Below, piece by piece: positions 1 to 61,091 of a DNA stretch of 61,091 bases. Both the position numbers and the translations under genes were made by a program. Below the pieces are notes generated by a model, which searched no databases, was not told the DNA's origin, and saw nothing but the letters and a program-made list of their open reading frames with translations. Each line of letters begins with the position of its first letter. The stretch's first letter is position 1. The stretch comes from a virus. Taxonomy: Duplodnaviria > Caudoviricetes. The DNA is taken from IMG/VR virus record IMGVR_UViG_3300021335_000017, positions 1 through 61,091 of that record; one strand, 5' to 3'.

Positions 1-1527
1 AGTCTTAATTTAGTGGATGCGGTTGGCACTATCGATGGTGCTACCGACAAAATTGTTAGGGTAAAAATAAAACGTGTTGCCGGAGGTTCTGATTGGCAGG
101 GTTGGCTTAGATACTCACACTCAGGCGAGTCTAGGGTTTCGTTTAGTAACCAGACGACATACGTTCAGATTTCTGACCCTACAACTACAGATGAGTGGGT
201 AGTTGCTGAGTTTGACATGACTAATGCTCCCGGGTGGGACAATACTGTAGATGACTTGCGTTTTGACTTTGGTAATACTGGGGCTAGTGAGTTCCACATA
301 GAGTGGATAAAAATTGGCGCTACTAGTAAGACTTTAAGTGCAGCTATTCAGACTCAGCAATCTTCTATTGATGGGGTTGAGGCTAATTACACGGTTAAGA
401 TAGACAATAACGGATCTATTGCTGGTTTTGGTCTTGCGTCTACTACTAGTGATTCTGGGAACGTAACCAGTGATTTTATGGTAGCGGCAGATAAGTTTTC
501 ACTTATGCCGTCAACTGATAGCGCAATTGCAGATTGGGCAAACGCTACAGCCTACGTCGTCGGTGACCAAGTTAAGTCTAATGACAATTACTGGGTGTGT
601 ATACAAGCCCACACTTCTGCAAATGCTAAAAAACCTCACGTAGCTGGCGGAGCAGATTACTGGAACCAAACGGACAAAACACCTTTTTCGGTACTTACAT
701 CGGCTCAAACTGTAACTGTCGGTGATGAAACCGTGACAATTGACCCGGGTGTTTATATAGATGCTGCTTACATTAAAGATGCGGATATTACTGCAGCGAA
801 AATAGGGGAGATTAATGCCGACAGTATTACTTCAGGTACATTAGATGTCACTAATCGTATAAGTGCCTCTTCTATAGAGGCCAGCAAGATATTGCTTGAT
901 GGCACTACAATGACCTCTACAACAATTGTCGGAGGCGTTAATGACGGTTTGACTGCTCTTAAAGTAGGTGCAATTAGTGCTAATGCAATAACTTCAGGGA
1001 CTATAAACGCTGGCCGACTAAATCTGGGCTCTGGCGATGAGGCGATGCTTACTGCTGGGGGTACTGGCAATAATGTCGTTCAAATTAAGGATTTAGCAGT
1101 AGATACGCTTCAATTAGCTGACCAAGCAGTAACAATACCAACTGGTGCATACACAGCAGGACAATACGAATGGTCAGCAGCTGGTTATAAAGACCTGCAA
1201 ACAATAACATACTCGCAAACTGCTGTTCCTATTGCTCTATTTTGGTCTCTTACTTGTAAACTTAGCTCATGGGGCGATGATGATTTTGAAACTCCAGCAA
1301 CATTCCATGTACGAATATTAAGGAATAATGTGGAGCTGGTAACATATGATAATCTTTTTCCTACTTTCAGCACAGGCGGTATCACGAGAATGGCGGGCGC
1401 TACGAATATACATACCGGTAGTGCTGGAACAGTTACTTATAAGCTGCAAGCAAAAGGAACAGGTACATCATTCAGAAAAGCTAGAGTTACTTCTAGAAGT
1501 ATGGTTACAATGGAGTTAAAGAAATGA
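1..1527 (+). CDS. Tail fibre / host-specificity protein, 5'-truncated copy of 56507-59263
   Basis: Frame is open from base 1 and matches the C-terminal half of the 918-aa ORF. Contains a DUF1983-like motif YTVKIDNNGSIAGFGL...DFMVAADKF. Confidence 0.85.
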   Translation, partial: SLNLVDAVGTIDGATDKIVRVKIKRVAGGSDWQGWLRYSHSGESRVSFSNQTTYVQISDPTTTDEWVVAEFDMTNAPGWDNTVDDLRFDFGNTGASEFHIEWIKIGATSKTLSAAIQTQQSSIDGVEANYTVKIDNNGSIAGFGLASTTSDSGNVTSDFMVAADKFSLMPSTDSAIADWANATAYVVGDQVKSNDNYWVCIQAHTSANAKKPHVAGGADYWNQTDKTPFSVLTSAQTVTVGDETVTIDPGVYIDAAYIKDADITAAKIGEINADSITSGTLDVTNRISASSIEASKILLDGTTMTSTTIVGGVNDGLTALKVGAISANAITSGTINAGRLNLGSGDEAMLTAGGTGNNVVQIKDLAVDTLQLADQAVTIPTGAYTAGQYEWSAAGYKDLQTITYSQTAVPIALFWSLTCKLSSWGDDDFETPATFHVRILRNNVELVTYDNLFPTFSTGGITRMAGATNIHTGSAGTVTYKLQAKGTGTSFRKARVTSRSMVTMELKK

Positions 1528-1922
1528 TTAATTATATTGTTTATAACAATGAGGGCGAGATTCTTAGAACTGGCACTTGCAGTGCAAACGATATGCATTT
1601 GCAGGGTGGACCAGATGAACACGTTATGGAAGGTATCGCAAATGATGTTACGCAAAAAATATTTGATGGCAACATTGTCGATAAAAACGAGACACCGGCA
1701 CCAAGAGAACAACTACTTAGTGAGTGTATGGAGTCCTTAAGATTTTTGAGAAATAAGAGGTTAGCAAGTTCTGACTGGACACAAGTAGCTGATTCTCCTC
1801 TTACCGAGTCTAAAAAAGCTGAATGGGCTACTTATCGTCAAGCTTTACGAAACTTGCCTAGTCAACATTTAGAAACTACAGATATAGCATCTGTTGCATG
1901 GCCTTCTCGTCCTACTTCGTAA
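1524..1922 (+). CDS. Tail fibre assembly chaperone
   Basis: LRNKRLASSDWTQVADSPL...WATYRQALRNLP motif; ATGA overlap with the tail fibre gene. Confidence 0.85.
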   Translation: MINYIVYNNEGEILRTGTCSANDMHLQGGPDEHVMEGIANDVTQKIFDGNIVDKNETPAPREQLLSECMESLRFLRNKRLASSDWTQVADSPLTESKKAEWATYRQALRNLPSQHLETTDIASVAWPSRPTS

Positions 1923-1951
1923 AAAATAGCATACCGGTTATTAATATAAGT

Positions 1952-1968
1952 TATTAGTAATACTAATA
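1952..1968. promoter_or_regulatory. 17-bp palindromic operator
   Basis: TATTAG-taata-CTAATA, upstream of attP/int. Confidence 0.75.
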
Positions 1969-2096
1969 TTTTATTAATATAATATCGCCTTATCTAATGA
2001 GGCTCCCCAATGATTACTTATATGCTGGCGTTTGCTATCGCATCGCTATCTCTTATTGCTGTTGACGATTTAAAAATAAGTCGTAACTCACGATCC

Positions 2097-2338
2097 TGTG
2101 ACAACTGTGACACTGTCACAATGAAAAATAATGAGAAACAAAATATATCGAAATATCATGAACTTAGGAATTTCCTATCTCGTAGGGGAAAATAAACTAA
2201 ATAGAACTTAAGTAATTGATAATAAATAAATTATTTGATTTTAAGGGTTCGAATCCCTCCTTCACCGCCAATTCCTAGACCCCTTGAAATACAGGGGTTT
2301 CAAGTGCATGATACCCTCCTTGTCACACATATGTCACA
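2097..2338. other. attP region with arm-type repeats and an IHF site
   Basis: TGTGACA at 2097 and 2106; TGTCACA at 2114, 2321 and 2332. IHF consensus TATCAAttacTTA on the minus strand at 2209-2221. Flanks the tRNA-like core. Confidence 0.8.
2244..2270 (+). other. att core: 3' fragment (T-arm, acceptor 3' strand, CCA) of tRNA-Ser
   Basis: AGGGTTCGAATCCCTCCTTCACCGCCA resembles the 3' ends of gammaproteobacterial tRNA-Ser. No 5' half is present. Lies immediately upstream of the integrase. Confidence 0.85.
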
Positions 2339-2352
2339 CCTAGGAGGGTGCA

Positions 2353-3354
2353 ATGGCTACAATTAGAAAGCGTGGAAGTAAGTATCAAGCGCAGATACGC
2401 GTTAAAGGATACCCCCCACAGTCTAAATCTTTCGCTACACAAGCAGCTGCTAAAGCTTGGGCACGTCGTGTTGAGTCGAGCATGGACAACGGATCATGGA
2501 TCGATACCAGTGAATCACGGTCAGTGCTCATTGACCAGATGGTTGATGATTTAATACTAAGCTTTGAAAGGTTTGGTATTGAAGTACCTAAGACAAAGAT
2601 ATCCCCCCTAAAACAAATCGCACGCTTTTTTGAAGGCAAATCGATACATGACCTGACAGTTGATGAGGTTTTAGATTTTGCAGCTGAGAGGCGTAAAACG
2701 GTGTCTGCTAGTACACTTCAATCGCAAATGTACTATTTTAGACAGACAGTTAAAAATTCTAGGATAAAGTTACAAGAAGATGTTGTTGAGATAGCTATTG
2801 CAGAGCTTATTAGAAAGAAAATTATATTAGGCAGCGTGTGGCGAGACAGACGGCTTGAGCTTCATGAATACGTGCTTCTTATGAAAGCAGCTAAAAAGCA
2901 TTGGATACGGCACGCTATTGATATAGCAATAGAGTCTGGGATGAGACAGGGTGAAATTCATGCTTTAAAAATCTCAGATATAGATTTTAAAAAGGGAGTT
3001 ATTAAGGTTTTAAGAAAAGATCCTAAGTCTGAAGGAGGTAAAAAACTTTGCAAAATACCGCTGTTAAAGGGCGTGAGAGAGGCGATCCTACGTGCACAGA
3101 ATGATATTGGTGAAGGGGATAAGCTGTTTAGAGTAAAGAAAAGTGCGTCGATTTCTGACAAATTTGCGGAGCTTAGAAAGAAAGTTGGTATTACTAATTT
3201 AACCTTCCATGATTTGCGTCACGAAGCTATCTCGAGGATGTTTGAAAGAGGTATGTCTGTAGAACAGGTTAGGCTGGTCAGTGGACATTCTAGTCTTGAC
3301 CAGCTTTCCCGGTATACAAATCTTAAACCTGAAGATGTTGCTAAGAAGTACTAA
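2353..3354 (+). CDS. int: Tyrosine integrase
   Basis: SGMRQGE, FHDLRHEA and SGH...RY catalytic motifs; N-terminal arm-binding-like domain MATIRKRG..YQAQIR. Confidence 0.96.
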   Translation: MATIRKRGSKYQAQIRVKGYPPQSKSFATQAAAKAWARRVESSMDNGSWIDTSESRSVLIDQMVDDLILSFERFGIEVPKTKISPLKQIARFFEGKSIHDLTVDEVLDFAAERRKTVSASTLQSQMYYFRQTVKNSRIKLQEDVVEIAIAELIRKKIILGSVWRDRRLELHEYVLLMKAAKKHWIRHAIDIAIESGMRQGEIHALKISDIDFKKGVIKVLRKDPKSEGGKKLCKIPLLKGVREAILRAQNDIGEGDKLFRVKKSASISDKFAELRKKVGITNLTFHDLRHEAISRMFERGMSVEQVRLVSGHSSLDQLSRYTNLKPEDVAKKY

Positions 3355-3550
3355 GATTTGCTGTTAAATAGTTTGACACTTCTACAGTAGGGAACAGGTA
3401 TTTCTTACCGCGTTTGACATGTGCTATATCTAACTTGCCTAAGTATATTTGTTGGTAGAGAGACTCTTTTTTAAGCTTGAATAAACTGGCTAACTCTCCT
3501 AAATCCATAAATGGACCATATTTATCCATTAGCATCTGTTGCATTTCCAT
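3341..3550 (-). CDS. Excisionase-like HTH protein
   Basis: 69 aa, FMDLGELASLF...KRGKKYLF winged-helix pattern; convergent with int. Confidence 0.75.
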   Translation of the reverse strand: MEMQQMLMDKYGPFMDLGELASLFKLKKESLYQQIYLGKLDIAHVKRGKKYLFPTVEVSNYLTANLSTS

Positions 3551-3660
3551 TATTCATCCTTCTTATTGCGTTTATATTTATCGTCATTTCCTGCCCTTAC
3601 TTATTATTATTATTATTACTATGTAATTAATACTAAATAATTAGTACTTGAATATTATAT

Positions 3661-3677
3661 TATTAGCAATAGTAATA
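3661..3677. promoter_or_regulatory. Degenerate operator (1 mismatch) upstream of the xis-like gene
   Basis: TATTAG-caata-GTAATA in a very AT-rich intergenic region. Confidence 0.45.
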
Positions 3678-3713
3678 ATACTATAATACTAAAGTATTAG
3701 ATAGAAAAATTAT

Positions 3714-4292
3714 TTAAATATAAATAAATGCAACTACCGCCCAAAGCTTCTGTATATCTGACGTTGGCGGAACGTCCTTTTTTAGGTAAAAACGTAACTT
3801 CTTTTCCTTTTTTAGTCTTGCCGCTAATATTTTTGCGCTAGGGTATTTATCTACAGCACATATTTGAGCTACTCCAGTAAGACCAGCAGTTGTTACTGGC
3901 TCTCTGTTTATTTCTTCACATCCTTCTATTTGCGCAGTGTTAGAAAGCTTTACATAAGTTGTAACGTCATTTTTTCTAGAATAGAAATGCTCTTCTAACG
4001 GCCGTGTCATATCGTCAGAATTATAACTAAGCGTTAATCTACTGACGTGTGGCAAGTTATGTTCTATTTCTGGGTCTATTTCTATCGGATCTACATCTAG
4101 AAAATTTGCAAATTTAACAATAGCCGCAGGGTTAAGGTCGGTTAAGTTATTAAGATAATGACTGATTGCGCTTTGCGTCCAGTCCATATCTTTTGCTGCT
4201 TCTACTTGTGTAAATTGCATTTCAATTTTTTTCTGTTGCCAGATGTTTCTTAGATTCCGTACTGCTACTGGCAAAGTCTCTGACTTGCTCAT
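3714..4292 (-). CDS. Lambda CI-like XRE repressor
   Basis: LRNIWQQKKIEMQFTQVEAAKDMDWTQSAISHYLN resembles the lambda CI N-domain. Start at ATG 4292 with a GAAGGGA RBS. Confidence 0.8.
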   Translation of the reverse strand: MSKSETLPVAVRNLRNIWQQKKIEMQFTQVEAAKDMDWTQSAISHYLNNLTDLNPAAIVKFANFLDVDPIEIDPEIEHNLPHVSRLTLSYNSDDMTRPLEEHFYSRKNDVTTYVKLSNTAQIEGCEEINREPVTTAGLTGVAQICAVDKYPSAKILAARLKKEKKLRFYLKKDVPPTSDIQKLWAVVAFIYI

Positions 4293-4686
4293 AAGTTGTC
4301 CCTTCATGGGTTTGTTGATATATCCAGTTAGCCACCTCATTCCGAGGGACACATAGTTCAAGATACTTCATTTTACTTATATTAGCAGAAAAGTCATCAA
4401 CTATTATTAGTGCAAAGTCTTCGATTCCTAATATTAATGCTACTTTAGTACTGTGCTTCATCCGCTCAAGCCAGTCTATTTGTAGCTTCGAAAGGGAGTG
4501 TCGAATTATAGTACTGTCACGTTTTGGTAGTTGCTTTACATATTTGTACTCGACAAAAAGCACGCCGGACGGGCCAGCGTACATGGCATCGGGTACCCCT
4601 CCTGTGTATGTATCGTGAATTTTCCACTTATATACATCAGGTGAAAGTTTGCGATGGATAGCTTTTACAAAACTATGTTCATTCAT
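4222..4686 (-). CDS. VRR-NUC-like PD-(D/E)XK nuclease
   Basis: GVPD...LFVEYK...LSKLQIDWL motif. Confidence 0.75.
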   Translation of the reverse strand: MNEHSFVKAIHRKLSPDVYKWKIHDTYTGGVPDAMYAGPSGVLFVEYKYVKQLPKRDSTIIRHSLSKLQIDWLERMKHSTKVALILGIEDFALIIVDDFSANISKMKYLELCVPRNEVANWIYQQTHEGTTYEQVRDFASSSTESKKHLATEKN

Positions 4687-4695
4687 AAACTTTAG

Positions 4696-4767
4696 TGATC
4701 CGTTTTGGCTCTTGGTGGATCAGCCCAAGCTCTTTTCTACAAGCCTTTCTGTATAGGAGAACAGAAA
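4696..4767 (-). ncRNA. Putative pseudoknotted cis-RNA element A
   Basis: GGCU/AGCC and CUUGG/CCAAG stems; loop UGAUCC pairs with downstream GGAUCA. Same architecture as 14671-14751. Confidence 0.55.
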
Positions 4768-5433
4768 TTATTTAGAGTGCTGCTCGTATAAAGTCTCAGC
4801 TTTCTTGTAATCATCTTCTTGAGCCCAGCCTTCGAACTCAACATCTAGATTCATGAAAGCATTACCCATACGGTTTTCGACAGCTACTGATTTGATCTTC
4901 CATAGACCAGCAAAACGATCACCACCTTTCAGTGCGATTTGCGAGTTCCAGTTTCTGGAGATACGTAGTTTAGATGAAGCAAAATCCATAACGATTGGCG
5001 TTTCATCTAGCTCACCTGTTTTAGGGTCTTTCAACAATAAAAGGTGAGTGTGTGTTTCGGTGATAGTGTAATCAGCCGGTTTTTCTTGCGCGTTGATAGC
5101 TTCTTGTGCTTCAGCATGAGAACTGTAAGCACCAAGTAAGCCGCCGCCAGCTTCGCGGTTGCGCCATACAACATGCTCAGTTTTGAATGTAATGCTTAGT
5201 GCATACATTTCGTCACCGTAATTTTCACCAGTCAACGTGTTAAGGAAGTTGCCAACTTCGGCACCCTTAACATAGTTAGCGTGATGCTTATCTACTTCGT
5301 CAGACATTTTCTGAAGTAGTTTTACACGAGGTATGGTTAGTTGTTGCCCTACGTTTTCGTTGCCACGGCCTGCTGTGGCTTTGACATATGCAGGGATTTT
5401 GTCTTCTTGGATTGCTAACGCTGTGCTACTCAT
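4768..5433 (-). CDS. Putative ssDNA-binding/annealing protein
   Basis: 221 aa in the replication module; LTIPRVKLLQKMS motif recalled from phage SSB-like proteins. Confidence 0.5.
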   Translation of the reverse strand: MSSTALAIQEDKIPAYVKATAGRGNENVGQQLTIPRVKLLQKMSDEVDKHHANYVKGAEVGNFLNTLTGENYGDEMYALSITFKTEHVVWRNREAGGGLLGAYSSHAEAQEAINAQEKPADYTITETHTHLLLLKDPKTGELDETPIVMDFASSKLRISRNWNSQIALKGGDRFAGLWKIKSVAVENRMGNAFMNLDVEFEGWAQEDDYKKAETLYEQHSK

Positions 5434-5461
5434 AGTTCATAGTTCCTTGTTCATTGGTAAT

Positions 5462-5839
5462 TTAAAGTTTTCTAAAATTGACGCGTCGTACTGTGCGTGG
5501 TTGTAATCCCGGTACTCCGTCACCTAATTTCAGTAGTTCCTTGTATGCTGTACTGCTGACTCGTCTTTGTATAAGACTGAAATCCTGAGTCTCTGTAACA
5601 TACTGATACAGCTGGTCCCAGTCAGTGACTTCGGGAACAGTGTCTTCGTTGATGGACACAGATGCTTTATCGTTTGCAGTTCGTGATAAACCTTCTGCAT
5701 CCATCTTCTTAAGAAGCAAAACATCCAGCTCATCTTGCTGTTGTCTTAGCTCTTTAAGTTCTCTATTAAGCGCGTCCATACTGTCTTTAGTTTGTGCACG
5801 TGCTTCTATTAACTGGGTTACTGTTGCTGATTCATTCAT
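5462..5839 (-). CDS. Conserved phage protein (N-terminal coiled coil)
   Basis: VTDWDQLYQYV...LIQRRVS...VPGL motif; ATGA coupling to the helicase gene. Confidence 0.7.
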   Translation of the reverse strand: MNESATVTQLIEARAQTKDSMDALNRELKELRQQQDELDVLLLKKMDAEGLSRTANDKASVSINEDTVPEVTDWDQLYQYVTETQDFSLIQRRVSSTAYKELLKLGDGVPGLQPRTVRRVNFRKL

Positions 5840-7188
5840 GATGCTAATTTCCTATTTACATGTAGTTTGTTAAGTATTCCTAATAAGTCTTCCATCTTTT
5901 CAAGCTTGCCAGCTAGCTTTTCGTAGACGTCTGTTTCCCACGTATCTTTTGCAGCAATTTGAATAATTTCTGTTTTTTGAGTTTGCCCAGCTCTATATAT
6001 GCGACGGTTAAACTGTTGATAGTGCTCGGCATTGTATGTAGGTGACGCCCAGATAATCGTGTTAGCTTTAGTCATGGTTAACCCATGACCCGCAGATTGT
6101 GGATGTGCAAACACAACTTGCAGCTGGCCCGCTTGCATGCGATCAACTATTTCTTTTCGTTTTGATGCTGCGACTGAACCGTCAATAACAGCGTATGAAA
6201 TGCCAAGTTTTTCTGCTTTTTGTACTAACGCATCTTTTTCGTGTCGCCAATTGAAGGCAACTAACGACTGTTTGCGTTCTTCTACAAGCTGCATAACTAA
6301 GTCGTAACGTTCATCATGAATAGTTACTGCTTGACCGTCCTCGTTGTACACAGCGCCCGTACAAAGTTGCAGCAGCTTCTTTACCCGGGCACCAGCGTGT
6401 ACTGCATTGATAGTTCCGTTAGTTGTATATAAAACCGAGTCGTCTGTTAGTGCTTCGTATTGATGGCGAATCTTTTTAGGTAACTGTACATACATAGTTC
6501 GTATTGTTTGTTCAGGCATATCAATACAATTTTCTAGCTCGTAACGAATATTAATATCAGACAAAGCTGCAGCAACAATTTCCTGGGCGTCTGGTTTGTC
6601 GCACCACTCATTAGCAAAGCCATTGAACCGTGATGTGCAAACACTTGAACGGAAAGAGTAAAACCTGTGCCCGAGCCGTTGTCCGCCGTCAACGATTAAC
6701 GTTGGATGCCAGATGTCTAATATAGTGTTTGAGTTGGGTGTGCCAGACATGGCGATACGGTGAGTAAACGCTTCTGCAATTTTTAGGCAGGCTTTACTAC
6801 GTTGGCTGTCTTTGTTTTTGAATGCTGTAAATTCATCAATGACTAAAGTGTCAAAACCGCAGAGCACATGATAATTCTTTTTAATCCACTTAACTGCGTC
6901 ATGGTTAGTTATGACAATGTCTTCTGTACCTAAGAATGCTTTTTCTCTGTTCTTAGAGTAGGCAACAGCATAAGTTAAGCTGGGCTGAAACTTTTCGATG
7001 TCATCGCCCCATGAAGCTTCCAATATAGAGAGAGGCGCAAGTACAAGCATACGGCCTGTGTTTCTTTGTGCATATGCGTCAAGAACACTTCGGGTCTTAC
7101 CTGTACCCGGATCAGAGGTTATTAGAACGTGTTTGTTATTGACAATAAAGTCAGAGGTGACTTTTTGATGTTCGAATGCTTCTTGCAT
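5836..7188 (-). CDS. SNF2-like SF2 helicase
   Basis: DPGTGKT, VIDE, MSGTP, HGLTM and QFNRRIYRAGQ motifs. Confidence 0.92.
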   Translation of the reverse strand: MQEAFEHQKVTSDFIVNNKHVLITSDPGTGKTRSVLDAYAQRNTGRMLVLAPLSILEASWGDDIEKFQPSLTYAVAYSKNREKAFLGTEDIVITNHDAVKWIKKNYHVLCGFDTLVIDEFTAFKNKDSQRSKACLKIAEAFTHRIAMSGTPNSNTILDIWHPTLIVDGGQRLGHRFYSFRSSVCTSRFNGFANEWCDKPDAQEIVAAALSDINIRYELENCIDMPEQTIRTMYVQLPKKIRHQYEALTDDSVLYTTNGTINAVHAGARVKKLLQLCTGAVYNEDGQAVTIHDERYDLVMQLVEERKQSLVAFNWRHEKDALVQKAEKLGISYAVIDGSVAASKRKEIVDRMQAGQLQVVFAHPQSAGHGLTMTKANTIIWASPTYNAEHYQQFNRRIYRAGQTQKTEIIQIAAKDTWETDVYEKLAGKLEKMEDLLGILNKLHVNRKLAS

Positions 7189-7249
7189 ATAGTTATACTC
7201 TTCATGTTTTATCTATTCATTGTTCATTTTTAATCTGTTTAGTTATAAA

Positions 7250-7266
7250 TATTAGCACAGCTAATA
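7250..7266 (-). promoter_or_regulatory. Operator embedded in a sigma70-like promoter
   Basis: TATTAG-cacag-CTAATA; minus-strand TGGACT-17-TAATAT. Confidence 0.8.
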
Positions 7267-7277
7267 TAAAAAGTCCA

Positions 7278-7451
7278 TCAAATGCGCGTTCTCTTACCAC
7301 AAAGCCTACAGTCTTCAGGCCAATGGTTTATTTTTATTTCTATTGGGCATTTGCAATAGTGCAATTTAGAATCGCTTTCAAACTTGTACGAGCCACCAGT
7401 TTTTACTTTCTCTGGCGTTAGCTGCAGTTTATCCCTTTCAGTCATTATCAT
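7278..7451 (-). CDS. Small Cys-containing hypothetical protein
   Basis: CKC...CRLC; fills the gap between two operators. Confidence 0.4.
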   Translation of the reverse strand: MIMTERDKLQLTPEKVKTGGSYKFESDSKLHYCKCPIEIKINHWPEDCRLCGKRTRI

Positions 7452-7467
7452 ATTAGCCCCACTAATA
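7451..7467. promoter_or_regulatory. 17-bp palindromic operator
   Basis: TATTAG-cccca-CTAATA, directly after the stop of 7468-8169. Confidence 0.8.
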
Positions 7468-8169
7468 TTAGTGTTCGACAAAAATGACTGGTCTCTGGCT
7501 AGTCCAACAGTATCCACATGTAGTACAGCTTTTTGTACGACCAGTCTGCTCAGGGCAAATTATACCATCATATTTGTCTGCGTCTTGATATGCTAAGTCA
7601 GCATCTGGTGTTACATGTGCACTAAATTGTGTGCTTGCGTCGTCTGAAAATCTTATAGCCCAACGGTCTTTGTATACACGGTTAATGGTCTTTATCATCG
7701 AACCAATGTCCGATGTCCGTTCCCAATGTGTATAGCCAAACACTCGTAGCGCAGGGTATTTGTGTAACCAGTACTGCCACTTGACTACATAGTGCGTACT
7801 GAAGAAATCCCCAAGGACGTGCAGTCTTACGACAAAACCATCGGGGTGTTTTTCGTTAAGTTGTTCGAGTTCGCTTTCGAGCTTCGTGTAGAAGTCAGGA
7901 TGCGTATGGTCGAAACGGTGGCCAAAAGGCATATTGTTGCCATAACAGGTCTCCCATTGTTTACAGGTAGAAGGGCATGTTGCTCGCTCTTCAAGGGTTA
8001 ATGAATACATTGTCATAGACTTCCATTTCTTAGTCTGTACTTTGTCTCCTAGCTTTTTATTTAACTTTCCTCGTTTCAGCATGGTTGCGAATGACGGTGC
8101 CCGAACGTTTTTTAGATACTTTGTTCTTCCTACTGTTATCGCATTTTTCAGTGCTGGTGATGTCATCAA
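7468..8169 (-). CDS. GP88-like Cys-rich (radical-SAM-like) protein
   Basis: TCPSTCKQWETCY, RLHVLGDF, FGYT and C-terminal CP...SCTTCGYCW motifs. Confidence 0.65.
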   Translation of the reverse strand: MMTSPALKNAITVGRTKYLKNVRAPSFATMLKRGKLNKKLGDKVQTKKWKSMTMYSLTLEERATCPSTCKQWETCYGNNMPFGHRFDHTHPDFYTKLESELEQLNEKHPDGFVVRLHVLGDFFSTHYVVKWQYWLHKYPALRVFGYTHWERTSDIGSMIKTINRVYKDRWAIRFSDDASTQFSAHVTPDADLAYQDADKYDGIICPEQTGRTKSCTTCGYCWTSQRPVIFVEH

Positions 8170-8332
8170 GTATCTCCTTACGCAGCAATGCTGCAGTGCT
8201 CCTATTTGTTTTCATTTCTACTTTAATGTCGCTTTTCTTTAGGCGGTACGTCGTCCAGTACTGTGCCTCTGCCGGATCTGTCGTCAGGCTGTACTGGATT
8301 TGTTTGCCGTCTTTCATGTAGATCATCTTCAT
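8057..8332 (-). CDS. Hypothetical protein
   Basis: Sense-strand ORF within the operon. Confidence 0.5.
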   Translation of the reverse strand: MKMIYMKDGKQIQYSLTTDPAEAQYWTTYRLKKSDIKVEMKTNRSTAALLRKEILDDITSTEKCDNSRKNKVSKKRSGTVIRNHAETRKVK

Positions 8333-8414
8333 CGTCGTTATCCTTTTCCCGCATGGTTTTAAGCCACATAATAATTTCGATAGCTGTCCACACTTTGAGT
8401 AAGAAATTAATCAT
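8223..8414 (-). CDS. Small hypothetical protein (hydrophobic N-terminus)
   Basis: AAGGA RBS before the ATG; follows a terminator. Confidence 0.4.
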   Translation of the reverse strand: MINFLLKVWTAIEIIMWLKTMREKDNDDEDDLHERRQTNPVQPDDRSGRGTVLDDVPPKEKRH

Positions 8415-8431
8415 TGTTTTTCCTTGGTTAT

Positions 8432-8467
8432 AAAAAAGCCCCTAACTGATGGTGGTCAGTTAGGGGC
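8432..8467 (-). terminator. Rho-independent terminator
   Basis: GCCCCTAACTGA-ccacca-TCAGTTAGGGGC followed by T6 on the minus strand. Confidence 0.85.
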
Positions 8468-8506
8468 AGCTGCTACACGTCACTTGAGGTGACTACTAGG
8501 GGAAAA

Positions 8507-9256
8507 CTATTCAACACCCCAGGTGCATTCTGGGTGTTCGCCTTTTCTATAGGAACACCACCTACATGCATCTTTGCTGGGGGTGGGTGAGAAATCATCA
8601 CAGGTTGTCATTTCTACAGCGCGTTTGTGCCAAGTAGGCATGAACTGCATTGCTTGATCTCTAGTAAAACTTTTAACTGTTGTTTCACCTAGATCTAGGT
8701 ACCACAGTTCTGTTTGCGCAAACTGCACGTCTGGAAATCTTAAGAACGTTGCAATTGCATATAACAAAGCTTGTTGTGAATGTCCGATTTCATTGCCAAA
8801 TTTTTTACCTGTTTTGTAATCGATTACTCGGACACATGTTTCGTCTTGGTGAACTAGCGCATCTAATTTGATACGAGCCCATGTTGCTTTTTCCATCCAG
8901 CCAACTGGATTCCAATTTAAGTCAAAGCCCCATTCACCTTCGAGTTCAACTTCTGCGTTAGCAAAGCCTTCGCGCAGTTCTTCAAACTCTGATTTGAATT
9001 TGATTAAGGTGTCAGGGAATTCACCAAGCGTTCCGTTTACATAATCTTCTGCTTGTTGGTGAATCATGGTGCCGCGTTCAGCAGCAGGGCCTGATTCTTC
9101 TTGTATTTTTTTGACCTTAGCAATGTAAGATCTGTATGGGCATTGCTCAAATACTTTAAGTGCTGAGTAAGACCAAGACTTTAGCTCGCCTAATTGTTCT
9201 GGTACTTCGATGGGCTTAAGTGCATCTGGTCTCTTTTCCTGAGTTAGAGAGATCAC
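8507..9256 (-). CDS. PD-(D/E)XK (RecB-like) exonuclease with Fe-S cysteines
   Basis: SWSYSALKVFEQCP, IKLD, IDYKTGK, Q..LYA and CRWC......C motifs. Confidence 0.88.
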   Translation of the reverse strand: MISLTQEKRPDALKPIEVPEQLGELKSWSYSALKVFEQCPYRSYIAKVKKIQEESGPAAERGTMIHQQAEDYVNGTLGEFPDTLIKFKSEFEELREGFANAEVELEGEWGFDLNWNPVGWMEKATWARIKLDALVHQDETCVRVIDYKTGKKFGNEIGHSQQALLYAIATFLRFPDVQFAQTELWYLDLGETTVKSFTRDQAMQFMPTWHKRAVEMTTCDDFSPTPSKDACRWCSYRKGEHPECTWGVE

Positions 9257-9284
9257 GTTAATTCCTATCCGTTATTATAAGAAG

Positions 9285-9301
9285 TATTAGTATAGCTAAT
9301 A
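9285..9301. promoter_or_regulatory. 17-bp palindromic operator
   Basis: TATTAG-tatag-CTAATA, intergenic. Confidence 0.8.
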
Positions 9302-9303
9302 TA

Positions 9304-11817
9304 TCAACTTGTGGCTAATAAACGTTGGTCATTTTCTTCAAAGTATGCAGATATATACATGTCTTTGTCTTCTTCACTAATCTTCCAATTAAGTACAATC
9401 CCCCTTACAGGGGTAGAGTCACGGCTTGCCCCAGGGGCCCGTTTGCGTGTTATCTCTAAACCGTTACGGCTTAGGCGCTTTTTAAATTCTTGTTGCGACA
9501 GTCTTGGAGTTTGCTCTGTTTGTATGTGAAACACTGTTCTTAAATGTTCACTTGGTATAACACAGTAGTCTTCATCGCTAGCTGCTATCCAACTTTTAAC
9601 TAAACGTTGTGCAGCAAGTATTTCGTTTGCATGTAATACTGAACCAGTATTGATATCTAATATGTCTACAAAGTAAGCTAAGTTACCGTCTTTAACTGCC
9701 TGACAGAACTCATCGAATACAGACATAGATACATTGCGCATTTGTTCTTTTGCAGTGTTGTCTATAGGTATTTCTACTAGTCGCTTGTTTACTTTAAATG
9801 TCTGTAAATAACCAGCAAATGCCCAAAGTTCGTTTTCAATCTCATCTGCATCGAGACGCTCTGGCATATCTGGATAAGCTTGTAACAGTTTAGTTTTTTG
9901 CATAGGTGCGATGTTGTAGCGTCTGTCACCCGATTCTATGTTTACAGCATCTACTCTGTTAGTAAGAAATATATAGTTTGTATAGTTAGGTACTTCTACT
10001 TGGTTAGAGCGCATACCTCTAATTGTTATTGTTTTTTCAGTTATCTGGTTTTTAAGTTTGTCAGCCATTTTTGATGCACCTGACGAACTTGATGCCATGT
10101 GAAATTCATCAACAACTAGAAATAGTGCATCTCTCATATATAGATTAAATTGCTCTTCCATGTTTTGTAAGTAACGCATCGGTACATGGTGAGTACCAAA
10201 TAAGTTACGTAATATGCGACTGTAAAACACACCTTTACCTGTACCTTGTGTACCTGTAAGTACCCATGATACGCCGGTCTTTTTGCGTGTTTGGTAGATG
10301 TAAGCTAGCCAATTAATGAAACGCTCAAACTCTTCTTTGCCGTTACCTAGCATATGAGATATAACTCTGTAGGTAAGAGGGCAGTCGTCTTTGATTCGTT
10401 GTCCGTGGCCAATGGTCAACGGTTCATCAGGCAGCTTAGCTTTTAATGCGTATTTTGTTTTTCTATATGTATTAACGTAATGCGGTACGTCTTTGAAGTT
10501 AACAGCTGGTTTCTCAGATGTTGGGTCAAATACTACAGTACCGTCTGGTATAAAGTCAGGAGCTATCTTGCCATGACTTAAGAAAAAGTCTTCAATGTTT
10601 GTTTTACTTATTGGCGTTAATGGAAACTTGTCAGAGAACTGATCTTCGTTTGGGCAATAAACACCGTTGTAAAATGTATCAGTATAGAAGTCACGCATTA
10701 CTACCGGAAATTCGTGTCTGCCTACTGCTTTTAATTCACTTTCAAATGTATCAAATATACTTCTGTAAAATTCTGGATCAGCTTTTTCTATTTCAAAGAT
10801 TGGTTCATCTTTGAAGTTGTGCATGTATGTTGGTTTTTCAATATTAAAATAATAAGCGTTTGAATCACCACCATTAATATTACAACGTACGTAAGGAAAC
10901 GACGTGCTGTCAGATATGCTGATAGCCATTTTGTCTGGATTAACTAGTATTTCTTCTGTTGTATTATCTACTGTAGTTAGTCTTGTTTTAGTCTGTTTCT
11001 TTTTGTAGCCAGCTTGTTCCCGCAGTCTATCTTTGTATGTTTGTGCTTTTTCGTGAATGCGTTGTGGGCTGATTTGTGCCATTAAAGACGCTAAGTCAAA
11101 GGACCATTTTTCACGTTCAACTAACACGATTCTATCTTCAGGCTTGTTGAAAGGATCTAAAGTATCGTCTTCAAAAGTAGGTGGAGCTGTAAATATAATT
11201 TTTGAGTTGTCTGCAACAGAACTGTCTAAGGGCATTTTAAGTGATTGCCCGTTTACGGATAGTTCTAGTTGGCTGCTAAATATATCAGATTCGTAATTAC
11301 AATCTTGTAACCAAAGCTTAATTGATTTTGGTGGCATTGCTACAGTTAGAAACATAAAGATGTGCAGCGAAGTCTTGTCTCCTTTGAGTCCAAGACTTGA
11401 AGATGCTTGAGCTATGTAGCTTACGTTCTGTAGCTGTAGTGGTAGTTCACCAATTACTTGATTAGCTAGAAATGCGACATCTGCTGCAGATAATTTGCCT
11501 GTGGCAAGAGGGCGTGAAAGTCGTACGCCATCAACATCTAATATAAGTAAGCTAGACAAAGCATTTCTGTCTGATTTACCAGCTCTGCTTTCGTCTACTA
11601 AATCTCTTTTTAGATTCCCTTTTAACATGCAGTGCCCCATGTCGGAATGGGATCTGATTAATTGTTCTAATTTACGTAAACCAATTTCGTCTGTTGAAAC
11701 ATCATGTTTGTGGGAAGTGACTGCTTTAACTAACGGATACGACGTGAAGCCGTTTAACTTCGAATAAATCTTACTGAGTCGAAGACCGTTGGTAGCCTCC
11801 AAAAAAGTCACCCGCAT
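9304..11817 (-). CDS. Primase-helicase (AEP-like N-terminus, D5/SF3-like NTPase)
   Basis: ILDVDG and SLHIF in the N-terminus; GTQGTGKG, VVDE, FLTN and GDRRY in the C-terminus. Confidence 0.88.
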   Translation of the reverse strand: MRVTFLEATNGLRLSKIYSKLNGFTSYPLVKAVTSHKHDVSTDEIGLRKLEQLIRSHSDMGHCMLKGNLKRDLVDESRAGKSDRNALSSLLILDVDGVRLSRPLATGKLSAADVAFLANQVIGELPLQLQNVSYIAQASSSLGLKGDKTSLHIFMFLTVAMPPKSIKLWLQDCNYESDIFSSQLELSVNGQSLKMPLDSSVADNSKIIFTAPPTFEDDTLDPFNKPEDRIVLVEREKWSFDLASLMAQISPQRIHEKAQTYKDRLREQAGYKKKQTKTRLTTVDNTTEEILVNPDKMAISISDSTSFPYVRCNINGGDSNAYYFNIEKPTYMHNFKDEPIFEIEKADPEFYRSIFDTFESELKAVGRHEFPVVMRDFYTDTFYNGVYCPNEDQFSDKFPLTPISKTNIEDFFLSHGKIAPDFIPDGTVVFDPTSEKPAVNFKDVPHYVNTYRKTKYALKAKLPDEPLTIGHGQRIKDDCPLTYRVISHMLGNGKEEFERFINWLAYIYQTRKKTGVSWVLTGTQGTGKGVFYSRILRNLFGTHHVPMRYLQNMEEQFNLYMRDALFLVVDEFHMASSSSGASKMADKLKNQITEKTITIRGMRSNQVEVPNYTNYIFLTNRVDAVNIESGDRRYNIAPMQKTKLLQAYPDMPERLDADEIENELWAFAGYLQTFKVNKRLVEIPIDNTAKEQMRNVSMSVFDEFCQAVKDGNLAYFVDILDINTGSVLHANEILAAQRLVKSWIAASDEDYCVIPSEHLRTVFHIQTEQTPRLSQQEFKKRLSRNGLEITRKRAPGASRDSTPVRGIVLNWKISEEDKDMYISAYFEENDQRLLATS

Positions 11818-11842
11818 AGCAAGCCCTCCTAAAGCCGCGTAA

Positions 11843-11859
11843 TATTAGTATTACTAATT
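11843..11859. promoter_or_regulatory. 17-bp palindromic operator
   Basis: TATTAG-tatta-CTAATT, upstream of the primase-helicase. Confidence 0.78.
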
Positions 11860-12036
11860 TAATTTATCGTTAGAAAGTATTTCTGAGCGATCGATCTTGA
11901 CTTCCTTGTCTGCTTCGAAAGATATTCTGACTTGATTCCTGTCTATTTTATTAACGGTGAGTTTGGCTATGGTTTCTCCGTCTTTATGTAGGATAACCTT
12001 TTCGCCAAGCTTTCTTGTTAAAACTAATCTAGACAT
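11854..12036 (-). CDS. csrA: CsrA/RsmA-family translational regulator
   Basis: LVLTRKLGEKV...NQVRISFEADKEVKIDRSEI aligns with CsrA (LILTRRVGE...[20 protein letters not shown]). Confidence 0.9.
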   Translation of the reverse strand: MSRLVLTRKLGEKVILHKDGETIAKLTVNKIDRNQVRISFEADKEVKIDRSEILSNDKLN

Positions 12037-13851
12037 TTATTTACTGTAGTTATTTGCGTAACCGCCTTCCGCGTCGAGTGGTATGTCTGCACACCAAGAG
12101 GGTGCTAAACACATATCGTCAATAATATTAGACATTGTAACATGAGGTTGCATAATATTAGCAACAATAATAATTTCGTCGTGTACCTGTAATACAACAT
12201 CAAGTTCTTTTTGTTTTGATAGCCGTAAAATACTGTCAGTAATTACTATTCTCGACAATGCTTGAACTACGTTTTCTGTAATACGTCCGCCGTACGTATA
12301 CTCTTTCCTTCCTCTGGACTCGTAGGATAGCCCCTCTGAAGTCGATCTTAAGTTTTGGTATTTAAGTGCCATACCGTTTGGCAGCTTTAAACCATGCTCA
12401 ATAACTTCAAGAGGGCCATATCTGTGCCCATAGTTGTCTTTGTGCAAACTAAGCTTTAGTAAATCTTCAAGTTTAGTCCACAGCGTTTTGATCCCGGGGT
12501 ATGTGTTGCGATAGGTGTTTACAACATCTTGAGCTTCGGTTTCCGTGAAGTCTAAAGACGGGCCCATTGCCCCGGCTTTCAGTGTGTCTCGGAACTTTTT
12601 ATGGCCCATACCGTAACCAAGTCCGAGTATTGCAGTTTTACCTACAAATCTTTCTACTGGATCGTCCTTTTTGTTGATAGGACGTTCGTATATTTTTTGC
12701 GCAAAGTTAGAATAAATATCATCTCCTTTGCGGAATTGTTCTACTAATTCAGTTTCCCCAGCTAGCCATGCAAGCATACGTGCTTCGATGTTACTTAAAT
12801 CTGCAACATATAAATAATTATTTTCTGGGGCTATGAGACATTGTCTGATCTCTCCGCCTCGAGGCAGATTTTGCATGTTGAGTTTTTCTGTACCACCAAA
12901 GCGACCTGTGTGGGCAGCATAGTATCTGAGTGGTACTGGGATAGTGTCGTCAGCAGACGAAGCGGCGTCCAGGAAGCGTTTGCTTCTTGTTTCTGTAAGT
13001 CTACTTTTTACAGCGATTCTACCGTTCCATATATGTGCAAAGTTTGGATACATGTTGCACATTTGTTTGAAGCCCGCATCGTTTTTGCCCAACGCAGGGA
13101 TGTTTTCTCCTGTTGTTGGACTACGTTTAGTTGGCACGCTTATCCCTAGTTCTTCTTCTATATATTCAGCAAACTTTTTGTTTGAACTAAGTACATCTTT
13201 TGGCACGCCTGAGTCTTCTATTTTCTTCTCACTGTTTGCGAACTCTTGTTTGTGGTACGTGGTTAGTCGTTCACGGTCAATTTTTAGTTTGGGTTCGCAG
13301 AACATTCTGGTTGTGATATCGATGATATCCATTTCAGAAGTAGGGTAGGTTTTGATTAGTTGGTTGTAGATAGCGTAGGTTAGATCGACATCTTGGATAC
13401 AATAGCCCGCTATTTGCTCCTCGATGTCAGGTGGTAAATCATAAATGCCTTTAGCATTTATCAACTCTTCACCTTTACGCATTGTTTCGTCGTTTGGGAA
13501 AAGGCGAACTGCGCAATCTTTTAAACGTGCAGACTGCCCGGGGAACCAACCTCTGCACATTGCTGCTGTGTCTGTGTAGTACGCAGGGATTTTTTTGTAA
13601 TATTGTGTAAGTATGTACCCGTCAAACGGCGTGTTGTGGCACACTAAGTTAACGTTGCTCCAGTCGATATTGTTGATAGCATCTTCAACTTCGTCTTCGC
13701 CAAACCATTCTGTATCATCATGATTTATCTTGATGCCGACACCCCAGACTTTAAATTTGTCATGCTTGATATAGTCCATTGTGGTTAGCTTGGTAAGACT
13801 AACTTGGACGTCGTAATAGGTTTCAAAGTCGAGGGTTATGACATCAAGCAT
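12037..13851 (-). CDS. Family A DNA polymerase with 3'-5' exonuclease
   Basis: LDFET, HTGR, ADLSNIEAR, RFVGKTAILGLGYG and VHDE motifs. Confidence 0.96.
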   Translation of the reverse strand: MLDVITLDFETYYDVQVSLTKLTTMDYIKHDKFKVWGVGIKINHDDTEWFGEDEVEDAINNIDWSNVNLVCHNTPFDGYILTQYYKKIPAYYTDTAAMCRGWFPGQSARLKDCAVRLFPNDETMRKGEELINAKGIYDLPPDIEEQIAGYCIQDVDLTYAIYNQLIKTYPTSEMDIIDITTRMFCEPKLKIDRERLTTYHKQEFANSEKKIEDSGVPKDVLSSNKKFAEYIEEELGISVPTKRSPTTGENIPALGKNDAGFKQMCNMYPNFAHIWNGRIAVKSRLTETRSKRFLDAASSADDTIPVPLRYYAAHTGRFGGTEKLNMQNLPRGGEIRQCLIAPENNYLYVADLSNIEARMLAWLAGETELVEQFRKGDDIYSNFAQKIYERPINKKDDPVERFVGKTAILGLGYGMGHKKFRDTLKAGAMGPSLDFTETEAQDVVNTYRNTYPGIKTLWTKLEDLLKLSLHKDNYGHRYGPLEVIEHGLKLPNGMALKYQNLRSTSEGLSYESRGRKEYTYGGRITENVVQALSRIVITDSILRLSKQKELDVVLQVHDEIIIVANIMQPHVTMSNIIDDMCLAPSWCADIPLDAEGGYANNYSK

Positions 13852-13999
13852 CGGCTTTTCCCTTTTTGTTTTTGGTGTTAATAGTTTCTGTAAGGTATGG
13901 TAGTTTTTCTATCTTTCCGCCATTGGCTAAAAAAACCTGAATATCCTTGTTAAGTTGTTCCCGCTCACGTGCTTTTATATTGGTGCTGCCGATTGACAT
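13844..13999 (-). CDS. SutA-like RNA-polymerase-binding small protein (51 aa; not in the ORF track)
   Basis: Hand-translated MSIGSTNIKAREREQLNKDIQVFLANGGKIEKLP...; AAGGA RBS; FLAxGGKI motif. Confidence 0.7.
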   Translation of the reverse strand: MSIGSTNIKAREREQLNKDIQVFLANGGKIEKLPYLTETINTKNKKGKADA

Positions 14000-14148
14000 T
14001 ACTTGTCCTTAATTTTATTAGATTTATGTGTTCTTAATTCCCATTCGCGCTGTTTGTCTCTTAGTATTAGATATGCTCCATCTAACAAATACAGTAAGAC
14101 AGCTGCTGCAGCCGCGCCTTGCGTTGCATGAATAAGTTGTTCGCTCAT
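13999..14148 (-). CDS. Small hypothetical protein (49 aa)
   Basis: MSEQLIHATQGAAAAAVLLYLL...; TAATG coupling at both ends. Confidence 0.55.
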   Translation of the reverse strand: MSEQLIHATQGAAAAAVLLYLLDGAYLILRDKQREWELRTHKSNKIKDK

Positions 14149-14339
14149 TAGAAGGGGACCTCGTCTGTGCATTGTTGCGCAGCGTAAATTTCTCCTTCTT
14201 TGTGTTTGAATTCAGAGAGCAGCTCTTTGTAGATTTCTGGTTGGCGTGACTTAACCCACACAGTTAAAAAGCTGTGAAATTCAGGATGCGCATCTTTTTC
14301 TACATTAGGTAGATTTTCGAAATATTCCTTAGTGTCCAT
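14148..14339 (-). CDS. Hypothetical protein
   Basis: AGGAG RBS; in operon. Confidence 0.65.
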   Translation of the reverse strand: MDTKEYFENLPNVEKDAHPEFHSFLTVWVKSRQPEIYKELLSEFKHKEGEIYAAQQCTDEVPF

Positions 14340-14362
14340 CGCTCTCTCCTAGAGGTTTGGTT

Positions 14363-14647
14363 TTAGTTATGTACTTCAACGTTCTTTATAAGTCGGTCTA
14401 AGTACCATGCTGCTTTTTTACAATCTTCTAGTTTTTTACCTTTGTATGACATTCTCCAAAGGTACTTAATGCAGTTTGCTTTTAAATAACCTTGGAATTC
14501 ATCAGCTGACATTGATGCTTCTATAGCTTCAATGCATTCGACTTTTCCTGTGTTGTAATGTGCAGGGTTATTAACCATGTCTTGGATTGCATTGTGGGCT
14601 TTAGATACTTGATCCCACTCTTGGGGGCTTACATCGTTTAATTTCAT
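14363..14647 (-). CDS. DUF3310 / T7 gp1.7-like protein
   Basis: DMVNNPAHY...ECIEAI...IKYLWR...ED..KA.WYL motif. Confidence 0.85.
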   Translation of the reverse strand: MKLNDVSPQEWDQVSKAHNAIQDMVNNPAHYNTGKVECIEAIEASMSADEFQGYLKANCIKYLWRMSYKGKKLEDCKKAAWYLDRLIKNVEVHN

Positions 14648-14670
14648 TGATCGATCCTCGAGTTAAAAAA

Positions 14671-14751
14671 TTGTGCGTTTAAGGTCACTAGTGCACAAAG
14701 CTAGCTAATACACATACGTCTGTGTAGGAGGAGCACTTCGTATGTTGACCT
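14671..14751 (-). ncRNA. Putative pseudoknotted cis-RNA element B
   Basis: AGGUC/GACCU, ACAUACG/CGUAUGU and GCUAG/CUAGU stems; loop UUGUGC pairs with downstream GCACAA. Confidence 0.55.
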
Positions 14752-14768
14752 AATAGTATCTATACTAA

Positions 14769-14785
14769 TATTAGCCTTACTAATA
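14769..14785 (-). promoter_or_regulatory. Operator in the spacer of a TTGACA-18-TAGTAT promoter
   Basis: TATTAG-cctta-CTAATA; TTGACA at 14791-14786 on the minus strand. Confidence 0.82.
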
Positions 14786-14787
14786 TG

Positions 14788-15924
14788 TCAATGCGGCAGA
14801 TAGACAGTTTCACCAAATGGTGCTTGTAAGGAGTGATTAGTAGATACCCAAAGTACAGGACATTGCACAACTCTTTCGGATTCTGCAAAGTCCTGTGCAT
14901 CGGTTTCTAGATCAGTTAGATAAACGATTGCATCGACATCCTGATGATTTTCATCCATCCACTCAAAGGCGGGTAAGAATTGCGTACCGCCTTGCCCTTT
15001 TAGATCTAGATGTTCTTCACCAAGAGTTGAATCTTGGTCAAGCTCAAATGTCTGTTGTACTTCGTAGTCTGCGTGTACAACGACAACTGATTCCGGGCGA
15101 ACATCCTTTATTATTGAATTAAGTTCGCCAACAAACTGTTGCTGGTCTCTTGATGTGCTGCCGCTAGTGTCAAATATGAGACCTACCTTCCCACAACCTT
15201 CTGACCGTAACGATGGTACATACTCGTCCTCCGATAAGTATGCTCGATTTGGTCTTGCCCACGAATAATCGTTGGTTGTAAGGTTTGTAAAAAAGGGCCA
15301 AAGAACAGTTAACCAATTAACTTTGGGAGATACTATGTCTTCGATGAATTGAGACAAGTGTCCCGGTAATTTACCGCGTGATTTTGCTTGTTCAGCAGCT
15401 TGGGTTACGGCTATTTGCCAGTCAGCTTCTTGCTGTGCATTACTTTCCTTGGTTAGTGATCCGTTGTCAGCGTCTAACACTATGCCCCATTTACATTCTT
15501 GTAAGGATTCTCCATCGTCTTGTCTTTGTTTAAGATCGGTATAAATTGCTTCGGCAGACCATTTATCGTCGTACTTGTCGTCGAGTAATGCGCCTTCTGG
15601 TAATACTAATCCGCTCTTTACCACTAGTGGGTTGATGGCGTAGTCACATGCCATGTTCCACAGTTTAGGGTCTCTGTCACCACGTCTTGTGTGATGGTTA
15701 CCTGTGCAATGCATTACCTCATGCGCAGTTAGCCCGCGCAGCTCCATTGCGCTTTGTTTCATAATATAGTCAGGGTTGTAGATTAACCGCTTGCCATCAG
15801 TAGCAGCAGTAGAGCATTCATCAGGTTTAGATAATAATTTAAGGCGCAGAGCCAACGTACCGAAGAACGGGTGGTCCATCAGTAGTTGTGCTCGCGCTTT
15901 TAGCATTGCAGTTTCAGCGGACAT
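14788..15924 (-). CDS. DUF2201-like metallopeptidase + VWA protein
   Basis: TAATDG, AHEVMH, WNMACDYAIN, FDTSGS, GQGGT and YLTD motifs. Confidence 0.88.
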   Translation of the reverse strand: MSAETAMLKARAQLLMDHPFFGTLALRLKLLSKPDECSTAATDGKRLIYNPDYIMKQSAMELRGLTAHEVMHCTGNHHTRRGDRDPKLWNMACDYAINPLVVKSGLVLPEGALLDDKYDDKWSAEAIYTDLKQRQDDGESLQECKWGIVLDADNGSLTKESNAQQEADWQIAVTQAAEQAKSRGKLPGHLSQFIEDIVSPKVNWLTVLWPFFTNLTTNDYSWARPNRAYLSEDEYVPSLRSEGCGKVGLIFDTSGSTSRDQQQFVGELNSIIKDVRPESVVVVHADYEVQQTFELDQDSTLGEEHLDLKGQGGTQFLPAFEWMDENHQDVDAIVYLTDLETDAQDFAESERVVQCPVLWVSTNHSLQAPFGETVYLPH

Positions 15925-15925
15925 A

Positions 15926-16639
15926 TTAGCCTCCAACTAATTTAGCCGTTAGTACCATCTGGTTAGCAGCGTCTGCATCAAAGTTGACTGATTCGCGACG
16001 TTGTTTGGCTGCCGACACACGTGTTACTTTTTCGTGCATCTTTGATATAGCTTCTTGGTCAACAAGATTCTCTGCGGCAGGCCACGTCTCTAGCAGCTGT
16101 TTAAGTGTGTTACAGTTTTGAAGTAGTGCAGTTATCTGCTCACGGTATTGTTTCTCAGCATCATCACGATCGTGTCTTGATGTGTGTGCTTCGTTCACAT
16201 ATTCGAGAATTTCCGTGCGATGTTCGTTGTCCAGATCATTTACCCACAGTTCACAGTCGTAACTGCTGTAATGACCGGGTTTGTTCCAAAGGCTTATTGG
16301 AGTATCAAACTCGACATTTAGCTCCATGTGATCTTCGTTCCACTGTGTTCTTCTATCTGTTTTTTCTTGATCAGTTGCGGGTCTTTTGATTGTTAGTGCT
16401 GTAAATCTATAATCTTCAGGACCCATTTTTTCTAGCCCAAGACCACTTACACTGTTTTCACTGATTATGTCGCGTATTTGCCTAGCAACTTTTTGGAATG
16501 TAGATTCTGTAACAGCTGCTTTAAGCTTGGACTGGAAATCATTAGATGGTTTCCATTTCGGATTAGCTACTTCGAAAGCGTCCATAGCCCTTGATAGTAT
16601 GCGAGTGCGCATTTCTTGCGATAATCTGACAGATGCCAT
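15926..16639 (-). CDS. Nmad5-like protein
   Basis: N-terminal RLS..MR..I and C-terminal NTLKQLLETWP motifs. Confidence 0.6.
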   Translation of the reverse strand: MASVRLSQEMRTRILSRAMDAFEVANPKWKPSNDFQSKLKAAVTESTFQKVARQIRDIISENSVSGLGLEKMGPEDYRFTALTIKRPATDQEKTDRRTQWNEDHMELNVEFDTPISLWNKPGHYSSYDCELWVNDLDNEHRTEILEYVNEAHTSRHDRDDAEKQYREQITALLQNCNTLKQLLETWPAAENLVDQEAISKMHEKVTRVSAAKQRRESVNFDADAANQMVLTAKLVGG

Positions 16640-16649
16640 GATGTTTCTC

Positions 16650-17648
16650 CTATAGTAAAACTGACGCGTTTTCTTGCGTCCATGTTGTGAATGCTGGTTG
16701 TGTCATTAACTGTTTGTCTTTAGCCATACAGTCACGAACAACCACGACTTGATACTCTGCTGGCATGCGTTTAACGTACTTCATGATTGCGTCAAAGTTG
16801 TTGGCGTCAACACGTGAAGCAAGTGCACCAGCAATTGCGTACAACACTGATGTGTTGCTTGGTACTTTTGTATGTGATGGTTTCTTGATTAGTTCGTCGA
16901 TGTCAGGAACATCTTTGTATATTGCTTTGAACGCAAGATACTCACCAGCTGGCCCGTCGCCTACGACTGATGCGCAGCCATAAAACTCATCTTCCATAAA
17001 TGGTAGTTTTCTAGATAACATTTCCCATGTACGAGGTGTTGGTGAAGCATTCTGTGAAGGGTCAATGTCATGCAGAAGAGCGGGGCGGTAACGCAAGAAC
17101 GAGATCAAAGATTCATCAATGTCATTGTTAACAGCCCAACCTACCCAATCATCAATGTTTGGCTCGATAGTGTAATGAGCAAAACGTGTTTTAAGTGGTG
17201 TAGGCATTTCGTGAACAGCGGCACGATCTTGAGCGCGGTTACCACATGCAATGATTGTAGTGTTTGGTGGAAGTGTATAAGTACCAATCTTGTGATCAAG
17301 CGTAAGCTGCAGCAGGGCGTTCTGTGTTGCTTTCGGTGCGTTAGGCAACTCATCAATAATAACAAGTACTGGTCCTTGATAGTCTGATGGCGGGTAATCT
17401 TCCGGGATACCGTAGCGTGTTTTGTACGTACCATCGTCCATTTCTACTACCTTGAGACCACCACGTACGTCGACTGGGTCAAACAAGTTAGCACGTATTT
17501 CGAAAATTTTTGATTTGGTTAAGTGCCCAAATTGGTAAGCCATTGCAGACTTAGCACATCCGGGTGGTCCCCAAAGCATGCTTGATATACCGGCAAGCGC
17601 ATTTGCTTTTAGTTCCGGTGTAAGACAAGAGGGTCGTATTGTCCTCAT
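16650..17648 (-). CDS. MoxR-like AAA+ ATPase
   Basis: WGPPGCAKS, IIDE, ACGN, LKTRF and TPRTWE motifs. Confidence 0.9.
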   Translation of the reverse strand: MRTIRPSCLTPELKANALAGISSMLWGPPGCAKSAMAYQFGHLTKSKIFEIRANLFDPVDVRGGLKVVEMDDGTYKTRYGIPEDYPPSDYQGPVLVIIDELPNAPKATQNALLQLTLDHKIGTYTLPPNTTIIACGNRAQDRAAVHEMPTPLKTRFAHYTIEPNIDDWVGWAVNNDIDESLISFLRYRPALLHDIDPSQNASPTPRTWEMLSRKLPFMEDEFYGCASVVGDGPAGEYLAFKAIYKDVPDIDELIKKPSHTKVPSNTSVLYAIAGALASRVDANNFDAIMKYVKRMPAEYQVVVVRDCMAKDKQLMTQPAFTTWTQENASVLL

Positions 17649-17878
17649 AAGTTCACTCCTAGGTTAAAGGTTTCGTTAAGGCTTGTAGCCATTGTGTTGA
17701 TCTGTTCCCAGATATAGTCTCCGTCTTTAGCTTCGAGCGGTTCCCATGCTCGATGTTCAAGTTCCATGAATAGTTGTTCGTCGTCCATTCCATCCCAATC
17801 GGCAGGCAGTTCTGAATATAAATAGAAGCCTGCTGAATATTCGATAAGCGATGTTTGTGTCCACGGTTCGTTGTTCAT
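17645..17878 (-). CDS. Hypothetical protein
   Basis: GAGGA RBS; ATGA coupling. Confidence 0.65.
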   Translation of the reverse strand: MNNEPWTQTSLIEYSAGFYLYSELPADWDGMDDEQLFMELEHRAWEPLEAKDGDYIWEQINTMATSLNETFNLGVNL

Positions 17879-17880
17879 GC

Positions 17881-18048
17881 TCAGTCCTCAAGAGGAAGCA
17901 GACTTGCCAGGCTGCCAAGACGTGCTTCATCGATTTTGTCGTCTACAAAAGGGTCTTCTTCATAAGGTTTGTAGTAACCTTTTTTCTCTTCGTAGTCTGA
18001 ATAGTCGTAGCTTGGATCGTCGTCTATGCGACAGGGTTCGCGGTTCAT
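17881..18048 (-). CDS. Hypothetical acidic protein
   Basis: MNREPCRIDDDP...; TAATG coupling with the upstream ORF. Confidence 0.55.
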   Translation of the reverse strand: MNREPCRIDDDPSYDYSDYEEKKGYYKPYEEDPFVDDKIDEARLGSLASLLPLED

Positions 18049-18197
18049 TACTCGTCCTCTCCGATTATTTCTTCGTTGATTAAGTCCCATAGGGAATCAA
18101 GTATGGGGTTGTAGCCTTCTATGTTCCTTTCTCCGATGTAGTTTTGCAGAGAGTCGATCACTTCAAGGGCTTGATGTTTGTTTTCAATTTCAATCAT
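18048..18197 (-). CDS. Hypothetical protein (49 aa; not in track)
   Basis: MIEIENKHQALEVIDSL...; GGAG RBS; overlapping stop/start. Confidence 0.55.
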   Translation of the reverse strand: MIEIENKHQALEVIDSLQNYIGERNIEGYNPILDSLWDLINEEIIGEDE

Positions 18198-18373
18198 TTG
18201 TTTTCTTCTCCGTAATCCATGTTTACTTTGTACATGCCGCCGCCTACTGGCTCTACAAAGCCAACTTCTAATGCATACCGTAGAAGTGAGTCTTCGTCAT
18301 ATTCAAAGTTGAGAGCAGGGGCTTGTGATTTCCACAATTGCTTTTTATTCACAATAATTTCTTCGTCACTCAT
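18194..18373 (-). CDS. Hypothetical protein (59 aa; not in track)
   Basis: MSDEEIIVNKKQLW...; GAGGAGG RBS. Confidence 0.6.
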   Translation of the reverse strand: MSDEEIIVNKKQLWKSQAPALNFEYDEDSLLRYALEVGFVEPVGGGMYKVNMDYGEENK

Positions 18374-18543
18374 AGTTCCTCCTCGATCGTCTCATCGATG
18401 TCATAGTTAGAATTTGTAAGTACTTCAGGTCGGTATTGGGCCATTTTGTCTGTGTAGCATTTGTCGCAGACTTTACAGAGCTCTATGCCTCGTGCGTCGT
18501 ATTCCCACCAACTGGCTTCGTTTTCATGTAAACAAATACCCAT
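18370..18543 (-). CDS. Small Cys-containing protein (57 aa; not in track)
   Basis: MGICLHENEASWWEYDARGIELCKVCDKC...; GAGGG RBS. Confidence 0.6.
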   Translation of the reverse strand: MGICLHENEASWWEYDARGIELCKVCDKCYTDKMAQYRPEVLTNSNYDIDETIEEEL

Positions 18544-18707
18544 TAGATTCCCTCGTTTACTGTTTCGATTACCCTCTCTAAAAGAAGGGCATCATCTGAG
18601 AAATCTTTCAGTTGCATAAGAACTTCTGCGTATCTAAAGTCTCTGTTAATTGCGTTGTCGCCAAAGGCCAACTCAAACACTTCTTCTACGAACTCGTCTT
18701 TGGTCAT
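18543..18707 (-). CDS. Hypothetical protein
   Basis: MTKDEFVEEVFELAFGD...; AAGGAG RBS. Confidence 0.6.
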   Translation of the reverse strand: MTKDEFVEEVFELAFGDNAINRDFRYAEVLMQLKDFSDDALLLERVIETVNEGI

Positions 18708-18936
18708 TACTCTTCTCCTTATTAGCCCTACTAATAACGCTACGCGTAGTAAAAATTTCAGAACTTTGTGGAAGCTCCACCTTTGATTCAAGTAACTTGT
18801 CAAAGAATTTGTCCATGATTTCGTTACAAGTTTTGTTACATATAGCTAAGTTTTTTTGCCATTCGACTGGATCTTCCATATCAATGCACCGTGCTTTTGT
18901 TAGGGTTTTTCGACCATAGTTCGCCTTCAGCTTCAC
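18673..18936 (-). CDS. Hypothetical protein
   Basis: Sense-strand ORF; true start uncertain. Confidence 0.45.
   Translation of the reverse strand: MKLKANYGRKTLTKARCIDMEDPVEWQKNLAICNKTCNEIMDKFFDKLLESKVELPQSSEIFTTRSVISRANKEKSNDQRRVRRRSV
18720..18736. promoter_or_regulatory. 17-bp palindromic operator
   Basis: TATTAG-cccta-CTAATA, adjacent to the RBS of 18543-18707. Confidence 0.75.
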
Positions 18937-19153
18937 TGTTTAACTCTTCTGCAAGTTCCATGACATATGAGATAAGCTGTTGTACTTTGTTGGTATCTCC
19001 GTCAGCCATATGCAATGCGGCTTGAAGAAATATACTGAGGCCCGCAACACATAATTCATGTGCATCAGATTCATCTGGTAAGGCGTTAACAATTGCGTTG
19101 CGAATGTCTAGCATTCGTTCTGTTCTTTCTTCCGCTTCTTTTTCATCTATCAT
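18881..19153 (-). CDS. Hypothetical protein
   Basis: AGGAG RBS. Confidence 0.65.
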   Translation of the reverse strand: MIDEKEAEERTERMLDIRNAIVNALPDESDAHELCVAGLSIFLQAALHMADGDTNKVQQLISYVMELAEELNSEAEGELWSKNPNKSTVH

Positions 19154-19162
19154 GATTCACTC

Positions 19163-19348
19163 CTAAAAATTAATAACGATGTGTTGCACACCTCTAGCTT
19201 TGGCACGACATAAATACTCTAAGTAATGTCCGCTTTGCTCGAGCCCTGTTTCATCTTCTAAGTCCCACAATCTGGCACGTTCTTTCCGAATAGCGATGTC
19301 AATTGGTTCTAGTTTTGCTTTTACTACTGGGCTGCTTTCGGGATACAT
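19163..19348 (-). CDS. Hypothetical protein
   Basis: MYPESSP...; AAGGA RBS. Confidence 0.5.
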   Translation of the reverse strand: MYPESSPVVKAKLEPIDIAIRKERARLWDLEDETGLEQSGHYLEYLCRAKARGVQHIVINF

Positions 19349-19439
19349 CTTTATCCTTACCTTTATTCCTAAAAATTCTGTCGAAGTTGGCATCGAATGC
19401 CGCTTTATTAGTGGGTCGTTGTTTGCTGCCTTTGCTCAT
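19299..19439 (-). CDS. Small basic phage protein
   Basis: MSKGSKQRPTNKAAFDANFDRIF; GGAG RBS. Confidence 0.6.
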   Translation of the reverse strand: MSKGSKQRPTNKAAFDANFDRIFRNKGKDKDVSRKQPSSKSKTRTN

Positions 19440-19440
19440 A

Positions 19441-19629
19441 TCACTGCTCCAAATAATCGACCACAGTGAAGTCTGTGTGCTCACCGTATATTTTTTCATC
19501 GGGGTCAAAGTAATAGAAAATGTCTTCGTCATCTATGTAGGGATTATCTGGGTTGTATTCACCTACATAGCAACGTTTGACATGTATTTCTGGGAGATCA
19601 TTCCAATGCATTGCTATATAAATAACCAT
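19441..19629 (-). CDS. Hypothetical acidic protein
   Basis: GAGGA RBS. Confidence 0.6.
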   Translation of the reverse strand: MVIYIAMHWNDLPEIHVKRCYVGEYNPDNPYIDDEDIFYYFDPDEKIYGEHTDFTVVDYLEQ

Positions 19630-19631
19630 GA

Positions 19632-19877
19632 CTAGTCCTCACAGGTTTCGCAAAACTGATGGTATTGCTTGGACTGTTCAATTTGTCTGATGGCACGCTC
19701 TACAGAAATTAAGGTAGACACACTTGTCTCACCCCCACCGACAAAACGGGCTATTGTATTTAGATGGACTCCCGCCATTTTTGCGATGGTTTCTCTGTTA
19801 CGCCAACGCAATATTTTAGTGGCACACTCTTGGCGAATTTTATCGACTGTCGAATACATACTGCCCCCTATACCCAA
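19632..19877 (-). CDS. XRE/Cro-like HTH protein
   Basis: RETIAKMAGVHLNTIARFVGG...VSTLISVERAI. Confidence 0.7.
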   Translation of the reverse strand: MGIGGSMYSTVDKIRQECATKILRWRNRETIAKMAGVHLNTIARFVGGGETSVSTLISVERAIRQIEQSKQYHQFCETCED

Positions 19878-20146
19878 GCAAACTTGCGATACGGGAAGGT
19901 GTCAGTCTTTACCACCGATAGTTTTTCAGTGCGGATTGTTCGACGTGCGATGAAAAGAAACACGCTGATGATAAGACCAGCAGTTAGGCCTGCCATCATG
20001 CCTGCAAATGTGCCTGCAAATATCCACATAAGAAAGAACGTAAGCACGATATCCAGCGCAATGTCGAAGCGTGCGACTCTGCGGATACCGAATTTAAGTA
20101 ATAAAAAGATCATGCCGAAAGCGGCAATAAGTCCTGCAGTAAACAT
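19868..20146 (-). CDS. Small membrane protein (about 3 TM segments)
   Basis: Three hydrophobic stretches; GGAGG RBS. Confidence 0.7.
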   Translation of the reverse strand: MFTAGLIAAFGMIFLLLKFGIRRVARFDIALDIVLTFFLMWIFAGTFAGMMAGLTAGLIISVFLFIARRTIRTEKLSVVKTDTFPYRKFAWV

Positions 20147-20148
20147 AA

Positions 20149-20313
20149 TTATTCCTCCAGTTTACGGTCTGTGTAATGACGTAAGTCGTCGAGTTTGCAT
20201 GCACAAAACGCAAACGCTTGTGCTGCCACGTAGCTGGTGTGCTTCACTGTAAGCAGTGACCAACGTCTTGCTGTTTTATAAATTTCTTCTTTATTAAAAG
20301 TTTCACTGTCCAT
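20149..20313 (-). CDS. Hypothetical protein (54 aa; not in track)
   Basis: MDSETFNKEEIYKTARRW...; AGGAG RBS; fills the gap exactly. Confidence 0.5.
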   Translation of the reverse strand: MDSETFNKEEIYKTARRWSLLTVKHTSYVAAQAFAFCACKLDDLRHYTDRKLEE

Positions 20314-20520
20314 CTAAAACGCTCCTTTGTATAAAAGAATTTCTTTTTGTAACATTTCTAAATCGTAATCTTCGTTGATTACCCCAAGTATTATTTCGAG
20401 TAATGACTCTTTAACTGTCATATCATTACTAGTACCTAACCAATCCAATAGATCTTTACGAGTTACTCTTGGCACGCTTTTCACGGTCCGTCCTCCGTTG
20501 TCAAAGTTCAAAACAATCAC
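20314..20520 (-). CDS. Hypothetical protein
   Basis: Sense-strand ORF; start uncertain. Confidence 0.55.
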   Translation of the reverse strand: MIVLNFDNGGRTVKSVPRVTRKDLLDWLGTSNDMTVKESLLEIILGVINEDYDLEMLQKEILLYKGAF

Positions 20521-20671
20521 GGACAGCGCTTACCCAATTAACATCATCGAGTTCGCTTTTGTCGTGATACAAATGTTTAAACACTTTTTCTGTACCGTCT
20601 TTGAATACAACACACACTTTGTCTGTGAAACTAACGTGTGGGAATAACTGTTCATAGATTGAAATACTCAT
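20501..20671 (-). CDS. Hypothetical protein (56 aa; not in track)
   Basis: MSISIYEQLFPHV...; GGAGG RBS. Confidence 0.55.
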   Translation of the reverse strand: MSISIYEQLFPHVSFTDKVCVVFKDGTEKVFKHLYHDKSELDDVNWVSAVRDCFEL

Positions 20672-20732
20672 AAATCCTCCATTGTTAAAGAAGCAAGCAC
20701 GCTAGCTCCCAGGTAACTGTGTGTGTTTAAAT

Positions 20733-20766
20733 AAAAAACCCCACCCAATCCGAAGACTGAGTGGGG
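20733..20766 (-). terminator. Rho-independent terminator
   Basis: CCCCACTCAGTC-TTCG-GATTGGGTGGGG followed by T6 on the minus strand. Confidence 0.85.
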
Positions 20767-20775
20767 TAGTTGAGG

Positions 20776-21372
20776 TTAAGCTGCTTTACGCGCTGCACGT
20801 TTCTCTGCAAACTTGGCTCGCAACGTATCTTTCTGTTGCTCCTCAAGCTCTTCCGAGATTGCATTCATCTCGGTCTGTGCATCAGGGAATGAATCACACG
20901 TACAACGTGGCTGCCATTCTCCTGTCTGCTCATCGCGCTGAGTCGGTGCGAAGTAATACAAATTCTGTATATCAACTTCTGCACTCATCTCCTGAGCAAG
21001 TGAAGCATGCGACTGGAACAGCGTGTTGTAATCAAGATCAACTGTCTCGATAACATCTGTATTAGTCGACACACCGACCATCTCCGCCGCACGTTCTGCA
21101 GGCTCGACGCCGTATACTTCAATCTCAGTATTCTGTGCTGACCAAAGCTTGCGAGCATTCCAACAAACCTTGTCCATCAATGTCTGATGAAAGCCAATGA
21201 TGGCTAGCGGGTGATATGAAGTCTCATCAGATGCAGCTGCGATGAATGCTTCTTCGAAGTCCGTCTCGAGGTCACCAGTGTTGAATGAAGCGATATGCTT
21301 AGCTAACTCTCCTTTGTAGCCTTTGTAATCGCAAATATCTAAAAACGCATTGGTAATAAATGAATCTTTCAT
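20776..21372 (-). CDS. Hypothetical early protein
   Basis: 198 aa; GAGGA RBS; followed by a terminator. Confidence 0.75.
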   Translation of the reverse strand: MKDSFITNAFLDICDYKGYKGELAKHIASFNTGDLETDFEEAFIAAASDETSYHPLAIIGFHQTLMDKVCWNARKLWSAQNTEIEVYGVEPAERAAEMVGVSTNTDVIETVDLDYNTLFQSHASLAQEMSAEVDIQNLYYFAPTQRDEQTGEWQPRCTCDSFPDAQTEMNAISEELEEQQKDTLRAKFAEKRAARKAA

Positions 21373-21376
21373 AGTC

Positions 21377-21541
21377 TTAAAAGTCCTCTAGTAGTTGTTC
21401 AGTTGTTAAATTAGATTTCACTTCTTGTGATGCTAGTTGCAACATCAAATGAACCATTTCCAAGTGTTGAAGATCCGGTTCTACTTGGTCGTTGTCAGAG
21501 ACCAAATCCCAGTTTTCACGTTCAAGGTTTAAACTAACCAT
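21377..21541 (-). CDS. Hypothetical protein (54 aa; not in track)
   Basis: MVSLNLERENWDLV...; GGAGG RBS. Confidence 0.5.
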   Translation of the reverse strand: MVSLNLERENWDLVSDNDQVEPDLQHLEMVHLMLQLASQEVKSNLTTEQLLEDF

Positions 21542-21543
21542 TT

Positions 21544-21732
21544 CTATACCTCCGTAATTTCATCAGCTTCGAACATTTCAGCTAGTACAGCACCGAGTGC
21601 TACCAACAAAAGATCTGCTGGATTCTCTTTGATGTGCTTGATACCTGCTTTCGCTTTTTGCTTACACTTAAACCATTTGGTAGGTGTAATATTCTTTTCA
21701 AAACGTCTATGGAACATAATTAAATACCTCAA
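21544..21732 (-). CDS. Hypothetical protein
   Basis: GAGG RBS before an internal ATG (MFHRRF...). Confidence 0.55.
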   Translation of the reverse strand: MRYLIMFHRRFEKNITPTKWFKCKQKAKAGIKHIKENPADLLLVALGAVLAEMFEADEITEV

Positions 21733-21739
21733 GATAAAT

Positions 21740-21756
21740 TATTAGTGAGCCTAATA
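21740..21756. promoter_or_regulatory. 17-bp palindromic operator
   Basis: TATTAG-tgagc-CTAATA. Confidence 0.8.
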
Positions 21757-21826
21757 CTCATAAACAATCTGACCGTGAGTGATGAAATCACGAGCGTATA
21801 CAACCAACTACATGTTGTGTGAAACA

Positions 21827-21843
21827 TATTAGCATTACTAATA
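21827..21843 (-). promoter_or_regulatory. Operator embedded in an early promoter
   Basis: TATTAG-catta-CTAATA; minus-strand TTGATT-18-TAATAT. Confidence 0.8.
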
Positions 21844-21965
21844 AATATTAATCAACAACTCGTTGTGTATAGCTATGAACGAATAATGGACCGTTGTCCG
21901 TTGTTCGTGGTCAAATGTTAGAGGTTAGGTGTCAAAGTTAAAGTAGATTGTTAAGATGTGTGTCA

Positions 21966-22262
21966 TGTGTACCAAGTGTGTACCAGATTGTGTACCAACT
22001 TTTAAAAGACGATAAAGTCAGCAGTTATCTGGCTTACAGAGGAAAATGACTAATGTGTACCATGTGTACCAGCTTTTTTCAGGTTCAAAAATGATAAACT
22101 GAAAACAGTGTTTTTTACGATGTACATATATACGAAATAGGAAATGGTTGGTACACATGGTACACATTCCTATATTTTGTAATAAACATATGTAAATCAA
22201 TAAGTTATACGCGTAGCAACTTGGTACACAAATTGGTACACAAGTGGTACACACGGTACACA
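21966..22262. repeat. Symmetric iteron array, putative replication origin
   Basis: TGTGTACCA at 21966, 21977, 21989, 22054 and 22063; inverted TGGTACACA at 22149, 22158, 22222, 22234 and 22245 (plus CGGTACACA at 22254). AT-rich centre; IHF consensus at 22195-22207. Confidence 0.8.
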
Positions 22263-22302
22263 CCCCGTCGGGCGGGGCGCGTTGACCGTTGACAGCTGAC
22301 CA

Positions 22303-22650
22303 TTACCAACTGCCAGTTATGAATTGTCTACGTGAAATCATCCGTGATCTCTTGATAGAAGGATTGCTACGCTGGAGGCTGCTCCGTTGGGTGTTCTCGG
22401 TTCGTTGACGCCTAACCCAGTCATCGTACCGTCGGTCGTAGTCCTCTTGAGACATGACAGTGGCACCTGACCGTGGGCAACTGTCAATGTTAGTTGGATC
22501 TAGCAGTTTAAAAGCTGTCCATCCTAGCCAGCCCATGACAAAGAACAACATGCCAATGAAATATAAAGCTAATAAAGTAATAAGAATATCTAACACGTCG
22601 CACCTCCTAGTGTACAGTTGGGTGGTCGATGTAGCCGAAACCACAATCAA
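22303..22650 (-). CDS. Hypothetical membrane protein
   Basis: Hydrophobic segment; AGGAGG RBS before an internal GTG. Confidence 0.5.
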   Translation of the reverse strand: MIVVSATSTTQLYTRRCDVLDILITLLALYFIGMLFFVMGWLGWTAFKLLDPTNIDSCPRSGATVMSQEDYDRRYDDWVRRQRTENTQRSSLQRSNPSIKRSRMISRRQFITGSW

Positions 22651-22825
22651 CAGTTATTGATACATTAATGCCAAGAAAAACTATGTACTCAACGAACTCG
22701 TCGAGTGACAGCTTGCCACTGTGATGCTCTTCTTGAGCTTCGAATGCTTCTCTAAAAAGCTTTGCTTCTCTTAACGCTTCTTCATAATCGTAGTTATCAA
22801 AGTTGTAATCGTTCACGATAGTCAC
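22607..22825 (-). CDS. Hypothetical protein
   Basis: First ORF of the minus-strand arm. Confidence 0.5.
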   Translation of the reverse strand: MTIVNDYNFDNYDYEEALREAKLFREAFEAQEEHHSGKLSLDEFVEYIVFLGINVSITVDCGFGYIDHPTVH

Positions 22826-23057
22826 CTATATAAATAATGAATGAATGAATAAAATCAAAAACACAACTGACCACGAGCAACGAATGTTGCGAGTGAAAAC
22901 AAACAAAAGGGGTTACTGACGGACAAGGTTCCTAAAACCAAAAACAAAACAAGGTTCCAGTTCCGCAAATCGGGGAAAGGTATCCCCTCACAGCAGAACA
23001 GGGAGATAGTGCGTTAGCGATTCATAAATAATTTTTGAAATTTTTTTTCTGCAAAAA

Positions 23058-23074
23058 TATTAGTAATACTAATC
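23058..23074. promoter_or_regulatory. 17-bp palindromic operator
   Basis: TATTAG-taata-CTAATC, at the start of the late arm. Confidence 0.75.
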
Positions 23075-23094
23075 TATTTGTGTATAGTATCCGT

Positions 23095-23559
23095 ATGTCA
23101 GGCGGAAAAGTATGTGCTAAATGCGGAGCCTCTCGCCCAGAAACGGACTTTGACTTGTCTCACGGGGTTCTGCGCAGTGCCTGTAAAAAGTGCATTGAGG
23201 CTCGACGCCGTAAGAAATGGTCAAGCAGCTACCAAGAATATCTCAATAAACTTCTCCAAAGCGCAAAATGCAACCGCAGCAAAACAATGTCTTTTAATGT
23301 CGACCTACAGCACCTAATTGACTTGTGGGAGAAGCAAGACGGCAAGTGCGCACTGTCCGGAGTTACGATGACACACCACCGAGACGGCTCTGGTAAAAAA
23401 GAATTTAATGCATCAATAGATCGTATAGACCAAAACGAGGGATACGAGCCCTACAACATTCATTTAGTATGCTATCGAGTCAATATCCTCCGTCATAACT
23501 TACAAGTAGACATGTTTTACTGGTGGATTAAGACAATTTCCGAACATTCTTGCGATTAA
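23095..23559 (+). CDS. His-Me finger/HNH-like endonuclease with Zn-finger N-terminus
   Basis: CAKC...CKKC; QDGKCALSG; SIDRID...GY...NIHLVC..VN. Confidence 0.7.
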   Translation: MSGGKVCAKCGASRPETDFDLSHGVLRSACKKCIEARRRKKWSSSYQEYLNKLLQSAKCNRSKTMSFNVDLQHLIDLWEKQDGKCALSGVTMTHHRDGSGKKEFNASIDRIDQNEGYEPYNIHLVCYRVNILRHNLQVDMFYWWIKTISEHSCD

Positions 23560-23578
23560 TTATTAGTTGGGCTAATAT
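23550..23578 (+). promoter_or_regulatory. Sigma70-like promoter with embedded operator (23561-23577)
   Basis: TTGCGA-17-TAATAT; TATTAG-ttggg-CTAATA. Confidence 0.8.
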
Positions 23579-23584
23579 TCAGTT

Positions 23585-23860
23585 ATGGAAGTATCAATGT
23601 TAGCAGTAGAAGGTCTAGATAAAGCGTGTATCGGCACAGCACTTTGTAGCGGCGGACGTGAAGTACTAGTTTACGACGCTAATAAAGCCGAACAAATTTT
23701 AATAGACGGCGGTTTTGGAGAAGATGCGCTCTACCTTTATTTACTTGAGTGTGGTTTTGAAGAGCTGGGCGATGAAGCCCCAATATTTGTGTACTTAGAT
23801 GAAGAACTCGGACATGACCTTACAACAAAACGACGAGGCCACCTCAAACTCGTCCACTGA
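23585..23860 (+). CDS. Hypothetical protein
   Basis: EGLDKACIG...LVYD motif recalled from phage proteins. Confidence 0.65.
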   Translation: MEVSMLAVEGLDKACIGTALCSGGREVLVYDANKAEQILIDGGFGEDALYLYLLECGFEELGDEAPIFVYLDEELGHDLTTKRRGHLKLVH

Positions 23861-24338
23861 TGCGGTAAGTGCACGCACTGAGTTCCAATCACATATGCCT
23901 TATATGGGGTTAACGCTTAATGCACTAACCGTTCAGCAAGAAAAACTGGTATCGCTTATCTCTAGTGGGATGACGATAGCTGCTGCCGGACGTGGTGCTG
24001 GTTATGCCAGCTACAAAACTGCGTTAGAAGCATCCAAGAAGCCTGCAGTACAGCAGGCTTTGCAGTATTTCCGTGAACAAATGCGGGAAGAAGTGAAATT
24101 TGAGAGGCAAAACGCTCATTGTATGTACATGGAAGCGTACTCTGCCTCAGCTACGGCTACTGAAATGAAGAATACTGTGGATTCGTTGGTCAAATTGCAC
24201 GGCCTGTCGACTCCAGAGAACGCAGTACAAGTAAATGTGAACTTAAATGCAACAGCGAAACAGTTGGAACGGCTAACTGACGAAGAACTGCTTGAGATAG
24301 CAGGGAAAGATACAACTTACTTAGAACCAAAGAGGTAA
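23799..24338 (+). CDS. Putative terminase small subunit
   Basis: LTVQQEKLV...AAAGRGAGYAS HTH-like region; LERLTDEEL C-terminus; upstream of terL. Confidence 0.7.
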   Translation: MKNSDMTLQQNDEATSNSSTDAVSARTEFQSHMPYMGLTLNALTVQQEKLVSLISSGMTIAAAGRGAGYASYKTALEASKKPAVQQALQYFREQMREEVKFERQNAHCMYMEAYSASATATEMKNTVDSLVKLHGLSTPENAVQVNVNLNATAKQLERLTDEELLEIAGKDTTYLEPKR

Positions 24339-24340
24339 AC

Positions 24341-24703
24341 ATGGGCATACCAGCGATAGCAGCAGCAGCGAGGCTTTTGGCCTCAAAGGGTACAAAAGAA
24401 GCTGTAAAGAAGTATGGCAAAAAAGCCGTAGATAAAGCCAAAGCTATAAAAAACGACCCTGCAGTTAAAGAAGGGTTAGCCATTAATAGAGCGGCTGTTA
24501 AAAAAAGTGCAGCTTCAATTAAGTCCGCCGCTAGAAAAGCTCAATCAAAAGCTAACGCCTTGAAGAAAGACCCTAGGGTTAAGAAAGCAGCAGCTACAAC
24601 TAGAGCCACTGCTAAAAAAGCTGCAACTAAAACTAGAGCGGCTGCCACAAAAGCCACCGCTAAAACGCGATCTAAATTAAAAGATCTTAAGAACAGACGA
24701 TAA
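24341..24703 (+). CDS. Histone H1-like Ala/Lys-rich protein
   Basis: KKAAATTRATAKKAATKTRAAATK repeats; GAGG RBS. Confidence 0.7.
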   Translation: MGIPAIAAAARLLASKGTKEAVKKYGKKAVDKAKAIKNDPAVKEGLAINRAAVKKSAASIKSAARKAQSKANALKKDPRVKKAAATTRATAKKAATKTRAAATKATAKTRSKLKDLKNRR

Positions 24704-24709
24704 AACAGA

Positions 24710-26365
24710 TTGACGGACGATATAGCAGTACGTAAGTGTCGACGGTGCAAAAATACGCACCCTGAGACCCTTTACTCTAGCGAAACGGACGGGTTATGTG
24801 TTTATTGCAAAGCTGATGATGCAGAAGCCCTACCACAACCGCAAGATACAGCTGACTCCGTCGACAAAACAGAGGAGATATCTGTTGAAGAAAAAGCAAA
24901 AGCGGAACTCGCGCTCCGATTCCTCACGCGGAAGAGACTTATCCCTTTCGTTGAACGATTCAATCCCGACTACCAAGCAGGCTGGGTCCATAAAGACATA
25001 TGTAGCAGGCTTGAGCAATTCTCTAAAGACGTGTCTGAGAAAAAGTCTCCAAGGCTTATGCTCTTTATGCCGCCTCGACACGGTAAAAGCACGCTTGCTT
25101 CAGTTGCTTTCCCAGCTTGGCATCTTGGTCGCCACCCTGGGCACGAGTTTATTAGCTGTTCGTACTCTGGTTCGCTCGCTATGGGATTCAGCCGTAAAGT
25201 ACGTCAACTCTTGCGTGAGCCAACTTACAAAACTGCTTTCAAAACTAGACTCGACCCAGATAGCCAATCAGCGGAAGCTTGGCTTACTACTGATGGTGGT
25301 GGTTTTGTTGCTGCTGGTGTTGGTGGCGGTATAACGGGTAAAGGTGCCCACATACTGGTCATCGATGATCCTGTAAAGAATAGAGACGACGCAGAGAGTC
25401 AGAATGCAAGAGATAGTACTTGGGATTGGTACACATCTACCGCTTATACCCGATTGGCACCGGGAGGTGGGGTACTGGTTATCCTTACTCGTTGGCATGA
25501 CGATGATTTGGCGGGGCGGCTCTTAAAGGCAGCTGACAATAACGGCGAACAGTGGGAAGTGGTCAACTATCCAGCGAGAGCTGAAGTTGATGAACAGTAC
25601 CGAAAAGCTGGCGAAGCATTACATAGAGAGCGCTACGATGAAGAAGCGCTTAAGAGAATTGAAAAAGCAGTTGGTCCAAGAGATTGGTCAGCTCTTTATC
25701 AACAGAATCCGGTTGCTGATGACGGCGACTATTTCACACGTGACATGGTGCAGTATTTTGAACGTGATGAAGTTGATTTATCCCAAATGCGGTTTTACTG
25801 CGCGTGGGATTTAGCTATTGGTAAACGGGATAGAAATGACTACACAGTAGGCATGGTAGTCGGCGTTGATGAGTACGATCAGTTGTACGTTGTCGATGTT
25901 GTTAGAGGGAAGTTCGATGGTTTTGAAATCGTTGAACGGATATTGGATTTGTATGAAGAGTGGCGACCCTCAATCATTGGTATTGAGAAAGGTCACATTG
26001 AAATGGCCCTTGGACCGTTCTTGGAGAAACGTGTAAGAGAACGGGGTTTGCATGAAGCATACTTTAAGGACCTTAAGACTGGCCGTCGAGATAAAGAAGC
26101 ACGGGCCAGAGCCATCCAAGGCCGGATGCAACAAGGTATGGTGTTTTTACCAAAAGACGAGCAGTTCACTGGCCCGCTGGTTGCTGAGCTTCTCCGATTC
26201 CCGAATGGGGTACATGACGATCAGGTAGATGCTTTGGCTTGGATTGGTTTGATGATGAGTGAATTTGCTACTTACCAAGCACCTGTAATACATGAGCCTT
26301 CGTGGAGAGACCGGTTAGACACTGTGTTTAAAGTCAAACGAGATAAATCAGCTATGAGCGCATAG
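24710..26365 (+). CDS. terL: Terminase large subunit
   Basis: MPPRHGKS, VIDDP, TRWH, WDLA and HDDQVDA motifs. Confidence 0.95.
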   Translation: MTDDIAVRKCRRCKNTHPETLYSSETDGLCVYCKADDAEALPQPQDTADSVDKTEEISVEEKAKAELALRFLTRKRLIPFVERFNPDYQAGWVHKDICSRLEQFSKDVSEKKSPRLMLFMPPRHGKSTLASVAFPAWHLGRHPGHEFISCSYSGSLAMGFSRKVRQLLREPTYKTAFKTRLDPDSQSAEAWLTTDGGGFVAAGVGGGITGKGAHILVIDDPVKNRDDAESQNARDSTWDWYTSTAYTRLAPGGGVLVILTRWHDDDLAGRLLKAADNNGEQWEVVNYPARAEVDEQYRKAGEALHRERYDEEALKRIEKAVGPRDWSALYQQNPVADDGDYFTRDMVQYFERDEVDLSQMRFYCAWDLAIGKRDRNDYTVGMVVGVDEYDQLYVVDVVRGKFDGFEIVERILDLYEEWRPSIIGIEKGHIEMALGPFLEKRVRERGLHEAYFKDLKTGRRDKEARARAIQGRMQQGMVFLPKDEQFTGPLVAELLRFPNGVHDDQVDALAWIGLMMSEFATYQAPVIHEPSWRDRLDTVFKVKRDKSAMSA

Positions 26366-26367
26366 AT

Positions 26368-28518
26368 ATGAAAAAGCAGAGCAAATTAAGCCCAGCTAAA
26401 GAACAAGAAGTGGCGTCAATCCAGTGGGACAAATATGTTCGCGCTCGTGATAACGGCCATTTAGATTACATCGAAGTAGCAAAAAAATGTGACGCCTTTT
26501 ATACAGGTGAGCAGTGGGACGAGTTTGACAAAATGTCCCTTGAGGCGGAAGGTCGCCCAGCCCTAACTATCAATACTATCCTACCTACTATTAATACCGT
26601 ACTTGGTGAACAGTCCACACGTAGAGCAGATGTCCGTTTTAAACCTCGCAGAGGTGGCGATGCAGAAGTAGCGAATACTTTAACTAAGCTCTATATGCAG
26701 ATTGCAGATAACAACAAGCTCGATTGGATTGAGCAACAGGTATTTGCAGACGGACTCATAATGGATGGCCGTGGTTATTTTGACGTTCGCATGGACTTTA
26801 CTGACCATGTAGAAGGTGAAATTCGGATCACTGCCAAAGATCCACTAGACATTCTTATCGACCCAGACGCAAAAGATGCTGATCCAAAAACTTGGAACGA
26901 AATTTTCGAGACGAAATGGATGACTCTGGATGAGATTGAAGATCTGTATGGTAAGAAGAAAGCAGAAGCCCTTCAATTTATCGCTGAGAACGGCAACAGT
27001 TTTGGCCGAGATTCAGTAGAGTATGAAGAGACACGTTACGGTGATCTTGACCCGGGCGAAGATGTATTTGGCGCTGGAGTACCAGAAGATGAATATCGCA
27101 ATGTACGCTCACTTCGCGTAATAGAACGTCAACATAAAAGATTGTCACGCTGTGACTTCTTCGTAGACCCAAATACAGGTGATATGAGAGAAGCACCAGA
27201 AGCGTGGAGTGATTCCAAAAAGAAAAAGTTCGCTAAAGAATATGGCTTAAGTCTTATAAGTAAGATGAAGCGTAAGGTCCGCTGGACAGTTACGTGCGAC
27301 AAGGTTGTGCTGCATGATGATTGGTCTCCGTATAGTGACTTCACAATTATTCCTTACTTCGCTTATTTCAGAAGAGGCCGTCCGTTCGGGATGGTTAGAA
27401 ACCTGTTAAGCCCGCAAGAGCAGCTTAATAAGATTGCCTCACAAGAACTCCATATTGTTAACTCAACAGCTAATAGCGGGTGGATGGTTGAATCTGGCTC
27501 ACTAGTTGGTATGACAGCTGATGATCTTGAAGAGCACGGTGCTGAAACTGGACTTGTACTTGAGTACAACAGAGGCTCAACACCCCCAACTAAGATCAAC
27601 CCGAGTCAAATCCCATCTGGGTTAGATCGTATTTCTCAAAAAGCGCAGATCAATATAAAAGCTATTTCAGGTATTAATGACTCTATGCTGGGCTCTGATA
27701 GTGCGGAAGTATCAGGGGTTGCTATACAAGCCAAGCAGAATCGTGGCGCAGTTATGATTCAAGTACCGCTGGATAACTTGCGTAAGTCTAGACAGTACCT
27801 TGCTGAGCGAGTACTGAACTTAGTTCAGACCTTCTATACAGAACAGCGCATTATACAAGTAACCAATGAAGATGATCCAATGCGTCCTCGCGAACCTATG
27901 GTCGTAAACGAGATGACACCAGAGGGTAAGATCATAAACGACCTCACTATAGGTGAATACGACGTTGTTATCTCTACAGCACCAGCTCGCGATAGCTTTG
28001 ATGAAGTTCAATTTGCTGAAGCACTTAACCTACGTCAAGTTGGCGTTAATATCCCTGACGATGCAATTATTGAGTACTCACACCTAGCTAGAAAAGGTGA
28101 GCTTGCTAAACGTATTCGCATGATGACAGGCGTTGAGATGAGCGAAGAGCAGCAACAAGCAGCCGCCGCCCAGCAAGAGATTGAAATGCAACAAATACAG
28201 CTTGAGATTGCGAAGATGCAAGCTGAAGTTCAGAAGCTACAGTCTGAAACTGCCGTCAACATGGCTAAAGTACAAGATACAGCCGATGTACAACCACAGT
28301 TAAGAATGGCTGAACTACAGTCTAAGATCGGAATGAAAGAGCAAGAACTTACGTTACGTAGAGAACTTGCCGCACTTACTAACCAAACCAGAGCCCAACA
28401 GGCTGAAACCAACGCCGCAACTCGTATTGCCGCAACTGCTATGCAGACTGCTGCTAAAGAGAATGCACAACCTAAACAGGTCGATATACCGAACAGTCGA
28501 CCACCTATCAACCAATAG
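26368..28518 (+). CDS. Portal protein (P22/N4-like, coiled-coil C-terminal barrel)
   Basis: FYTGEQW...GRPALTINTI, SGVAIQ and a Q-rich C-terminal helix; follows terL. Confidence 0.92.
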   Translation: MKKQSKLSPAKEQEVASIQWDKYVRARDNGHLDYIEVAKKCDAFYTGEQWDEFDKMSLEAEGRPALTINTILPTINTVLGEQSTRRADVRFKPRRGGDAEVANTLTKLYMQIADNNKLDWIEQQVFADGLIMDGRGYFDVRMDFTDHVEGEIRITAKDPLDILIDPDAKDADPKTWNEIFETKWMTLDEIEDLYGKKKAEALQFIAENGNSFGRDSVEYEETRYGDLDPGEDVFGAGVPEDEYRNVRSLRVIERQHKRLSRCDFFVDPNTGDMREAPEAWSDSKKKKFAKEYGLSLISKMKRKVRWTVTCDKVVLHDDWSPYSDFTIIPYFAYFRRGRPFGMVRNLLSPQEQLNKIASQELHIVNSTANSGWMVESGSLVGMTADDLEEHGAETGLVLEYNRGSTPPTKINPSQIPSGLDRISQKAQINIKAISGINDSMLGSDSAEVSGVAIQAKQNRGAVMIQVPLDNLRKSRQYLAERVLNLVQTFYTEQRIIQVTNEDDPMRPREPMVVNEMTPEGKIINDLTIGEYDVVISTAPARDSFDEVQFAEALNLRQVGVNIPDDAIIEYSHLARKGELAKRIRMMTGVEMSEEQQQAAAAQQEIEMQQIQLEIAKMQAEVQKLQSETAVNMAKVQDTADVQPQLRMAELQSKIGMKEQELTLRRELAALTNQTRAQQAETNAATRIAATAMQTAAKENAQPKQVDIPNSRPPINQ

Positions 28519-28527
28519 GATATTGAT

Positions 28528-29544
28528 ATGAGCAACGAAGAAGCTAAAACAGAAGAGAAGTTAGAGTTTAATGTAATGCCGGGAGCAGACACCTCTCAGG
28601 AAGAGGATCAAGAACTTTTAGACTTGAGTTTTGATGAGCCAGAGCCAGAGGAGGAAACCGTTGAAGAGACTGTTGCCGAAGAACCCGAAGAAGTTGTGGC
28701 CGAAGAAGAGACCGAGGAGCCTGCAGAAGATGTTGAACCTGAAGCAGAGTCTGAGGAAGAGCCAGAAGCCCTAAAAGAACCTGAGCCCGAACCTGAGCCC
28801 GAACCTGAAGTAGAGGAAAAGCCCACCAAAAAACCAATGGTGCCTAAGTCTCGACTTGATGAGGTTCTTGCGAAGCAGAAAGAGCTACAGAAACAGCTAG
28901 ACGGTCTTAAGGCGGCACAAGCGCCTGCAGAAGATGCTCCAGAAGCTTATGACTTTGTTGCTAAAGAGGTCGAATACCAAAACGCCGTACTAGACGGTGA
29001 AGCAGAAAAAGCTGCACAGCTTCGTGCTGAGATACGTGCAGCAGAACGCACTCAGATTGAGTACGAAATGACTCAAAAAATGACTCAAACCGTGTCTCAA
29101 AACCAAGAGGCTACAGCGTTGCAAGCAGCAGCTAATGAGTTAGAGCGATCGTTCCCAGTCTTCGATGCTAGTTCGCCTGAATATAACGAAGCAATGACAA
29201 ATGAAGTTATTGAATTGCGCGACGCTTTCATGATTAAAGGTGAAAACGCAGTTGCAGCTCTATCAAAGGCAGCTCGTTTTGTTGTCGGCGAGTACGGGCT
29301 AATTGAAGATGACCCAGCCCCAGCTCTTGCCGCTAAAGCTGCACCAGCTGTTGATGAGGTCGCAAAGAAGCGAAAAGAAGTGAGCAAAAAACTTAAGGCT
29401 GCTGACGCGCAACCGCCGGAGCTACCGGGTGAAAGCTCTGCTGCTAGAGGCGAAAAGCCTTTTAATGTCGCTAGTATGACAGAAGAAGAGTTTGATGCAC
29501 TTCCTGAAGCAACTCTTAAACGTTTACGAGGAGATATCCTCTAA
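28528..29544 (+). CDS. Capsid scaffolding protein
   Basis: Acidic E/P-rich N-terminus, MVPKSRLDEV, MTEEEFDALPE C-terminus. Confidence 0.75.
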   Translation: MSNEEAKTEEKLEFNVMPGADTSQEEDQELLDLSFDEPEPEEETVEETVAEEPEEVVAEEETEEPAEDVEPEAESEEEPEALKEPEPEPEPEPEVEEKPTKKPMVPKSRLDEVLAKQKELQKQLDGLKAAQAPAEDAPEAYDFVAKEVEYQNAVLDGEAEKAAQLRAEIRAAERTQIEYEMTQKMTQTVSQNQEATALQAAANELERSFPVFDASSPEYNEAMTNEVIELRDAFMIKGENAVAALSKAARFVVGEYGLIEDDPAPALAAKAAPAVDEVAKKRKEVSKKLKAADAQPPELPGESSAARGEKPFNVASMTEEEFDALPEATLKRLRGDIL

Positions 29545-29554
29545 GAGGTGATCT

Positions 29555-29842
29555 ATGCCAACTAAGAAAGACCCAAGATTAGCCCGAGCCGGAGTTTCGG
29601 GCTATAACAAACCAAAAAGGACTACGAGCCACCCCACAAAGAGCCACGTTGTAGTAGCTAAAGAGGGAGACAAGGTTAAGACAATCCGATTTGGCCAGCA
29701 AGGTGTGAAAGGAGCGGGTAAAAACCCTAAGTCGGCTAAAGATAAAGCTCGTAAGAAGAGCTATTACGCACGCCATAACGCACAAGACAGTAGCCCGTCA
29801 AAACTGTCAGCACGTTATTGGTCTCACAAAGTTAAGTGGTAA
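29555..29842 (+). CDS. Small basic conserved viral protein
   Basis: KTIRFGQQG...RKKSYYARH...SARYWS motif; GAGG RBS. Confidence 0.75.
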   Translation: MPTKKDPRLARAGVSGYNKPKRTTSHPTKSHVVVAKEGDKVKTIRFGQQGVKGAGKNPKSAKDKARKKSYYARHNAQDSSPSKLSARYWSHKVKW

Positions 29843-29854
29843 GAGGTATTTGTT

Positions 29855-29953
29855 ATGCATGATGGAAAACCCTGTAAGGGCAAACGAAAGACAGCAGCTA
29901 AAAAAACCGCCAAGAAAAAAAGCAAAAAAGTAGTCAAGAAAAAAGGGTACTGA
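29855..29953 (+). CDS. 32-aa very basic peptide (not in track)
   Basis: MHDGKPCKGKRKTAAKKTAKKKSKKVVKKKGY; GAGG RBS. Confidence 0.6.
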   Translation: MHDGKPCKGKRKTAAKKTAKKKSKKVVKKKGY

Positions 29954-29954
29954 T

Positions 29955-30614
29955 ATGCCCGCTAAAAGGATTGCCATAGCTCTCGTCTGCTTGTCAGTCG
30001 AGGCATTTGCCGATGGGGGTGCTAATAGTCAAGAAGGCAGCCTCAACACGTATAACAACGGCTCTACTGTTAGTAGTAATAATACTACTTCAGACACTAG
30101 TACAACTAACCATTACAACGGTGCAGGTTCGTCTAGTGAGATACCTGTAGGAAGTGCTATTAGCCCCTCCTATATGAGCAATGGTATGGACACCTGTTTA
30201 AAAGGCTCTGGCGGTTCGCTTCAGACTGTCGGAGTTGGTATATCTAGTGGTGAATATGAAGTTGATCCGAACTGCGATAGGAGAAGAGATGCAAAACTTC
30301 TATCGGATCTAGGTATGAAGGTCGCAGCTGTAGCGAGGATGTGCGAGGAAGAAATCGTATGGAAATCGATGTTTATGTCAGGAACACCCTGTCCAGTACA
30401 ACAGGGCGGCAGACTGGTTGTTGGGAAACGAGCTTACTTTCTAATGAAGAGCAACCCTACATTATTTATACCCGCTTATGGGAAAGTAGGTAGAAAGTTT
30501 ACGGAAACCCAACTTTGGTTTAATGCAATACTTGGTATAGGTGTCGAATCCGATGAAGAACAAACTGATGATAATGAGTCTGTTAGCGATAAGTTCCGCA
30601 GCTCACTCAAATGA
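29955..30614 (+). CDS. Exported Cys-containing protein
   Basis: Signal peptide (AFA|D), S/N/T-rich linker, four Cys in the mature part. Confidence 0.75.
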   Translation: MPAKRIAIALVCLSVEAFADGGANSQEGSLNTYNNGSTVSSNNTTSDTSTTNHYNGAGSSSEIPVGSAISPSYMSNGMDTCLKGSGGSLQTVGVGISSGEYEVDPNCDRRRDAKLLSDLGMKVAAVARMCEEEIVWKSMFMSGTPCPVQQGGRLVVGKRAYFLMKSNPTLFIPAYGKVGRKFTETQLWFNAILGIGVESDEEQTDDNESVSDKFRSSLK

Positions 30615-31389
30615 ACTAGATAATTTAATTAATGCTTCTAATGCTTTAGTAGATCAGATTGATCGCGGGATCATACTTACTGGGGCAGCTATGGAGTATT
30701 CCTACACAGGCACAGGCCTATCAGATGGCACCTTGTCATCTACCGCCCACATTAGCACAGAGCAATTAGATGCTTACAACAATGCGTTGACAGGTATGAG
30801 CACGTATCTGCCTTATGGTTCTGTACAAGATGTCCTTAACGAGAAAGCGGCGCAAGAGCTAGATCTAATGGATGCTGCTATCGATACATTTACAGAAGTT
30901 GTAGTTGACATGGTACAGGTAGTACAAGTTGCTGAGATGGCAGAAGAAGCATCTAGCCCCGATGAGGAAGCAGCTGTGCAAGACTTCGTAGCAGCAAACA
31001 CTGAAGTACTTACCATAGACCAGCAAGAAGTCGATACATACAACCAGTCTCTTGATGACATTGAAACGCATGCAAACAACGCCAGTGCATTCATTGCAGT
31101 AGCTGAAAACTCAGCAGCTGTGGACTTCTTACAGCAAGGGGCGGAGAACAATAATACGACAGCAGAGCAAGCTACGGTTACTTATAGTGCTAATCAGCAA
31201 TGGGTAAGTATGCGTTGGGCCAGCACTAATAATGCTACTGCCGTATTCCTAAATGGAAACGATAACTTTGGGATAGACCTATACGTCAGTGAAGCAGACG
31301 TACTGGCTATAGGATCTGACTCAGATTACTACTTAACAGGCCCGACGGCTAATGGGTTTAATTGTTTTATGTATGAGGAATGCGAATGA
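30553..31389 (+). CDS. Exported acidic helical protein
   Basis: Signal peptide MKNKLMIMSLLAISSAAHS|N. Confidence 0.75.
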   Translation: MKNKLMIMSLLAISSAAHSNELDNLINASNALVDQIDRGIILTGAAMEYSYTGTGLSDGTLSSTAHISTEQLDAYNNALTGMSTYLPYGSVQDVLNEKAAQELDLMDAAIDTFTEVVVDMVQVVQVAEMAEEASSPDEEAAVQDFVAANTEVLTIDQQEVDTYNQSLDDIETHANNASAFIAVAENSAAVDFLQQGAENNNTTAEQATVTYSANQQWVSMRWASTNNATAVFLNGNDNFGIDLYVSEADVLAIGSDSDYYLTGPTANGFNCFMYEECE

Positions 31390-31856
31390 GCCTAGAAAAT
31401 ACTGAATTAAAGATAGGAAACACCAGCTTTAAAGGTGTATGGATCGCAATAGTGCTAACGATTGGCACCAGTATTGGTGGCACCGTGTGGACAGCTAGTA
31501 GCCTGTACTCCCGTTTAGAGGGCGTTGAGGCTAAAAAAATTCCTAATATAACACCGTTAGAAGAGTCTATAGCGCTGATACAAACACAACTTACAGATAA
31601 TGACGTCCCAAAGTTGCAGGGCAAACTAGCTGAACTAGGCGTAAACCTTAAAACCATAGCTGAGCAGCAAGAGAAGCTATTAGAGATTAAAGGTGAAGTA
31701 AAAGAGCTAAAAGAACAAGTGATTCAAATGCAAACAACCGTCGATAAAGCAGAGCGGGCAGCTAGTGATTTAGGTAAATATGACCTAGATAAAATTACTA
31801 GAGAAATACAAGATCTGTGGGATGGTATGGATTATTTATCAAATCCACTAAATTAG
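31386..31856 (+). CDS. Membrane-anchored coiled-coil protein
   Basis: TM segment VWIAIVLTIGTSIGGTVW followed by heptad repeats; ATGA coupling. Confidence 0.75.
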   Translation: MSLENTELKIGNTSFKGVWIAIVLTIGTSIGGTVWTASSLYSRLEGVEAKKIPNITPLEESIALIQTQLTDNDVPKLQGKLAELGVNLKTIAEQQEKLLEIKGEVKELKEQVIQMQTTVDKAERAASDLGKYDLDKITREIQDLWDGMDYLSNPLN

Positions 31857-31857
31857 T

Positions 31858-31886
31858 TTGCATACTTATATTAGTTGGGCTAATAT
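31858..31886 (+). promoter_or_regulatory. Capsid promoter with embedded operator (31869-31885)
   Basis: TTGCAT-17-TAATAT; TATTAG-ttggg-CTAATA. Confidence 0.82.
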
Positions 31887-31897
31887 TTAATACAGGT

Positions 31898-32085
31898 TCG
31901 TCTATCAGTACGATAACTGGTCGGCCCGTAGCCGTAAAAAACGTATCTTTCGCCTACACAGGCGTAAAACTTGTCGAGATCGCGTCTCGTTAAACAGCGC
32001 TAGTTCGTCATCCCACGATACGGGAAAACGGATTAGCCGCTCCATAAGTCGGCTAAGAGACGTGGCATGTGCCACATAATTTTTT
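31898..32085 (+). ncRNA. Structured 5' leader of capsid mRNA: five tandem pseudoknots plus two hairpins
   Basis: Five hairpins whose loops pair with sequence just downstream of a short, usually A-rich, linker; then TTAGCCG/CGGCTAA and GTGGCA/TGCCAC hairpins and a T-run. Confidence 0.65.
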
Positions 32086-32106
32086 GTCAATTTATTGGAG
32101 ACTATT

Positions 32107-33312
32107 ATGTCTAGTAATTTAACTAATTTCGGTACGCTATCAGGCGACCAACTTCAGGCGTGGTCACGCGACTTCTGGAAAGTAGCGCGTAACCAATCTT
32201 TCATCAATCAGTTTGCTGGCACTGGCTCAAACGCTATGGTTCAGCGCGTAACTGAATTAACTAAGTCTCAAAAAGGCACAAAAGCTAATATCACATTGCT
32301 AGCCGATATGACTGGAGACGGTATCACTGGTGACTTCACTCTAGAAGGCAATGAAGAAGCATTGCGTGCATATGATATCAGCATTGAGCTGGATCAATTG
32401 CGCTTTGCTAACAGAATTGCTGGCCGCATGGCTGACCAAAAGACTGTAGTTAACTTCCGTGAGCAATCTCGTGATGCTCTCGCTTATGCAATGGCTGACC
32501 GTATTGACCAGTTAGCGTTCCTAACGTTGTCTGGTGTTGGCTACAACATGAAGAACAACGGCGCAACCCGCGCTAACTCTGAGGATCCATCTGGCGATGT
32601 CACTAAAAGCGGTAACGCACTACAAGATCTTGAGTTCTCATCAGATGTTTCTGCTCCAACTGACGCACGTTGGTTACGAGTAAGCGGTTCAGGTGCTAAT
32701 GCTTCTCTGGCAGATGGTGACACTGACGCGATTACAGCTACTGATAAGCTTGGCTATCGCTCTATCGTTGAGCTAAAAGCGTACGCGAAAGACAACTACA
32801 TCCGTGGTATTCGCGCTGCTGGAAACCAAGAAGTATTCCACATGTTCGTTACTCCACAGCAAATGGCTGACCTTAAGTTAGATGCTGACTTCATCGCTAA
32901 CGTTCGTAACGCGGGTGTACGTGGTGCATCTAACAGCTTGTTCGCTGGTACTTCAAGCTTGATGGTAGATGGTGTAATGATCCACGAATTCCGTCATGTG
33001 TTTAACACTTCTGGCGCTACTGCTGGTACTTCTTCTGACGGCACTGATACAGGGGCGTACGGTAAGAAGTGGGGCGCTGACGCTAAAGTAGATGGTGCAC
33101 GTGCTCTATTCTGTGGTGCTCAAGCTCTAGCTATGGCTGATATCGGTCTACCTGAAATGGTTGAAGATACTTTCGACTATGGTAACCAGTCAGGTATCTC
33201 TGTAGGTAAGATCTTCGGTCTACGTAAGCCTATGTACAACACTGATTATGCAGCTTCTGGTAAAGCCGCTGTTCAAGACTTCGGTGTTATCTGCTTAGAC
33301 ACTGCACAGTAA
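32107..33312 (+). CDS. Major capsid protein (N4-gp56-like)
   Basis: TNF...AWSRDFW..AR, LEGNEEAL, IDQLAFLTLSG, FDYGNQ and DFGVI motifs; GGAG RBS; followed by a terminator. Confidence 0.92.
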   Translation: MSSNLTNFGTLSGDQLQAWSRDFWKVARNQSFINQFAGTGSNAMVQRVTELTKSQKGTKANITLLADMTGDGITGDFTLEGNEEALRAYDISIELDQLRFANRIAGRMADQKTVVNFREQSRDALAYAMADRIDQLAFLTLSGVGYNMKNNGATRANSEDPSGDVTKSGNALQDLEFSSDVSAPTDARWLRVSGSGANASLADGDTDAITATDKLGYRSIVELKAYAKDNYIRGIRAAGNQEVFHMFVTPQQMADLKLDADFIANVRNAGVRGASNSLFAGTSSLMVDGVMIHEFRHVFNTSGATAGTSSDGTDTGAYGKKWGADAKVDGARALFCGAQALAMADIGLPEMVEDTFDYGNQSGISVGKIFGLRKPMYNTDYAASGKAAVQDFGVICLDTAQ

Positions 33313-33325
33313 GAAAGTAATATCC

Positions 33326-33351
33326 GCCCCCTCTTAGGAGGGGGCATTTTT
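33326..33351 (+). terminator. Rho-independent terminator after the capsid gene
   Basis: GCCCCCTC-ttag-GAGGGGGC-ATTTTT. Confidence 0.85.
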
Positions 33352-33365
33352 CGTAAGGAGTACAT

Positions 33366-33743
33366 ATGAAAGTTATAAGCGACAAAGACATGTGCATAGC
33401 CAGTACGTGGGGGTCAGGCACAAGACTATATGCAAATGTCCCAAAAAATGTAGGCGAGGATATAGGTCTTTTAGCGTTGCAACAAGGCGCACAAAGATAC
33501 AACCCTGACAACGTAGCCCACCAAGAACCCGAAGAAGCGGTTTTTGAAGAAGTAGTTGAAGAGGCTACAGAAGAATTCGATCCGGCTCTAATGGAGTGTT
33601 TACAAAAGCTAATAGAGCAGGGTAACCCAGAAGATTTTAAAGTTGATGGAACACCAAAAGCATCCATCATAAACAAAGCTGTAGGCCGAACTGTTCGAAG
33701 TGAAGAGAGAGAAGCAGCTTGGGAAGCAGCACTAAACGCATAG
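33366..33743 (+). CDS. Hypothetical head-module protein
   Basis: DFKVDGTPK...ER.AAW C-terminal motif; AAGGAG RBS. Confidence 0.7.
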   Translation: MKVISDKDMCIASTWGSGTRLYANVPKNVGEDIGLLALQQGAQRYNPDNVAHQEPEEAVFEEVVEEATEEFDPALMECLQKLIEQGNPEDFKVDGTPKASIINKAVGRTVRSEEREAAWEAALNA

Positions 33744-33752
33744 GTATTTAAA

Positions 33753-34628
33753 ATGGCAGTGTCAGTAAATAGCGTGATAGATAGAGTCCAGCAAGTGCTA
33801 CAAGACACTACAGGAGTTAGATGGCCCGTTACAGACGAGCTAGTCCTTTGGATTAATGATGCACAGCGTGAGATAGCACTTCTTAAGCCTGATGCATCAG
33901 CTGTAAACACCACAATCAATTTGGTTGCTGGCACAAAACAGTCTATCCCCGCTGATGGTAATAGGCTGCTGAAAGTTGTTAGAAATATGAGCAACCTTGG
34001 TGCCGGTCTCATAGGTGGCAGAGCAGTAAGATTAGTTGACGTAGCAGTGCTAGATACTCAAACACCTGACTGGCATGACCCCAATGTATCAGGCGCAGCG
34101 GCACATGGCAGCGTTGTCGAACACTACGTTTATGACGAGTCAAACCCCCGCAATTTCTATGTATACCCAGGAGCGACAGTAGATGACGCTAATACTGGAA
34201 CTATAGATGAAGCGGCACGCCTAGAAATTATTTACTCAGCTAACCCAGCTACTGTTATCGCAGCAGAATCTGTTACTGCTTGGACTGACTCAGCTACTTA
34301 TGTAGAGAACAACAAGGTGTCGTACGCAAACAAAGTTTGGACTGCTACTGACGAATCCAACAATACTAACCAAACTCCAAGCGCATCATCGGACTATTGG
34401 ACAGAAGATACAAGTGCAAACTTGGCCATACCCGATATATATGCAAACGCCATTATGAACTACGTTCTTTACATGGCATACATGAAAGACGCAGAGTTTG
34501 CCGGTAATCAGCAAAGAGCATCAAGTCATTACCAGCTGTTTTCAACGTCTATCGCCGGTAAAGGGCAACTTGATGCTACAACAAGTCCTAACATGGTAAG
34601 AAACTCACAAGCCGTAGTTGCGGGGTGA
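33753..34628 (+). CDS. Head-tail adaptor (DUF6682-like) with a CBM-like insert
   Basis: LQD..GVRW...EL..WINDAQREI...PDA; FYVYP; YVLY.AYMKDAE. Confidence 0.75.
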   Translation: MAVSVNSVIDRVQQVLQDTTGVRWPVTDELVLWINDAQREIALLKPDASAVNTTINLVAGTKQSIPADGNRLLKVVRNMSNLGAGLIGGRAVRLVDVAVLDTQTPDWHDPNVSGAAAHGSVVEHYVYDESNPRNFYVYPGATVDDANTGTIDEAARLEIIYSANPATVIAAESVTAWTDSATYVENNKVSYANKVWTATDESNNTNQTPSASSDYWTEDTSANLAIPDIYANAIMNYVLYMAYMKDAEFAGNQQRASSHYQLFSTSIAGKGQLDATTSPNMVRNSQAVVAG

Positions 34629-34631
34629 TAA

Positions 34632-35321
34632 ATGGCGATTCCTTATACAAGGTTATTACCAGACGTATTGACAGTCGTCCCCGGCTGTCCAGATATGCTA
34701 GCTGAAAGCAATATAAGAGCTGCTGTCATAGAGTTTTGCGAGAAATCAGAAGCTTACAGAGCTGAGTTTGACCCCATTAATGTCGTTGCAAAACAGCATG
34801 AGTATGAAGTGGACACTCCAATAGCTACAACGGTGCATCGCTTAGATTGGGTTAAGTACGATGGTTTTGACTTAGAACCTGTATCAAGCTCCTTGTTAGA
34901 GCAGCGCTTGGGTGACTGGAGAAAGGACACTGGTACGCCTGCTTACTTTGTACAACAGTCGTCTAGTGCACTAGTTATAGCTCCTAGACCGGCAAAAAAT
35001 GTAGATGCTGGGCTTCGAATAAAAGCTGTGCTGAAACCAACACATACTAGCAACGCATGTGATGACGACTTAATGAACAATTATAGAGATGGGATTTTGA
35101 GCGGTGTTTTATACAGGCTTCTTAGAATGCCTAACAAAGACTGGACAGATTTATCGGCGGCCGGACTTTACGGATCGTTGTTTAATGAATCAATTGCTCG
35201 AGCCACTGAGATAGCTCGAAGCGCGAACACAGGTATAGCTAGGAAGGTTAGATATGGCGGAATTGGCGGATCAAAAGGCGCGTGGCGAACAAGACGTAGA
35301 GATTATGGCAGAAGCTGGTAA
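34632..35321 (+). CDS. Second adaptor/connector-type virion protein
   Basis: VPGCP...AVIEFCEKS, L.P and RLLRMPNKDWTD motifs. Confidence 0.65.
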   Translation: MAIPYTRLLPDVLTVVPGCPDMLAESNIRAAVIEFCEKSEAYRAEFDPINVVAKQHEYEVDTPIATTVHRLDWVKYDGFDLEPVSSSLLEQRLGDWRKDTGTPAYFVQQSSSALVIAPRPAKNVDAGLRIKAVLKPTHTSNACDDDLMNNYRDGILSGVLYRLLRMPNKDWTDLSAAGLYGSLFNESIARATEIARSANTGIARKVRYGGIGGSKGAWRTRRRDYGRSW

Positions 35322-35718
35322 TCCGGCTTTATGCGACATAAGAGTAGAGTGGGATTGGGTAAAGCCGGGTATAGAAGAAATACTCAGGGATAGCCCACAA
35401 TTAACATTCAGACCAGAAGACGTGTATGCGGCCTGTATGAGTCAACAAGCAGCACTATGGTGCGCCCCCGAGGGCTTCGTTGTAACCACTGCAGAAGTTG
35501 ACGAATTTACTGGCGATAGAACGCTCCTAATTTGGTTGGCGTGGGCTAGAGAGAAAGGGCAAAACTGCGCATTAAAGTATTACTCTTTCTTTGCTCAAGG
35601 CGCAAAGAGAGAGGGTTTTAAATACATAGAAACAAGGTCAGCCGTACCCGAGCTAGAAAAATATTTTGTGGGGAACGGCTGGCAAAAAGACACAGTTGTA
35701 TATACGAGAGAATTGTAA
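35305..35718 (+). CDS. Putative GNAT-fold morphogenesis protein
   Basis: W..VKPGIEEIL...EDVY..C...GFVV...LLIWLAW; precedes the ejection proteins. Confidence 0.55.
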   Translation: MAEAGNPALCDIRVEWDWVKPGIEEILRDSPQLTFRPEDVYAACMSQQAALWCAPEGFVVTTAEVDEFTGDRTLLIWLAWAREKGQNCALKYYSFFAQGAKREGFKYIETRSAVPELEKYFVGNGWQKDTVVYTREL

Positions 35719-36377
35719 TGGGATCAAAACCTAAACCAACACCGCCGTCTGACGCCGAAAAAGCATCAGCTTCTGTTGCTAAAGCGGAATACGACTATTT
35801 TAAAAAGAACTATGACCCACTCTTACAACAGATGAGAGACGAGTCAATGTCGGGTGATAACGCTAGTAAGCTGAGAGGTAGGAGTAATGCTGACACTATG
35901 CAAGCTCTTACTTCGCAGCCAAGTTACCAAGCTACTCAAAACGTTCAAAACGCGGGGGACGTAGGTCAAGCCTTACAGGGGCAGTTAGGTTTAGCTAATG
36001 CAAACGCTGCGAAGATACAAAACCAAATGCAATCAAATGTTTTAGGCACAGCTAGAGGGCAAGCAGCCGACGCACAGTCTGGTATGGCCGAGGCGGCTAG
36101 ATTGCAGACATCGCAGGCCCTTGAACGCGCTAGAGGTAAGCAACAAGTTTCTGCAGCGAAAATGAGCGCAGCTGCTCAAATTGGTGGCGCGGCATTGGCG
36201 CAAGGTATATCCAATATGCAAACAACCGGTTTGAAAACACCGACGTCTGGTGTAGGCCCGCCACAACAAGTTAAAGGCAGCTTCTTCTCACCGGTTAACG
36301 CGCAGGGGCAGAAGGTGTCTGGTTTAGGTAACAGAATAAATTACAGCGGGTTCTTTGGTCCCGGGAGCAGTGTGTGA
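35718..36377 (+). CDS. Putative internal virion/ejection protein
   Basis: A/Q/G-rich; podovirus gene order. Confidence 0.6.
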   Translation: MGSKPKPTPPSDAEKASASVAKAEYDYFKKNYDPLLQQMRDESMSGDNASKLRGRSNADTMQALTSQPSYQATQNVQNAGDVGQALQGQLGLANANAAKIQNQMQSNVLGTARGQAADAQSGMAEAARLQTSQALERARGKQQVSAAKMSAAAQIGGAALAQGISNMQTTGLKTPTSGVGPPQQVKGSFFSPVNAQGQKVSGLGNRINYSGFFGPGSSV

Positions 36378-36904
36378 TGAGCGATTTAATCGAAGTAAGT
36401 GATCCAGATAAAGTATACGCTGATATTACTCGCGGCGAGTACGAAGACTACGTCAAGAACTACAGAGCTTTCGAAGAAGAAATGTTAGAAAAAGCTCAAA
36501 ATGACACTAGCCTTATCGATCAGGCCCGAGAAGATAGCAAAGCTGCGACTAAGTTAAGTAAAGGTATTGCTGCCAGAAGCGCTAGTAGGTATGGCGCTCA
36601 ATTGACCCCTGCGCAGCTTGAAGCGCAAAAAAACGCATTAAGAACCGCTAACACTCTTGGGAGTATACAAGCTGTAGCAGATGCAAAAATAGCGCAAAAA
36701 GAAGCAAACCAAGGGCTTCTTTCTGACCTAATAAACATCGGACAAGGCGTAAACAGGTCTTCGCAAAACCAGCTAGGTTCAGCCGCAGCTAATGCTACTG
36801 CGAGAAAGAATGCCTACGAACAGGCTAAAGCTCAGCATAAAGCTCAGACTTACGCAACTATCGGCAGCCTTGGTGCTGCTGCAATAATGGCATTTGCTTT
36901 TTAA
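36374..36904 (+). CDS. Putative internal virion/ejection protein
   Basis: A/Q-rich helix with a hydrophobic C-terminus. Confidence 0.6.
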   Translation: MMSDLIEVSDPDKVYADITRGEYEDYVKNYRAFEEEMLEKAQNDTSLIDQAREDSKAATKLSKGIAARSASRYGAQLTPAQLEAQKNALRTANTLGSIQAVADAKIAQKEANQGLLSDLINIGQGVNRSSQNQLGSAAANATARKNAYEQAKAQHKAQTYATIGSLGAAAIMAFAF

Positions 36905-36913
36905 GAGGTATAT

Positions 36914-38857
36914 ATGGCTCAATACGGAAATGTTGGAGACGCGTTTTTAGCTGGCTTTCAAGGCGTAAGAGCCATGCAGCAACAGCGTTTTGATAACGAA
37001 TTAAATACTAGAAAACTTGATCAGGTCGATACGCAACTTGGTATTGAGGATAGACGCATTCAAGTCCTTGAGGGCGATCTGCAGTTGAAAAAGGATGCAG
37101 CTGCTAGTCAAGAAGTTATTGCCGGTAATGACCAGTGGATCGACACTGCTAATGCGGCTGGTCTTTTGTCTAAAGATAGGCTCAGTTTGAACGGCGAAGC
37201 AATGCGAGCTGGTATCGAAAAAGGCGACATGACTGTTACTGGAGTTGCCTTGGATCTCGTAAACTCGAGCGGCCAACTTCCAGAAGGTTCCGTAGCAGAG
37301 TCTATACAGCCTTTACCTAACGGCGGTTATGCGATCACAGTGAGAAATCCTGACGGTTCTATGGGCGCTGTAACTGAAGATGGGACAAGCAACCCAGACT
37401 CAAAAGTCGTTAATTTTGATGTAGGTAAACTAGTTAATATTGGTAACCTACACTATCAAAAAAATGTAGTATCAAACTCTTCAATATTCGACCCGTCTCA
37501 AATGCGTGCCCAGTTAGACCGTATAGACAGTGACGCCGAGAGAAATGAGCTACTTAAAAAGTATGAAGGTATAGTACAAACCGGTCAGGTATTAGACAAA
37601 GTTAGTCAGTCTGGTGATGTTGGTGCGGTCAGAGGTATTACAGATGTCTTGGCAAGCGGTGACGGACAAGAAGCTTCAGATCAAATTCTTTCTGAGGTAT
37701 CAAATGACCTTGGTGTTGAAGACAAAATAGGCGTAGCCAAAGCAGAACAACCTAATCCCGACAAGCCTAAGAAAATAGGCAGAATGGCTAAAGCTAATGA
37801 GCTAATCGCAGAGCGAAACAAGCCATCAGCCGAAAAAATCCAAAAAGAAATAGATCAATTATCCTCAAGAGCAAAAAATGCTAGGTCCCAGACCGCTCGA
37901 AGAGCAGCAGCTAAAAAGTTAGAAGCTAAACAAAAAGAACTTGCGGAGTTTAAACAATCCAAATCGGTGTTCTCAGAATCACCAACAGCGACCGCAATTG
38001 CTGACAAAACTAATGAACAAGTGGATGCTGCTATTGCTTCGGGTGAAATTAAAGTAACGCCAGAAGAATCTAGAGACGTTGCCCAAAAGATGAAGGGCGA
38101 GGGTATTGAAGATATTGCGGGTTTACTAAGACTTAATGATAAAGACAGAGCAGTAGCAAGAGCCGTTATTCTTTCTTCTACGACGGACGAAGTTACCAGA
38201 AGAGCTTTATCAGATGAGATAAATAACATTTTTGAAACAGACGCTGGTCAGGCTAGCTATACAGTTGCTGAGCAAGAAGATGACAAGAATGCTAGAGCGA
38301 CTGCTACTAATAACAGATTAAAGATTACTAATTCGCACAGAGAATGGGCCGCTGGAGAGTACGACACTGCTGTGGACGAAGCCACTGCTTGGACAGATAG
38401 CGTGAATAAAGTTTGGTTCGGTGAGAACGGAGATGAGTCTAACTTAGATGAAGATACGGCTAAGATGATTTACAGAAAGTTCATACCGGAAATGCTTTTC
38501 AAAGCACAGCGCTCTAAGAACCCTCAAGAGGCAAAAGTTCGCTTTGACGCACTGAGCGGAGCTATAAGCACCTCGGTAGCGGCAATGGCAGCTGAAGAGG
38601 AAGGCGGTTTCAAAGAAACTATAATAAGCTTCTTTAGACCTGACGCCGAAGACAACGTAGAAGCAACTGATTTCGACTTGAGCAGGGTCCTTCCTGAGTA
38701 CGACGCAAGCGGCAAGGTTATTGCCTACACATATCGCGACCCCGATGGTAATGTTAATGATGAACGCATCATGGCAGGCGATCTGGCTAAGTTGGATAGC
38801 AACGTTGAAAAAATAGTTAGAGAAGCAGCGGTTTATAACAGTAAAAAATCGGGGTAA
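36914..38857 (+). CDS. Putative internal virion/ejection protein
   Basis: 647 aa, helical; N-terminal DAFLAGF motif. Confidence 0.6.
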   Translation: MAQYGNVGDAFLAGFQGVRAMQQQRFDNELNTRKLDQVDTQLGIEDRRIQVLEGDLQLKKDAAASQEVIAGNDQWIDTANAAGLLSKDRLSLNGEAMRAGIEKGDMTVTGVALDLVNSSGQLPEGSVAESIQPLPNGGYAITVRNPDGSMGAVTEDGTSNPDSKVVNFDVGKLVNIGNLHYQKNVVSNSSIFDPSQMRAQLDRIDSDAERNELLKKYEGIVQTGQVLDKVSQSGDVGAVRGITDVLASGDGQEASDQILSEVSNDLGVEDKIGVAKAEQPNPDKPKKIGRMAKANELIAERNKPSAEKIQKEIDQLSSRAKNARSQTARRAAAKKLEAKQKELAEFKQSKSVFSESPTATAIADKTNEQVDAAIASGEIKVTPEESRDVAQKMKGEGIEDIAGLLRLNDKDRAVARAVILSSTTDEVTRRALSDEINNIFETDAGQASYTVAEQEDDKNARATATNNRLKITNSHREWAAGEYDTAVDEATAWTDSVNKVWFGENGDESNLDEDTAKMIYRKFIPEMLFKAQRSKNPQEAKVRFDALSGAISTSVAAMAAEEEGGFKETIISFFRPDAEDNVEATDFDLSRVLPEYDASGKVIAYTYRDPDGNVNDERIMAGDLAKLDSNVEKIVREAAVYNSKKSG

Positions 38858-38863
38858 ACGCCA

Positions 38864-41800
38864 ATGGCAAATACCCCCTTTGAAAACTTCCTAGCGCAAG
38901 CTGATACCTCGCCTACTTTTACGGGTGAAAATGAGACCGTCGAAAGAGGTAAAGATAGAGATCTTGTCGAAGCGTTCCAAGACGGGGCCCTACAGGGCGC
39001 AGAAGGTCTTGGGGCAGACCTTGAGTATTTCTCAAGCCTTACTAACACACTTCTTGGCGACAAAGAATCCGCTGCTGACAATATAGCGCGTGCTCGTCAG
39101 TACGAAGAACAAGCAGCTAATGCTACAGCGGGCATGGAATCCTTTGAAGAGTTCCTCGATGAGCCCACTGTTATGGGCTTTCTTACGCAAGCAGCTAAAT
39201 TTAGCGGACAAGCTTCACCTAGCTTACTTACAACTGTAGCCGGCGGCGGTATCGGCGGCATCGGTCTTACTGTCGGTAAAGCAGGGTTATCAAAAGTATC
39301 TAAATCAACAGCAAAACGCATCGTCAAAGATTCCTTAGAAAGAACTGCAAAAGGTGTAGCAACACCTGACGAAAAAGATTTAGCTAACTCAGCGTACCGT
39401 ACGTTTAAAACTGGCGCGCTAGGCGGAGCTTTTACCGCAGAATATGCCCCACTCGCCGGTCAAAATTTAAACGAGGCTTTAGAAGCTGGCCAAGAGTTGG
39501 ATAGAGGCACTGCTCTTAGAGCTGGTACAGTTGCTTTACCTCAAGCGACGGTCGGCGTAGCCGGAGAAGTCGCAATCCTAAAACTTATAGGGAAGGTAGC
39601 TAATAAGCGAGCTGCAAAAGAGGGCGGAAAGTTCTCCGGTTTAACAAAAGAAATAGCATCAAACTTCCTAAAATCTGGTTCCATAGAGGCTACTACTGAG
39701 GTCGCGCAAGAAGGTATAGCAATTGCTAACCGTATGCAGATGGACGAAGAGTACACACTCCAAGATGCAAAACTCCGTTTGGCTGAATCGGCGTTCGGCG
39801 GATTCATGGGGGGCGCCCCTGTTGGTGCTACGGGTACAGCTGTTGTCGGAGGCGTCAAAGCCGCTTCTGACGCTGGCGTTGTTGATACGGCTGCCGAAGT
39901 TTTCGATAAAGCAAGACGAATGGTTGATGCTGCTAGAGAGTTTAAGGTCAATAAGGAAATAGACAGTGAGCAGTATGGCGACGTTATGTCTGGAAACACA
40001 ACACCAGAATCGCCAACTGATATAAAAGCCCAGCTTAAGGCTATGGTAAACCCAACTAGCACTAAACAAGCAGTCTGGGATGCGGGCGACAAACCTAGTT
40101 ATAAAGCTAGAACTGGCGTCGCTACTGAGATTAGCGTGGATGGAGAGATAGCCTGGGCAGCATTTATCCCCGGTAGAGGCACAATAATTTCCGCAGATAA
40201 GAATATTGTTAACGAAGTTATATCCTCTGGCGCTAGTGACTCTGCTTTATCTATAGCACTTGGCTATACAAAAACCAAAACAGAACTGGGTGACGGCGAC
40301 TTAGTAGTACAGGCGTTTGATGCTGACGGCAACGTGATTTCTGAGGAACTGACTGACCAAGCGAACTTAGAAGCTGCTAAAGCTAATGCTGAAGGCTTGG
40401 CGCCAGAAGGCGGCAATATCGGCGTTACTACTGCTGAGAAAGCTCTTGAGGAGCGTCGAAAACGCTTTGATGGACAGCCTAATGCTAAGTTTATGGACGA
40501 TGAGGCGTTCGAGCAACAGGACGGTATGCAAACTGTAGAGGCTTCTGAGGAAACAGTTACAGGTGAGTACGCACCTAAAAAAGACCCAAGTAGACTTTTT
40601 GACAACACCCAACAGGTGCGAGATGAATATGACCAAGTGTTTGGAGAGCAAGACTGGTCAAGTGCAGATATGGCACAAATGTCAGAAAGCACTCTTAGTG
40701 AGGCTGTAAAACAACAACGTGCCAACAAAAACTCCGTTGTAAGCATTCGCAAAAACGACAATGGGCAGTTCGAAGTTGTCAGAAATGATTTTGCAGATAA
40801 CTTAATTGAGCTAAGAGATCCCATAACAAAAGAGGTATATCGACTAACACCTTCTGAGTTCTTACCAAAAGCTATACAGATTGCTAAGAAGAGTAAATAT
40901 CGCGAAGGCGAATCAGGCGTAACCATTGTTACACCAGATGGAAAGAGACAGAAAGTTAACCTAGTAGATATAACACGCGCAGGGCAGCGCTTAGCTGCGT
41001 CGCGCGGAGACGGACAGTTTGAGGGGCAGACACCTTTCGAATCTGCACAACGCGGTCTACAAGAAATACTTGCAGACTTACAGATAGAGGGATACGACGT
41101 TATTGTATCCGGAGAATCTATATTTAACATTGGTGATCAGAAGTTGCCTGACTACCAAGGCAGCACTGTCGCAACAAAAGTAAACGGCGCCAATGTAACA
41201 CTTGGAGATTTACTAGCACCAAGAGATACCATACTTGAATCTAGACCCGAAACTATATTAGCAGAAGATGTCGATTCAGAGGGTAGACCAACAGGCGAAA
41301 TAGTAGGTAGTCAGTCAGGTACAGACGCGGCAATGGATGCTTTCGAGCGTTTCCAAAGAGAAGCACTTGGCAGAGAGACTAGAAGAATCAACGAAGAGTT
41401 TGATCCTGACGATCAAGTAGACGAAGCAGACGGCCGTTCAGAAGTTGATAGAAATCTTGACCGACCAGAGACTACAGAAGATGCAGATCGCCAGACTGAT
41501 AAACGTACTGGACGTGCGCCCTCTACGAATAATGCTGATACTGTTGCGGGTATAAGCGATTCTTTCCTTGTCGGTTTAGTAAGAAGCCTCCAAAAAGCTA
41601 TAAAGCTAAAAAACCCGCCTAGAATATTTAGTCTAGAAATGCTTCAGAAAATGTCTGATGCTCAGATACAGGAGCAGTTTGGTGCTCAAAATGTTGAAGC
41701 TGTTAAAAGCATGATAGCTAAAATGAGCGACAAAGACTCGATGCGAGGCATGTTCTTAGAGCTAAATGATAGTCCTAACTTGGTCGTACTAAACGAATCG

Positions 41801-44254
41801 GGCAACGCGTTATCTGACGCTATGGTGTTAGCGCACGAACTTGGACACGCATTATTCAAAGAAGAGATGACTTCAGCGGTAGCTAACCCAGCTGTCCGGC
41901 AGCGTCTACTCAGCGCATTTAGAAAGGACAAAAGATACCAGAACTATATTGATGGCTACAATGGCGACGCAGAACTTGCTTTCGAAGAGTGGTATGCCGA
42001 TCAAGTAGCAAGATGGGCTACTAAGAAGTTTATAAATAAACAGGCTAGGTCTCTTACAGACAAGCATTTTAAGAGTGTAGCAAATCGCCTCAAAAGACTT
42101 TACAGAGAGTTAAGTCGCTCTATGAGAAAACGTATGGGTAAATCTATACCCGAGTTTGAAACATATGTTGACGCAGTTGTTGAGGCTAAGAAACAAGGTT
42201 TTGAAACAGCAGGCACTGCTGCGAATCCTACATTCTTACAAAAAGCTCTAGTCAAAGGTATAGAGCAAGAAATAGTTAGGATGGGCGGAGAAGGCTTAGC
42301 AGATCATTGGCGTGCAAAAGTCAGAGAGATCGCAAGAAACCCTAAATTACGCCCCTTAATGAAAATAGTACGAACCGCTGACAGTATCATGCGAATGCAC
42401 GGCGGTAGGAAAATAGCAGACATGTTTTATGTGCGTTCGCAAGACGCTGAAGGTGGCGGTAACTTAGGGATGGTAGGCGCTTCTGCAAGGCAAATTGCCG
42501 AGTTCCAAAACAAGTTTGAAGACGAAATTGGCGCTATGGATGACCCCGATGTTCAAGCTGCTTTGTTGGAAGCTATGGGTGATAAACCTACCGACCAACT
42601 GTCCCCTAAAGCACAGCAAGTTCGAAAGTTTTTAGATTCGGTTTATGACGAGTATATAGCCCCATCTAATACAGACATAGGGCGGCAAGAGAACTACTTC
42701 CCGACTGCTTTAAACCTAATGGCCATCCAAGAAAATTTAGATGCTTTTGTTGAACTAATTATAGAAAACGACCCAACAGCAAATGAGCAAGACGTCAGAG
42801 ATTCTATTCAGGCTGTTTTACGTTACAACCAAAGTGTTGCTGATGGACAACCTATTGATGTTGATGCAACAAACCCAGCTGCAGCTGTAGAGAAAGCTCT
42901 TAAACTTACACTCAATGTAGGAAGAAACAAGTTATACGATGCTGGCTTTTTGCATGAGCCACAAGACGCGTTTGTTCAATACTTAAGACATGTTGTTAAA
43001 CGCGTAGAGTGGAATAAACATACTAAAGATGATCAGGGCAACGACATATTAGAACAAGAAATGGATAAACTCGACCCTGAAGATAGAGCTGTTGTCGAGG
43101 AAGTAATTTCTACGTACCTTGGCTACCAAACAAAACCATTAAGTCCATTCTGGAGGAAGGTAAACAGCTACGGTCAGTTCTTACAGTTCGTAACAATTCT
43201 GCCCTTTGCAGCAATCGCGTCGTTACCAGAGCTGGCGGGACCCGTAATTAACTCTAAAGAATTTGCGGATATTATGACAGGCCTGAAAGAAGTCGGTAGA
43301 ACAATAAGAAATAGAGCTGAGGCTAAGCAGTTCGCAAGGGATATAGGTGTCGTTACAAATGAGGTAGTAGCAAACTCGTGGGTGACGCAGGCTGAGATGG
43401 ATTACATGGACCCAAAAGTACGGAAGATGTCTGATGTGTTCTTTAAGTACACTGCGTTGCAATGGTTCACTAATTTCTCTAGAGAGTTTGCCGCTGGCAT
43501 GGGCGCACAGTTTATTATGAAACATGCCCGTAACGAGTTTAATAACCCAAGATCTACAAGGTATCTGCAAGAGCTTGGTCTAACGGCTGAAGAAGTTTTA
43601 GCGTGGAATAAAAACGGTAGAAAGTTTAATACGCCCGAAGGTAAAAAAGTAAAAGCAGGGTTACAACGTTTCGTTGAATCCTCAATCCTCAGACCAAACG
43701 CAGCAGAGAGACCAATCTGGGCTTCAGATCCACACTGGGCGCTTGTTTGGCAATTGAAGTCTTATTTTTACGCATATACCAAGGTTATATTCGGCGGTAT
43801 CTCCCGCGAAATGCAATCAAGAAGAAACGAGATGGACGGGCAGGGCATGCCGCAACTAACTGCGACTATGTCAGTTTTAGCAATTACCGCATTGGCTACT
43901 ATGCCATTGGCTATGTTAGGCATGGAGGTAAGGGAGTACACGAAGCAGGGGCTAGCTGCAATTATGCCGGGTGTTGAAACAAGCAATAAATACTTCCGCT
44001 CTGACCGAATGGACTGGCCAACATATCTAACTGAGATATTTGATAGGTCTGGATTCCTAGGTATTTTAACTTTGGGGTCTATGGCTCATCAAAACGCTAA
44101 GTGGGATAACAAAGGTATAGAAGGATACTTACCAGACTCGGTATTGCCGTTTTTAGGGCCGACAGCAGAAACAATTGACACAATTTTAGAGAACGGATTT
44201 CAGGTTGATCGGTCTCTTAAAAATCGATTAATACCAATCTACAATCAACTTTAG
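38864..44254 (+). CDS. Large ejection protein with a zincin-like domain
   Basis: 1796 aa; Gly/Ala-rich N-terminus (EATTEVAQE); AHELGH...FEEWYAD. Confidence 0.7.
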   Translation: MANTPFENFLAQADTSPTFTGENETVERGKDRDLVEAFQDGALQGAEGLGADLEYFSSLTNTLLGDKESAADNIARARQYEEQAANATAGMESFEEFLDEPTVMGFLTQAAKFSGQASPSLLTTVAGGGIGGIGLTVGKAGLSKVSKSTAKRIVKDSLERTAKGVATPDEKDLANSAYRTFKTGALGGAFTAEYAPLAGQNLNEALEAGQELDRGTALRAGTVALPQATVGVAGEVAILKLIGKVANKRAAKEGGKFSGLTKEIASNFLKSGSIEATTEVAQEGIAIANRMQMDEEYTLQDAKLRLAESAFGGFMGGAPVGATGTAVVGGVKAASDAGVVDTAAEVFDKARRMVDAAREFKVNKEIDSEQYGDVMSGNTTPESPTDIKAQLKAMVNPTSTKQAVWDAGDKPSYKARTGVATEISVDGEIAWAAFIPGRGTIISADKNIVNEVISSGASDSALSIALGYTKTKTELGDGDLVVQAFDADGNVISEELTDQANLEAAKANAEGLAPEGGNIGVTTAEKALEERRKRFDGQPNAKFMDDEAFEQQDGMQTVEASEETVTGEYAPKKDPSRLFDNTQQVRDEYDQVFGEQDWSSADMAQMSESTLSEAVKQQRANKNSVVSIRKNDNGQFEVVRNDFADNLIELRDPITKEVYRLTPSEFLPKAIQIAKKSKYREGESGVTIVTPDGKRQKVNLVDITRAGQRLAASRGDGQFEGQTPFESAQRGLQEILADLQIEGYDVIVSGESIFNIGDQKLPDYQGSTVATKVNGANVTLGDLLAPRDTILESRPETILAEDVDSEGRPTGEIVGSQSGTDAAMDAFERFQREALGRETRRINEEFDPDDQVDEADGRSEVDRNLDRPETTEDADRQTDKRTGRAPSTNNADTVAGISDSFLVGLVRSLQKAIKLKNPPRIFSLEMLQKMSDAQIQEQFGAQNVEAVKSMIAKMSDKDSMRGMFLELNDSPNLVVLNESGNALSDAMVLAHELGHALFKEEMTSAVANPAVRQRLLSAFRKDKRYQNYIDGYNGDAELAFEEWYADQVARWATKKFINKQARSLTDKHFKSVANRLKRLYRELSRSMRKRMGKSIPEFETYVDAVVEAKKQGFETAGTAANPTFLQKALVKGIEQEIVRMGGEGLADHWRAKVREIARNPKLRPLMKIVRTADSIMRMHGGRKIADMFYVRSQDAEGGGNLGMVGASARQIAEFQNKFEDEIGAMDDPDVQAALLEAMGDKPTDQLSPKAQQVRKFLDSVYDEYIAPSNTDIGRQENYFPTALNLMAIQENLDAFVELIIENDPTANEQDVRDSIQAVLRYNQSVADGQPIDVDATNPAAAVEKALKLTLNVGRNKLYDAGFLHEPQDAFVQYLRHVVKRVEWNKHTKDDQGNDILEQEMDKLDPEDRAVVEEVISTYLGYQTKPLSPFWRKVNSYGQFLQFVTILPFAAIASLPELAGPVINSKEFADIMTGLKEVGRTIRNRAEAKQFARDIGVVTNEVVANSWVTQAEMDYMDPKVRKMSDVFFKYTALQWFTNFSREFAAGMGAQFIMKHARNEFNNPRSTRYLQELGLTAEEVLAWNKNGRKFNTPEGKKVKAGLQRFVESSILRPNAAERPIWASDPHWALVWQLKSYFYAYTKVIFGGISREMQSRRNEMDGQGMPQLTATMSVLAITALATMPLAMLGMEVREYTKQGLAAIMPGVETSNKYFRSDRMDWPTYLTEIFDRSGFLGILTLGSMAHQNAKWDNKGIEGYLPDSVLPFLGPTAETIDTILENGFQVDRSLKNRLIPIYNQL

Positions 44255-44265
44255 GAATATTAGCA

Positions 44266-44640
44266 ATGGGATTATTTAACTTAATTGGTCCAATTACAAA
44301 TTTGGCGGGTAGCTATCTTAAAAACAAAGCTGACGAGAAGAAAGCCATTCACAAGCGTAAGATGGAGAACATAAAGAATGACGCAGACTGGGAAGCAAAA
44401 ATGGCTGAGGCGTCAGGTAACTCGTGGAAAGATGAATTTTGGACTATAATATTAGCTGTACCAATATTTATGGTAGGATATGCTATAGCCGTTAATGATA
44501 TGACTGTAGTCGAAAGGGTGAAAGAAAGTTTTGCTGCTCTATCAGAATTACCAGAGTGGTATCAGTATCTTTTGTTTATAGCGATATCAAGCAGCTTTGG
44601 TATTAAAGGCGTAGGAAAATTAATGAGCTTAAGAAAATGA
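44266..44640 (+). CDS. Holin-like membrane protein
   Basis: SWKDEFWTIIL...LPEWYQYLLFIAISSSFG; lies next to the endolysin. Confidence 0.7.
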   Translation: MGLFNLIGPITNLAGSYLKNKADEKKAIHKRKMENIKNDADWEAKMAEASGNSWKDEFWTIILAVPIFMVGYAIAVNDMTVVERVKESFAALSELPEWYQYLLFIAISSSFGIKGVGKLMSLRK

Positions 44641-44918
44641 CTGACCAACAAGTTACAAAAAGACTAGATCGTTTAGAGACAAAGATTGACAAAATCACTG
44701 ATGTTTTGACGAGCCTAGCACGCGTCGAAGAGCAGATTGTTGGACAGAATGCACGGCTAAAAAGACACGAATGGCGCCTAGATGAGAACGAAAAGAAGAT
44801 TGAAGAAACTGTTGAAGTCGTTGCAAAAAATGCAGCTACTGCAAAAACCGCAGAAAAAATCTTTTTCTCCATATGGGCGGCGCTAGTTGGCTATGTTACT
44901 TGGTTGTTTAGAGGGTAG
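44637..44918 (+). CDS. Coiled-coil protein with C-terminal TM (lysis module)
   Basis: RLDRLETKIDKI...LARVEE; hydrophobic C-terminus. Confidence 0.65.
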   Translation: MTDQQVTKRLDRLETKIDKITDVLTSLARVEEQIVGQNARLKRHEWRLDENEKKIEETVEVVAKNAATAKTAEKIFFSIWAALVGYVTWLFRG

Positions 44919-44920
44919 AC

Positions 44921-45268
44921 ATGTTTAAGTATTTTAAGATAGAAGATTTCGACTGCCAAGAGACTGGCAATAATAAGATGGTGGAGGAGTTCATTCACAG
45001 GTTAGATGAGCTTCGAGAAGCGTGTGGCTTCCCCTTCATTGTTACGAGTGGTTACAGAGATCCAGAGGGCCACCCAATAGAGAAACGAAAAGCGAGACCT
45101 GGCACTCACGCACGGGGTATCGCCGCTGACATACGCGTTTCTGGTGGGGCGCAACGTAGGAAAGTTGTTGAAAAAGCGATAGAACTTGGCTTTAACGGTA
45201 TTGGCGTAGCTAAAACGTTTGTACATGTAGATATAAGACAAACTGCTCCTGTTATGTGGAGCTACTAG
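44921..45268 (+). CDS. Peptidase M15A endolysin
   Basis: TSGYR, H..GIAADI and FVHVD motifs. Confidence 0.9.
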   Translation: MFKYFKIEDFDCQETGNNKMVEEFIHRLDELREACGFPFIVTSGYRDPEGHPIEKRKARPGTHARGIAADIRVSGGAQRRKVVEKAIELGFNGIGVAKTFVHVDIRQTAPVMWSY

Positions 45269-45282
45269 TATAGGTATTTATT

Positions 45283-45660
45283 ATGGCTTATTCTGAAACA
45301 GTAAGTATGGTAACCGGCGACACATTGCCGGAGCTTAATTTTTCTTTGAAGGACAGTTCATCAGCGGCCCCCGGGAAGCGGCTAGACGAATATGACTCAA
45401 ACACATGGGCGCCATTGGACGTTTCCGATACTAATATTGTACTTCGCATAAGAAAAGTAGGCTCGTCAACAATTGCTAAAACTATAAATTGCACGTTGAC
45501 CGATGCAGACAATGGTAAGATTAAAGCTAGTTTTTTAGGTAACTCTTTCTCTGAGCCCGGAACTTTTGAAGGTGAGTTGGAAATAACATTTCCAAATGAC
45601 GCTGGCGTCCAAACTGTTCAAGACCTGATAAAAATTAAAGTGCGTAGTGATTTTGATTAA
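45283..45660 (+). CDS. BppU-N-like tail protein
   Basis: GDTLP...G.FEGELEITF...QTV. Confidence 0.65.
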   Translation: MAYSETVSMVTGDTLPELNFSLKDSSSAAPGKRLDEYDSNTWAPLDVSDTNIVLRIRKVGSSTIAKTINCTLTDADNGKIKASFLGNSFSEPGTFEGELEITFPNDAGVQTVQDLIKIKVRSDFD

Positions 45661-48600
45661 TGATCTACCGTTCCGTTCTCGGACCTCATCAGCAACCTAG
45701 AGCGTTACTAGATAATGTAAAACACGCACGCCTAGGCGATGTCACAACAACAGTCCGCAGTGGCGGCGGATTCGCCCAAAACCAAATAATTACTTTAGAG
45801 CCTATCGTTCCACACGGCGGCTCAATGCCGTTTGCGGTAGATGTAACTTACGCAACTAATAACAATGACTCTACAACAGAAGGTATCTCTTTTGGGGTTC
45901 ATTATGACTCATCTAAAATAACTCTAGTAAGTGTTGTAAATAGGCTATCCGCGAATCTTACAGAAGTTATTACTGCTGATGACGTTGAAGACTTAGATAG
46001 TGATTACGATACAGACAAAGTTATAAAATTAACTTGGGTTGATGAAGATGAAAATTGGCCGGGGGTTAGCGAAGCGCGCCTTTGTACGCTAATGTTTAGG
46101 GGCTCAGATGACCTAACAACTCACGCAACCACAGTGGTTAATGTAACTCCCTTTGAATCAGCAGTTGGTTATGGTTTTCAAGCCGACAGCGTCCCAATGG
46201 TACTTAGATACGGAAGCTGGGATACCGACGCTGATGGCAACTTTGATGCCCTTTCTGATGCCCTTGTTTTTCTTAGGTTTACGTTTGGGATAACGGATGC
46301 TGATTTTTTAACGCAGGGGTCAATTAGCGCGAGCAGTCCTTTGACTGCCCTACAGGTCGCAGAAAATGCGCGCTTTATAAATAGATCTATAGGGGACATT
46401 GACGGTGACGGAGTAACGGATGCTTTAACTGACGGTATTATGCTCCTAAGATACGCGTTTGATATGCGCGGCGAAGCACTTATTGAAGGTGGTATTGCGG
46501 ACGGTGCTACTCGAACTACCCCTGAAGAAATTATTGCTTATATTGAAAAGTATATAAGCACGCAGCCTTTAGAATTACCAGCGCTACCGACAGTAGATAA
46601 TGACGATACAAGCACCCAGGGTCCTGACGAACAGTTAGGCTTGAGAGCAGTATTGCAGAAATCTAACCTAAAAGCCGTTAATGACGGGGTGAAAAACCCT
46701 GCAATAGCCTCAGCTAAGATACAAAACCCTTCAGCGGCTCTAACAAAATCAATCCTAAAAGCAGCTAGCAAAAGGACACAGGTTGCTGCAAAAGCAAGTT
46801 CAAAACAATATCAAGCAGCAGTATCTTATTCGAAGATAGCTGCCTCTTTCTTTGCGCCAGATTGGTTAGGCTGGCAGCGCATAGGCGAGACTGTAGGCTT
46901 TACCGATGCAGCAGCTAAAGCTATTAACAAACTTTTAAGTGATAGCGCCTCTTTAATTGATGATGTAACTACATCAACTGAGTACCATAGAGCTGCTTTA
47001 TCGCCGGCGCAAGCTAGTGAAACTTTTAGATTTGCCGCAAGTTATAGAAGAGAGTTACTAGATCAATTTAGGCTAGACTCATTTGTTTCAACGGCGTTTT
47101 TTGACGCAAAAGATAAATCCAATTTAGCTCAGCTTTCAGATGTAGCAAGTATAGTAGCTGCATTTAAGAGACAATTTTCTGAAGACGTTACATTTACGTC
47201 TGCGATGTCCCTCAAAGCAGCAAAACCTTTTTCTGAAGGGCTTGAATTTGAAGACACCTTTTCTAGAACAGTTGATTTTATCAGGCAAAATGTTGAAAGT
47301 TTTACTTACTCAGACGCCATTACGATGGCAATTACTAAACAAGAAACAGAGGGTATGTCAATTTCTGATACGCCCGGGTTCTCAGTAGCTTCGCCTAGAG
47401 CCGACGCTGCTTTTGTAAGCGAAACTATAAGACTATCGAAAGGGTTTGGCAGAGCTTTTTCTGACTCAATTAAGTTAGATGATACCGCAAAAGTGGCTGA
47501 CCAAAATGCCTTCAGGAGAGATAACTTAGCAAGCTTTTCAGATGAGGTCAGTTTGCTATTCAATGCAGAAAGAGCAATAGAAGACCCCATTTCGTTTGAG
47601 CAAAGTATAAACATGGCTTTGAGCAAGCCTGTAGAGTCTAGCGTAGGTTTCACAGAAGAAGTATCCTTCTTTACCCCCTACGCACGAGCGTTTGAAAACG
47701 CATTCGCCGTGTCTGACAGTAGCAATATAAAGGTTTCAAAATCAGATAGTGATAGCTTGCAGATAAGCGACGGCAGTTCTTTTTTATTTTCTAAGGCAGT
47801 AACAGATATAAGTAATGCTTCAGAAATATTGAGGACGCAAGCAAAATACGTAAGGATTTTTGATAGTTCACTTAGCTTAACTGACATCTTTAACTCGTCA
47901 GAAGGTAATGTAAACGGCGCAAGCGACTTAACAACATTTAATGACAGTTTTGGTAGGGCTTGGAGCGCGACAAGAAGCTTTAGTAGTTCTACAACCTTAA
48001 GCGAAGACTTTTCAATAAACTACGGAAAAAATGTTTTCGAGGCGTTATCAATTGAAGACACGCAGCTAATTTCTGTAGGATTTGGTCGCAAAATAATCGA
48101 TAGTACGTCATTAGATGATGCCGTAAGTAAAACAATTAAGACACTTAAAAAAGACGAAGTAGCATTCAATGAACAGTTTGTTAAAGCGATACAGTCTACC
48201 AAAGTTGACGAAGTAGGACCGTCTGAACTTATACGTACACAGGCTGGTTATAAACGCAGACTTGCCGATATAGTTTCTATAACCGACAGTCTTAGACACT
48301 CAGAAGGTAACGCAGAAACCAATACAAGTACCGCTGCTTTAAACGATGTGTTTAGTACGGTCTCTAATACAAAGCGCGCATTTGTTAACACTGCCGCAAC
48401 GTCCGATGTTTTAGCTATATCTTTCGGGAAAAAAGCGGATAGTGAGACAGTTTCCCTTTCAGATGCAGTAGACACAATTACTGAATACATCCGTAAACCT
48501 GATGAAATAGTCACATTAGATGATCCTATATCTATAGGTATAGCCAAGCCAAAAGCAGAAACCCTTTTATTAAGTGATAGCAATTCTATTTCAGCGACTA

Positions 48601-50858
48601 AAAGTTTAGTCGACACACTTGGGTCATCAGTAATTTTTAGGGCCTCAGCTAAATATAACAGATTCTTTTCAGAGACGTTTACACTAGACGATTTTGTAAA
48701 AACAGCTGAGGGCAACTACTTTGATAAAGATAATATAGCGTTTTTTAGTGACAATGTTGGGTTGCAAGCAGCTTTTAAAAGAGCAATTACGTCCCCAGTA
48801 TCCTTTGCGTCAACGACTTTTTTATCGATTGCTAAACAAATAAAAGAAGACCTAGCCTTATTAGATTCTGTACAGACAAAAATGGCCTTTAAAAGCGCCC
48901 ACGGCGATAGCGTAGGGTATCTGGATAGCATAACTAAAAAGCTTAAATCACAAAAAATTGACATTGTATCTATAAGTACAAATGCAGCTTTAGATACAAC
49001 TAAAACCCTTTTGAGTCCAGCTTCTGCGACGGAAATTCTTAGAACAGCTGTACAATATGCACGGGTTTTAAACGATGCGTTTACTCTGCAAGATTCAGCT
49101 AAAGTAGCAGAAGATAACGCTCTTGGCGATACTGACTCTACGGCAATCAGCGATACTATTTCTTTTGCCGCCAACACATATAGAACCTTTACAGAAGCTA
49201 GTTCCTTTACCTCTAGAGTATCGTTTAAGCCCGGTAAATCTCCTGATATAGAAGCTATATCTCTATCAGATACGCCTGTAACTAAAACACAGTACAAGCG
49301 GGCACAAAACGATGCTGTTAACTACGCAGACATAGTAAATAAAACAATAGGGAAAGGGGCTAATGATCCTCTAGCTTTAAGCGATAGCAGTCTAATTTCT
49401 GTTAGGAAAGAAGTAATAAGCAGTTCGAGTGCTAGTGAGACTGTTGATACTTTTGCTAGGTACCGGCGAGTCTTTGTAGATCCTATAGCCATATCAGATA
49501 TTTTTGCAAGGGTGGAAGACAACTTCTTACCGCCACAGAATAAGGTCACTTTTGCAGATACAGTAGAAACTAACAGCGTGTTTAAACGCGTGTTCCAAGA
49601 CGGTATAAGTATAGAGTCTTTTGTGTCAAAAGCAGCAACCTCATCTTTAACAACAGAAAATGCGGCACTTACAGACAGCGTCATATTGGCTAGCGGTATT
49701 CGAAGATCGGCCGACACTGACGAGATATCTTTTGCAGATGACGCATATTTAGGCTTTGGTAAAAATAATACTGAAGCTATGTCTTTTGGAGATCAGTTTT
49801 TAAAGTCAATAAAGCCTTCAAAACAAAGTACTGCACAAACATATGAGGTAATAAGAACTGCAAGTAAATATCGTAGATTTTTGAACGACAGTTTCGGCCT
49901 AAGTGTTAGTACTAAAGTTGCTGAGCAAAATAAAGACGGTAGTGCAGATATAACTACAGTTAATGATGCCGCTAGTCTTTCATTTACAGCGAAACGCGAA
50001 TTTGGTGAACGCCTGTCGATAGCTGATAACTTTACTAATCGTTACATCAAGGAAACATCAGATTCTTATGTAATTTCCGATGAGTTATTAAAAACTAATT
50101 TAGATAATTTTGATAACTATACAAATGGATTAGGGGTAGCGGACACTTCTTTTATTAACTTAAATAAACTTTTAATAGACTCGTTTGCTCTAGCTGATTC
50201 ATCAGTATTAACCTACAAAAAACAGGAGCCGGATTCTTTTGGAGCCAGCGAAACTATAGCTCGTCAAGCTAGTTATAAAAGGGTTCTTTCTGACGGTTTT
50301 CACCTGGACTCTATAGTAACAACTGCTTTTGATACACATGGCGTTAAAACTAACAGGACCTTCATAACAGATGCTACTTCTTTACAAGTGGATTTTTATC
50401 GATCTCAGGACGATAACATATCCTTTAGCTCTTCTATGAAAGTGGGTATGACAAAATCTGTTAGTAATGTAGTGGGCATCACAGATGATCCTACAGTCTC
50501 TTTACAAGCAAAACACAATGCCGGCCTTGACAGTTTTGGCTTTACTGAAGCTTTTACTAAGAAAATATCAAAAACAATTAACGAGAATGTGGCAATTGTC
50601 GATAGGCCTATAGTAGGCGGCGGCACCAATCCTGTAGATGAGTTTTCGGCAAGTGAAGCATTTGCGGCCAAATTTAGCTTTGACAAACGTCCTACACAAG
50701 AAGCAGTTGACTTCTCTGAAGATATTAGTAAACTAATTAAAATTAGTCCAGCTAATAATATTATCGGGCTTACTGATACTGTAACAATCAGCTTAACGAC
50801 TGCAGCTCCGTTAGGCGTAATAAATTCAGTCGCTATAAACACGACAGCGATTAACTAG
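45660..50858 (+). CDS. Giant repetitive tail-module protein with cohesin-like and dockerin-like N-terminal domains
   Basis: GISFGVHYDSSKI; DTDADGNFDALSD and DIDGDGVTDALTDG; long S/D/F/T-rich repeat region. Confidence 0.75.
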   Translation: MIYRSVLGPHQQPRALLDNVKHARLGDVTTTVRSGGGFAQNQIITLEPIVPHGGSMPFAVDVTYATNNNDSTTEGISFGVHYDSSKITLVSVVNRLSANLTEVITADDVEDLDSDYDTDKVIKLTWVDEDENWPGVSEARLCTLMFRGSDDLTTHATTVVNVTPFESAVGYGFQADSVPMVLRYGSWDTDADGNFDALSDALVFLRFTFGITDADFLTQGSISASSPLTALQVAENARFINRSIGDIDGDGVTDALTDGIMLLRYAFDMRGEALIEGGIADGATRTTPEEIIAYIEKYISTQPLELPALPTVDNDDTSTQGPDEQLGLRAVLQKSNLKAVNDGVKNPAIASAKIQNPSAALTKSILKAASKRTQVAAKASSKQYQAAVSYSKIAASFFAPDWLGWQRIGETVGFTDAAAKAINKLLSDSASLIDDVTTSTEYHRAALSPAQASETFRFAASYRRELLDQFRLDSFVSTAFFDAKDKSNLAQLSDVASIVAAFKRQFSEDVTFTSAMSLKAAKPFSEGLEFEDTFSRTVDFIRQNVESFTYSDAITMAITKQETEGMSISDTPGFSVASPRADAAFVSETIRLSKGFGRAFSDSIKLDDTAKVADQNAFRRDNLASFSDEVSLLFNAERAIEDPISFEQSINMALSKPVESSVGFTEEVSFFTPYARAFENAFAVSDSSNIKVSKSDSDSLQISDGSSFLFSKAVTDISNASEILRTQAKYVRIFDSSLSLTDIFNSSEGNVNGASDLTTFNDSFGRAWSATRSFSSSTTLSEDFSINYGKNVFEALSIEDTQLISVGFGRKIIDSTSLDDAVSKTIKTLKKDEVAFNEQFVKAIQSTKVDEVGPSELIRTQAGYKRRLADIVSITDSLRHSEGNAETNTSTAALNDVFSTVSNTKRAFVNTAATSDVLAISFGKKADSETVSLSDAVDTITEYIRKPDEIVTLDDPISIGIAKPKAETLLLSDSNSISATKSLVDTLGSSVIFRASAKYNRFFSETFTLDDFVKTAEGNYFDKDNIAFFSDNVGLQAAFKRAITSPVSFASTTFLSIAKQIKEDLALLDSVQTKMAFKSAHGDSVGYLDSITKKLKSQKIDIVSISTNAALDTTKTLLSPASATEILRTAVQYARVLNDAFTLQDSAKVAEDNALGDTDSTAISDTISFAANTYRTFTEASSFTSRVSFKPGKSPDIEAISLSDTPVTKTQYKRAQNDAVNYADIVNKTIGKGANDPLALSDSSLISVRKEVISSSSASETVDTFARYRRVFVDPIAISDIFARVEDNFLPPQNKVTFADTVETNSVFKRVFQDGISIESFVSKAATSSLTTENAALTDSVILASGIRRSADTDEISFADDAYLGFGKNNTEAMSFGDQFLKSIKPSKQSTAQTYEVIRTASKYRRFLNDSFGLSVSTKVAEQNKDGSADITTVNDAASLSFTAKREFGERLSIADNFTNRYIKETSDSYVISDELLKTNLDNFDNYTNGLGVADTSFINLNKLLIDSFALADSSVLTYKKQEPDSFGASETIARQASYKRVLSDGFHLDSIVTTAFDTHGVKTNRTFITDATSLQVDFYRSQDDNISFSSSMKVGMTKSVSNVVGITDDPTVSLQAKHNAGLDSFGFTEAFTKKISKTINENVAIVDRPIVGGGTNPVDEFSASEAFAAKFSFDKRPTQEAVDFSEDISKLIKISPANNIIGLTDTVTISLTTAAPLGVINSVAINTTAIN

Positions 50859-50884
50859 CTAGTATATATTTTTGGAGACTCCAA

Positions 50885-51367
50885 ATGATCAAAGAAACAT
50901 TTAAGCTAAAAGGTAGCTTACTTATTAAGAAAAACGGCAAAGTGGAGCGAGAAATCCCGAACGCCGTTGTAGCAGTAGGTAGGGATTGGGTTATTAAACG
51001 TATGCAACAGGACCACGCCAGTGGTAACTATAAGGCTATGACTCATATGGCTGTTGGCTACAAAGATTGGACTGGTATTAATGCAGTTCCTGACAACGAA
51101 GCTCAACTTGCATCTGAGCAAGGTCGCGTAGCTTTTACTACCAGCGGTAACTCTATTACTACGCCAACAAATGACTCATCAAGATTAATACTTCAGTTTG
51201 TTGCTAACTTCCCAGCCGGAACTGCGACAACGCAGCTTACAGAAGCAGGCGTTTTTAACAGTGCTACATCTGGTCAGGGCACTATGCTTTGTCGTACTAA
51301 GTTTGATGTAATTAACAAGGGTGCCGACGATACTCTTGAGATTACTTGGAAAATAGAAGTATCTTAA
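50885..51367 (+). CDS. Tail structural protein
   Basis: THMAVG...EQGR...TEAGVFN...MLCRT.F.VINKG..D.L.ITW. Confidence 0.7.
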   Translation: MIKETFKLKGSLLIKKNGKVEREIPNAVVAVGRDWVIKRMQQDHASGNYKAMTHMAVGYKDWTGINAVPDNEAQLASEQGRVAFTTSGNSITTPTNDSSRLILQFVANFPAGTATTQLTEAGVFNSATSGQGTMLCRTKFDVINKGADDTLEITWKIEVS

Positions 51368-51379
51368 TTTAACTTGCAA

Positions 51380-51396
51380 TATTAGCAGGGCTAATT
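51380..51396. promoter_or_regulatory. 17-bp palindromic operator
   Basis: TATTAG-caggg-CTAATT, directly before ATG 51397; TTGCAA upstream. Confidence 0.75.
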
Positions 51397-52692
51397 ATGA
51401 GTGAGTTTGAAGATAAGCTAAACGTAGAGGGTTTTGTCACCGTTGTAAAAAACGGTGAACAAATCCTGTCGCAAAAAAATCTTATTACTGATGCGGGTAA
51501 AGATTGGATTATCCATCGTCTAAGGGGCGGCGGAGTTAAGTCAAGGGCTGATACATCAGCTTACGCGCTTGCAATTCTTAAGTACAAAGCGGGGGTAACT
51601 GATACCCATCCGTCCGAAAGGATAGAGGATTTTACATATCATTATACCCCGCAAAACTTCCCAAGCCCCTCTGCCGAACTAACCTATCACGGTGCGGAGT
51701 ATACAAACATTGAGAGGGTTGTTCTAGGTACGGGTACTACTGAGCCCGCAGCTTCAGATACTTTTGTAGAGACTGAAGCTACGTGGAACTCTTATATTGA
51801 CCTTCATCACGGTTGGGCTAGTAACGCTACTTTGCGGTCAGATTTGCCTTCTGCAAACACTTTTGCGCGCATATCTAACATTGGATCTACTCAGATAAAC
51901 GAGGAGTTAGGTGTCCCGTTTTACGGGTTTAAGCATAGGGAGCCCGATACTTATTACAGAATCAGTAAGTATACTGGCCCAACAACCCAAGCTAATGACT
52001 ATCAACCGATTGCACCAAGCGACCAAATTCTTAGGTTTCACTTCGACTTTACAAGTGCTGCGCACAGCCTGATATTCCCATACGTTGTTTACAAGAACGA
52101 TGAAAGTAGTGAACTCGATGCGCGGAGAGACGTAGGTTTTTCCAACGTAGCGGTTACTGGAGAAGGAGACAATGCTACTTACTCAGAAAAAAGCGCTAGT
52201 CCTATTTTCGGAGATATGCCTTACTTAACAATAAAATCAGGCATTGACACTGTTACACAGATAGAACACATAAAAGTATTGTATGTGCAGGGTACTGGTG
52301 CAAGACCAAGGTATATGGTTTGTTTGAGAGGTCAGCTTGGGACTAGTGCAAAGAGTTGGTCTACTATACAAAGGCCATATATCGACGTTTACGAAAATGA
52401 TGGAGGGTTATTTGACGCTCCTGTTGCGCCGCAAGAGTTAGTACATAAATTTGTTTACTCAAGATCGCAAACTGTTTCAGAAAACGTTTCTGTACCTGAT
52501 AATGACGCCCCAATTACAGAGGCCGCTTTGTGTTTTCAGAAAAGGGTAAAAACCGGCCCCGACTGGACTAACCCCCAAGACGATCCTACTGTTCAATCAT
52601 GGCAAGCATTTTCTAGAGTCAAGTTTGCTCAGCCTTGGACGAGAACTAACCTTGACGATATAGAAATATACTGGACTATACGGATATCGTAG
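51397..52692 (+). CDS. Tail protein, paralog of 50885-51367 with large insertions
   Basis: Shared KNG...N.....G.DW.I.R, LG.GT, ITEA and R..F...D.IEI.W.I.IS elements. Confidence 0.65.
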   Translation: MSEFEDKLNVEGFVTVVKNGEQILSQKNLITDAGKDWIIHRLRGGGVKSRADTSAYALAILKYKAGVTDTHPSERIEDFTYHYTPQNFPSPSAELTYHGAEYTNIERVVLGTGTTEPAASDTFVETEATWNSYIDLHHGWASNATLRSDLPSANTFARISNIGSTQINEELGVPFYGFKHREPDTYYRISKYTGPTTQANDYQPIAPSDQILRFHFDFTSAAHSLIFPYVVYKNDESSELDARRDVGFSNVAVTGEGDNATYSEKSASPIFGDMPYLTIKSGIDTVTQIEHIKVLYVQGTGARPRYMVCLRGQLGTSAKSWSTIQRPYIDVYENDGGLFDAPVAPQELVHKFVYSRSQTVSENVSVPDNDAPITEAALCFQKRVKTGPDWTNPQDDPTVQSWQAFSRVKFAQPWTRTNLDDIEIYWTIRIS

Positions 52693-52702
52693 GGGGGTTA
52701 AA

Positions 52703-54163
52703 ATGCCAGTAGGCGTAAGGCAGCACTTCGCTAACAATGCATCAGGTAGCTTACTTGAATCTATAGATGACTCGCAAAACACGTTTAAAACATCTATAAG
52801 TGATGCTACTGCTTTTCCTGATATTGATGCTGGTGAATACTTCTACGTTACCCTAGATAATGGGACAACAAACGAAGTTGTCAGAGTTACCCAAAAACTT
52901 GATAGTTTTGCAGCTGCTCCAGCAGGCACTCAAAATTTCTGTAATACAGCTGTTTATCACGTAAACAACAGTAATGAAACTAACTCGAAAATATTTTTAA
53001 CGGTTAAGCACAAATCTTCTCTTTCTGTAGAAGTTATAATTGAGTCCGGCACCAATGACGGTATAGACGATGTATTAATAGAGTTGCACGGCGGGTCTGG
53101 TGTTAGCACGTCGATTACAAATGGCGTCGCTACTTCTACAATTAGCTATTCATCAAGTCACCCAAGCAGTAAACAGATGAACATCCTGTGGAGTAAGGTT
53201 AATATGCCTGGGATGTGGATGTCGTCAGGCATAACATACAACTTAGATAACACGTGTCTACCTACAGCTGTTGTTTACTCCTGCACAAGGGACATTGACA
53301 ATACAGGTTCGTCAGCCTTTAGTGCCGGAGATACTGTAGAGCTGCGCGTAACTAACAAGACCCTGTTTGATTTATCAAGACCACAAGTTCTACATAGAAA
53401 CCATTATCTATTTGACCAAAAATATAGTTTTGGTTACTCAGCTGTTTCTAACAGACTTGAAGGTGGTGACTTACATTACACCGCGATGTCGGGTGAATAT
53501 AGCCTGACGTTTGGCACTAGTTTAGGCGATGGCACAACATTACCTTACAACAAAAGTAATGGGGCTGTTGTTTTTGGTAAAGGATGTATAAATCACGGAC
53601 ATGCAGAAGGCGGCGTTACTACTGGCATCCGATCAATGGTAGGCGTCAATGGCGCTGGTCAAGAAGCAACAGCTGCAGTTGCAATGGGTTATTTTTGTAA
53701 TGCCTATAGACTTGGTTCGGTCGCTATGGGGACAAGTAGTCAATGTTTCGGCACAGCTTCCTTGGCTGTAGGGAACGGCGCAGTCGCAAGTGACCAGTGG
53801 GCAAATATAGCACTAGGCGAGGGCGTTGTAACTCCCGTCGTTGATCAAGGTAATGGCAATTATCAAACGTTTGCAGGCTGTACAGCTGTAGGGCGGTGGA
53901 ACAAGTTTGACGACGGTAAGCAGTACGTTTTTAGCGTCGGCGTTGGTGAAAATAATGACAACAGATTTAACGGTTTTTATATTCGACAAACTACAACAAA
54001 CTGGTCTACCGGCACTGGTGCCATGCTTGGCCCTAGCGGAGTTGGGTTTCCCACACTGGGTAAATCAAGCAGATATCTTAGTGACAGCGGTGCTGGAACT
54101 TACGGCGTTTTGTCTGGCGAGCTGTGGGTAGATACTAGTGGTTATGTGCGAATTAAGTCATAG
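52703..54163 (+). CDS. Tail fibre/adhesin with YadA-head-like repeats
   Basis: FANNA, YFYVTL...EVVRVT and GDTVELRVT anchor motifs; AVAMG, SVAMG, SLAVG and NIALG repeats. Confidence 0.7.
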   Translation: MPVGVRQHFANNASGSLLESIDDSQNTFKTSISDATAFPDIDAGEYFYVTLDNGTTNEVVRVTQKLDSFAAAPAGTQNFCNTAVYHVNNSNETNSKIFLTVKHKSSLSVEVIIESGTNDGIDDVLIELHGGSGVSTSITNGVATSTISYSSSHPSSKQMNILWSKVNMPGMWMSSGITYNLDNTCLPTAVVYSCTRDIDNTGSSAFSAGDTVELRVTNKTLFDLSRPQVLHRNHYLFDQKYSFGYSAVSNRLEGGDLHYTAMSGEYSLTFGTSLGDGTTLPYNKSNGAVVFGKGCINHGHAEGGVTTGIRSMVGVNGAGQEATAAVAMGYFCNAYRLGSVAMGTSSQCFGTASLAVGNGAVASDQWANIALGEGVVTPVVDQGNGNYQTFAGCTAVGRWNKFDDGKQYVFSVGVGENNDNRFNGFYIRQTTTNWSTGTGAMLGPSGVGFPTLGKSSRYLSDSGAGTYGVLSGELWVDTSGYVRIKS

Positions 54164-54173
54164 AGGGTAAGAA

Positions 54174-54518
54174 ATGGCTATTTTATGGAATGTACCTGAC
54201 GTGCTTACTAACCCAGATGGGGGTGTTGTTGAAGTCCATTACAGTATTTCTGACGGGTTAGCGATGTGTGACGGCAAATTAACATTTACTCCGGACTCTA
54301 CATCCGAAAGTTATGTTGATTTTGCAGAGTTGACAAAAGAGCAAGTTGTAAATTGGGTAAAAAATACTCTGACTCAAGAGCAAATAGACGCGTATGAAGC
54401 GTCTATCGCAGAGCAATTAGCTAGGGTAGACACTAATACATACCCCACAGCTCCGTGGGTTCAAGACGCAGTTGCCTTAAATAAGGCTATGGCGGGGATT
54501 ACTGACACAGAAGACTAG
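54174..54518 (+). CDS. Tail-fibre-associated protein
   Basis: YVDFAELTKEQVVNWVK motif. Confidence 0.65.
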   Translation: MAILWNVPDVLTNPDGGVVEVHYSISDGLAMCDGKLTFTPDSTSESYVDFAELTKEQVVNWVKNTLTQEQIDAYEASIAEQLARVDTNTYPTAPWVQDAVALNKAMAGITDTED

Positions 54519-54532
54519 AAGGAGTCTAAAAA

Positions 54533-54775
54533 ATGGCGAAGCCAAAAAAAGTAATAGCTAAAAGACCTGAACCAACAGTTATGGTTGGTAACAAGTCTTA
54601 CAACATATCTGATTTATCAGACGAAATTAAAGATTTACTGTCGTTACACGACGAAGCTCAGGAAAAAGCAGTAAAGGCGAAACGTGAAGCGGCTATACAT
54701 GAAATTGCAGTGGCTAATCTTGCAAACCTAATCGAACAAGAGTTGTCAGAAAGCAAGAAGCCCTCAAAAAAATGA
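54533..54775 (+). CDS. Hypothetical protein
   Basis: Y.ISDLSDE motif; AAGGAG RBS. Confidence 0.6.
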   Translation: MAKPKKVIAKRPEPTVMVGNKSYNISDLSDEIKDLLSLHDEAQEKAVKAKREAAIHEIAVANLANLIEQELSESKKPSKK

Positions 54776-54782
54776 GGCTGAA

Positions 54783-56510
54783 ATGGTTTACTTTAAACGT
54801 AATAAATTTGCAGGGATTGCGCCGGCTGTAGCACCTAAATTGTTAGCAGATCAATTTGGGCAAATTGCTGCAGATGTAGATTTGTCTTCTGGAAAAATAC
54901 TGGGCAGCAAAACTAATGCGGACACTACGTTTTCGATGGAGTCTGACACTAGATCTGTATATCGCTATGAATACGGCACGAGTTCAGTAGAGTATTTACA
55001 GTGGGAAGAAGACGATATTTCTGTGGCTAAAGGTCCTATCCCAGACGATTCTTTTGAGCGTTTATATTGGACAGGTGAAGATTTCCCTCGTATTGGCTGG
55101 CGCTCAACTATCATTGGTGCTGGAGATGTACATCCTTCAGGTAGTTATCGGCTTGGGGTTCCGGCACCATCTAGTGCGCCTACTACAAGCGTATCGGGAA
55201 CTGGCACTGAAGGACTCACTGCGTATGAAGTAAGCTACAGATATACTCTCGTAACAGCAGATGGCAGAGAGGGGCCGCCAAGCCCAGCATCTGTTATTGC
55301 AGAGAAGACTGATGGACAAACTGTTACAGTAAGTATACCAACTCCAACACTTAGTACAGGTAATCATAATTTTGCTGCGGGCTCTCTCAAACGTATATAT
55401 AGATCAAATACTGGCTCTAATAGTACACAGTTTCAGTTAGTTGCTGAAGTGGCTCTTAGTCAAGCCACTTATGCAGATACCAAAGCTAGTTACGAGCTTC
55501 AAGAGGTTATCCCTAGTACGACATGGATAGGTCCTCCAGATGACGATAGCACACTATATCCTGACGGTCCGATGCAGGGTTTAATACCTTTGGCACAAGG
55601 TGTTATGGCGGGTTTTTCTGGCAACAGGTTTTGTTTGAGTGAGGCATTTTTGCCGCACGCTTGGCCAATTTCGTATCGAATAACTACTGATGAGCCGATT
55701 GTAGCTATTGCTGCTAGCAACAACGGCGTCGTAGCACTAACAGACGGCCGTCCTTATTTTATAACGGGCACAGACCCAAGCGCGATGACGGCTATTACTG
55801 TCGATCTTGCACAAGCTTGCGTAAATAAACATAGTGTCGTTGATATGGGCGAGTATGTTTTATATGCAGGCCCTGATGGACTATGCATGGTGCAAGGCGC
55901 ATCAGGCTCAGTTGTTACTGAAGGTATGATTTCAGTTGATTCATGGAATGAAAACTTTTCGCCGACTACATATAAAGCTTTTTTGTACGAGGGTAAATAT
56001 GTTGGCTTTACGGGGGATGCATATAGTTTCATATTTGATCCGACAGGCGGTGAAAATACCCTTACAACTTTTACACATAATCTTGTTAACGCTGCAGATC
56101 ACGACCCTAAAAGCGGCGAGTTATTTTTGTTTAAACAGGGAGGCTCAGTATTAGAGAAGTTTAGGAAAGGTACAACTCGAGCTGATGCTACTTTTAGAAG
56201 TAAGAAATATGTTACTCCTAGTCCGGTATCTATGGGTTGGGTATCTATAGAAGCTGGCGAGTACCCAGTAACTGTAAAAGTCTACGCAGACGAGACTCTT
56301 ATTGCTCACTACGAAATAGATGAACATACAACAGCCGGCAAATTTACACAGACTACTACAGTTCCTAGCGGCATAAGTGCTGGAGTTTTATCTGAGCCGG
56401 TTATGAGATTGCCCGCAGTAGTTGGTCAGGTGTGGGAAGTTGAGGTAATAGGCAAAGACATTGACAGTTATTGTTTAGCTCAAAGTATTGATGAGGTGAA
56501 AGGTATATGA
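54783..56510 (+). CDS. Tail nozzle/stabilisation-like protein
   Basis: F.GIAP, RLGVPAP, EGPPSP, RIYRS and SE.FLPHAWP motifs. Confidence 0.7.
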   Translation: MVYFKRNKFAGIAPAVAPKLLADQFGQIAADVDLSSGKILGSKTNADTTFSMESDTRSVYRYEYGTSSVEYLQWEEDDISVAKGPIPDDSFERLYWTGEDFPRIGWRSTIIGAGDVHPSGSYRLGVPAPSSAPTTSVSGTGTEGLTAYEVSYRYTLVTADGREGPPSPASVIAEKTDGQTVTVSIPTPTLSTGNHNFAAGSLKRIYRSNTGSNSTQFQLVAEVALSQATYADTKASYELQEVIPSTTWIGPPDDDSTLYPDGPMQGLIPLAQGVMAGFSGNRFCLSEAFLPHAWPISYRITTDEPIVAIAASNNGVVALTDGRPYFITGTDPSAMTAITVDLAQACVNKHSVVDMGEYVLYAGPDGLCMVQGASGSVVTEGMISVDSWNENFSPTTYKAFLYEGKYVGFTGDAYSFIFDPTGGENTLTTFTHNLVNAADHDPKSGELFLFKQGGSVLEKFRKGTTRADATFRSKKYVTPSPVSMGWVSIEAGEYPVTVKVYADETLIAHYEIDEHTTAGKFTQTTTVPSGISAGVLSEPVMRLPAVVGQVWEVEVIGKDIDSYCLAQSIDEVKGI

Positions 56511-59263
56511 GTTCGAACCCTACTAAAGTTCCCGCTATACCGCGACCTCCAAACGACGTTAGTCCGGAAGTTAGACGTTATCTTGAATCTGTACAAGAAG
56601 CATTAGAAATTCGATTAGGCCGAAGAGGCGAGCCAGAGGATAGAGCGGTAACTCTTCGAGAACTTATTGATAGCGGTTTAGCCAAAAGTCTTAACTCTGC
56701 CCCTTTTGACCCGAACAATATATCAGCTAATAACTTAGGTTTTTCTAGTTCTGTAGTTGATGCACTAGACTCTACTATACCGCCAGCTGTTACTAATTTT
56801 ACTGCGAGCGGTGCCTATAGCGTTATTAATTTAAGTTGGTATGTTGACCATAGTTTGACATTTCTTGCTCATGCTGAAATATGGCGTGCTGACACTGATG
56901 ACTTTGGCGAAGCTCAGTTTATTGACATAGCAACAGGATCTAAATATTTAGACCCTGTAGGCGGCGATCAAACTAAATACTATTGGATACGTTTTGTGTC
57001 ACAAGCTGGAGTATTTGGCCCTTTTAATGATGGCGATGGGACAGAAGCTTCCACAGCAACAGATGTAGCTCATGTCTTAAACGTATTAAATGAAGCTATA
57101 ACTTCATCTGAGTTAGCACAATCTTTAAGTGCGCCAATTGGTAATTTACCGTCCGACACAGCGGGAGCAATTGCTACTGCAGAGCAAAAAATTGATGCCA
57201 TAAAAAACACGCCTGCGTGGGCTGCAGATAACGATTATGTAATTGGTGATTTGGTTACCAAAGATAGCAATCTTTACTCCGCATTAACTGATCACACATC
57301 AACAGCTGATAACGCCCCCGATACCGAAGATGAAATAGAAGATACAACAGAGTGGAAACATATCGGTCAATACGGCAGTCTTATAGACGTAATTGCACAA
57401 ACTGAGACTACGAGAGCTACATTAAGTTCTGACTATTTAACTACTACTGATACTAATTCAGCTATAGCAACAGCTACAACTGGTTTGGTTTCGTCGACTG
57501 ATTTAGGTAGTTATGTTACTACTGCTACGCTTACTTCTGACTACATGACTTCAACTAGCACTAATTCAGCTATAGCAGCAGCTACTACGCTGCTTGAGTC
57601 TGAAATTGGTGGTACTTTTGAGCCGGGAACTACTTACGATTTTACCGGTTCAAACACACATGGGTTTACTGGTATACGAGCTACGTTAACTGCTGGCGCT
57701 AACTACCTGACTTATGAAGAAACCAGTGCGGATGCTAGTCTTAATTTAGTGGATGCGGTTGGCACTATCGATGGTGCTACCGACAAAATTGTTAGGGTAA
57801 AAATAAAACGTGTTGCCGGAGGTTCTGATTGGCAGGGTTGGCTTAGATACTCACATTCGGGCTCGACTCAAGTTTCGTTTGCTAATCAGACGACATACGT
57901 TCAGATTTCTGACCCTACAACTACAGATGAGTGGGTAATTGCTGAGTTTGACATGACTAACGCTCCCGGGTGGGATAATACTGTAGATGATTTGCGTTTT
58001 GACTTTGGTAATACGGGGGCAAGTGAGTTCCACATAGAGTGGATAAAAATTGGCGCTACTAGTAAGACTTTAAGTGCAGCTATCCAGACGCAGCAATCTT
58101 CTATCGACGGGGTTGAGGCTAATTACACTGTTAAGATAGACAATAACGGATCTATTGCTGGTTTTGGTCTTGCGTCTACTACTAGTGATTCTGGGAACGT
58201 AACCAGTGATTTTATGGTAGCGGCAGATAAGTTTTCACTTATGCCGTCAACTGATAGCGCAATTGCAGATTGGGCAAACGCTACAGCCTACGTCGTCGGT
58301 GACCAAGTTAAGTCTAATGACAATTACTGGGTGTGTATACAAGCCCACACTTCTGCAAATGCTAAAAAACCTCACGTAGCTGGCGGAGCAGATTACTGGA
58401 ACCAAACGGACAAAACACCTTTTTCGGTACTTACATCGGCTCAAACTGTAACTGTCGGTGATGAAACCGTGACAATTGACCCGGGTGTTTATATAGATGC
58501 TGCTTACATTAAAGATGCGGATATTACTGCAGCGAAAATAGGGGAGATTAATGCCGACAGTATTACTTCAGGTACATTAGATGTCACTAATCGTATAAGT
58601 GCCTCTTCTATAGAGGCCAGCAAGATATTGCTTGATGGCACTACAATGACCTCTACAACAATTGTCGGAGGCGTTAATGACGGTTTGACTGCTCTTAAAG
58701 TAGGTGCAATTAGTGCTAATGCAATAACTTCAGGGACTATAAACGCTGGCCGACTAAATCTGGGCTCTGGCGATGAGGCGATGCTTACTGCTGGGGGTAC
58801 TGGCAATAATGTCGTTCAAATTAAGGATTTAGCAGTAGATACGCTTCAATTAGCTGACCAAGCAGTAACAATACCAACTGGTGCATACACAGCAGGACAA
58901 TACGAATGGTCAGCAGCTGGTTATAAAGACCTGCAAACAATAACATACTCGCAAACTGCTGTTCCTATTGCTCTATTTTGGTCTCTTACTTGTAAACTTA
59001 GCTCATGGGGCGATGATGATTTTGAAACTCCAGCAACATTCCATGTACGAATATTAAGGAATAATGTGGAGCTGGTAACATATGATAATCTTTTTCCTAC
59101 TTTCAGCACAGGCGGTATCACGAGAATGGCGGGCGCTACGAATATACATACCGGTAGTGCTGGAACAGTTACTTATAAGCTGCAAGCAAAAGGAACAGGT
59201 ACATCATTCAGAAAAGCTAGAGTTACTTCTAGAAGTATGGTTACAATGGAGTTAAAGAAATGA
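56507..59263 (+). CDS. Tail fibre / host-specificity protein (FN3-like, CBM-like, DUF1983-like)
   Basis: AEIWRA...YYWIRFV; two W..A..Y..GD.V modules; SDY.T...TNSAIA repeats; YTVKID.NG.IAGFGL. Confidence 0.85.
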   Translation: MSSNPTKVPAIPRPPNDVSPEVRRYLESVQEALEIRLGRRGEPEDRAVTLRELIDSGLAKSLNSAPFDPNNISANNLGFSSSVVDALDSTIPPAVTNFTASGAYSVINLSWYVDHSLTFLAHAEIWRADTDDFGEAQFIDIATGSKYLDPVGGDQTKYYWIRFVSQAGVFGPFNDGDGTEASTATDVAHVLNVLNEAITSSELAQSLSAPIGNLPSDTAGAIATAEQKIDAIKNTPAWAADNDYVIGDLVTKDSNLYSALTDHTSTADNAPDTEDEIEDTTEWKHIGQYGSLIDVIAQTETTRATLSSDYLTTTDTNSAIATATTGLVSSTDLGSYVTTATLTSDYMTSTSTNSAIAAATTLLESEIGGTFEPGTTYDFTGSNTHGFTGIRATLTAGANYLTYEETSADASLNLVDAVGTIDGATDKIVRVKIKRVAGGSDWQGWLRYSHSGSTQVSFANQTTYVQISDPTTTDEWVIAEFDMTNAPGWDNTVDDLRFDFGNTGASEFHIEWIKIGATSKTLSAAIQTQQSSIDGVEANYTVKIDNNGSIAGFGLASTTSDSGNVTSDFMVAADKFSLMPSTDSAIADWANATAYVVGDQVKSNDNYWVCIQAHTSANAKKPHVAGGADYWNQTDKTPFSVLTSAQTVTVGDETVTIDPGVYIDAAYIKDADITAAKIGEINADSITSGTLDVTNRISASSIEASKILLDGTTMTSTTIVGGVNDGLTALKVGAISANAITSGTINAGRLNLGSGDEAMLTAGGTGNNVVQIKDLAVDTLQLADQAVTIPTGAYTAGQYEWSAAGYKDLQTITYSQTAVPIALFWSLTCKLSSWGDDDFETPATFHVRILRNNVELVTYDNLFPTFSTGGITRMAGATNIHTGSAGTVTYKLQAKGTGTSFRKARVTSRSMVTMELKK

Positions 59264-59658
59264 TTAATTATATTGTTTATAACAATGAGGGCGAGATTCT
59301 TAGAACTGGCACTTGCAGTGCAAACGATATGCATTTGCAGGGTGGACCAGATGAACACGTTATGGAAGGTATCGCAAATGATGTTACGCAAAAAATATTT
59401 GATGGCAACATTGTCGATAAAAACGAGACACCGGCACCAAGAGAACAACTACTTAGTGAGTGTATGGAGTCCTTAAGATTTTTGAGAAATAAGAGGTTAG
59501 CAAGTTCTGACTGGACACAAGTAGCTGATTCTCCTCTTACCGAGTCTAAAAAAGCTGAATGGGCTACTTATCGTCAAGCTTTACGAAACTTGCCTAGTCA
59601 ACATTTAGAAACTACAGATATAGCATCTGTTGCATGGCCTTCTCGTCCTACTTCGTAA
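59260..59658 (+). CDS. Tail fibre assembly chaperone (repeat copy)
   Basis: Identical protein to 1524-1922. Confidence 0.85.
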   Translation: MINYIVYNNEGEILRTGTCSANDMHLQGGPDEHVMEGIANDVTQKIFDGNIVDKNETPAPREQLLSECMESLRFLRNKRLASSDWTQVADSPLTESKKAEWATYRQALRNLPSQHLETTDIASVAWPSRPTS

Positions 59659-59979
59659 AAAATAGCATACCGGTTATTAATATAAGTTATTAGTAATACT
59701 AATATTTTATTAATATAATATCGCCTTATCTAATGAGGCTCCCCAATGATTACTTATATGCTGGCGTTTGCTATCGCATCGCTATCTCTTATTGCTGTTG
59801 ACGATTTAAAAATAAGTCGTAACTCACGATCCTGTGACAACTGTGACACTGTCACAATGAAAAATAATGAGAAACAAAATATATCGAAATATCATGAACT
59901 TAGGAATTTCCTATCTCGTAGGGGAAAATAAACTAAATAGAACTTAAGTAATTGATAATAAATAAATTATTTGATTTTA

Positions 59980-60006
59980 AGGGTTCGAATCCCTCCTTCA
60001 CCGCCA
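59980..60006 (+). other. att core (tRNA-Ser 3' fragment), repeat copy
   Basis: Same sequence as 2244-2270. Confidence 0.85.
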
Positions 60007-60088
60007 ATTCCTAGACCCCTTGAAATACAGGGGTTTCAAGTGCATGATACCCTCCTTGTCACACATATGTCACACCTAGGAGGGTGCA

Positions 60089-61090
60089 ATGGCTACAATT
60101 AGAAAGCGTGGAAGTAAGTATCAAGCGCAGATACGCGTTAAAGGATACCCCCCACAGTCTAAATCTTTCGCTACACAAGCAGCTGCTAAAGCTTGGGCAC
60201 GTCGTGTTGAGTCGAGCATGGACAACGGATCATGGATCGATACCAGTGAATCACGGTCAGTGCTCATTGACCAGATGGTTGATGATTTAATACTAAGCTT
60301 TGAAAGGTTTGGTATTGAAGTACCTAAGACAAAGATATCCCCCCTAAAACAAATCGCACGCTTTTTTGAAGGCAAATCGATACATGACCTGACAGTTGAT
60401 GAGGTTTTAGATTTTGCAGCTGAGAGGCGTAAAACGGTGTCTGCTAGTACACTTCAATCGCAAATGTACTATTTTAGACAGACAGTTAAAAATTCTAGGA
60501 TAAAGTTACAAGAAGATGTTGTTGAGATAGCTATTGCAGAGCTTATTAGAAAGAAAATTATATTAGGCAGCGTGTGGCGAGACAGACGGCTTGAGCTTCA
60601 TGAATACGTGCTTCTTATGAAAGCAGCTAAAAAGCATTGGATTAGGCACGCTATAGATATAGCAATAGAGTCTGGGATGAGACAGGGCGAAATTCATGCT
60701 TTAAAAATTTCAGATATAGATTTTAAAAAGGGAGTTATTAAGGTTTTAAGAAAAGATCCTAAGTCTGAAGGAGGTAAAAAACTTTGTAAAATACCGCTGT
60801 TAAAGGGCGTGAGAGAGGCGATCCTACGTGCACAGAATGATATTGGTGAAGGGGACAAGTTGTTTAGAGTAAAGAAAAGCGGGTCGATTTCTGACAAATT
60901 TGCGGAGCTTAGAAAGAAAGTTGGTATTACTAATTTAACCTTCCATGATTTGCGTCACGAAGCTATCTCGAGGATGTTTGAAAGAGGCATGTCTGTAGAA
61001 CAGGTTAGGCTGGTCAGTGGACATTCTAGTCTTGACCAGCTTTCCCGGTATACGAATCTTAAACCTGAAGATGTTGCTAAGAAGTACTAA
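60089..61090 (+). CDS. int: Tyrosine integrase (repeat copy)
   Basis: Same as 2353-3354 except one A->G substitution (KKSAS vs KKSGS). Confidence 0.96.
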   Translation: MATIRKRGSKYQAQIRVKGYPPQSKSFATQAAAKAWARRVESSMDNGSWIDTSESRSVLIDQMVDDLILSFERFGIEVPKTKISPLKQIARFFEGKSIHDLTVDEVLDFAAERRKTVSASTLQSQMYYFRQTVKNSRIKLQEDVVEIAIAELIRKKIILGSVWRDRRLELHEYVLLMKAAKKHWIRHAIDIAIESGMRQGEIHALKISDIDFKKGVIKVLRKDPKSEGGKKLCKIPLLKGVREAILRAQNDIGEGDKLFRVKKSGSISDKFAELRKKVGITNLTFHDLRHEAISRMFERGMSVEQVRLVSGHSSLDQLSRYTNLKPEDVAKKY

Positions 61091-61091
61091 G

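Follow-up and report, generated by a model that had tools for sequence, protein, structure and literature searches.

A predicted junction-and-pseudoknot RNA module recurs, singly or in tandem, in uncultured marine phages

Introduction

The class 1 xrRNAs of flaviviruses, which resist 5'-3' exonuclease, fold into a three-way junction of helices P1, P2 and P3 that is latched by a pseudoknot between a hairpin loop, that of P3, and a strand 3' of P1, and they occur in tandem copies ahead of non-coding RNA with no gene specificity. H-type pseudoknot leaders, among them the 5' pseudoknot of phage T4 gene 32 and the preQ1 and SAM-II riboswitches, pair a loop with a downstream strand in a 5' leader near the ribosome-binding site and place an A-rich strand so that it crosses the minor groove of the stem. 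The ring of the xrRNAs, through which the 5' end is threaded, is given as 15-16 nt, and a further pairing, PK1, joins the 5' end to the junction (PMC8374639). The cis-acting put RNAs of phage HK022 form a V of two stem-loops that includes a short triplex, have few conserved bases and owe their function to the fold; putL, of about 70 nt, lies just downstream of the repressor-controlled promoter PL, and putR lies between genes (PMC9378689). The put RNAs suppress termination and bind the beta' zinc-binding domain.

We analyzed a locus in a 61,091-nt virus record (the whole of this stretch is called the window here) in which the initial annotation had drawn a junction-plus-pseudoknot leader, element B, after an operator-covered promoter and upstream of DUF3310 and polA genes. 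Comparison with other phage contigs shows element B to be one copy of a conserved, predicted sense-strand RNA module of 55 to 85 nt in uncultured marine phages. In this study, we describe the anatomy of the module, the positions in which its copies sit and the covariation of its helices, and we weigh what it may do for the transcript that carries it.

Results

The minus strand from 14751 to 14671 is identical, letter for letter, to the annotated element B, and all features of the element given here are on that strand. P1 is formed by AGGUC (14751..14747) and GACCU (14686..14682), the latter lying directly 3' of P3 with no gap. Within P1, a 7-bp P2 hairpin (14712..14745) pairs ACAUACG (14745..14739) with CGUAUGU (14718..14712) around a 20-nt loop that contains CUCCUCCU and CUCCUCCUAC. 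The joining strand J23, GUAUUA (14706..14711), leads to P3 (14687..14705), in which GCUAG (14705..14701) and CUAGU (14691..14687) form 5 bp with a G-U closing pair around the 9-nt loop CUUUGUGCA (14700..14692). After P1 come the linker UAAAC (14677..14681) and, starting 5 nt past P1, the pseudoknot strand GCACAA (14671..14676), which would pair with UUGUGC at loop positions 3-8 (14698..14693). The general fold predicted for the module is the same: a P1 of 4-5 bp surrounds a P2 hairpin that varies and a P3 of 5 bp, whose 9-nt loop pairs over 5-6 bp with a strand past P1 that follows a 5-nt NNAAC linker. The 5 bp of P3, the 9 nt of its loop and the 14-15 nt from loop to pseudoknot strand are fixed, and P2 is free. 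Strands resembling J23 in other groups, such as AUUGA and AAUGA, are only moderately conserved, and the NNAAC linker occurs in every member, an invariance that is partly by construction since AAC was demanded by both the search pattern and the descriptor described below.

The surroundings of element B agree with what had been annotated there. A sigma-70-like promoter site (14762..14791, minus strand), identified by consensus match only (10/12), consists of TTGACA (14791..14786) and TAGTAT (14767..14762) separated by 18 nt, and P1 begins 10 nt past this predicted -10, in the promoter-proximal position that had been proposed. The palindrome ATATTAG-N5-CTAATAT (14786..14768) sits between the two hexamers, in the spacer of the predicted promoter, as expected of the operator-covered promoter in the annotation. 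This palindrome has four copies in the window, where 100 shuffles give an expectation of 0, and the copies look like the regulon of one repressor. They lie at 7249-7267, 7450-7468, 14768-14786 and 31868-31886, the last just ahead of the leader of the capsid gene, and ATTAG-N5-CTAAT-like sites are also present in the relatives L005-L008, L295 and L320. At 3714-4361 the minus strand codes for an HTH_3 protein. Two of the palindromes flank a small ORF (about 7451..7278, minus strand) whose roughly 57 codons include Cys-X-Cys and Cys-X2-Cys motifs.

The gap that holds element B is bounded upstream by a DUF2201/VWA-like gene (15936..14788) and downstream by the DUF3310 gene (14647..14363), which the family A DNA polymerase gene follows (13851..12037), so that the DUF3310-polA gene order given by the initial annotation stands. 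Between the element and DUF3310 are a U6 tract (14670..14665), the Shine-Dalgarno (SD) sequence GAGGA (14659..14655) and the DUF3310 ATG (14647..14645), all on the minus strand, and no ORF of at least 40 aa covers element B on either strand. Farther along the minus-strand early region, a strong intrinsic terminator (8467..8438, minus strand) consists of a 12-bp stem and a T run, and further minus-strand genes lie beyond it.

Several other features of the window were noted. Positions 1-3355 repeat 57737-61091 at an offset of 57736, and the ORF at 2353-3354 is the ORF at 60089-61090; the record is that of a complete phage genome of about 57.7 kb that has terminal redundancy or was assembled as a circle. 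Several hairpins occupy the leader of the capsid gene, which is about 190 nt long (31890-32107, plus strand), and just 5' of the capsid SD stands a terminator-like GUGGCA-UG-UGCCAC with a U run, a kind of structure that differs from element B. Cultured relatives of two window proteins, at no more than 37% identity, have mostly gamma- and beta-proteobacterial hosts, and these distant cultured phages point weakly to the host of the window phage. Contigs from four DNA runs have 38 variable sites over 1001 nt. In the 81-nt element (14671-14751) a single substitution falls on the final base of the P2 loop, and a single insertion, an additional A after GCACAA in one run, would add a pseudoknot pair; this pattern weakly suggests purifying selection on element B. 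RNA runs covering 9000-18999 were sought, and none was listed.

Folding of the single sequence does not favor the annotated structure. The minimum free energy (MFE) structure of 14650-14760 is a different fold (z = -1.28), and for the 81-nt element the nested part of the annotated fold reaches -13.0 kcal/mol against an MFE of -21.4, with negligible ensemble probability; the pseudoknot duplex contributes about -8 kcal/mol more. Because pseudoknots are not modelled in such calculations, we take the folding of one sequence as evidence neither way. By its own sequence element B is not distinguished from chance, whereas comparison with other sequences confirms the predicted element as distinct from it.

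We wrote a descriptor consisting of a 5-bp P3 with a 9-nt loop ending in A, a P1 3' strand (P1') of 4-5 nt, an NNAAC linker and five pseudoknot pairs with loop positions 4-8. It matches the window exactly twice, at element B and at 4745..4696, both on the minus strand and both intergenic; 300 shuffles of the window gave a mean of 0.05 matches, and none of them reached two or more. The second element, here called type A (4696..4767), lies between a Pam3_Gp34-like gene and the ORF 4686..4222. Its hairpin stands 5' of P1 and consists of UUUCUGU, the loop UCUCCUAU and ACAGAAA (4767..4746); P1 pairs GGCU (4745..4742) with AGCC (4710..4707); P3 is CUUGG, the loop GCUGAUCCA and CCAAG (4729..4711); and the linker AAAAC is followed by the pseudoknot strand GGAUCA (4701..4696), all on the minus strand. 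Element B had been assigned to one motif family with an "element A": an element of the same architecture does exist in the window, but its identity with the element so named is uncertain.

The type A element allowed a search in which the choice of loci made no use of the RNA pattern. Eighty loci were chosen purely by homology to the Pam3_Gp34-like protein encoded upstream of it, and the descriptor gave nine matches in them, eight of these distinct, with two loci carrying two copies. All nine are on the sense strand and in the gap after the Pam3_Gp34-like gene; 30 shuffles of the same loci gave 0-2 matches, and 168 kb of control loci gave none. The type A pseudoknots GAUCC/GGAUC, GAUGC/GCAUC and GACCC/GGGUC differ in sequence and are constant in length. 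Forty of these loci were inspected, each of the remaining 40 having the same match statistics as one of those listed. The element is present in 7 of the 40 inspected; in the other 33 the flanking genes are mostly 6-40 nt apart. Since these 33 loci keep both flanking genes without it, the element is an optional insert. A close relative, G011 (L276), has the type A element after the same upstream gene and with a different gene downstream.

Relatives of element B were also sought by synteny. Among 13 viral contigs with a relative of the DUF2201 gene, four (L001 to L004) carry an element at the same place, with P1, P2 and P3 sequences that differ and still pair; the pseudoknot UUGUGC/GCACAA of the window becomes GGUGC/GCACC there. 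P1 starts about 19-20 nt past the predicted -10 in L001 as in L002 to L004. The other nine contigs are without the element, one of them ending at the contig edge, and in four of the nine (L005 to L008) a similar palindrome is followed immediately by an SD and another gene.

Further phage groups were found with a pattern made from the P3 loop and the pseudoknot strand. Most matches to a looser version of it are chance, 95 failing a test for 4 bp of P3 and 15 distinct ones passing. Candidates were dropped when they lay antisense inside a conserved ORF (L048, L054, L115, L120, L128 and L135), within coding sequence (L041, L052, L093 and L131), or were without P3 (L251, L257, L267 and L274), and six singletons were dropped as unconvincing (L040, L043, L064, L084, L097 and L109). 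The antisense set resembles the module in its P3 loop, in P1 and in the pseudoknot strand and was treated as a chance look-alike; the ORF opposite it has a product that begins MNIFA...DKH(V/I)VKMP. The L015/L016/L023 group, which matches around P3 only (15.2 bits), was excluded from every count.

Two groups were retained. In the tandem group, one to three copies are present, the first 8-9 nt past the stop of a 95-aa ORF, and downstream of the copies about 300 nt of non-coding sequence end in terminators and face a convergent gene. Copies 2 and 3, whose pseudoknot is GGUUC/GAACC, were missed by the pattern. In L256 (plus strand) an insertion of about 60 nt replaces the short P2 hairpin of the second copy, which indicates that P2 is a freely variable domain. 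The non-coding stretch of this group has a conserved domain of its own (L027, about 1500..1255, minus strand; also L017, L019, L025, L254 and L269, with L270 lacking it), which opens with a UUCCU(U/C)GC(A/G)GGAUAGGGGG segment, has long-range pairing to CCCCCG plus a U run, has no Rfam match and is followed by a bidirectional terminator. ARAGORN found no tRNA or tmRNA in five tandem-group loci. In the leader group, the element stands 8-10 nt 5' of a strong SD. One gene downstream of it, a PDDEXK-like gene in L227 (1560-1600, plus strand), has no ATG, GTG or TTG between the J23 stop (relative L114/L240) and the conserved N-terminus, and the strong SD AAGGAG lies 6 nt 5' of an in-frame ATC, an arrangement that points to a non-canonical start codon.

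A covariance model built from the tandem and leader groups alone, R1, finds element B in the window at 28.5 bits (E = 4.9e-5), a match that is partly circular because the seeds came from a window-derived pattern. R1 misaligned P1 of L001 and L004, and its match at 27707-27770 on the plus strand of the window (12.7 bits, E = 0.42), inside an ORF, was ignored. A pattern scan of genome contigs for prophage copies returned one match, by chance. A conserved sequence 5' of the L035/L058 group, considered as a repeated phage promoter, proved to be single copy, in one of three partial records, and a search for a T7-type RNA polymerase in five partial records gave no match, as it also gave none in control genomes.

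The fold is supported by covariation. Two-sided pair changes leave P1, P3 and the pseudoknot intact across 26 distinct curated elements, whose phage contigs are unrelated, so the pairing drawn for element B is conserved in its homologs and its junction-plus-pseudoknot fold is borne out by the other elements. The 3' domain was aligned for 26 elements, which give 21 distinct rows. Pairing holds in 98.6% of the cells of P3 and the pseudoknot, compared with 71.8% for shuffles and at most 39% with slid partners; the near-perfect score is partly by construction, with P3 and pseudoknot pairing, the loop-final A and AAC having been search criteria. Two-sided changes occur in 9 of the 10 pairs of this domain, a value reached by none of 500 shuffles: in all five pairs of P3 (21 distinct rows) and in four of the five pairs of the pseudoknot core, where 99% of cells are paired through such alternatives as GUGC/GCAC, GUUC/GAAC and AUCC/GGAU. 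Nine full-length aligned sequences show two-sided changes in three of five P1 pairs, three of five P3 pairs and two of five pseudoknot pairs, with 98% of cells pairing. MAFFT could not register P1 and P2 across all groups, and pairs were therefore also counted by script from coordinates. By this count, P1 of the 17 type-B elements is canonical in 84/85 cells with two-sided changes at all five positions, and in all 26 elements P3 is canonical in 126/130 cells and the pseudoknot core in 129/130; none of 2000 partner shuffles reached these values for P1, P3 or the pseudoknot core. In type A the 5' strand of P1 was picked among several candidates, and the lineages are few. Free folding of the sequence between P1 and P3 predicted a hairpin, varied in sequence and length, in 17/17 type-B and 4/9 type-A elements. 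Loop position 3 is an invariant U (26/26).

The RNA strand, which the initial annotation had read for element B as the minus strand, is fixed by G-U pairs, which close P3 in 12 of the 26 elements, and all copies are sense-oriented. An anti-SD-like sequence had been noted in the P2 loop; a count by eye finds CUCC in the P2 loops of 7 of the 17 type-B elements, so that it is not universal, and in L238 and element A the anti-SD-like loop has no SD there with which to pair.

Taken over all groups, the module is present in 0 to 3 tandem copies, its presence is optional and it is not bound to one downstream gene. It lies directly after an operator-bearing promoter-like site (the window, L001, L320 and L295), 8-15 nt past a stop codon, or where a non-coding stretch begins. 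The initial annotation had tied element B to the replication genes, and that role is not supported. In the leader group an identical element precedes different genes (L235 vs L238), a PDDEXK-like gene in some contigs and an unrelated ORF in others, the tandem copies of one phage group head a non-coding stretch, most relatives with the same two flanking genes have no element between them, and R1 reached E < 0.01 in only one of 80 DUF3310 loci, on the same contig as L001. An optional element with 0 to 3 copies and no fixed gene argues against a sensor specific to replication genes.

The module matches none of the 4227 families of Rfam. Searches with Rfam 15 gave no match at gathering score in the whole window, none at E ≤ 10 in 14620-14800, and unrelated weak matches only in 15 (8 + 7) homologous loci and in 4640-4800; the single weak match at E ≤ 10 in the element A region is to an unrelated microRNA model. 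Our searches of the literature on phage RNA motifs, xrRNAs and put RNA gave no description of it, although journals beyond those searched may contain one, and a bioRxiv preprint on RT-linked arrays of 150-nt units showed none either.

Discussion

The anatomy of the module and the pattern of its occurrence fit an element that acts on its own transcript and not a sensor for one pathway. Of the functions considered, we favor a self-contained, compact, knot-like protective fold, an inferred role to which we give a probability of roughly 30%. Such a fold would hinder 5'-end-dependent decay by blocking the access or scanning of RNase E or, in a host that possesses a 5'-3' exonuclease, by blocking that enzyme; the downstream RNA would live longer, no ligand would be sensed and the identity of the downstream gene would be irrelevant. 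The points that tentatively favor this role are the covariation, the detection in loci chosen without the RNA pattern, the independence from any one gene, the modularity and the position at 5' ends, and tandem copies ahead of a terminator-ended non-coding stretch are more easily understood as a protective cap than as a gene switch. Single-sequence folding, which favors another structure, speaks against this role. Classic 5'-terminal stabilizers sit nearer the RNA 5' end than does P1 in L001-L004, about 19-20 nt past the -10, and an A/U-rich stretch like the one after the pseudoknot is the kind of site that RNase E cuts, which also counts against protection. Gamma- and beta-proteobacteria usually lack RNase J, and a roadblock to a 5'-3' exonuclease is therefore doubtful for this phage, given its likely hosts.

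The likeness to flavivirus class 1 xrRNAs bears directly on the protective fold. Both have a three-way junction, whose P1 and P3 covary in the phage element, both are latched by a pseudoknot between a hairpin loop and a strand 3' of P1, and both occur in tandem ahead of non-coding RNA without gene specificity. The loop-to-pseudoknot stretch, constant at 14-15 nt, compares with the 15-16 nt of the xrRNA ring (PMC8374639). A pairing of the PK1 type was sought between the 10-nt 5' flank and J23 of 15 elements, and the mean run was 3.07 against 3.18 in shuffles; the module is not a member of xrRNA class 1, because the pairing of 5' end and junction is absent. The two also differ in that class 1 xrRNAs belong to RNA viruses and the module to DNA phages, in that no Rfam model matches the module, and in that the xrRNAs resist a 5'-3' exonuclease that the likely hosts of the phage element may lack. 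We speculate, and give it a low probability, that the module is a portable knot-like RNA cap, a functional analogue of xrRNAs in DNA phages of marine bacteria, or that its arrays are decoys against RNA-targeting defence. As a cap, it would stall the host's 5'-end-dependent decay when placed at the 5' ends of early transcripts or, in tandem, ahead of a non-coding RNA.

A put-like antiterminator and a protein-binding or decoy RNA are nearly as likely as the protective fold. As a processive antiterminator, the nascent fold would bind host RNA polymerase and carry it past downstream terminators, which we consider possible, though unlikely. In size and place HK022 putL is similar to the 81-nt element B, 10 nt past a predicted -10 (consensus match only), and both are phage RNAs that lie between early genes or just past an early promoter under repressor control, have few conserved bases and rely on their fold (PMC9378689). 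In the window, the operator-bearing promoter-like site lies directly upstream of element B, the strong terminator at 8467..8438 lies in the same direction of transcription with minus-strand genes beyond it, and a module that comes and goes would suit elements needed only where terminators exist. However, put RNA is described as two stem-loops without a pseudoknot (PMC9378689) and has no three-way junction, whereas the supported fold of the module has both. The tandem copies, moreover, head non-coding stretches at the end of a transcription unit and face convergent genes, with only non-coding sequence downstream, a setting in which antitermination has no evident purpose.

A site for a phage or host protein, of comparably low probability, would make the leader copies translational or stability operators and turn the arrays into a decoy or sponge, directed for instance at an RNA-targeting defence of the host. 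The shape of the module is conserved around few invariant unpaired bases (loop U3, the loop-final A and AAC), its copies vary from 0 to 3 and are optional in early regions, and a pyrimidine-rich loop, (C)CUCCUA/UA, recurs in both types, on a hairpin inside P1 or 5' of P1. The tandem non-coding layout is also the one expected of a sponge. The analysis found no candidate partner protein, though, no gene consistently co-occurs across the groups, and the tandem copies differ from one another, whereas the copies of known repeat antitoxin RNAs are alike.

The remaining readings are less likely than these three. That the module is a riboswitch, or some other ligand sensor that controls the downstream genes in response to a general signal, is improbable. 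The aptamer-like junction and pseudoknot in 5' leaders, 8-20 nt ahead of an SD, the U tract that follows the pseudoknot in several members, and the tandem arrangement, which is known for some riboswitches, all suit such a sensor. The module also resembles H-type pseudoknot leaders, in which a loop likewise pairs a downstream strand near the ribosome-binding site and an A-rich strand is likewise placed to cross the minor groove of the stem. Unlike those leaders, the module has a whole P1/P2 domain inserted between hairpin and pseudoknot strand, and unlike T4 gene 32, preQ1 and SAM-II it has no link to an autoregulated or metabolic gene and no Rfam riboswitch match. In the loci compared, we found neither association with genes of one pathway nor an expression platform: no terminator, SD-masking helix or SD-sequestering alternative is conserved, and neither L001 nor the tandem copies have the U tract. 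No Rfam class matches at E ≤ 10, the conserved unpaired bases are few, the same element precedes different genes or none, and most syntenic relatives are without it.

Slightly less credible still is a new class of small self-cleaving ribozyme that would process polycistronic phage transcripts. The module is small and sense-oriented, intercistronic and tandem in phage DNA, and present or absent between the same two genes, and hammerhead, twister, pistol and hatchet ribozymes have similar placement in phage-like metagenomic DNA; against this, no Rfam ribozyme model matches, invariant unpaired bases are few and, by inspection, the strands of the hammerhead core are absent from J12 (0-4 nt) and from the variable J23. 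Finally, a DNA-level site (a cruciform, an origin or a recombination site) or a chance pattern is very improbable despite the adjoining palindromic operator and the want of a significant single-sequence folding signal, because the G-U pairs, such as those closing P3 in 12 of 26 elements, would read as A-C mismatches on the opposite strand, all copies are oriented with the flanking genes, the pseudoknot covaries, and descriptor matches are enriched over shuffles and control loci.

The structured RNAs of phages are far less charted than their proteins, and the module described here adds to them a compact, covariation-supported fold of junction plus pseudoknot that behaves as a movable cassette of early regions, present or absent, single or in tandem, in leaders or between genes. 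With helices and linkers of fixed length, it lends itself well to structural study, and it could serve as a small portable part for RNA engineering. If the analogy with xrRNAs were true, it would imply stable phage RNAs, including sfRNA-like non-coding RNA. Should the module prove to be a stabilizer, a polymerase modifier or a decoy, it would add a new tool to those with which phages control early expression.

What the first reader, a model, noticed from the sequence alone, without database searches (positions are those of the whole stretch)
31898..32085. Five tandem mini H-type pseudoknots in the major-capsid mRNA leader
Seen just downstream of the promoter: (1) UCGU-cuauCAGU-ACGA-ua-ACUG, 31898-31919; (2) CGGC-cCGUa-GCCG-uaaaaa-ACG, 31922-31943; (3) CGCC-uACAca-GGCG-uaaaacu-UGU, 31951-31974; (4) CGAGA-uCGCg-UCUCG-uuaaaca-GCG, 31975-31999; (5) UCGU-caUCCC-ACGA-uac-GGGA, 32005-32025. 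Every unit has a (U)CG...CG stem and loop-tail complementarity with different bases. Two hairpins and a U-run follow before the RBS. The size and A-rich linkers recall preQ1-I aptamers and the T4 gene 32 operator pseudoknot, but I do not see the preQ1 consensus. Inference: a multivalent RNA device (ligand or protein sensor, attenuator or RNase barrier), or a separate sRNA of about 190 nt, that sets capsid output. I cannot assign it to a named family.
Basis: partly seen in the sequence, partly recalled or inferred. Interest (0 to 1): 0.85.

Follow-up and report, generated by a model that had tools for sequence, protein, structure and literature searches.

The report
Five-pseudoknot leader of phage capsid mRNA
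The stretch between a phage promoter and the major capsid gene encodes a strongly conserved RNA leader folded into five tiny pseudoknots and two hairpins; it is shared by hundreds of uncultured marine phages, is absent from the RNA family library, and probably controls how much capsid protein is made.

Summary
Window 31898-32025 contains five non-overlapping mini H-type pseudoknots, then two hairpins, a U-run, the SD and the capsid AUG (32107). By my motif definition, 0 of 2000 dinucleotide shuffles and 0 of 884 genome tiles reach five units.

The element is a real, conserved RNA.
- A covariance model built from it hits 227 of 230 loci fetched by capsid-protein similarity alone. The 3 misses have 34 nt or less of upstream DNA.
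- It occurs once per genome.
- It has no Rfam match.

Covariation supports all hairpin stems. For the pseudoknot stems:
- Units 1, 3 and 4 are supported.
- Unit 2 is marginal.
- Unit 5 is almost invariant, but it repeats the unit 1 motif.

It reads as a leader, not a separate sRNA.
- A sigma-70-like promoter ends 7-13 nt before unit 1 in 98 of 100 representatives.
- The last hairpin passes a terminator rule in only 38 of 95 homologs.
- One metatranscriptome contig runs from unit 1/2 into the capsid gene.

Function is inferred, not shown. The likeliest role is protection of the 5' end plus control of ribosome access. An alternative fold pairs the invariant loop CUCC with the SD. The resemblance to preQ1-I and T4 gene 32 is architectural only.

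The parts
31858..31886 (+). Promoter: -35 TTGCAT (31858-63), 17-nt spacer, -10 TAATAT (31881-86). It overlaps the phage-wide palindrome TATTAG-N5-CTAATA (31869-85).
   Evidence: Read. In 98 of 100 representative homologs a TTGNNN-N16-18-TANNNT ends 7-13 nt before the C of CGU in unit 1. The core recurs at 23561 (+) and 7246 (-) in the window. The tool's own promoter scan did not call it, because its -35 matches only 3 of 6.
31898..31921 (+). Pseudoknot 1 (type A). S1 is CGU 31899-901 with ACG 31910-12. S2 is AUCAGU 31904-09 with ACUGGU 31916-21. The S2 hairpin loop is ACGAUA.
   Evidence: S2: 6 of 6 pairs have changes on both sides. S1: 300 of 300 cells are paired on A3, with types UA 85, CG 11, UG 4 at one pair and GC 99, UA 1 at another. 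One lineage has CUUG/CAAG instead (L453).
31922..31943 (+). Pseudoknot 2 (type B). S1 is CGGC 31922-25 with GCCG 31931-34. The loop is C-CGU-A and the linker is UAAAAA. S2 is CGU 31927-29 with ACG 31941-43. S1 abuts S2 of pseudoknot 1.
   Evidence: S1: 99.5% of cells paired, 4 of 4 pairs with double changes. S2: the C-G and G-C pairs are nearly invariant. The third pair is UA 57, AU 3, GU 3, CG 1, UG 1 and unpaired 35 of 100. CGG/CCG and CGA/UCG variants were seen. The register-free test is marginal: 2.87 against a permuted mean of 2.75 and maximum of 2.87.
31951..31974 (+). Pseudoknot 3 (type B). S1 is CGCCU 31951-55 with AGGCG 31960-64. The linker is UAAAACU. S2 is ACA 31956-58 with UGU 31972-74. 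The 3' strand of S2 abuts S1 of pseudoknot 4.
   Evidence: Pair 31956:31974 is GC 56, AU 30, GU 9 and never unpaired in 95 sequences. It gives 11 independent contrasts on the capsid-gene tree, about 6.8 in the same direction and 0 opposite, median p 0.016. It ranks 7th of all column pairs by corrected mutual information. Register-free test: 2.77 against a permuted 2.33, maximum 2.46.
31975..31999 (+). Pseudoknot 4 (type B). S1 is CGAGA 31975-79 with UCUCG 31985-89. The loop is U-CGC-G and the linker is UUAAACA. S2 is CGC 31981-83 with GCG 31997-99.
   Evidence: S1: 98.6% paired, 5 of 5 pairs with double changes. S2 pairs: CG 99; GC 94, AU 4, GU 1; CG 74, UA 7, UG 2, AU 1, other 16. Whole-stem replacements were seen: CAUAC/GUAUG, CGUA/UACG, CGCA/UGCG. 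Register-free test: 3.10 against a permuted 2.87, maximum 3.02.
32005..32025 (+). Pseudoknot 5 (type A). S1 is CGU 32006-08 with ACG 32015-17. S2 is UCCC 32011-14 with GGGA 32022-25. The loop is ACGAUAC.
   Evidence: S2: 98% paired, 4 of 4 pairs with double changes. S1: 94% paired and almost invariant (UA 97, UG 2, CG 1). The 9 unpaired cells come from a subgroup in which the CGU sits 1-2 nt away. S1 competes with the alternative helix 32000-07:32029-36.
32033..32056 (+). Hairpin 6. UUAGCCG pairs with CGGCUAA. The 10-nt loop starts with CUCC (32040-43), which is complementary to the SD.
   Evidence: 93.9% paired, 6 of 7 pairs with double changes on A3. CUCC is invariant in the 95 sequences of A1. 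In nested MFE folds, CUCC pairs with the SD GGAG in 68 of 95 homologs.
32062..32085 (+). Hairpin 7 (GUGGC/GCCAC, loop AUGU), then AUAA and U6. It looks like a terminator in this window.
   Evidence: Called by the terminator scan. The stem covaries, with 4 of 5 pairs showing double changes. Only 38 of 95 homologs keep at least 5 T in the 8-nt window after the stem, 50 have the hairpin without that T-run, and 7 have no such hairpin.
32097..32109 (+). Shine-Dalgarno GGAG (32097-100) and the AUG (32107-09) of the major head protein gene (32107-33312).
   Evidence: ORF listing. phrog_334 major head protein, E 2.7e-79. A terminator-like hairpin follows the gene at 33326-33345.

Best explanation
Window 31893-32106 is the transcribed 5' leader of the major-capsid mRNA of an uncultured marine podophage. 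The phage is distantly related to Pseudomonas phage KPP25 (49% capsid identity).

The leader folds into five compact H-type pseudoknots, a hairpin whose loop carries an anti-SD CUCC, and a final hairpin just before the SD. The pseudoknots are two composite rods (PK1+PK2 and PK3+PK4) plus PK5.

Shown here:
- the RNA-level structure,
- its conservation,
- its fixed place between promoter and capsid gene,
- one copy per genome.

Inferred, step 1. Transcription starts 0-6 nt before PK1, so the 5' end is buried in structure. The array acts in cis to shield the mRNA from 5'-end-dependent decay, and so sustains very high capsid output.

Inferred, step 2. The 3' module sets ribosome access. It can adopt one of two folds. 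One is PK5 plus hairpin 6. The other is a longer helix (32000-07 with 32029-36) that frees CUCC to pair with the SD. The balance between the folds tunes, or switches, translation initiation.
For: Structure. On 95 distinct leaders, 93.9% of cells pair, against 27-43% when partners are slid by 1-3 columns. 23 pairs have double changes, and 0 of 500 shuffles reach the observed values. On 100 representatives more than 3.5% apart, aligned by a model that contains no pseudoknot pairs, 92.0% of cells pair and 39 of 48 pairs have double changes.

Pseudoknot stems. PK1 S1 is paired in 300 of 300 cells, with 11 CG and 1 UA double changes. For the PK3 pair. PK4 and PK3 beat all 300 tail permutations.

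Strand. Frequent G-U pairs, for example UG in 39 of 87 and 45 of 87 sequences, would be C-A on the other strand. The structure is therefore read from + strand RNA.

Not coding. The linker between PK2 and PK3 varies from 4 to 10 nt.

Conservation. The model hits 79 of 80, 98 of 100 and 50 of 50 loci fetched by capsid similarity. There is one hit in the window (185 bits; the next best is 10 bits) and one in each of 5 related genomes.

Leader rather than sRNA. See the promoter position, the weak conservation of the T-run, and an RNA-library contig of 1353 nt at depth 23.7 that ends at 31919 and continues through hairpin 7 into the coding sequence, with depth 0-2.6 upstream of 31906.

SD control. 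CUCC is invariant in A1. The SD is at least 3/4 paired in 88 of 95 nested MFE folds, and paired with CUCC in 68 of 95. The nucleotide after CUCC can pair with the one before GGAG in 69 of 92 sequences, about 51 expected from the marginals.
Against: - No experiment or read-level data shows a 5' end, a half-life effect or a translation effect.
- The RNA evidence is one assembled contig from one study. It comes from a roughly 90% identical relative, in a library that may hold DNA.
- A pure stabiliser would not need invariant loop and tail sequences. That conservation hints at a specific partner.
- Anti-SD covariation is not significant once relatedness is allowed for: 8 contrasts, p 0.125, and a permutation test of 5.13 against 4.97, sd 0.10, max 5.34.
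- One lineage (L448 group) lacks hairpin 6, and 18 of 99 representatives lack CUCC.
- PK2 support is marginal, and PK5 S1 is nearly invariant.
- The alternative helix has 26 of 100 unpaired cells at its central pair.
- Cultured relatives (KPP25, phiA008, AP1) lack the element although they express the homologous capsid gene.
Confidence: 0.5

Rival explanations
1. Protein-binding translational operator. The repeated pseudoknots, with their invariant CG-containing loops and A-rich linkers, are a multivalent binding platform. The partner could be a phage protein, such as free capsid or scaffold protein giving assembly-coupled feedback. It could also be a host protein, such as ribosomal protein S1 or CsrA. 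Binding would shift the 3' module between SD-open and SD-closed folds.
For: - Loop and tail nucleotides are invariant while the stems drift freely.
- Two motif types recur, type A twice and type B three times.
- The invariant ACGGAUUAGCCGCUCC block lies at the junction of two mutually exclusive folds.
- From recall, not tested here: T4 gp32 and P22 scaffold protein autoregulate after transcription, and SELEX ligands of S1 are pseudoknots.
Against: - No candidate partner was identified.
- The gene just upstream of the promoter differs among relatives, so no linked RNA-binding gene is evident.
- The invariance of CG/CG in 3-bp stems is also explained by the need for strong pairs in very short helices.
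Confidence: 0.2
2. Processive antitermination or transcription-elongation element. It would act on RNA polymerase in cis, as the put RNAs of phage HK022 do, and carry late transcription through downstream terminators.
For: - It lies immediately downstream of a promoter at the head of the structural gene block.
- A terminator-like hairpin lies within the leader in some homologs, and another lies right after the capsid gene at 33326-45.
Against: - The element is tied to the capsid gene only. The two other copies of the same promoter core in the window have no such leader.
- No similarity to any Rfam family was found. Whether put RNAs are in Rfam was not checked.
- A promoter-like site precedes the next gene, so read-through may not be needed.
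Confidence: 0.08
3. A separate small RNA of about 190 nt that ends at hairpin 7 and the U-run. The capsid gene would be expressed only by read-through, making this an attenuator, or the RNA would act in trans.
For: The window's hairpin 7 plus U6 passes the terminator scan. 38 of 95 homologs also pass.
Against: - 57 of 95 homologs fail the rule. The U-run is always separated from the stem by about 4 nt (AUAA), and several lineages have no U-run at all.
- An RNA-library contig bridges the site.
- The element is always 50-60 nt from the capsid AUG.
Confidence: 0.07
4. A tandem riboswitch. Each mini pseudoknot would be a small-ligand aptamer of the preQ1-I kind.
For: The architecture (short stem, loop paired to a tail after an A-rich linker) is that of preQ1-I aptamers. 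That description is recalled. The loop-tail pairing itself was seen.
Against: - No Rfam riboswitch match, even at E <= 10 or E <= 1 in 7 homologs.
- Type B loops are only 5 nt (1 + 3 + 1), which leaves no unpaired conserved pocket.
- The downstream gene is a capsid protein, not a metabolic or transport gene.
Confidence: 0.05
5. A DNA-level element, such as operators, an origin or a packaging site made of small inverted repeats.
For: The hairpins are inverted repeats in DNA. A palindromic motif overlaps the promoter.
Against: - Stems keep pairing through G-U, which is C-A on the complementary strand.
- Stem sequences differ between units and between homologs while the pairing is kept.
- The loop-tail covariation has no DNA-duplex reading.
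Confidence: 0.02

Closest known systems
Minimal H-type pseudoknots: luteovirus (BWYV-type) frameshift pseudoknots and preQ1-I aptamers (architecture recalled, not tested)
   Same: Type B units have a 4-5-bp GC-rich S1, a 1-nt L1, a 3-bp S2 and a 6-7-nt A-rich L3 that could lie in the S1 minor groove. Each unit is 22-25 nt in total. The linker adenines are invariant (A42, A44, A45, A72-74).
   Different: - They lie in a 5' UTR, not in a coding region, and no slippery site is present.
- There is no ligand-pocket loop and no Rfam preQ1 match.
- Five units are strung together.
Upstream pseudoknot domain of tobamovirus/tymovirus 3' UTRs, and the PK1-PK4 string of tmRNA (recalled)
   Same: Several small pseudoknots follow one another directly, so that stems can stack into rods. 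Here, S2 of PK1 abuts S1 of PK2, and S2 of PK3 abuts S1 of PK4.
   Different: - Those elements are 3' UTR or non-coding RNA elements of plant RNA viruses and bacteria.
- No tRNA-like domain or tag ORF is present here. ARAGORN finds 0 genes in the window.
T4 gene 32 translational operator (recalled; quotes a paper saying no Rfam model exists)
   Same: A pseudoknot in the 5' leader of a highly expressed phage gene, with UAAA/UUAAA repeats upstream of the RBS.
   Different: - In T4, by recall, the repeats are unstructured and bound cooperatively by the ssDNA-binding protein that the gene encodes.
- Here the UAAA stretches are pseudoknot linkers, and the gene encodes a capsid protein.
5'-terminal stabiliser structures of bacterial and phage mRNAs: ompA 5' UTR, T7 gene 10 leader (recalled)
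   Same: Structure begins within a few nt of the predicted 5' end of a very highly expressed mRNA.
   Different: - Those are simple stem-loops without conserved loop sequences.
- This is a 130-nt array of pseudoknots with invariant loop and tail nucleotides.
Candidate structured RNAs catalogued from IMG/VR (PMC10690425)
   Same: Same data source and the same kind of object. The paper reports five candidates typically found upstream of a major capsid protein domain, PHA00201 (passages read).
   Different: I could not see its supplementary alignments because supplements are closed. I therefore cannot tell whether this motif is among its 8495 candidates. The text describes no five-pseudoknot leader.

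Membership tests
Any Rfam 15 family | A covariance-model match | tested here: not met
   Window 31600-32400 at E <= 10 gave only NsiR4 at 13.2 bits, E 4.8, inside the coding sequence. Seven homologous loci at E <= 1 gave 0 matches.
preQ1-I riboswitch | Match to the Rfam preQ1 model | tested here: not met
   No match at E <= 10.
preQ1-I riboswitch | A hairpin loop long enough to hold the ligand-pairing C and the L1/L2 nucleotides (recalled as about 9-11 nt) | tested here: not met
   The loops of units 2-4 are 5 nt in most of the 100 representatives.
preQ1-I riboswitch | An A-rich 3' tail whose end pairs with the loop | tested here: met
   U(A/U)AAA-rich 6-7-nt linkers are followed by the loop complement.
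preQ1-I riboswitch | Location upstream of queuosine synthesis or transport genes | tested here: not met
   The downstream gene is the major head protein.
H-type pseudoknot (structural class) | Two stems in which loop nucleotides of the first hairpin pair with a downstream (or upstream) strand, both kept in evolution | tested here: met
   - Met for PK1, PK3 and PK4, with double changes in both stems.
- PK2 is marginal.
- PK5 S1 is compatible but nearly invariant.
T4 gene 32-type autogenous operator | A leader pseudoknot plus an unstructured A/U-rich repeat region over the RBS, upstream of the gene for the protein that binds it | tested here: inconclusive
   Pseudoknots and UAAA repeats are present. 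However, the repeats lie inside the pseudoknots, the gene product is a capsid protein, and binding cannot be tested with these tools.
Intrinsic terminator / attenuator (hairpin 7) | A GC-rich stem followed at once by a U-run, conserved among homologs | tested here: inconclusive
   The window passes the scan. Only 38 of 95 homologs pass the same rule. An RNA-library contig bridges the site.
tmRNA / tRNA-like RNA | A tRNA-like domain or a tag reading frame | tested here: not met
   ARAGORN finds 0 genes in the window.
Processive antitermination RNA (HK022 put-like) | Action on RNA polymerase in cis; two stem-loops with conserved bulges | not testable with these tools
   Only the position after a promoter is comparable. 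No sequence model of put was at hand.

The most novel reading that the evidence does not exclude
The leader is a new class of modular riboregulator. An array of five stacked mini-pseudoknots acts as a folding or sensing platform for a phage or host protein, or for co-transcriptional folding speed. It decides between two exclusive folds of the 3' module. One fold is PK5 plus hairpin 6. The other is a long helix that releases the anti-SD CUCC onto the SD. In this way it couples capsid-protein translation to the state of infection or assembly in a widespread group of marine phages.
Probability: 0.2. Interest if true: 0.85.

Novelty: new variant of a known kind. Interest (0 to 1): 0.68.

Why it matters
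Structured 5' leaders that control phage structural genes are poorly known, and very few are in Rfam. This one has several features that make it worth follow-up.
- It is unusually well defined. It is about 165 nt, has seven helical modules, and shows covariation in both nested and pseudoknot stems.
- It is present in every relative whose upstream DNA could be examined.
- It belongs to phages found in seawater, estuary and other aquatic metagenomes of 10 studies. More than 598 capsid-gene relatives are in IMG/VR.

A tandem array of the smallest known kind of pseudoknot at the 5' end of a bacterial-type mRNA is unusual. If it stabilises or gates the capsid mRNA, it would be:
- a compact natural expression-control module,
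- a new RNA family for annotation of marine viromes,
- a tractable object for RNA structural biology, as stacked pseudoknot rods.

Tried and rejected
- DNA search of the GenBank phage collection with 31380-33320 found no match.
- The capsid protein finds only distant cultured relatives, all below 50% identity. Their capsid leaders (KPP25, phiA008, AP1) give no model hit. The best is E 0.26, on the wrong strand inside a gene. Their mini-pseudoknot counts (0, 2, 2) lie within shuffles. By eye, AP1 and phiA008 share one hairpin-YCUUGAC-linker-GUC unit. I did not pursue it.
- The RNAalifold long-range helix CGU 31899-901: ACG 32028-30 is rejected. When CGU becomes CGC in 11 representatives, the local partner becomes GCG, while in the divergent leaders I read the distal ACGG stays unchanged.
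- Fourth pairs proposed for PK3 and PK4 are not general. They are paired in 21 of 100 and 25 of 98 sequences.
- The outer U-A pair of PK1 is not kept.
- Anti-SD:SD covariation is suggestive only.
- The third pair of PK4 on the tree gives 4 contrasts and is not significant.
None of the 120 carries the extended hairpin-6 motif. About 2000 chance matches to the 15-mer are expected by my arithmetic. This says nothing about hosts or prophages.
- Of the 24 sequencing runs listed, only 1 is an RNA run, with a word share of 0.09. Contigs cannot show ends, strand or level, so one search is a weak hint only. The uncovered part upstream in X20 is not evidence of absence.
- Literature searches for prior descriptions gave search listings only. 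Nothing relevant appeared except PMC10690425, of which I read the passages returned. Its supplements are closed and may contain this motif.
Full report
WHAT IS THERE

The window is a complete phage record of 61 kb. The finding lies in the 250-nt gap between a 158-aa ORF (31380-31856) and the major head protein gene (AUG 32107, stop 33312). That gene matches phrog_334 at E 2.7e-79.

Read 5' to 3', the gap holds:
- a sigma-70-like promoter (TTGCAT, 17 nt, TAATAT, ending at 31886);
- a 7-bp hairpin (32033-56) with a 10-nt loop that starts CUCC;
- a 5-bp GC hairpin (32062-75), followed by AUAA and U6;
- GGAG (32097-100) and the AUG.

IS IT MORE THAN CHANCE?

I defined a mini pseudoknot as at least 4 WC pairs, a loop of 5-10 nt, and at least 3 WC pairs between the loop and a tail starting 2-8 nt after the stem. 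By that definition the 138-nt stretch holds five non-overlapping units.
- None of 2000 dinucleotide shuffles reaches five. Two reach four.
- None of 884 equal-sized tiles of both strands of the phage reaches five. Five reach four.

The nested fold is also unusually stable: z = -3.43, with 0 of 200 shuffles as stable.

CONSERVATION

Searching IMG/VR with the capsid protein gave 451 relatives, of which the best 80 were kept. Their upstream regions are visibly the same element. A 15-mer from hairpin 6 fetched further copies. Together these gave 95 distinct leaders.

I built a covariance model of the nested hairpins only: R1, with 163 positions and 31 pairs. It behaves as follows.
- It finds one place in the window, at 185 bits. 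The next best hit is 10 bits.
- It finds one place in each of five related genomes of 50-60 kb.
- It hits 79 of the 80 loci fetched by capsid similarity. The 80th has no upstream DNA.

Two more capsid searches started from divergent members. The model hit 98 of 100 and 50 of 50 of the new loci. The two misses have 34 nt or less upstream. Some contigs were fetched more than once, so these are counts of locus records.

The gene upstream of the promoter differs among relatives, while promoter, leader and capsid gene stay together.

The nearest cultured phages are KPP25/phiR18 at 49% capsid identity, Aeromonas phiA008 and Acidovorax AP1. They have capsid leaders of 120-150 nt but no match to the model. 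Their pseudoknot-like units are no more numerous than in shuffles.

STRUCTURE: NESTED STEMS

On the 95 leaders, 93.9% of cells pair, against 27-43% for slid partners. 23 of 53 pairs show changes on both sides. Corrected mutual information ranks the proposed stem pairs at the top of all column pairs. Frequent G-U pairs show that the + strand RNA is what folds. The PK2-PK3 linker varies from 4 to 10 nt, so the region is not coding.

STRUCTURE: PSEUDOKNOT STEMS

PK3 gave the clearest signal in the close set.
- Pair 31956:31974 is G-C in 56, A-U in 30 and G-U in 9 of 95 sequences, and never unpaired.
- On a tree built from the capsid coding sequence alone, the two columns change 13 and 15 times.
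- That gives 11 independent contrasts. About 6.8 go the same way and none goes the opposite way, with a median p of 0.016.

The divergent leaders (70-120 bits) then supplied whole-stem replacements:
- PK1 S1: CGU/ACG becomes CGC/GCG in about ten lineages and CUUG/CAAG in one.
- PK2 S2: CGU/ACG becomes CGG/CCG or CGA/UCG.
- PK3 S2: becomes GUAA/UUAC, ACAC/GUGU, GCAC/GUGC, GCAU/AUGC or GAUA/UAUU.
- PK4 S2: CGC/GCG becomes CAUAC/GUAUG, CGUA/UACG or CGCA/UGCG.

I then aligned 100 representatives, each more than 3.5% apart, to the model (A3). The model knows nothing of the pseudoknot pairs. On that alignment:
- PK1 S1 is paired in 300 of 300 cells (UA 85, CG 11, UG 4; GC 99, UA 1).
- PK3 S2 is 89.5% paired.
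- The first three pairs of PK4 S2 are CG 99; GC 94, AU 4, GU 1; and CG 74, UA 7, UG 2, AU 1, other 16.
- PK2 S2 is 87% paired, but its third pair fails in 35 of 100.
- PK5 S1 is 94% paired and almost invariant.

A register-free score of loop-tail complementarity, compared with 300 permutations of tails among sequences, gave:
- PK3: 2.77 against 2.33 (max 2.46). It beats every permutation.
- PK4: 3.10 against 2.87 (max 3.02). It beats every permutation.
- PK2: 2.87 against 2.75 (max 2.87). It only ties the best permutation.

So three of the five pseudoknots are supported by covariation, one is marginal, and one (PK5) is supported mainly by being the same motif as PK1.

ARCHITECTURE

There are two unit types.
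- Type A (units 1 and 5): CGU, 1-4 nt, a 4-7-bp variable stem whose loop is ACGAUA(C), with the loop ACG pairing back to the CGU.
- Type B (units 2-4): a 4-5-bp stem, a 5-nt loop N-XYZ-N, a 6-7-nt linker U(A/U)AAA(A/C)N with invariant adenines, and then the complement of XYZ.

S2 of PK1 runs straight into S1 of PK2. The 3' strand of S2 of PK3 runs straight into S1 of PK4. Each pair could therefore stack into a rod of about 16 bp. That stacking is inference from adjacency.

LEADER OR SEPARATE RNA?

- In 98 of 100 representatives a TTGNNN-N16-18-TANNNT promoter ends 7-13 nt before the C of the PK1 CGU. The 5' end would therefore lie 0-6 nt before the first stem.
- Hairpin 7 passes the terminator rule in the window but in only 38 of 95 homologs. 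50 have the hairpin without the T-run and 7 have no such hairpin.
- In the one RNA library that holds a relative (X20), a 1353-nt contig of depth 23.7 ends at window position 31919. It continues through hairpin 7 and the SD into the capsid gene. Depth upstream of 31906 is 0-2.6. DNA-run contigs run straight through. The tool warns that such contigs prove neither transcription nor a single transcript, so this is a weak hint. It does agree with the promoter position.

THE 3' MODULE

Nested MFE folds of 94 of the 95 leaders do not choose hairpin 6. They choose a helix CUAGUUCG (32000-07): CGGAUUAG (32029-36) that encloses S2 of PK5. In 68 of 95 the freed CUCC pairs with the SD GGAG, and in 88 of 95 the SD is at least 3/4 paired. 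In the window this fold is -67.2 kcal/mol, against -58.2 with hairpin 6 forced.

That helix excludes PK5 S1 and hairpin 6. It is compatible with the alignments:
- 94.8% of cells pair in the close set, with only one-sided changes.
- In the diverse set its two segments are 92.4% and 87.9% paired, with 15 double-change cells but 26 of 100 unpaired at the central pair.

Hairpin 6 itself covaries, with 6 of 7 pairs showing double changes. Both folds are therefore credible, which is what a switch would look like.

Direct covariation between the hairpin-6 loop and the SD flank is suggestive only.
- 69 of 92 sequences can pair at that position, against about 51 expected.
- The tree-aware p is 0.125.
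- The permutation test is not significant.
- 13 of the 18 loops that lack CUCC still have at least 4 nt complementary to their own SD region.

WHAT IT MOST LIKELY DOES

Shown: a conserved, single-copy, + strand RNA structure fixed between promoter and capsid gene.

Inferred: it acts in cis on the capsid mRNA. My preferred reading (0.5) has two parts.
- A 5'-end shield. From recalled knowledge of RNase E and RppH and of the ompA and T7 gene 10 leaders, 5'-terminal structure protects mRNAs.
- Control of SD access by the 3' module.

The invariance of loop and tail nucleotides could reflect the need for strong pairs in 3-bp stems. It could equally reflect a protein partner (rival at 0.2). Antitermination (0.08), a separate sRNA (0.07), a riboswitch (0.05) and a DNA-level role (0.02) are less likely, for the reasons given under each rival.

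COMPARISON WITH WHAT IS KNOWN

There is no Rfam family at E <= 10 in the window or at E <= 1 in seven homologs.

The units have the architecture of minimal H-type pseudoknots (luteoviral frameshifters and preQ1-I aptamers, recalled). They fail the preQ1-I tests that I could run: model match, loop length and gene context.

The string of abutting pseudoknots recalls the tobamovirus upstream pseudoknot domain and tmRNA (recalled). There is no tRNA-like part here.

Literature searches found no description of such a leader (listings only). A 2023 catalogue of 8495 candidate structured RNAs from IMG/VR mentions five candidates upstream of a major capsid protein domain (passages read).

VERDICT

Function remains open. 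I rate it a new variant of a known kind (structured cis-acting phage mRNA leaders built from H-type pseudoknots), with interest 0.68.

Noticed in passing
window, e.g. 1952-1968, 7250-7266, 7451-7467, 9285-9301, 14769-14785, 18720-18736, 21740-21756, 21827-21843, 23561-23577, 31869-31885, 59688-59704: The palindrome TATTAG-N5-CTAATA occurs 25 times with up to 2 mismatches, against 4.9 expected; 0 of 100 shuffles reach 25. Twelve copies are exact. It overlaps the -10 box of the capsid promoter and of at least two other promoter-like sites. It is likely a phage-wide promoter or operator motif for a dimeric regulator.
   Followed up: partly
window 1-3355 and 57737-61091: The two ends of the record are direct repeats, 98.99% identical over 3357 aligned positions. 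The unit genome is therefore about 57.7 kb. The 1% difference suggests either a long terminal repeat or an assembly that wrapped around two strain variants.
   Followed up: partly
L088, L123, L131, L149, L188 (and L050), between hairpin 6 and the SD: In one subgroup of relatives, hairpin 7 is replaced by an 11-bp hairpin containing TATTAGTGGCACTAATG, or TGTTAGTGACAATAATG in L188. This is a near copy of the promoter palindrome. It may be a second promoter or operator inside the leader.
   Followed up: no
L448, L451, L454-L456 (model hits of 138 nt): This lineage keeps PK1-PK5 but lacks hairpin 6 and the ACGGAUUAGCC block. A different GC hairpin follows instead.
   Followed up: no
window 33326-33345: A strong terminator-like hairpin (8 pairs, 7 of them GC, then AUUUUU) lies 14 nt after the capsid stop codon. 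A promoter-like site lies at 33296-33323. This suggests a largely monocistronic, high-abundance capsid transcript.
   Followed up: no
L001-L080, upstream of the promoter: At least four different genes or ends of genes precede the promoter-leader-capsid module in different relatives. The module moves as a unit in a mosaic background.
   Followed up: no
L203 1341-1365 and L204 1428-1450: The capsid leaders of Aeromonas phage phiA008 and Acidovorax phage AP1 share one hairpin with loop YCUUGAC, followed by U(A/G)AA and GUC. This possible single mini-pseudoknot is unrelated in sequence to the marine element.
   Followed up: partly
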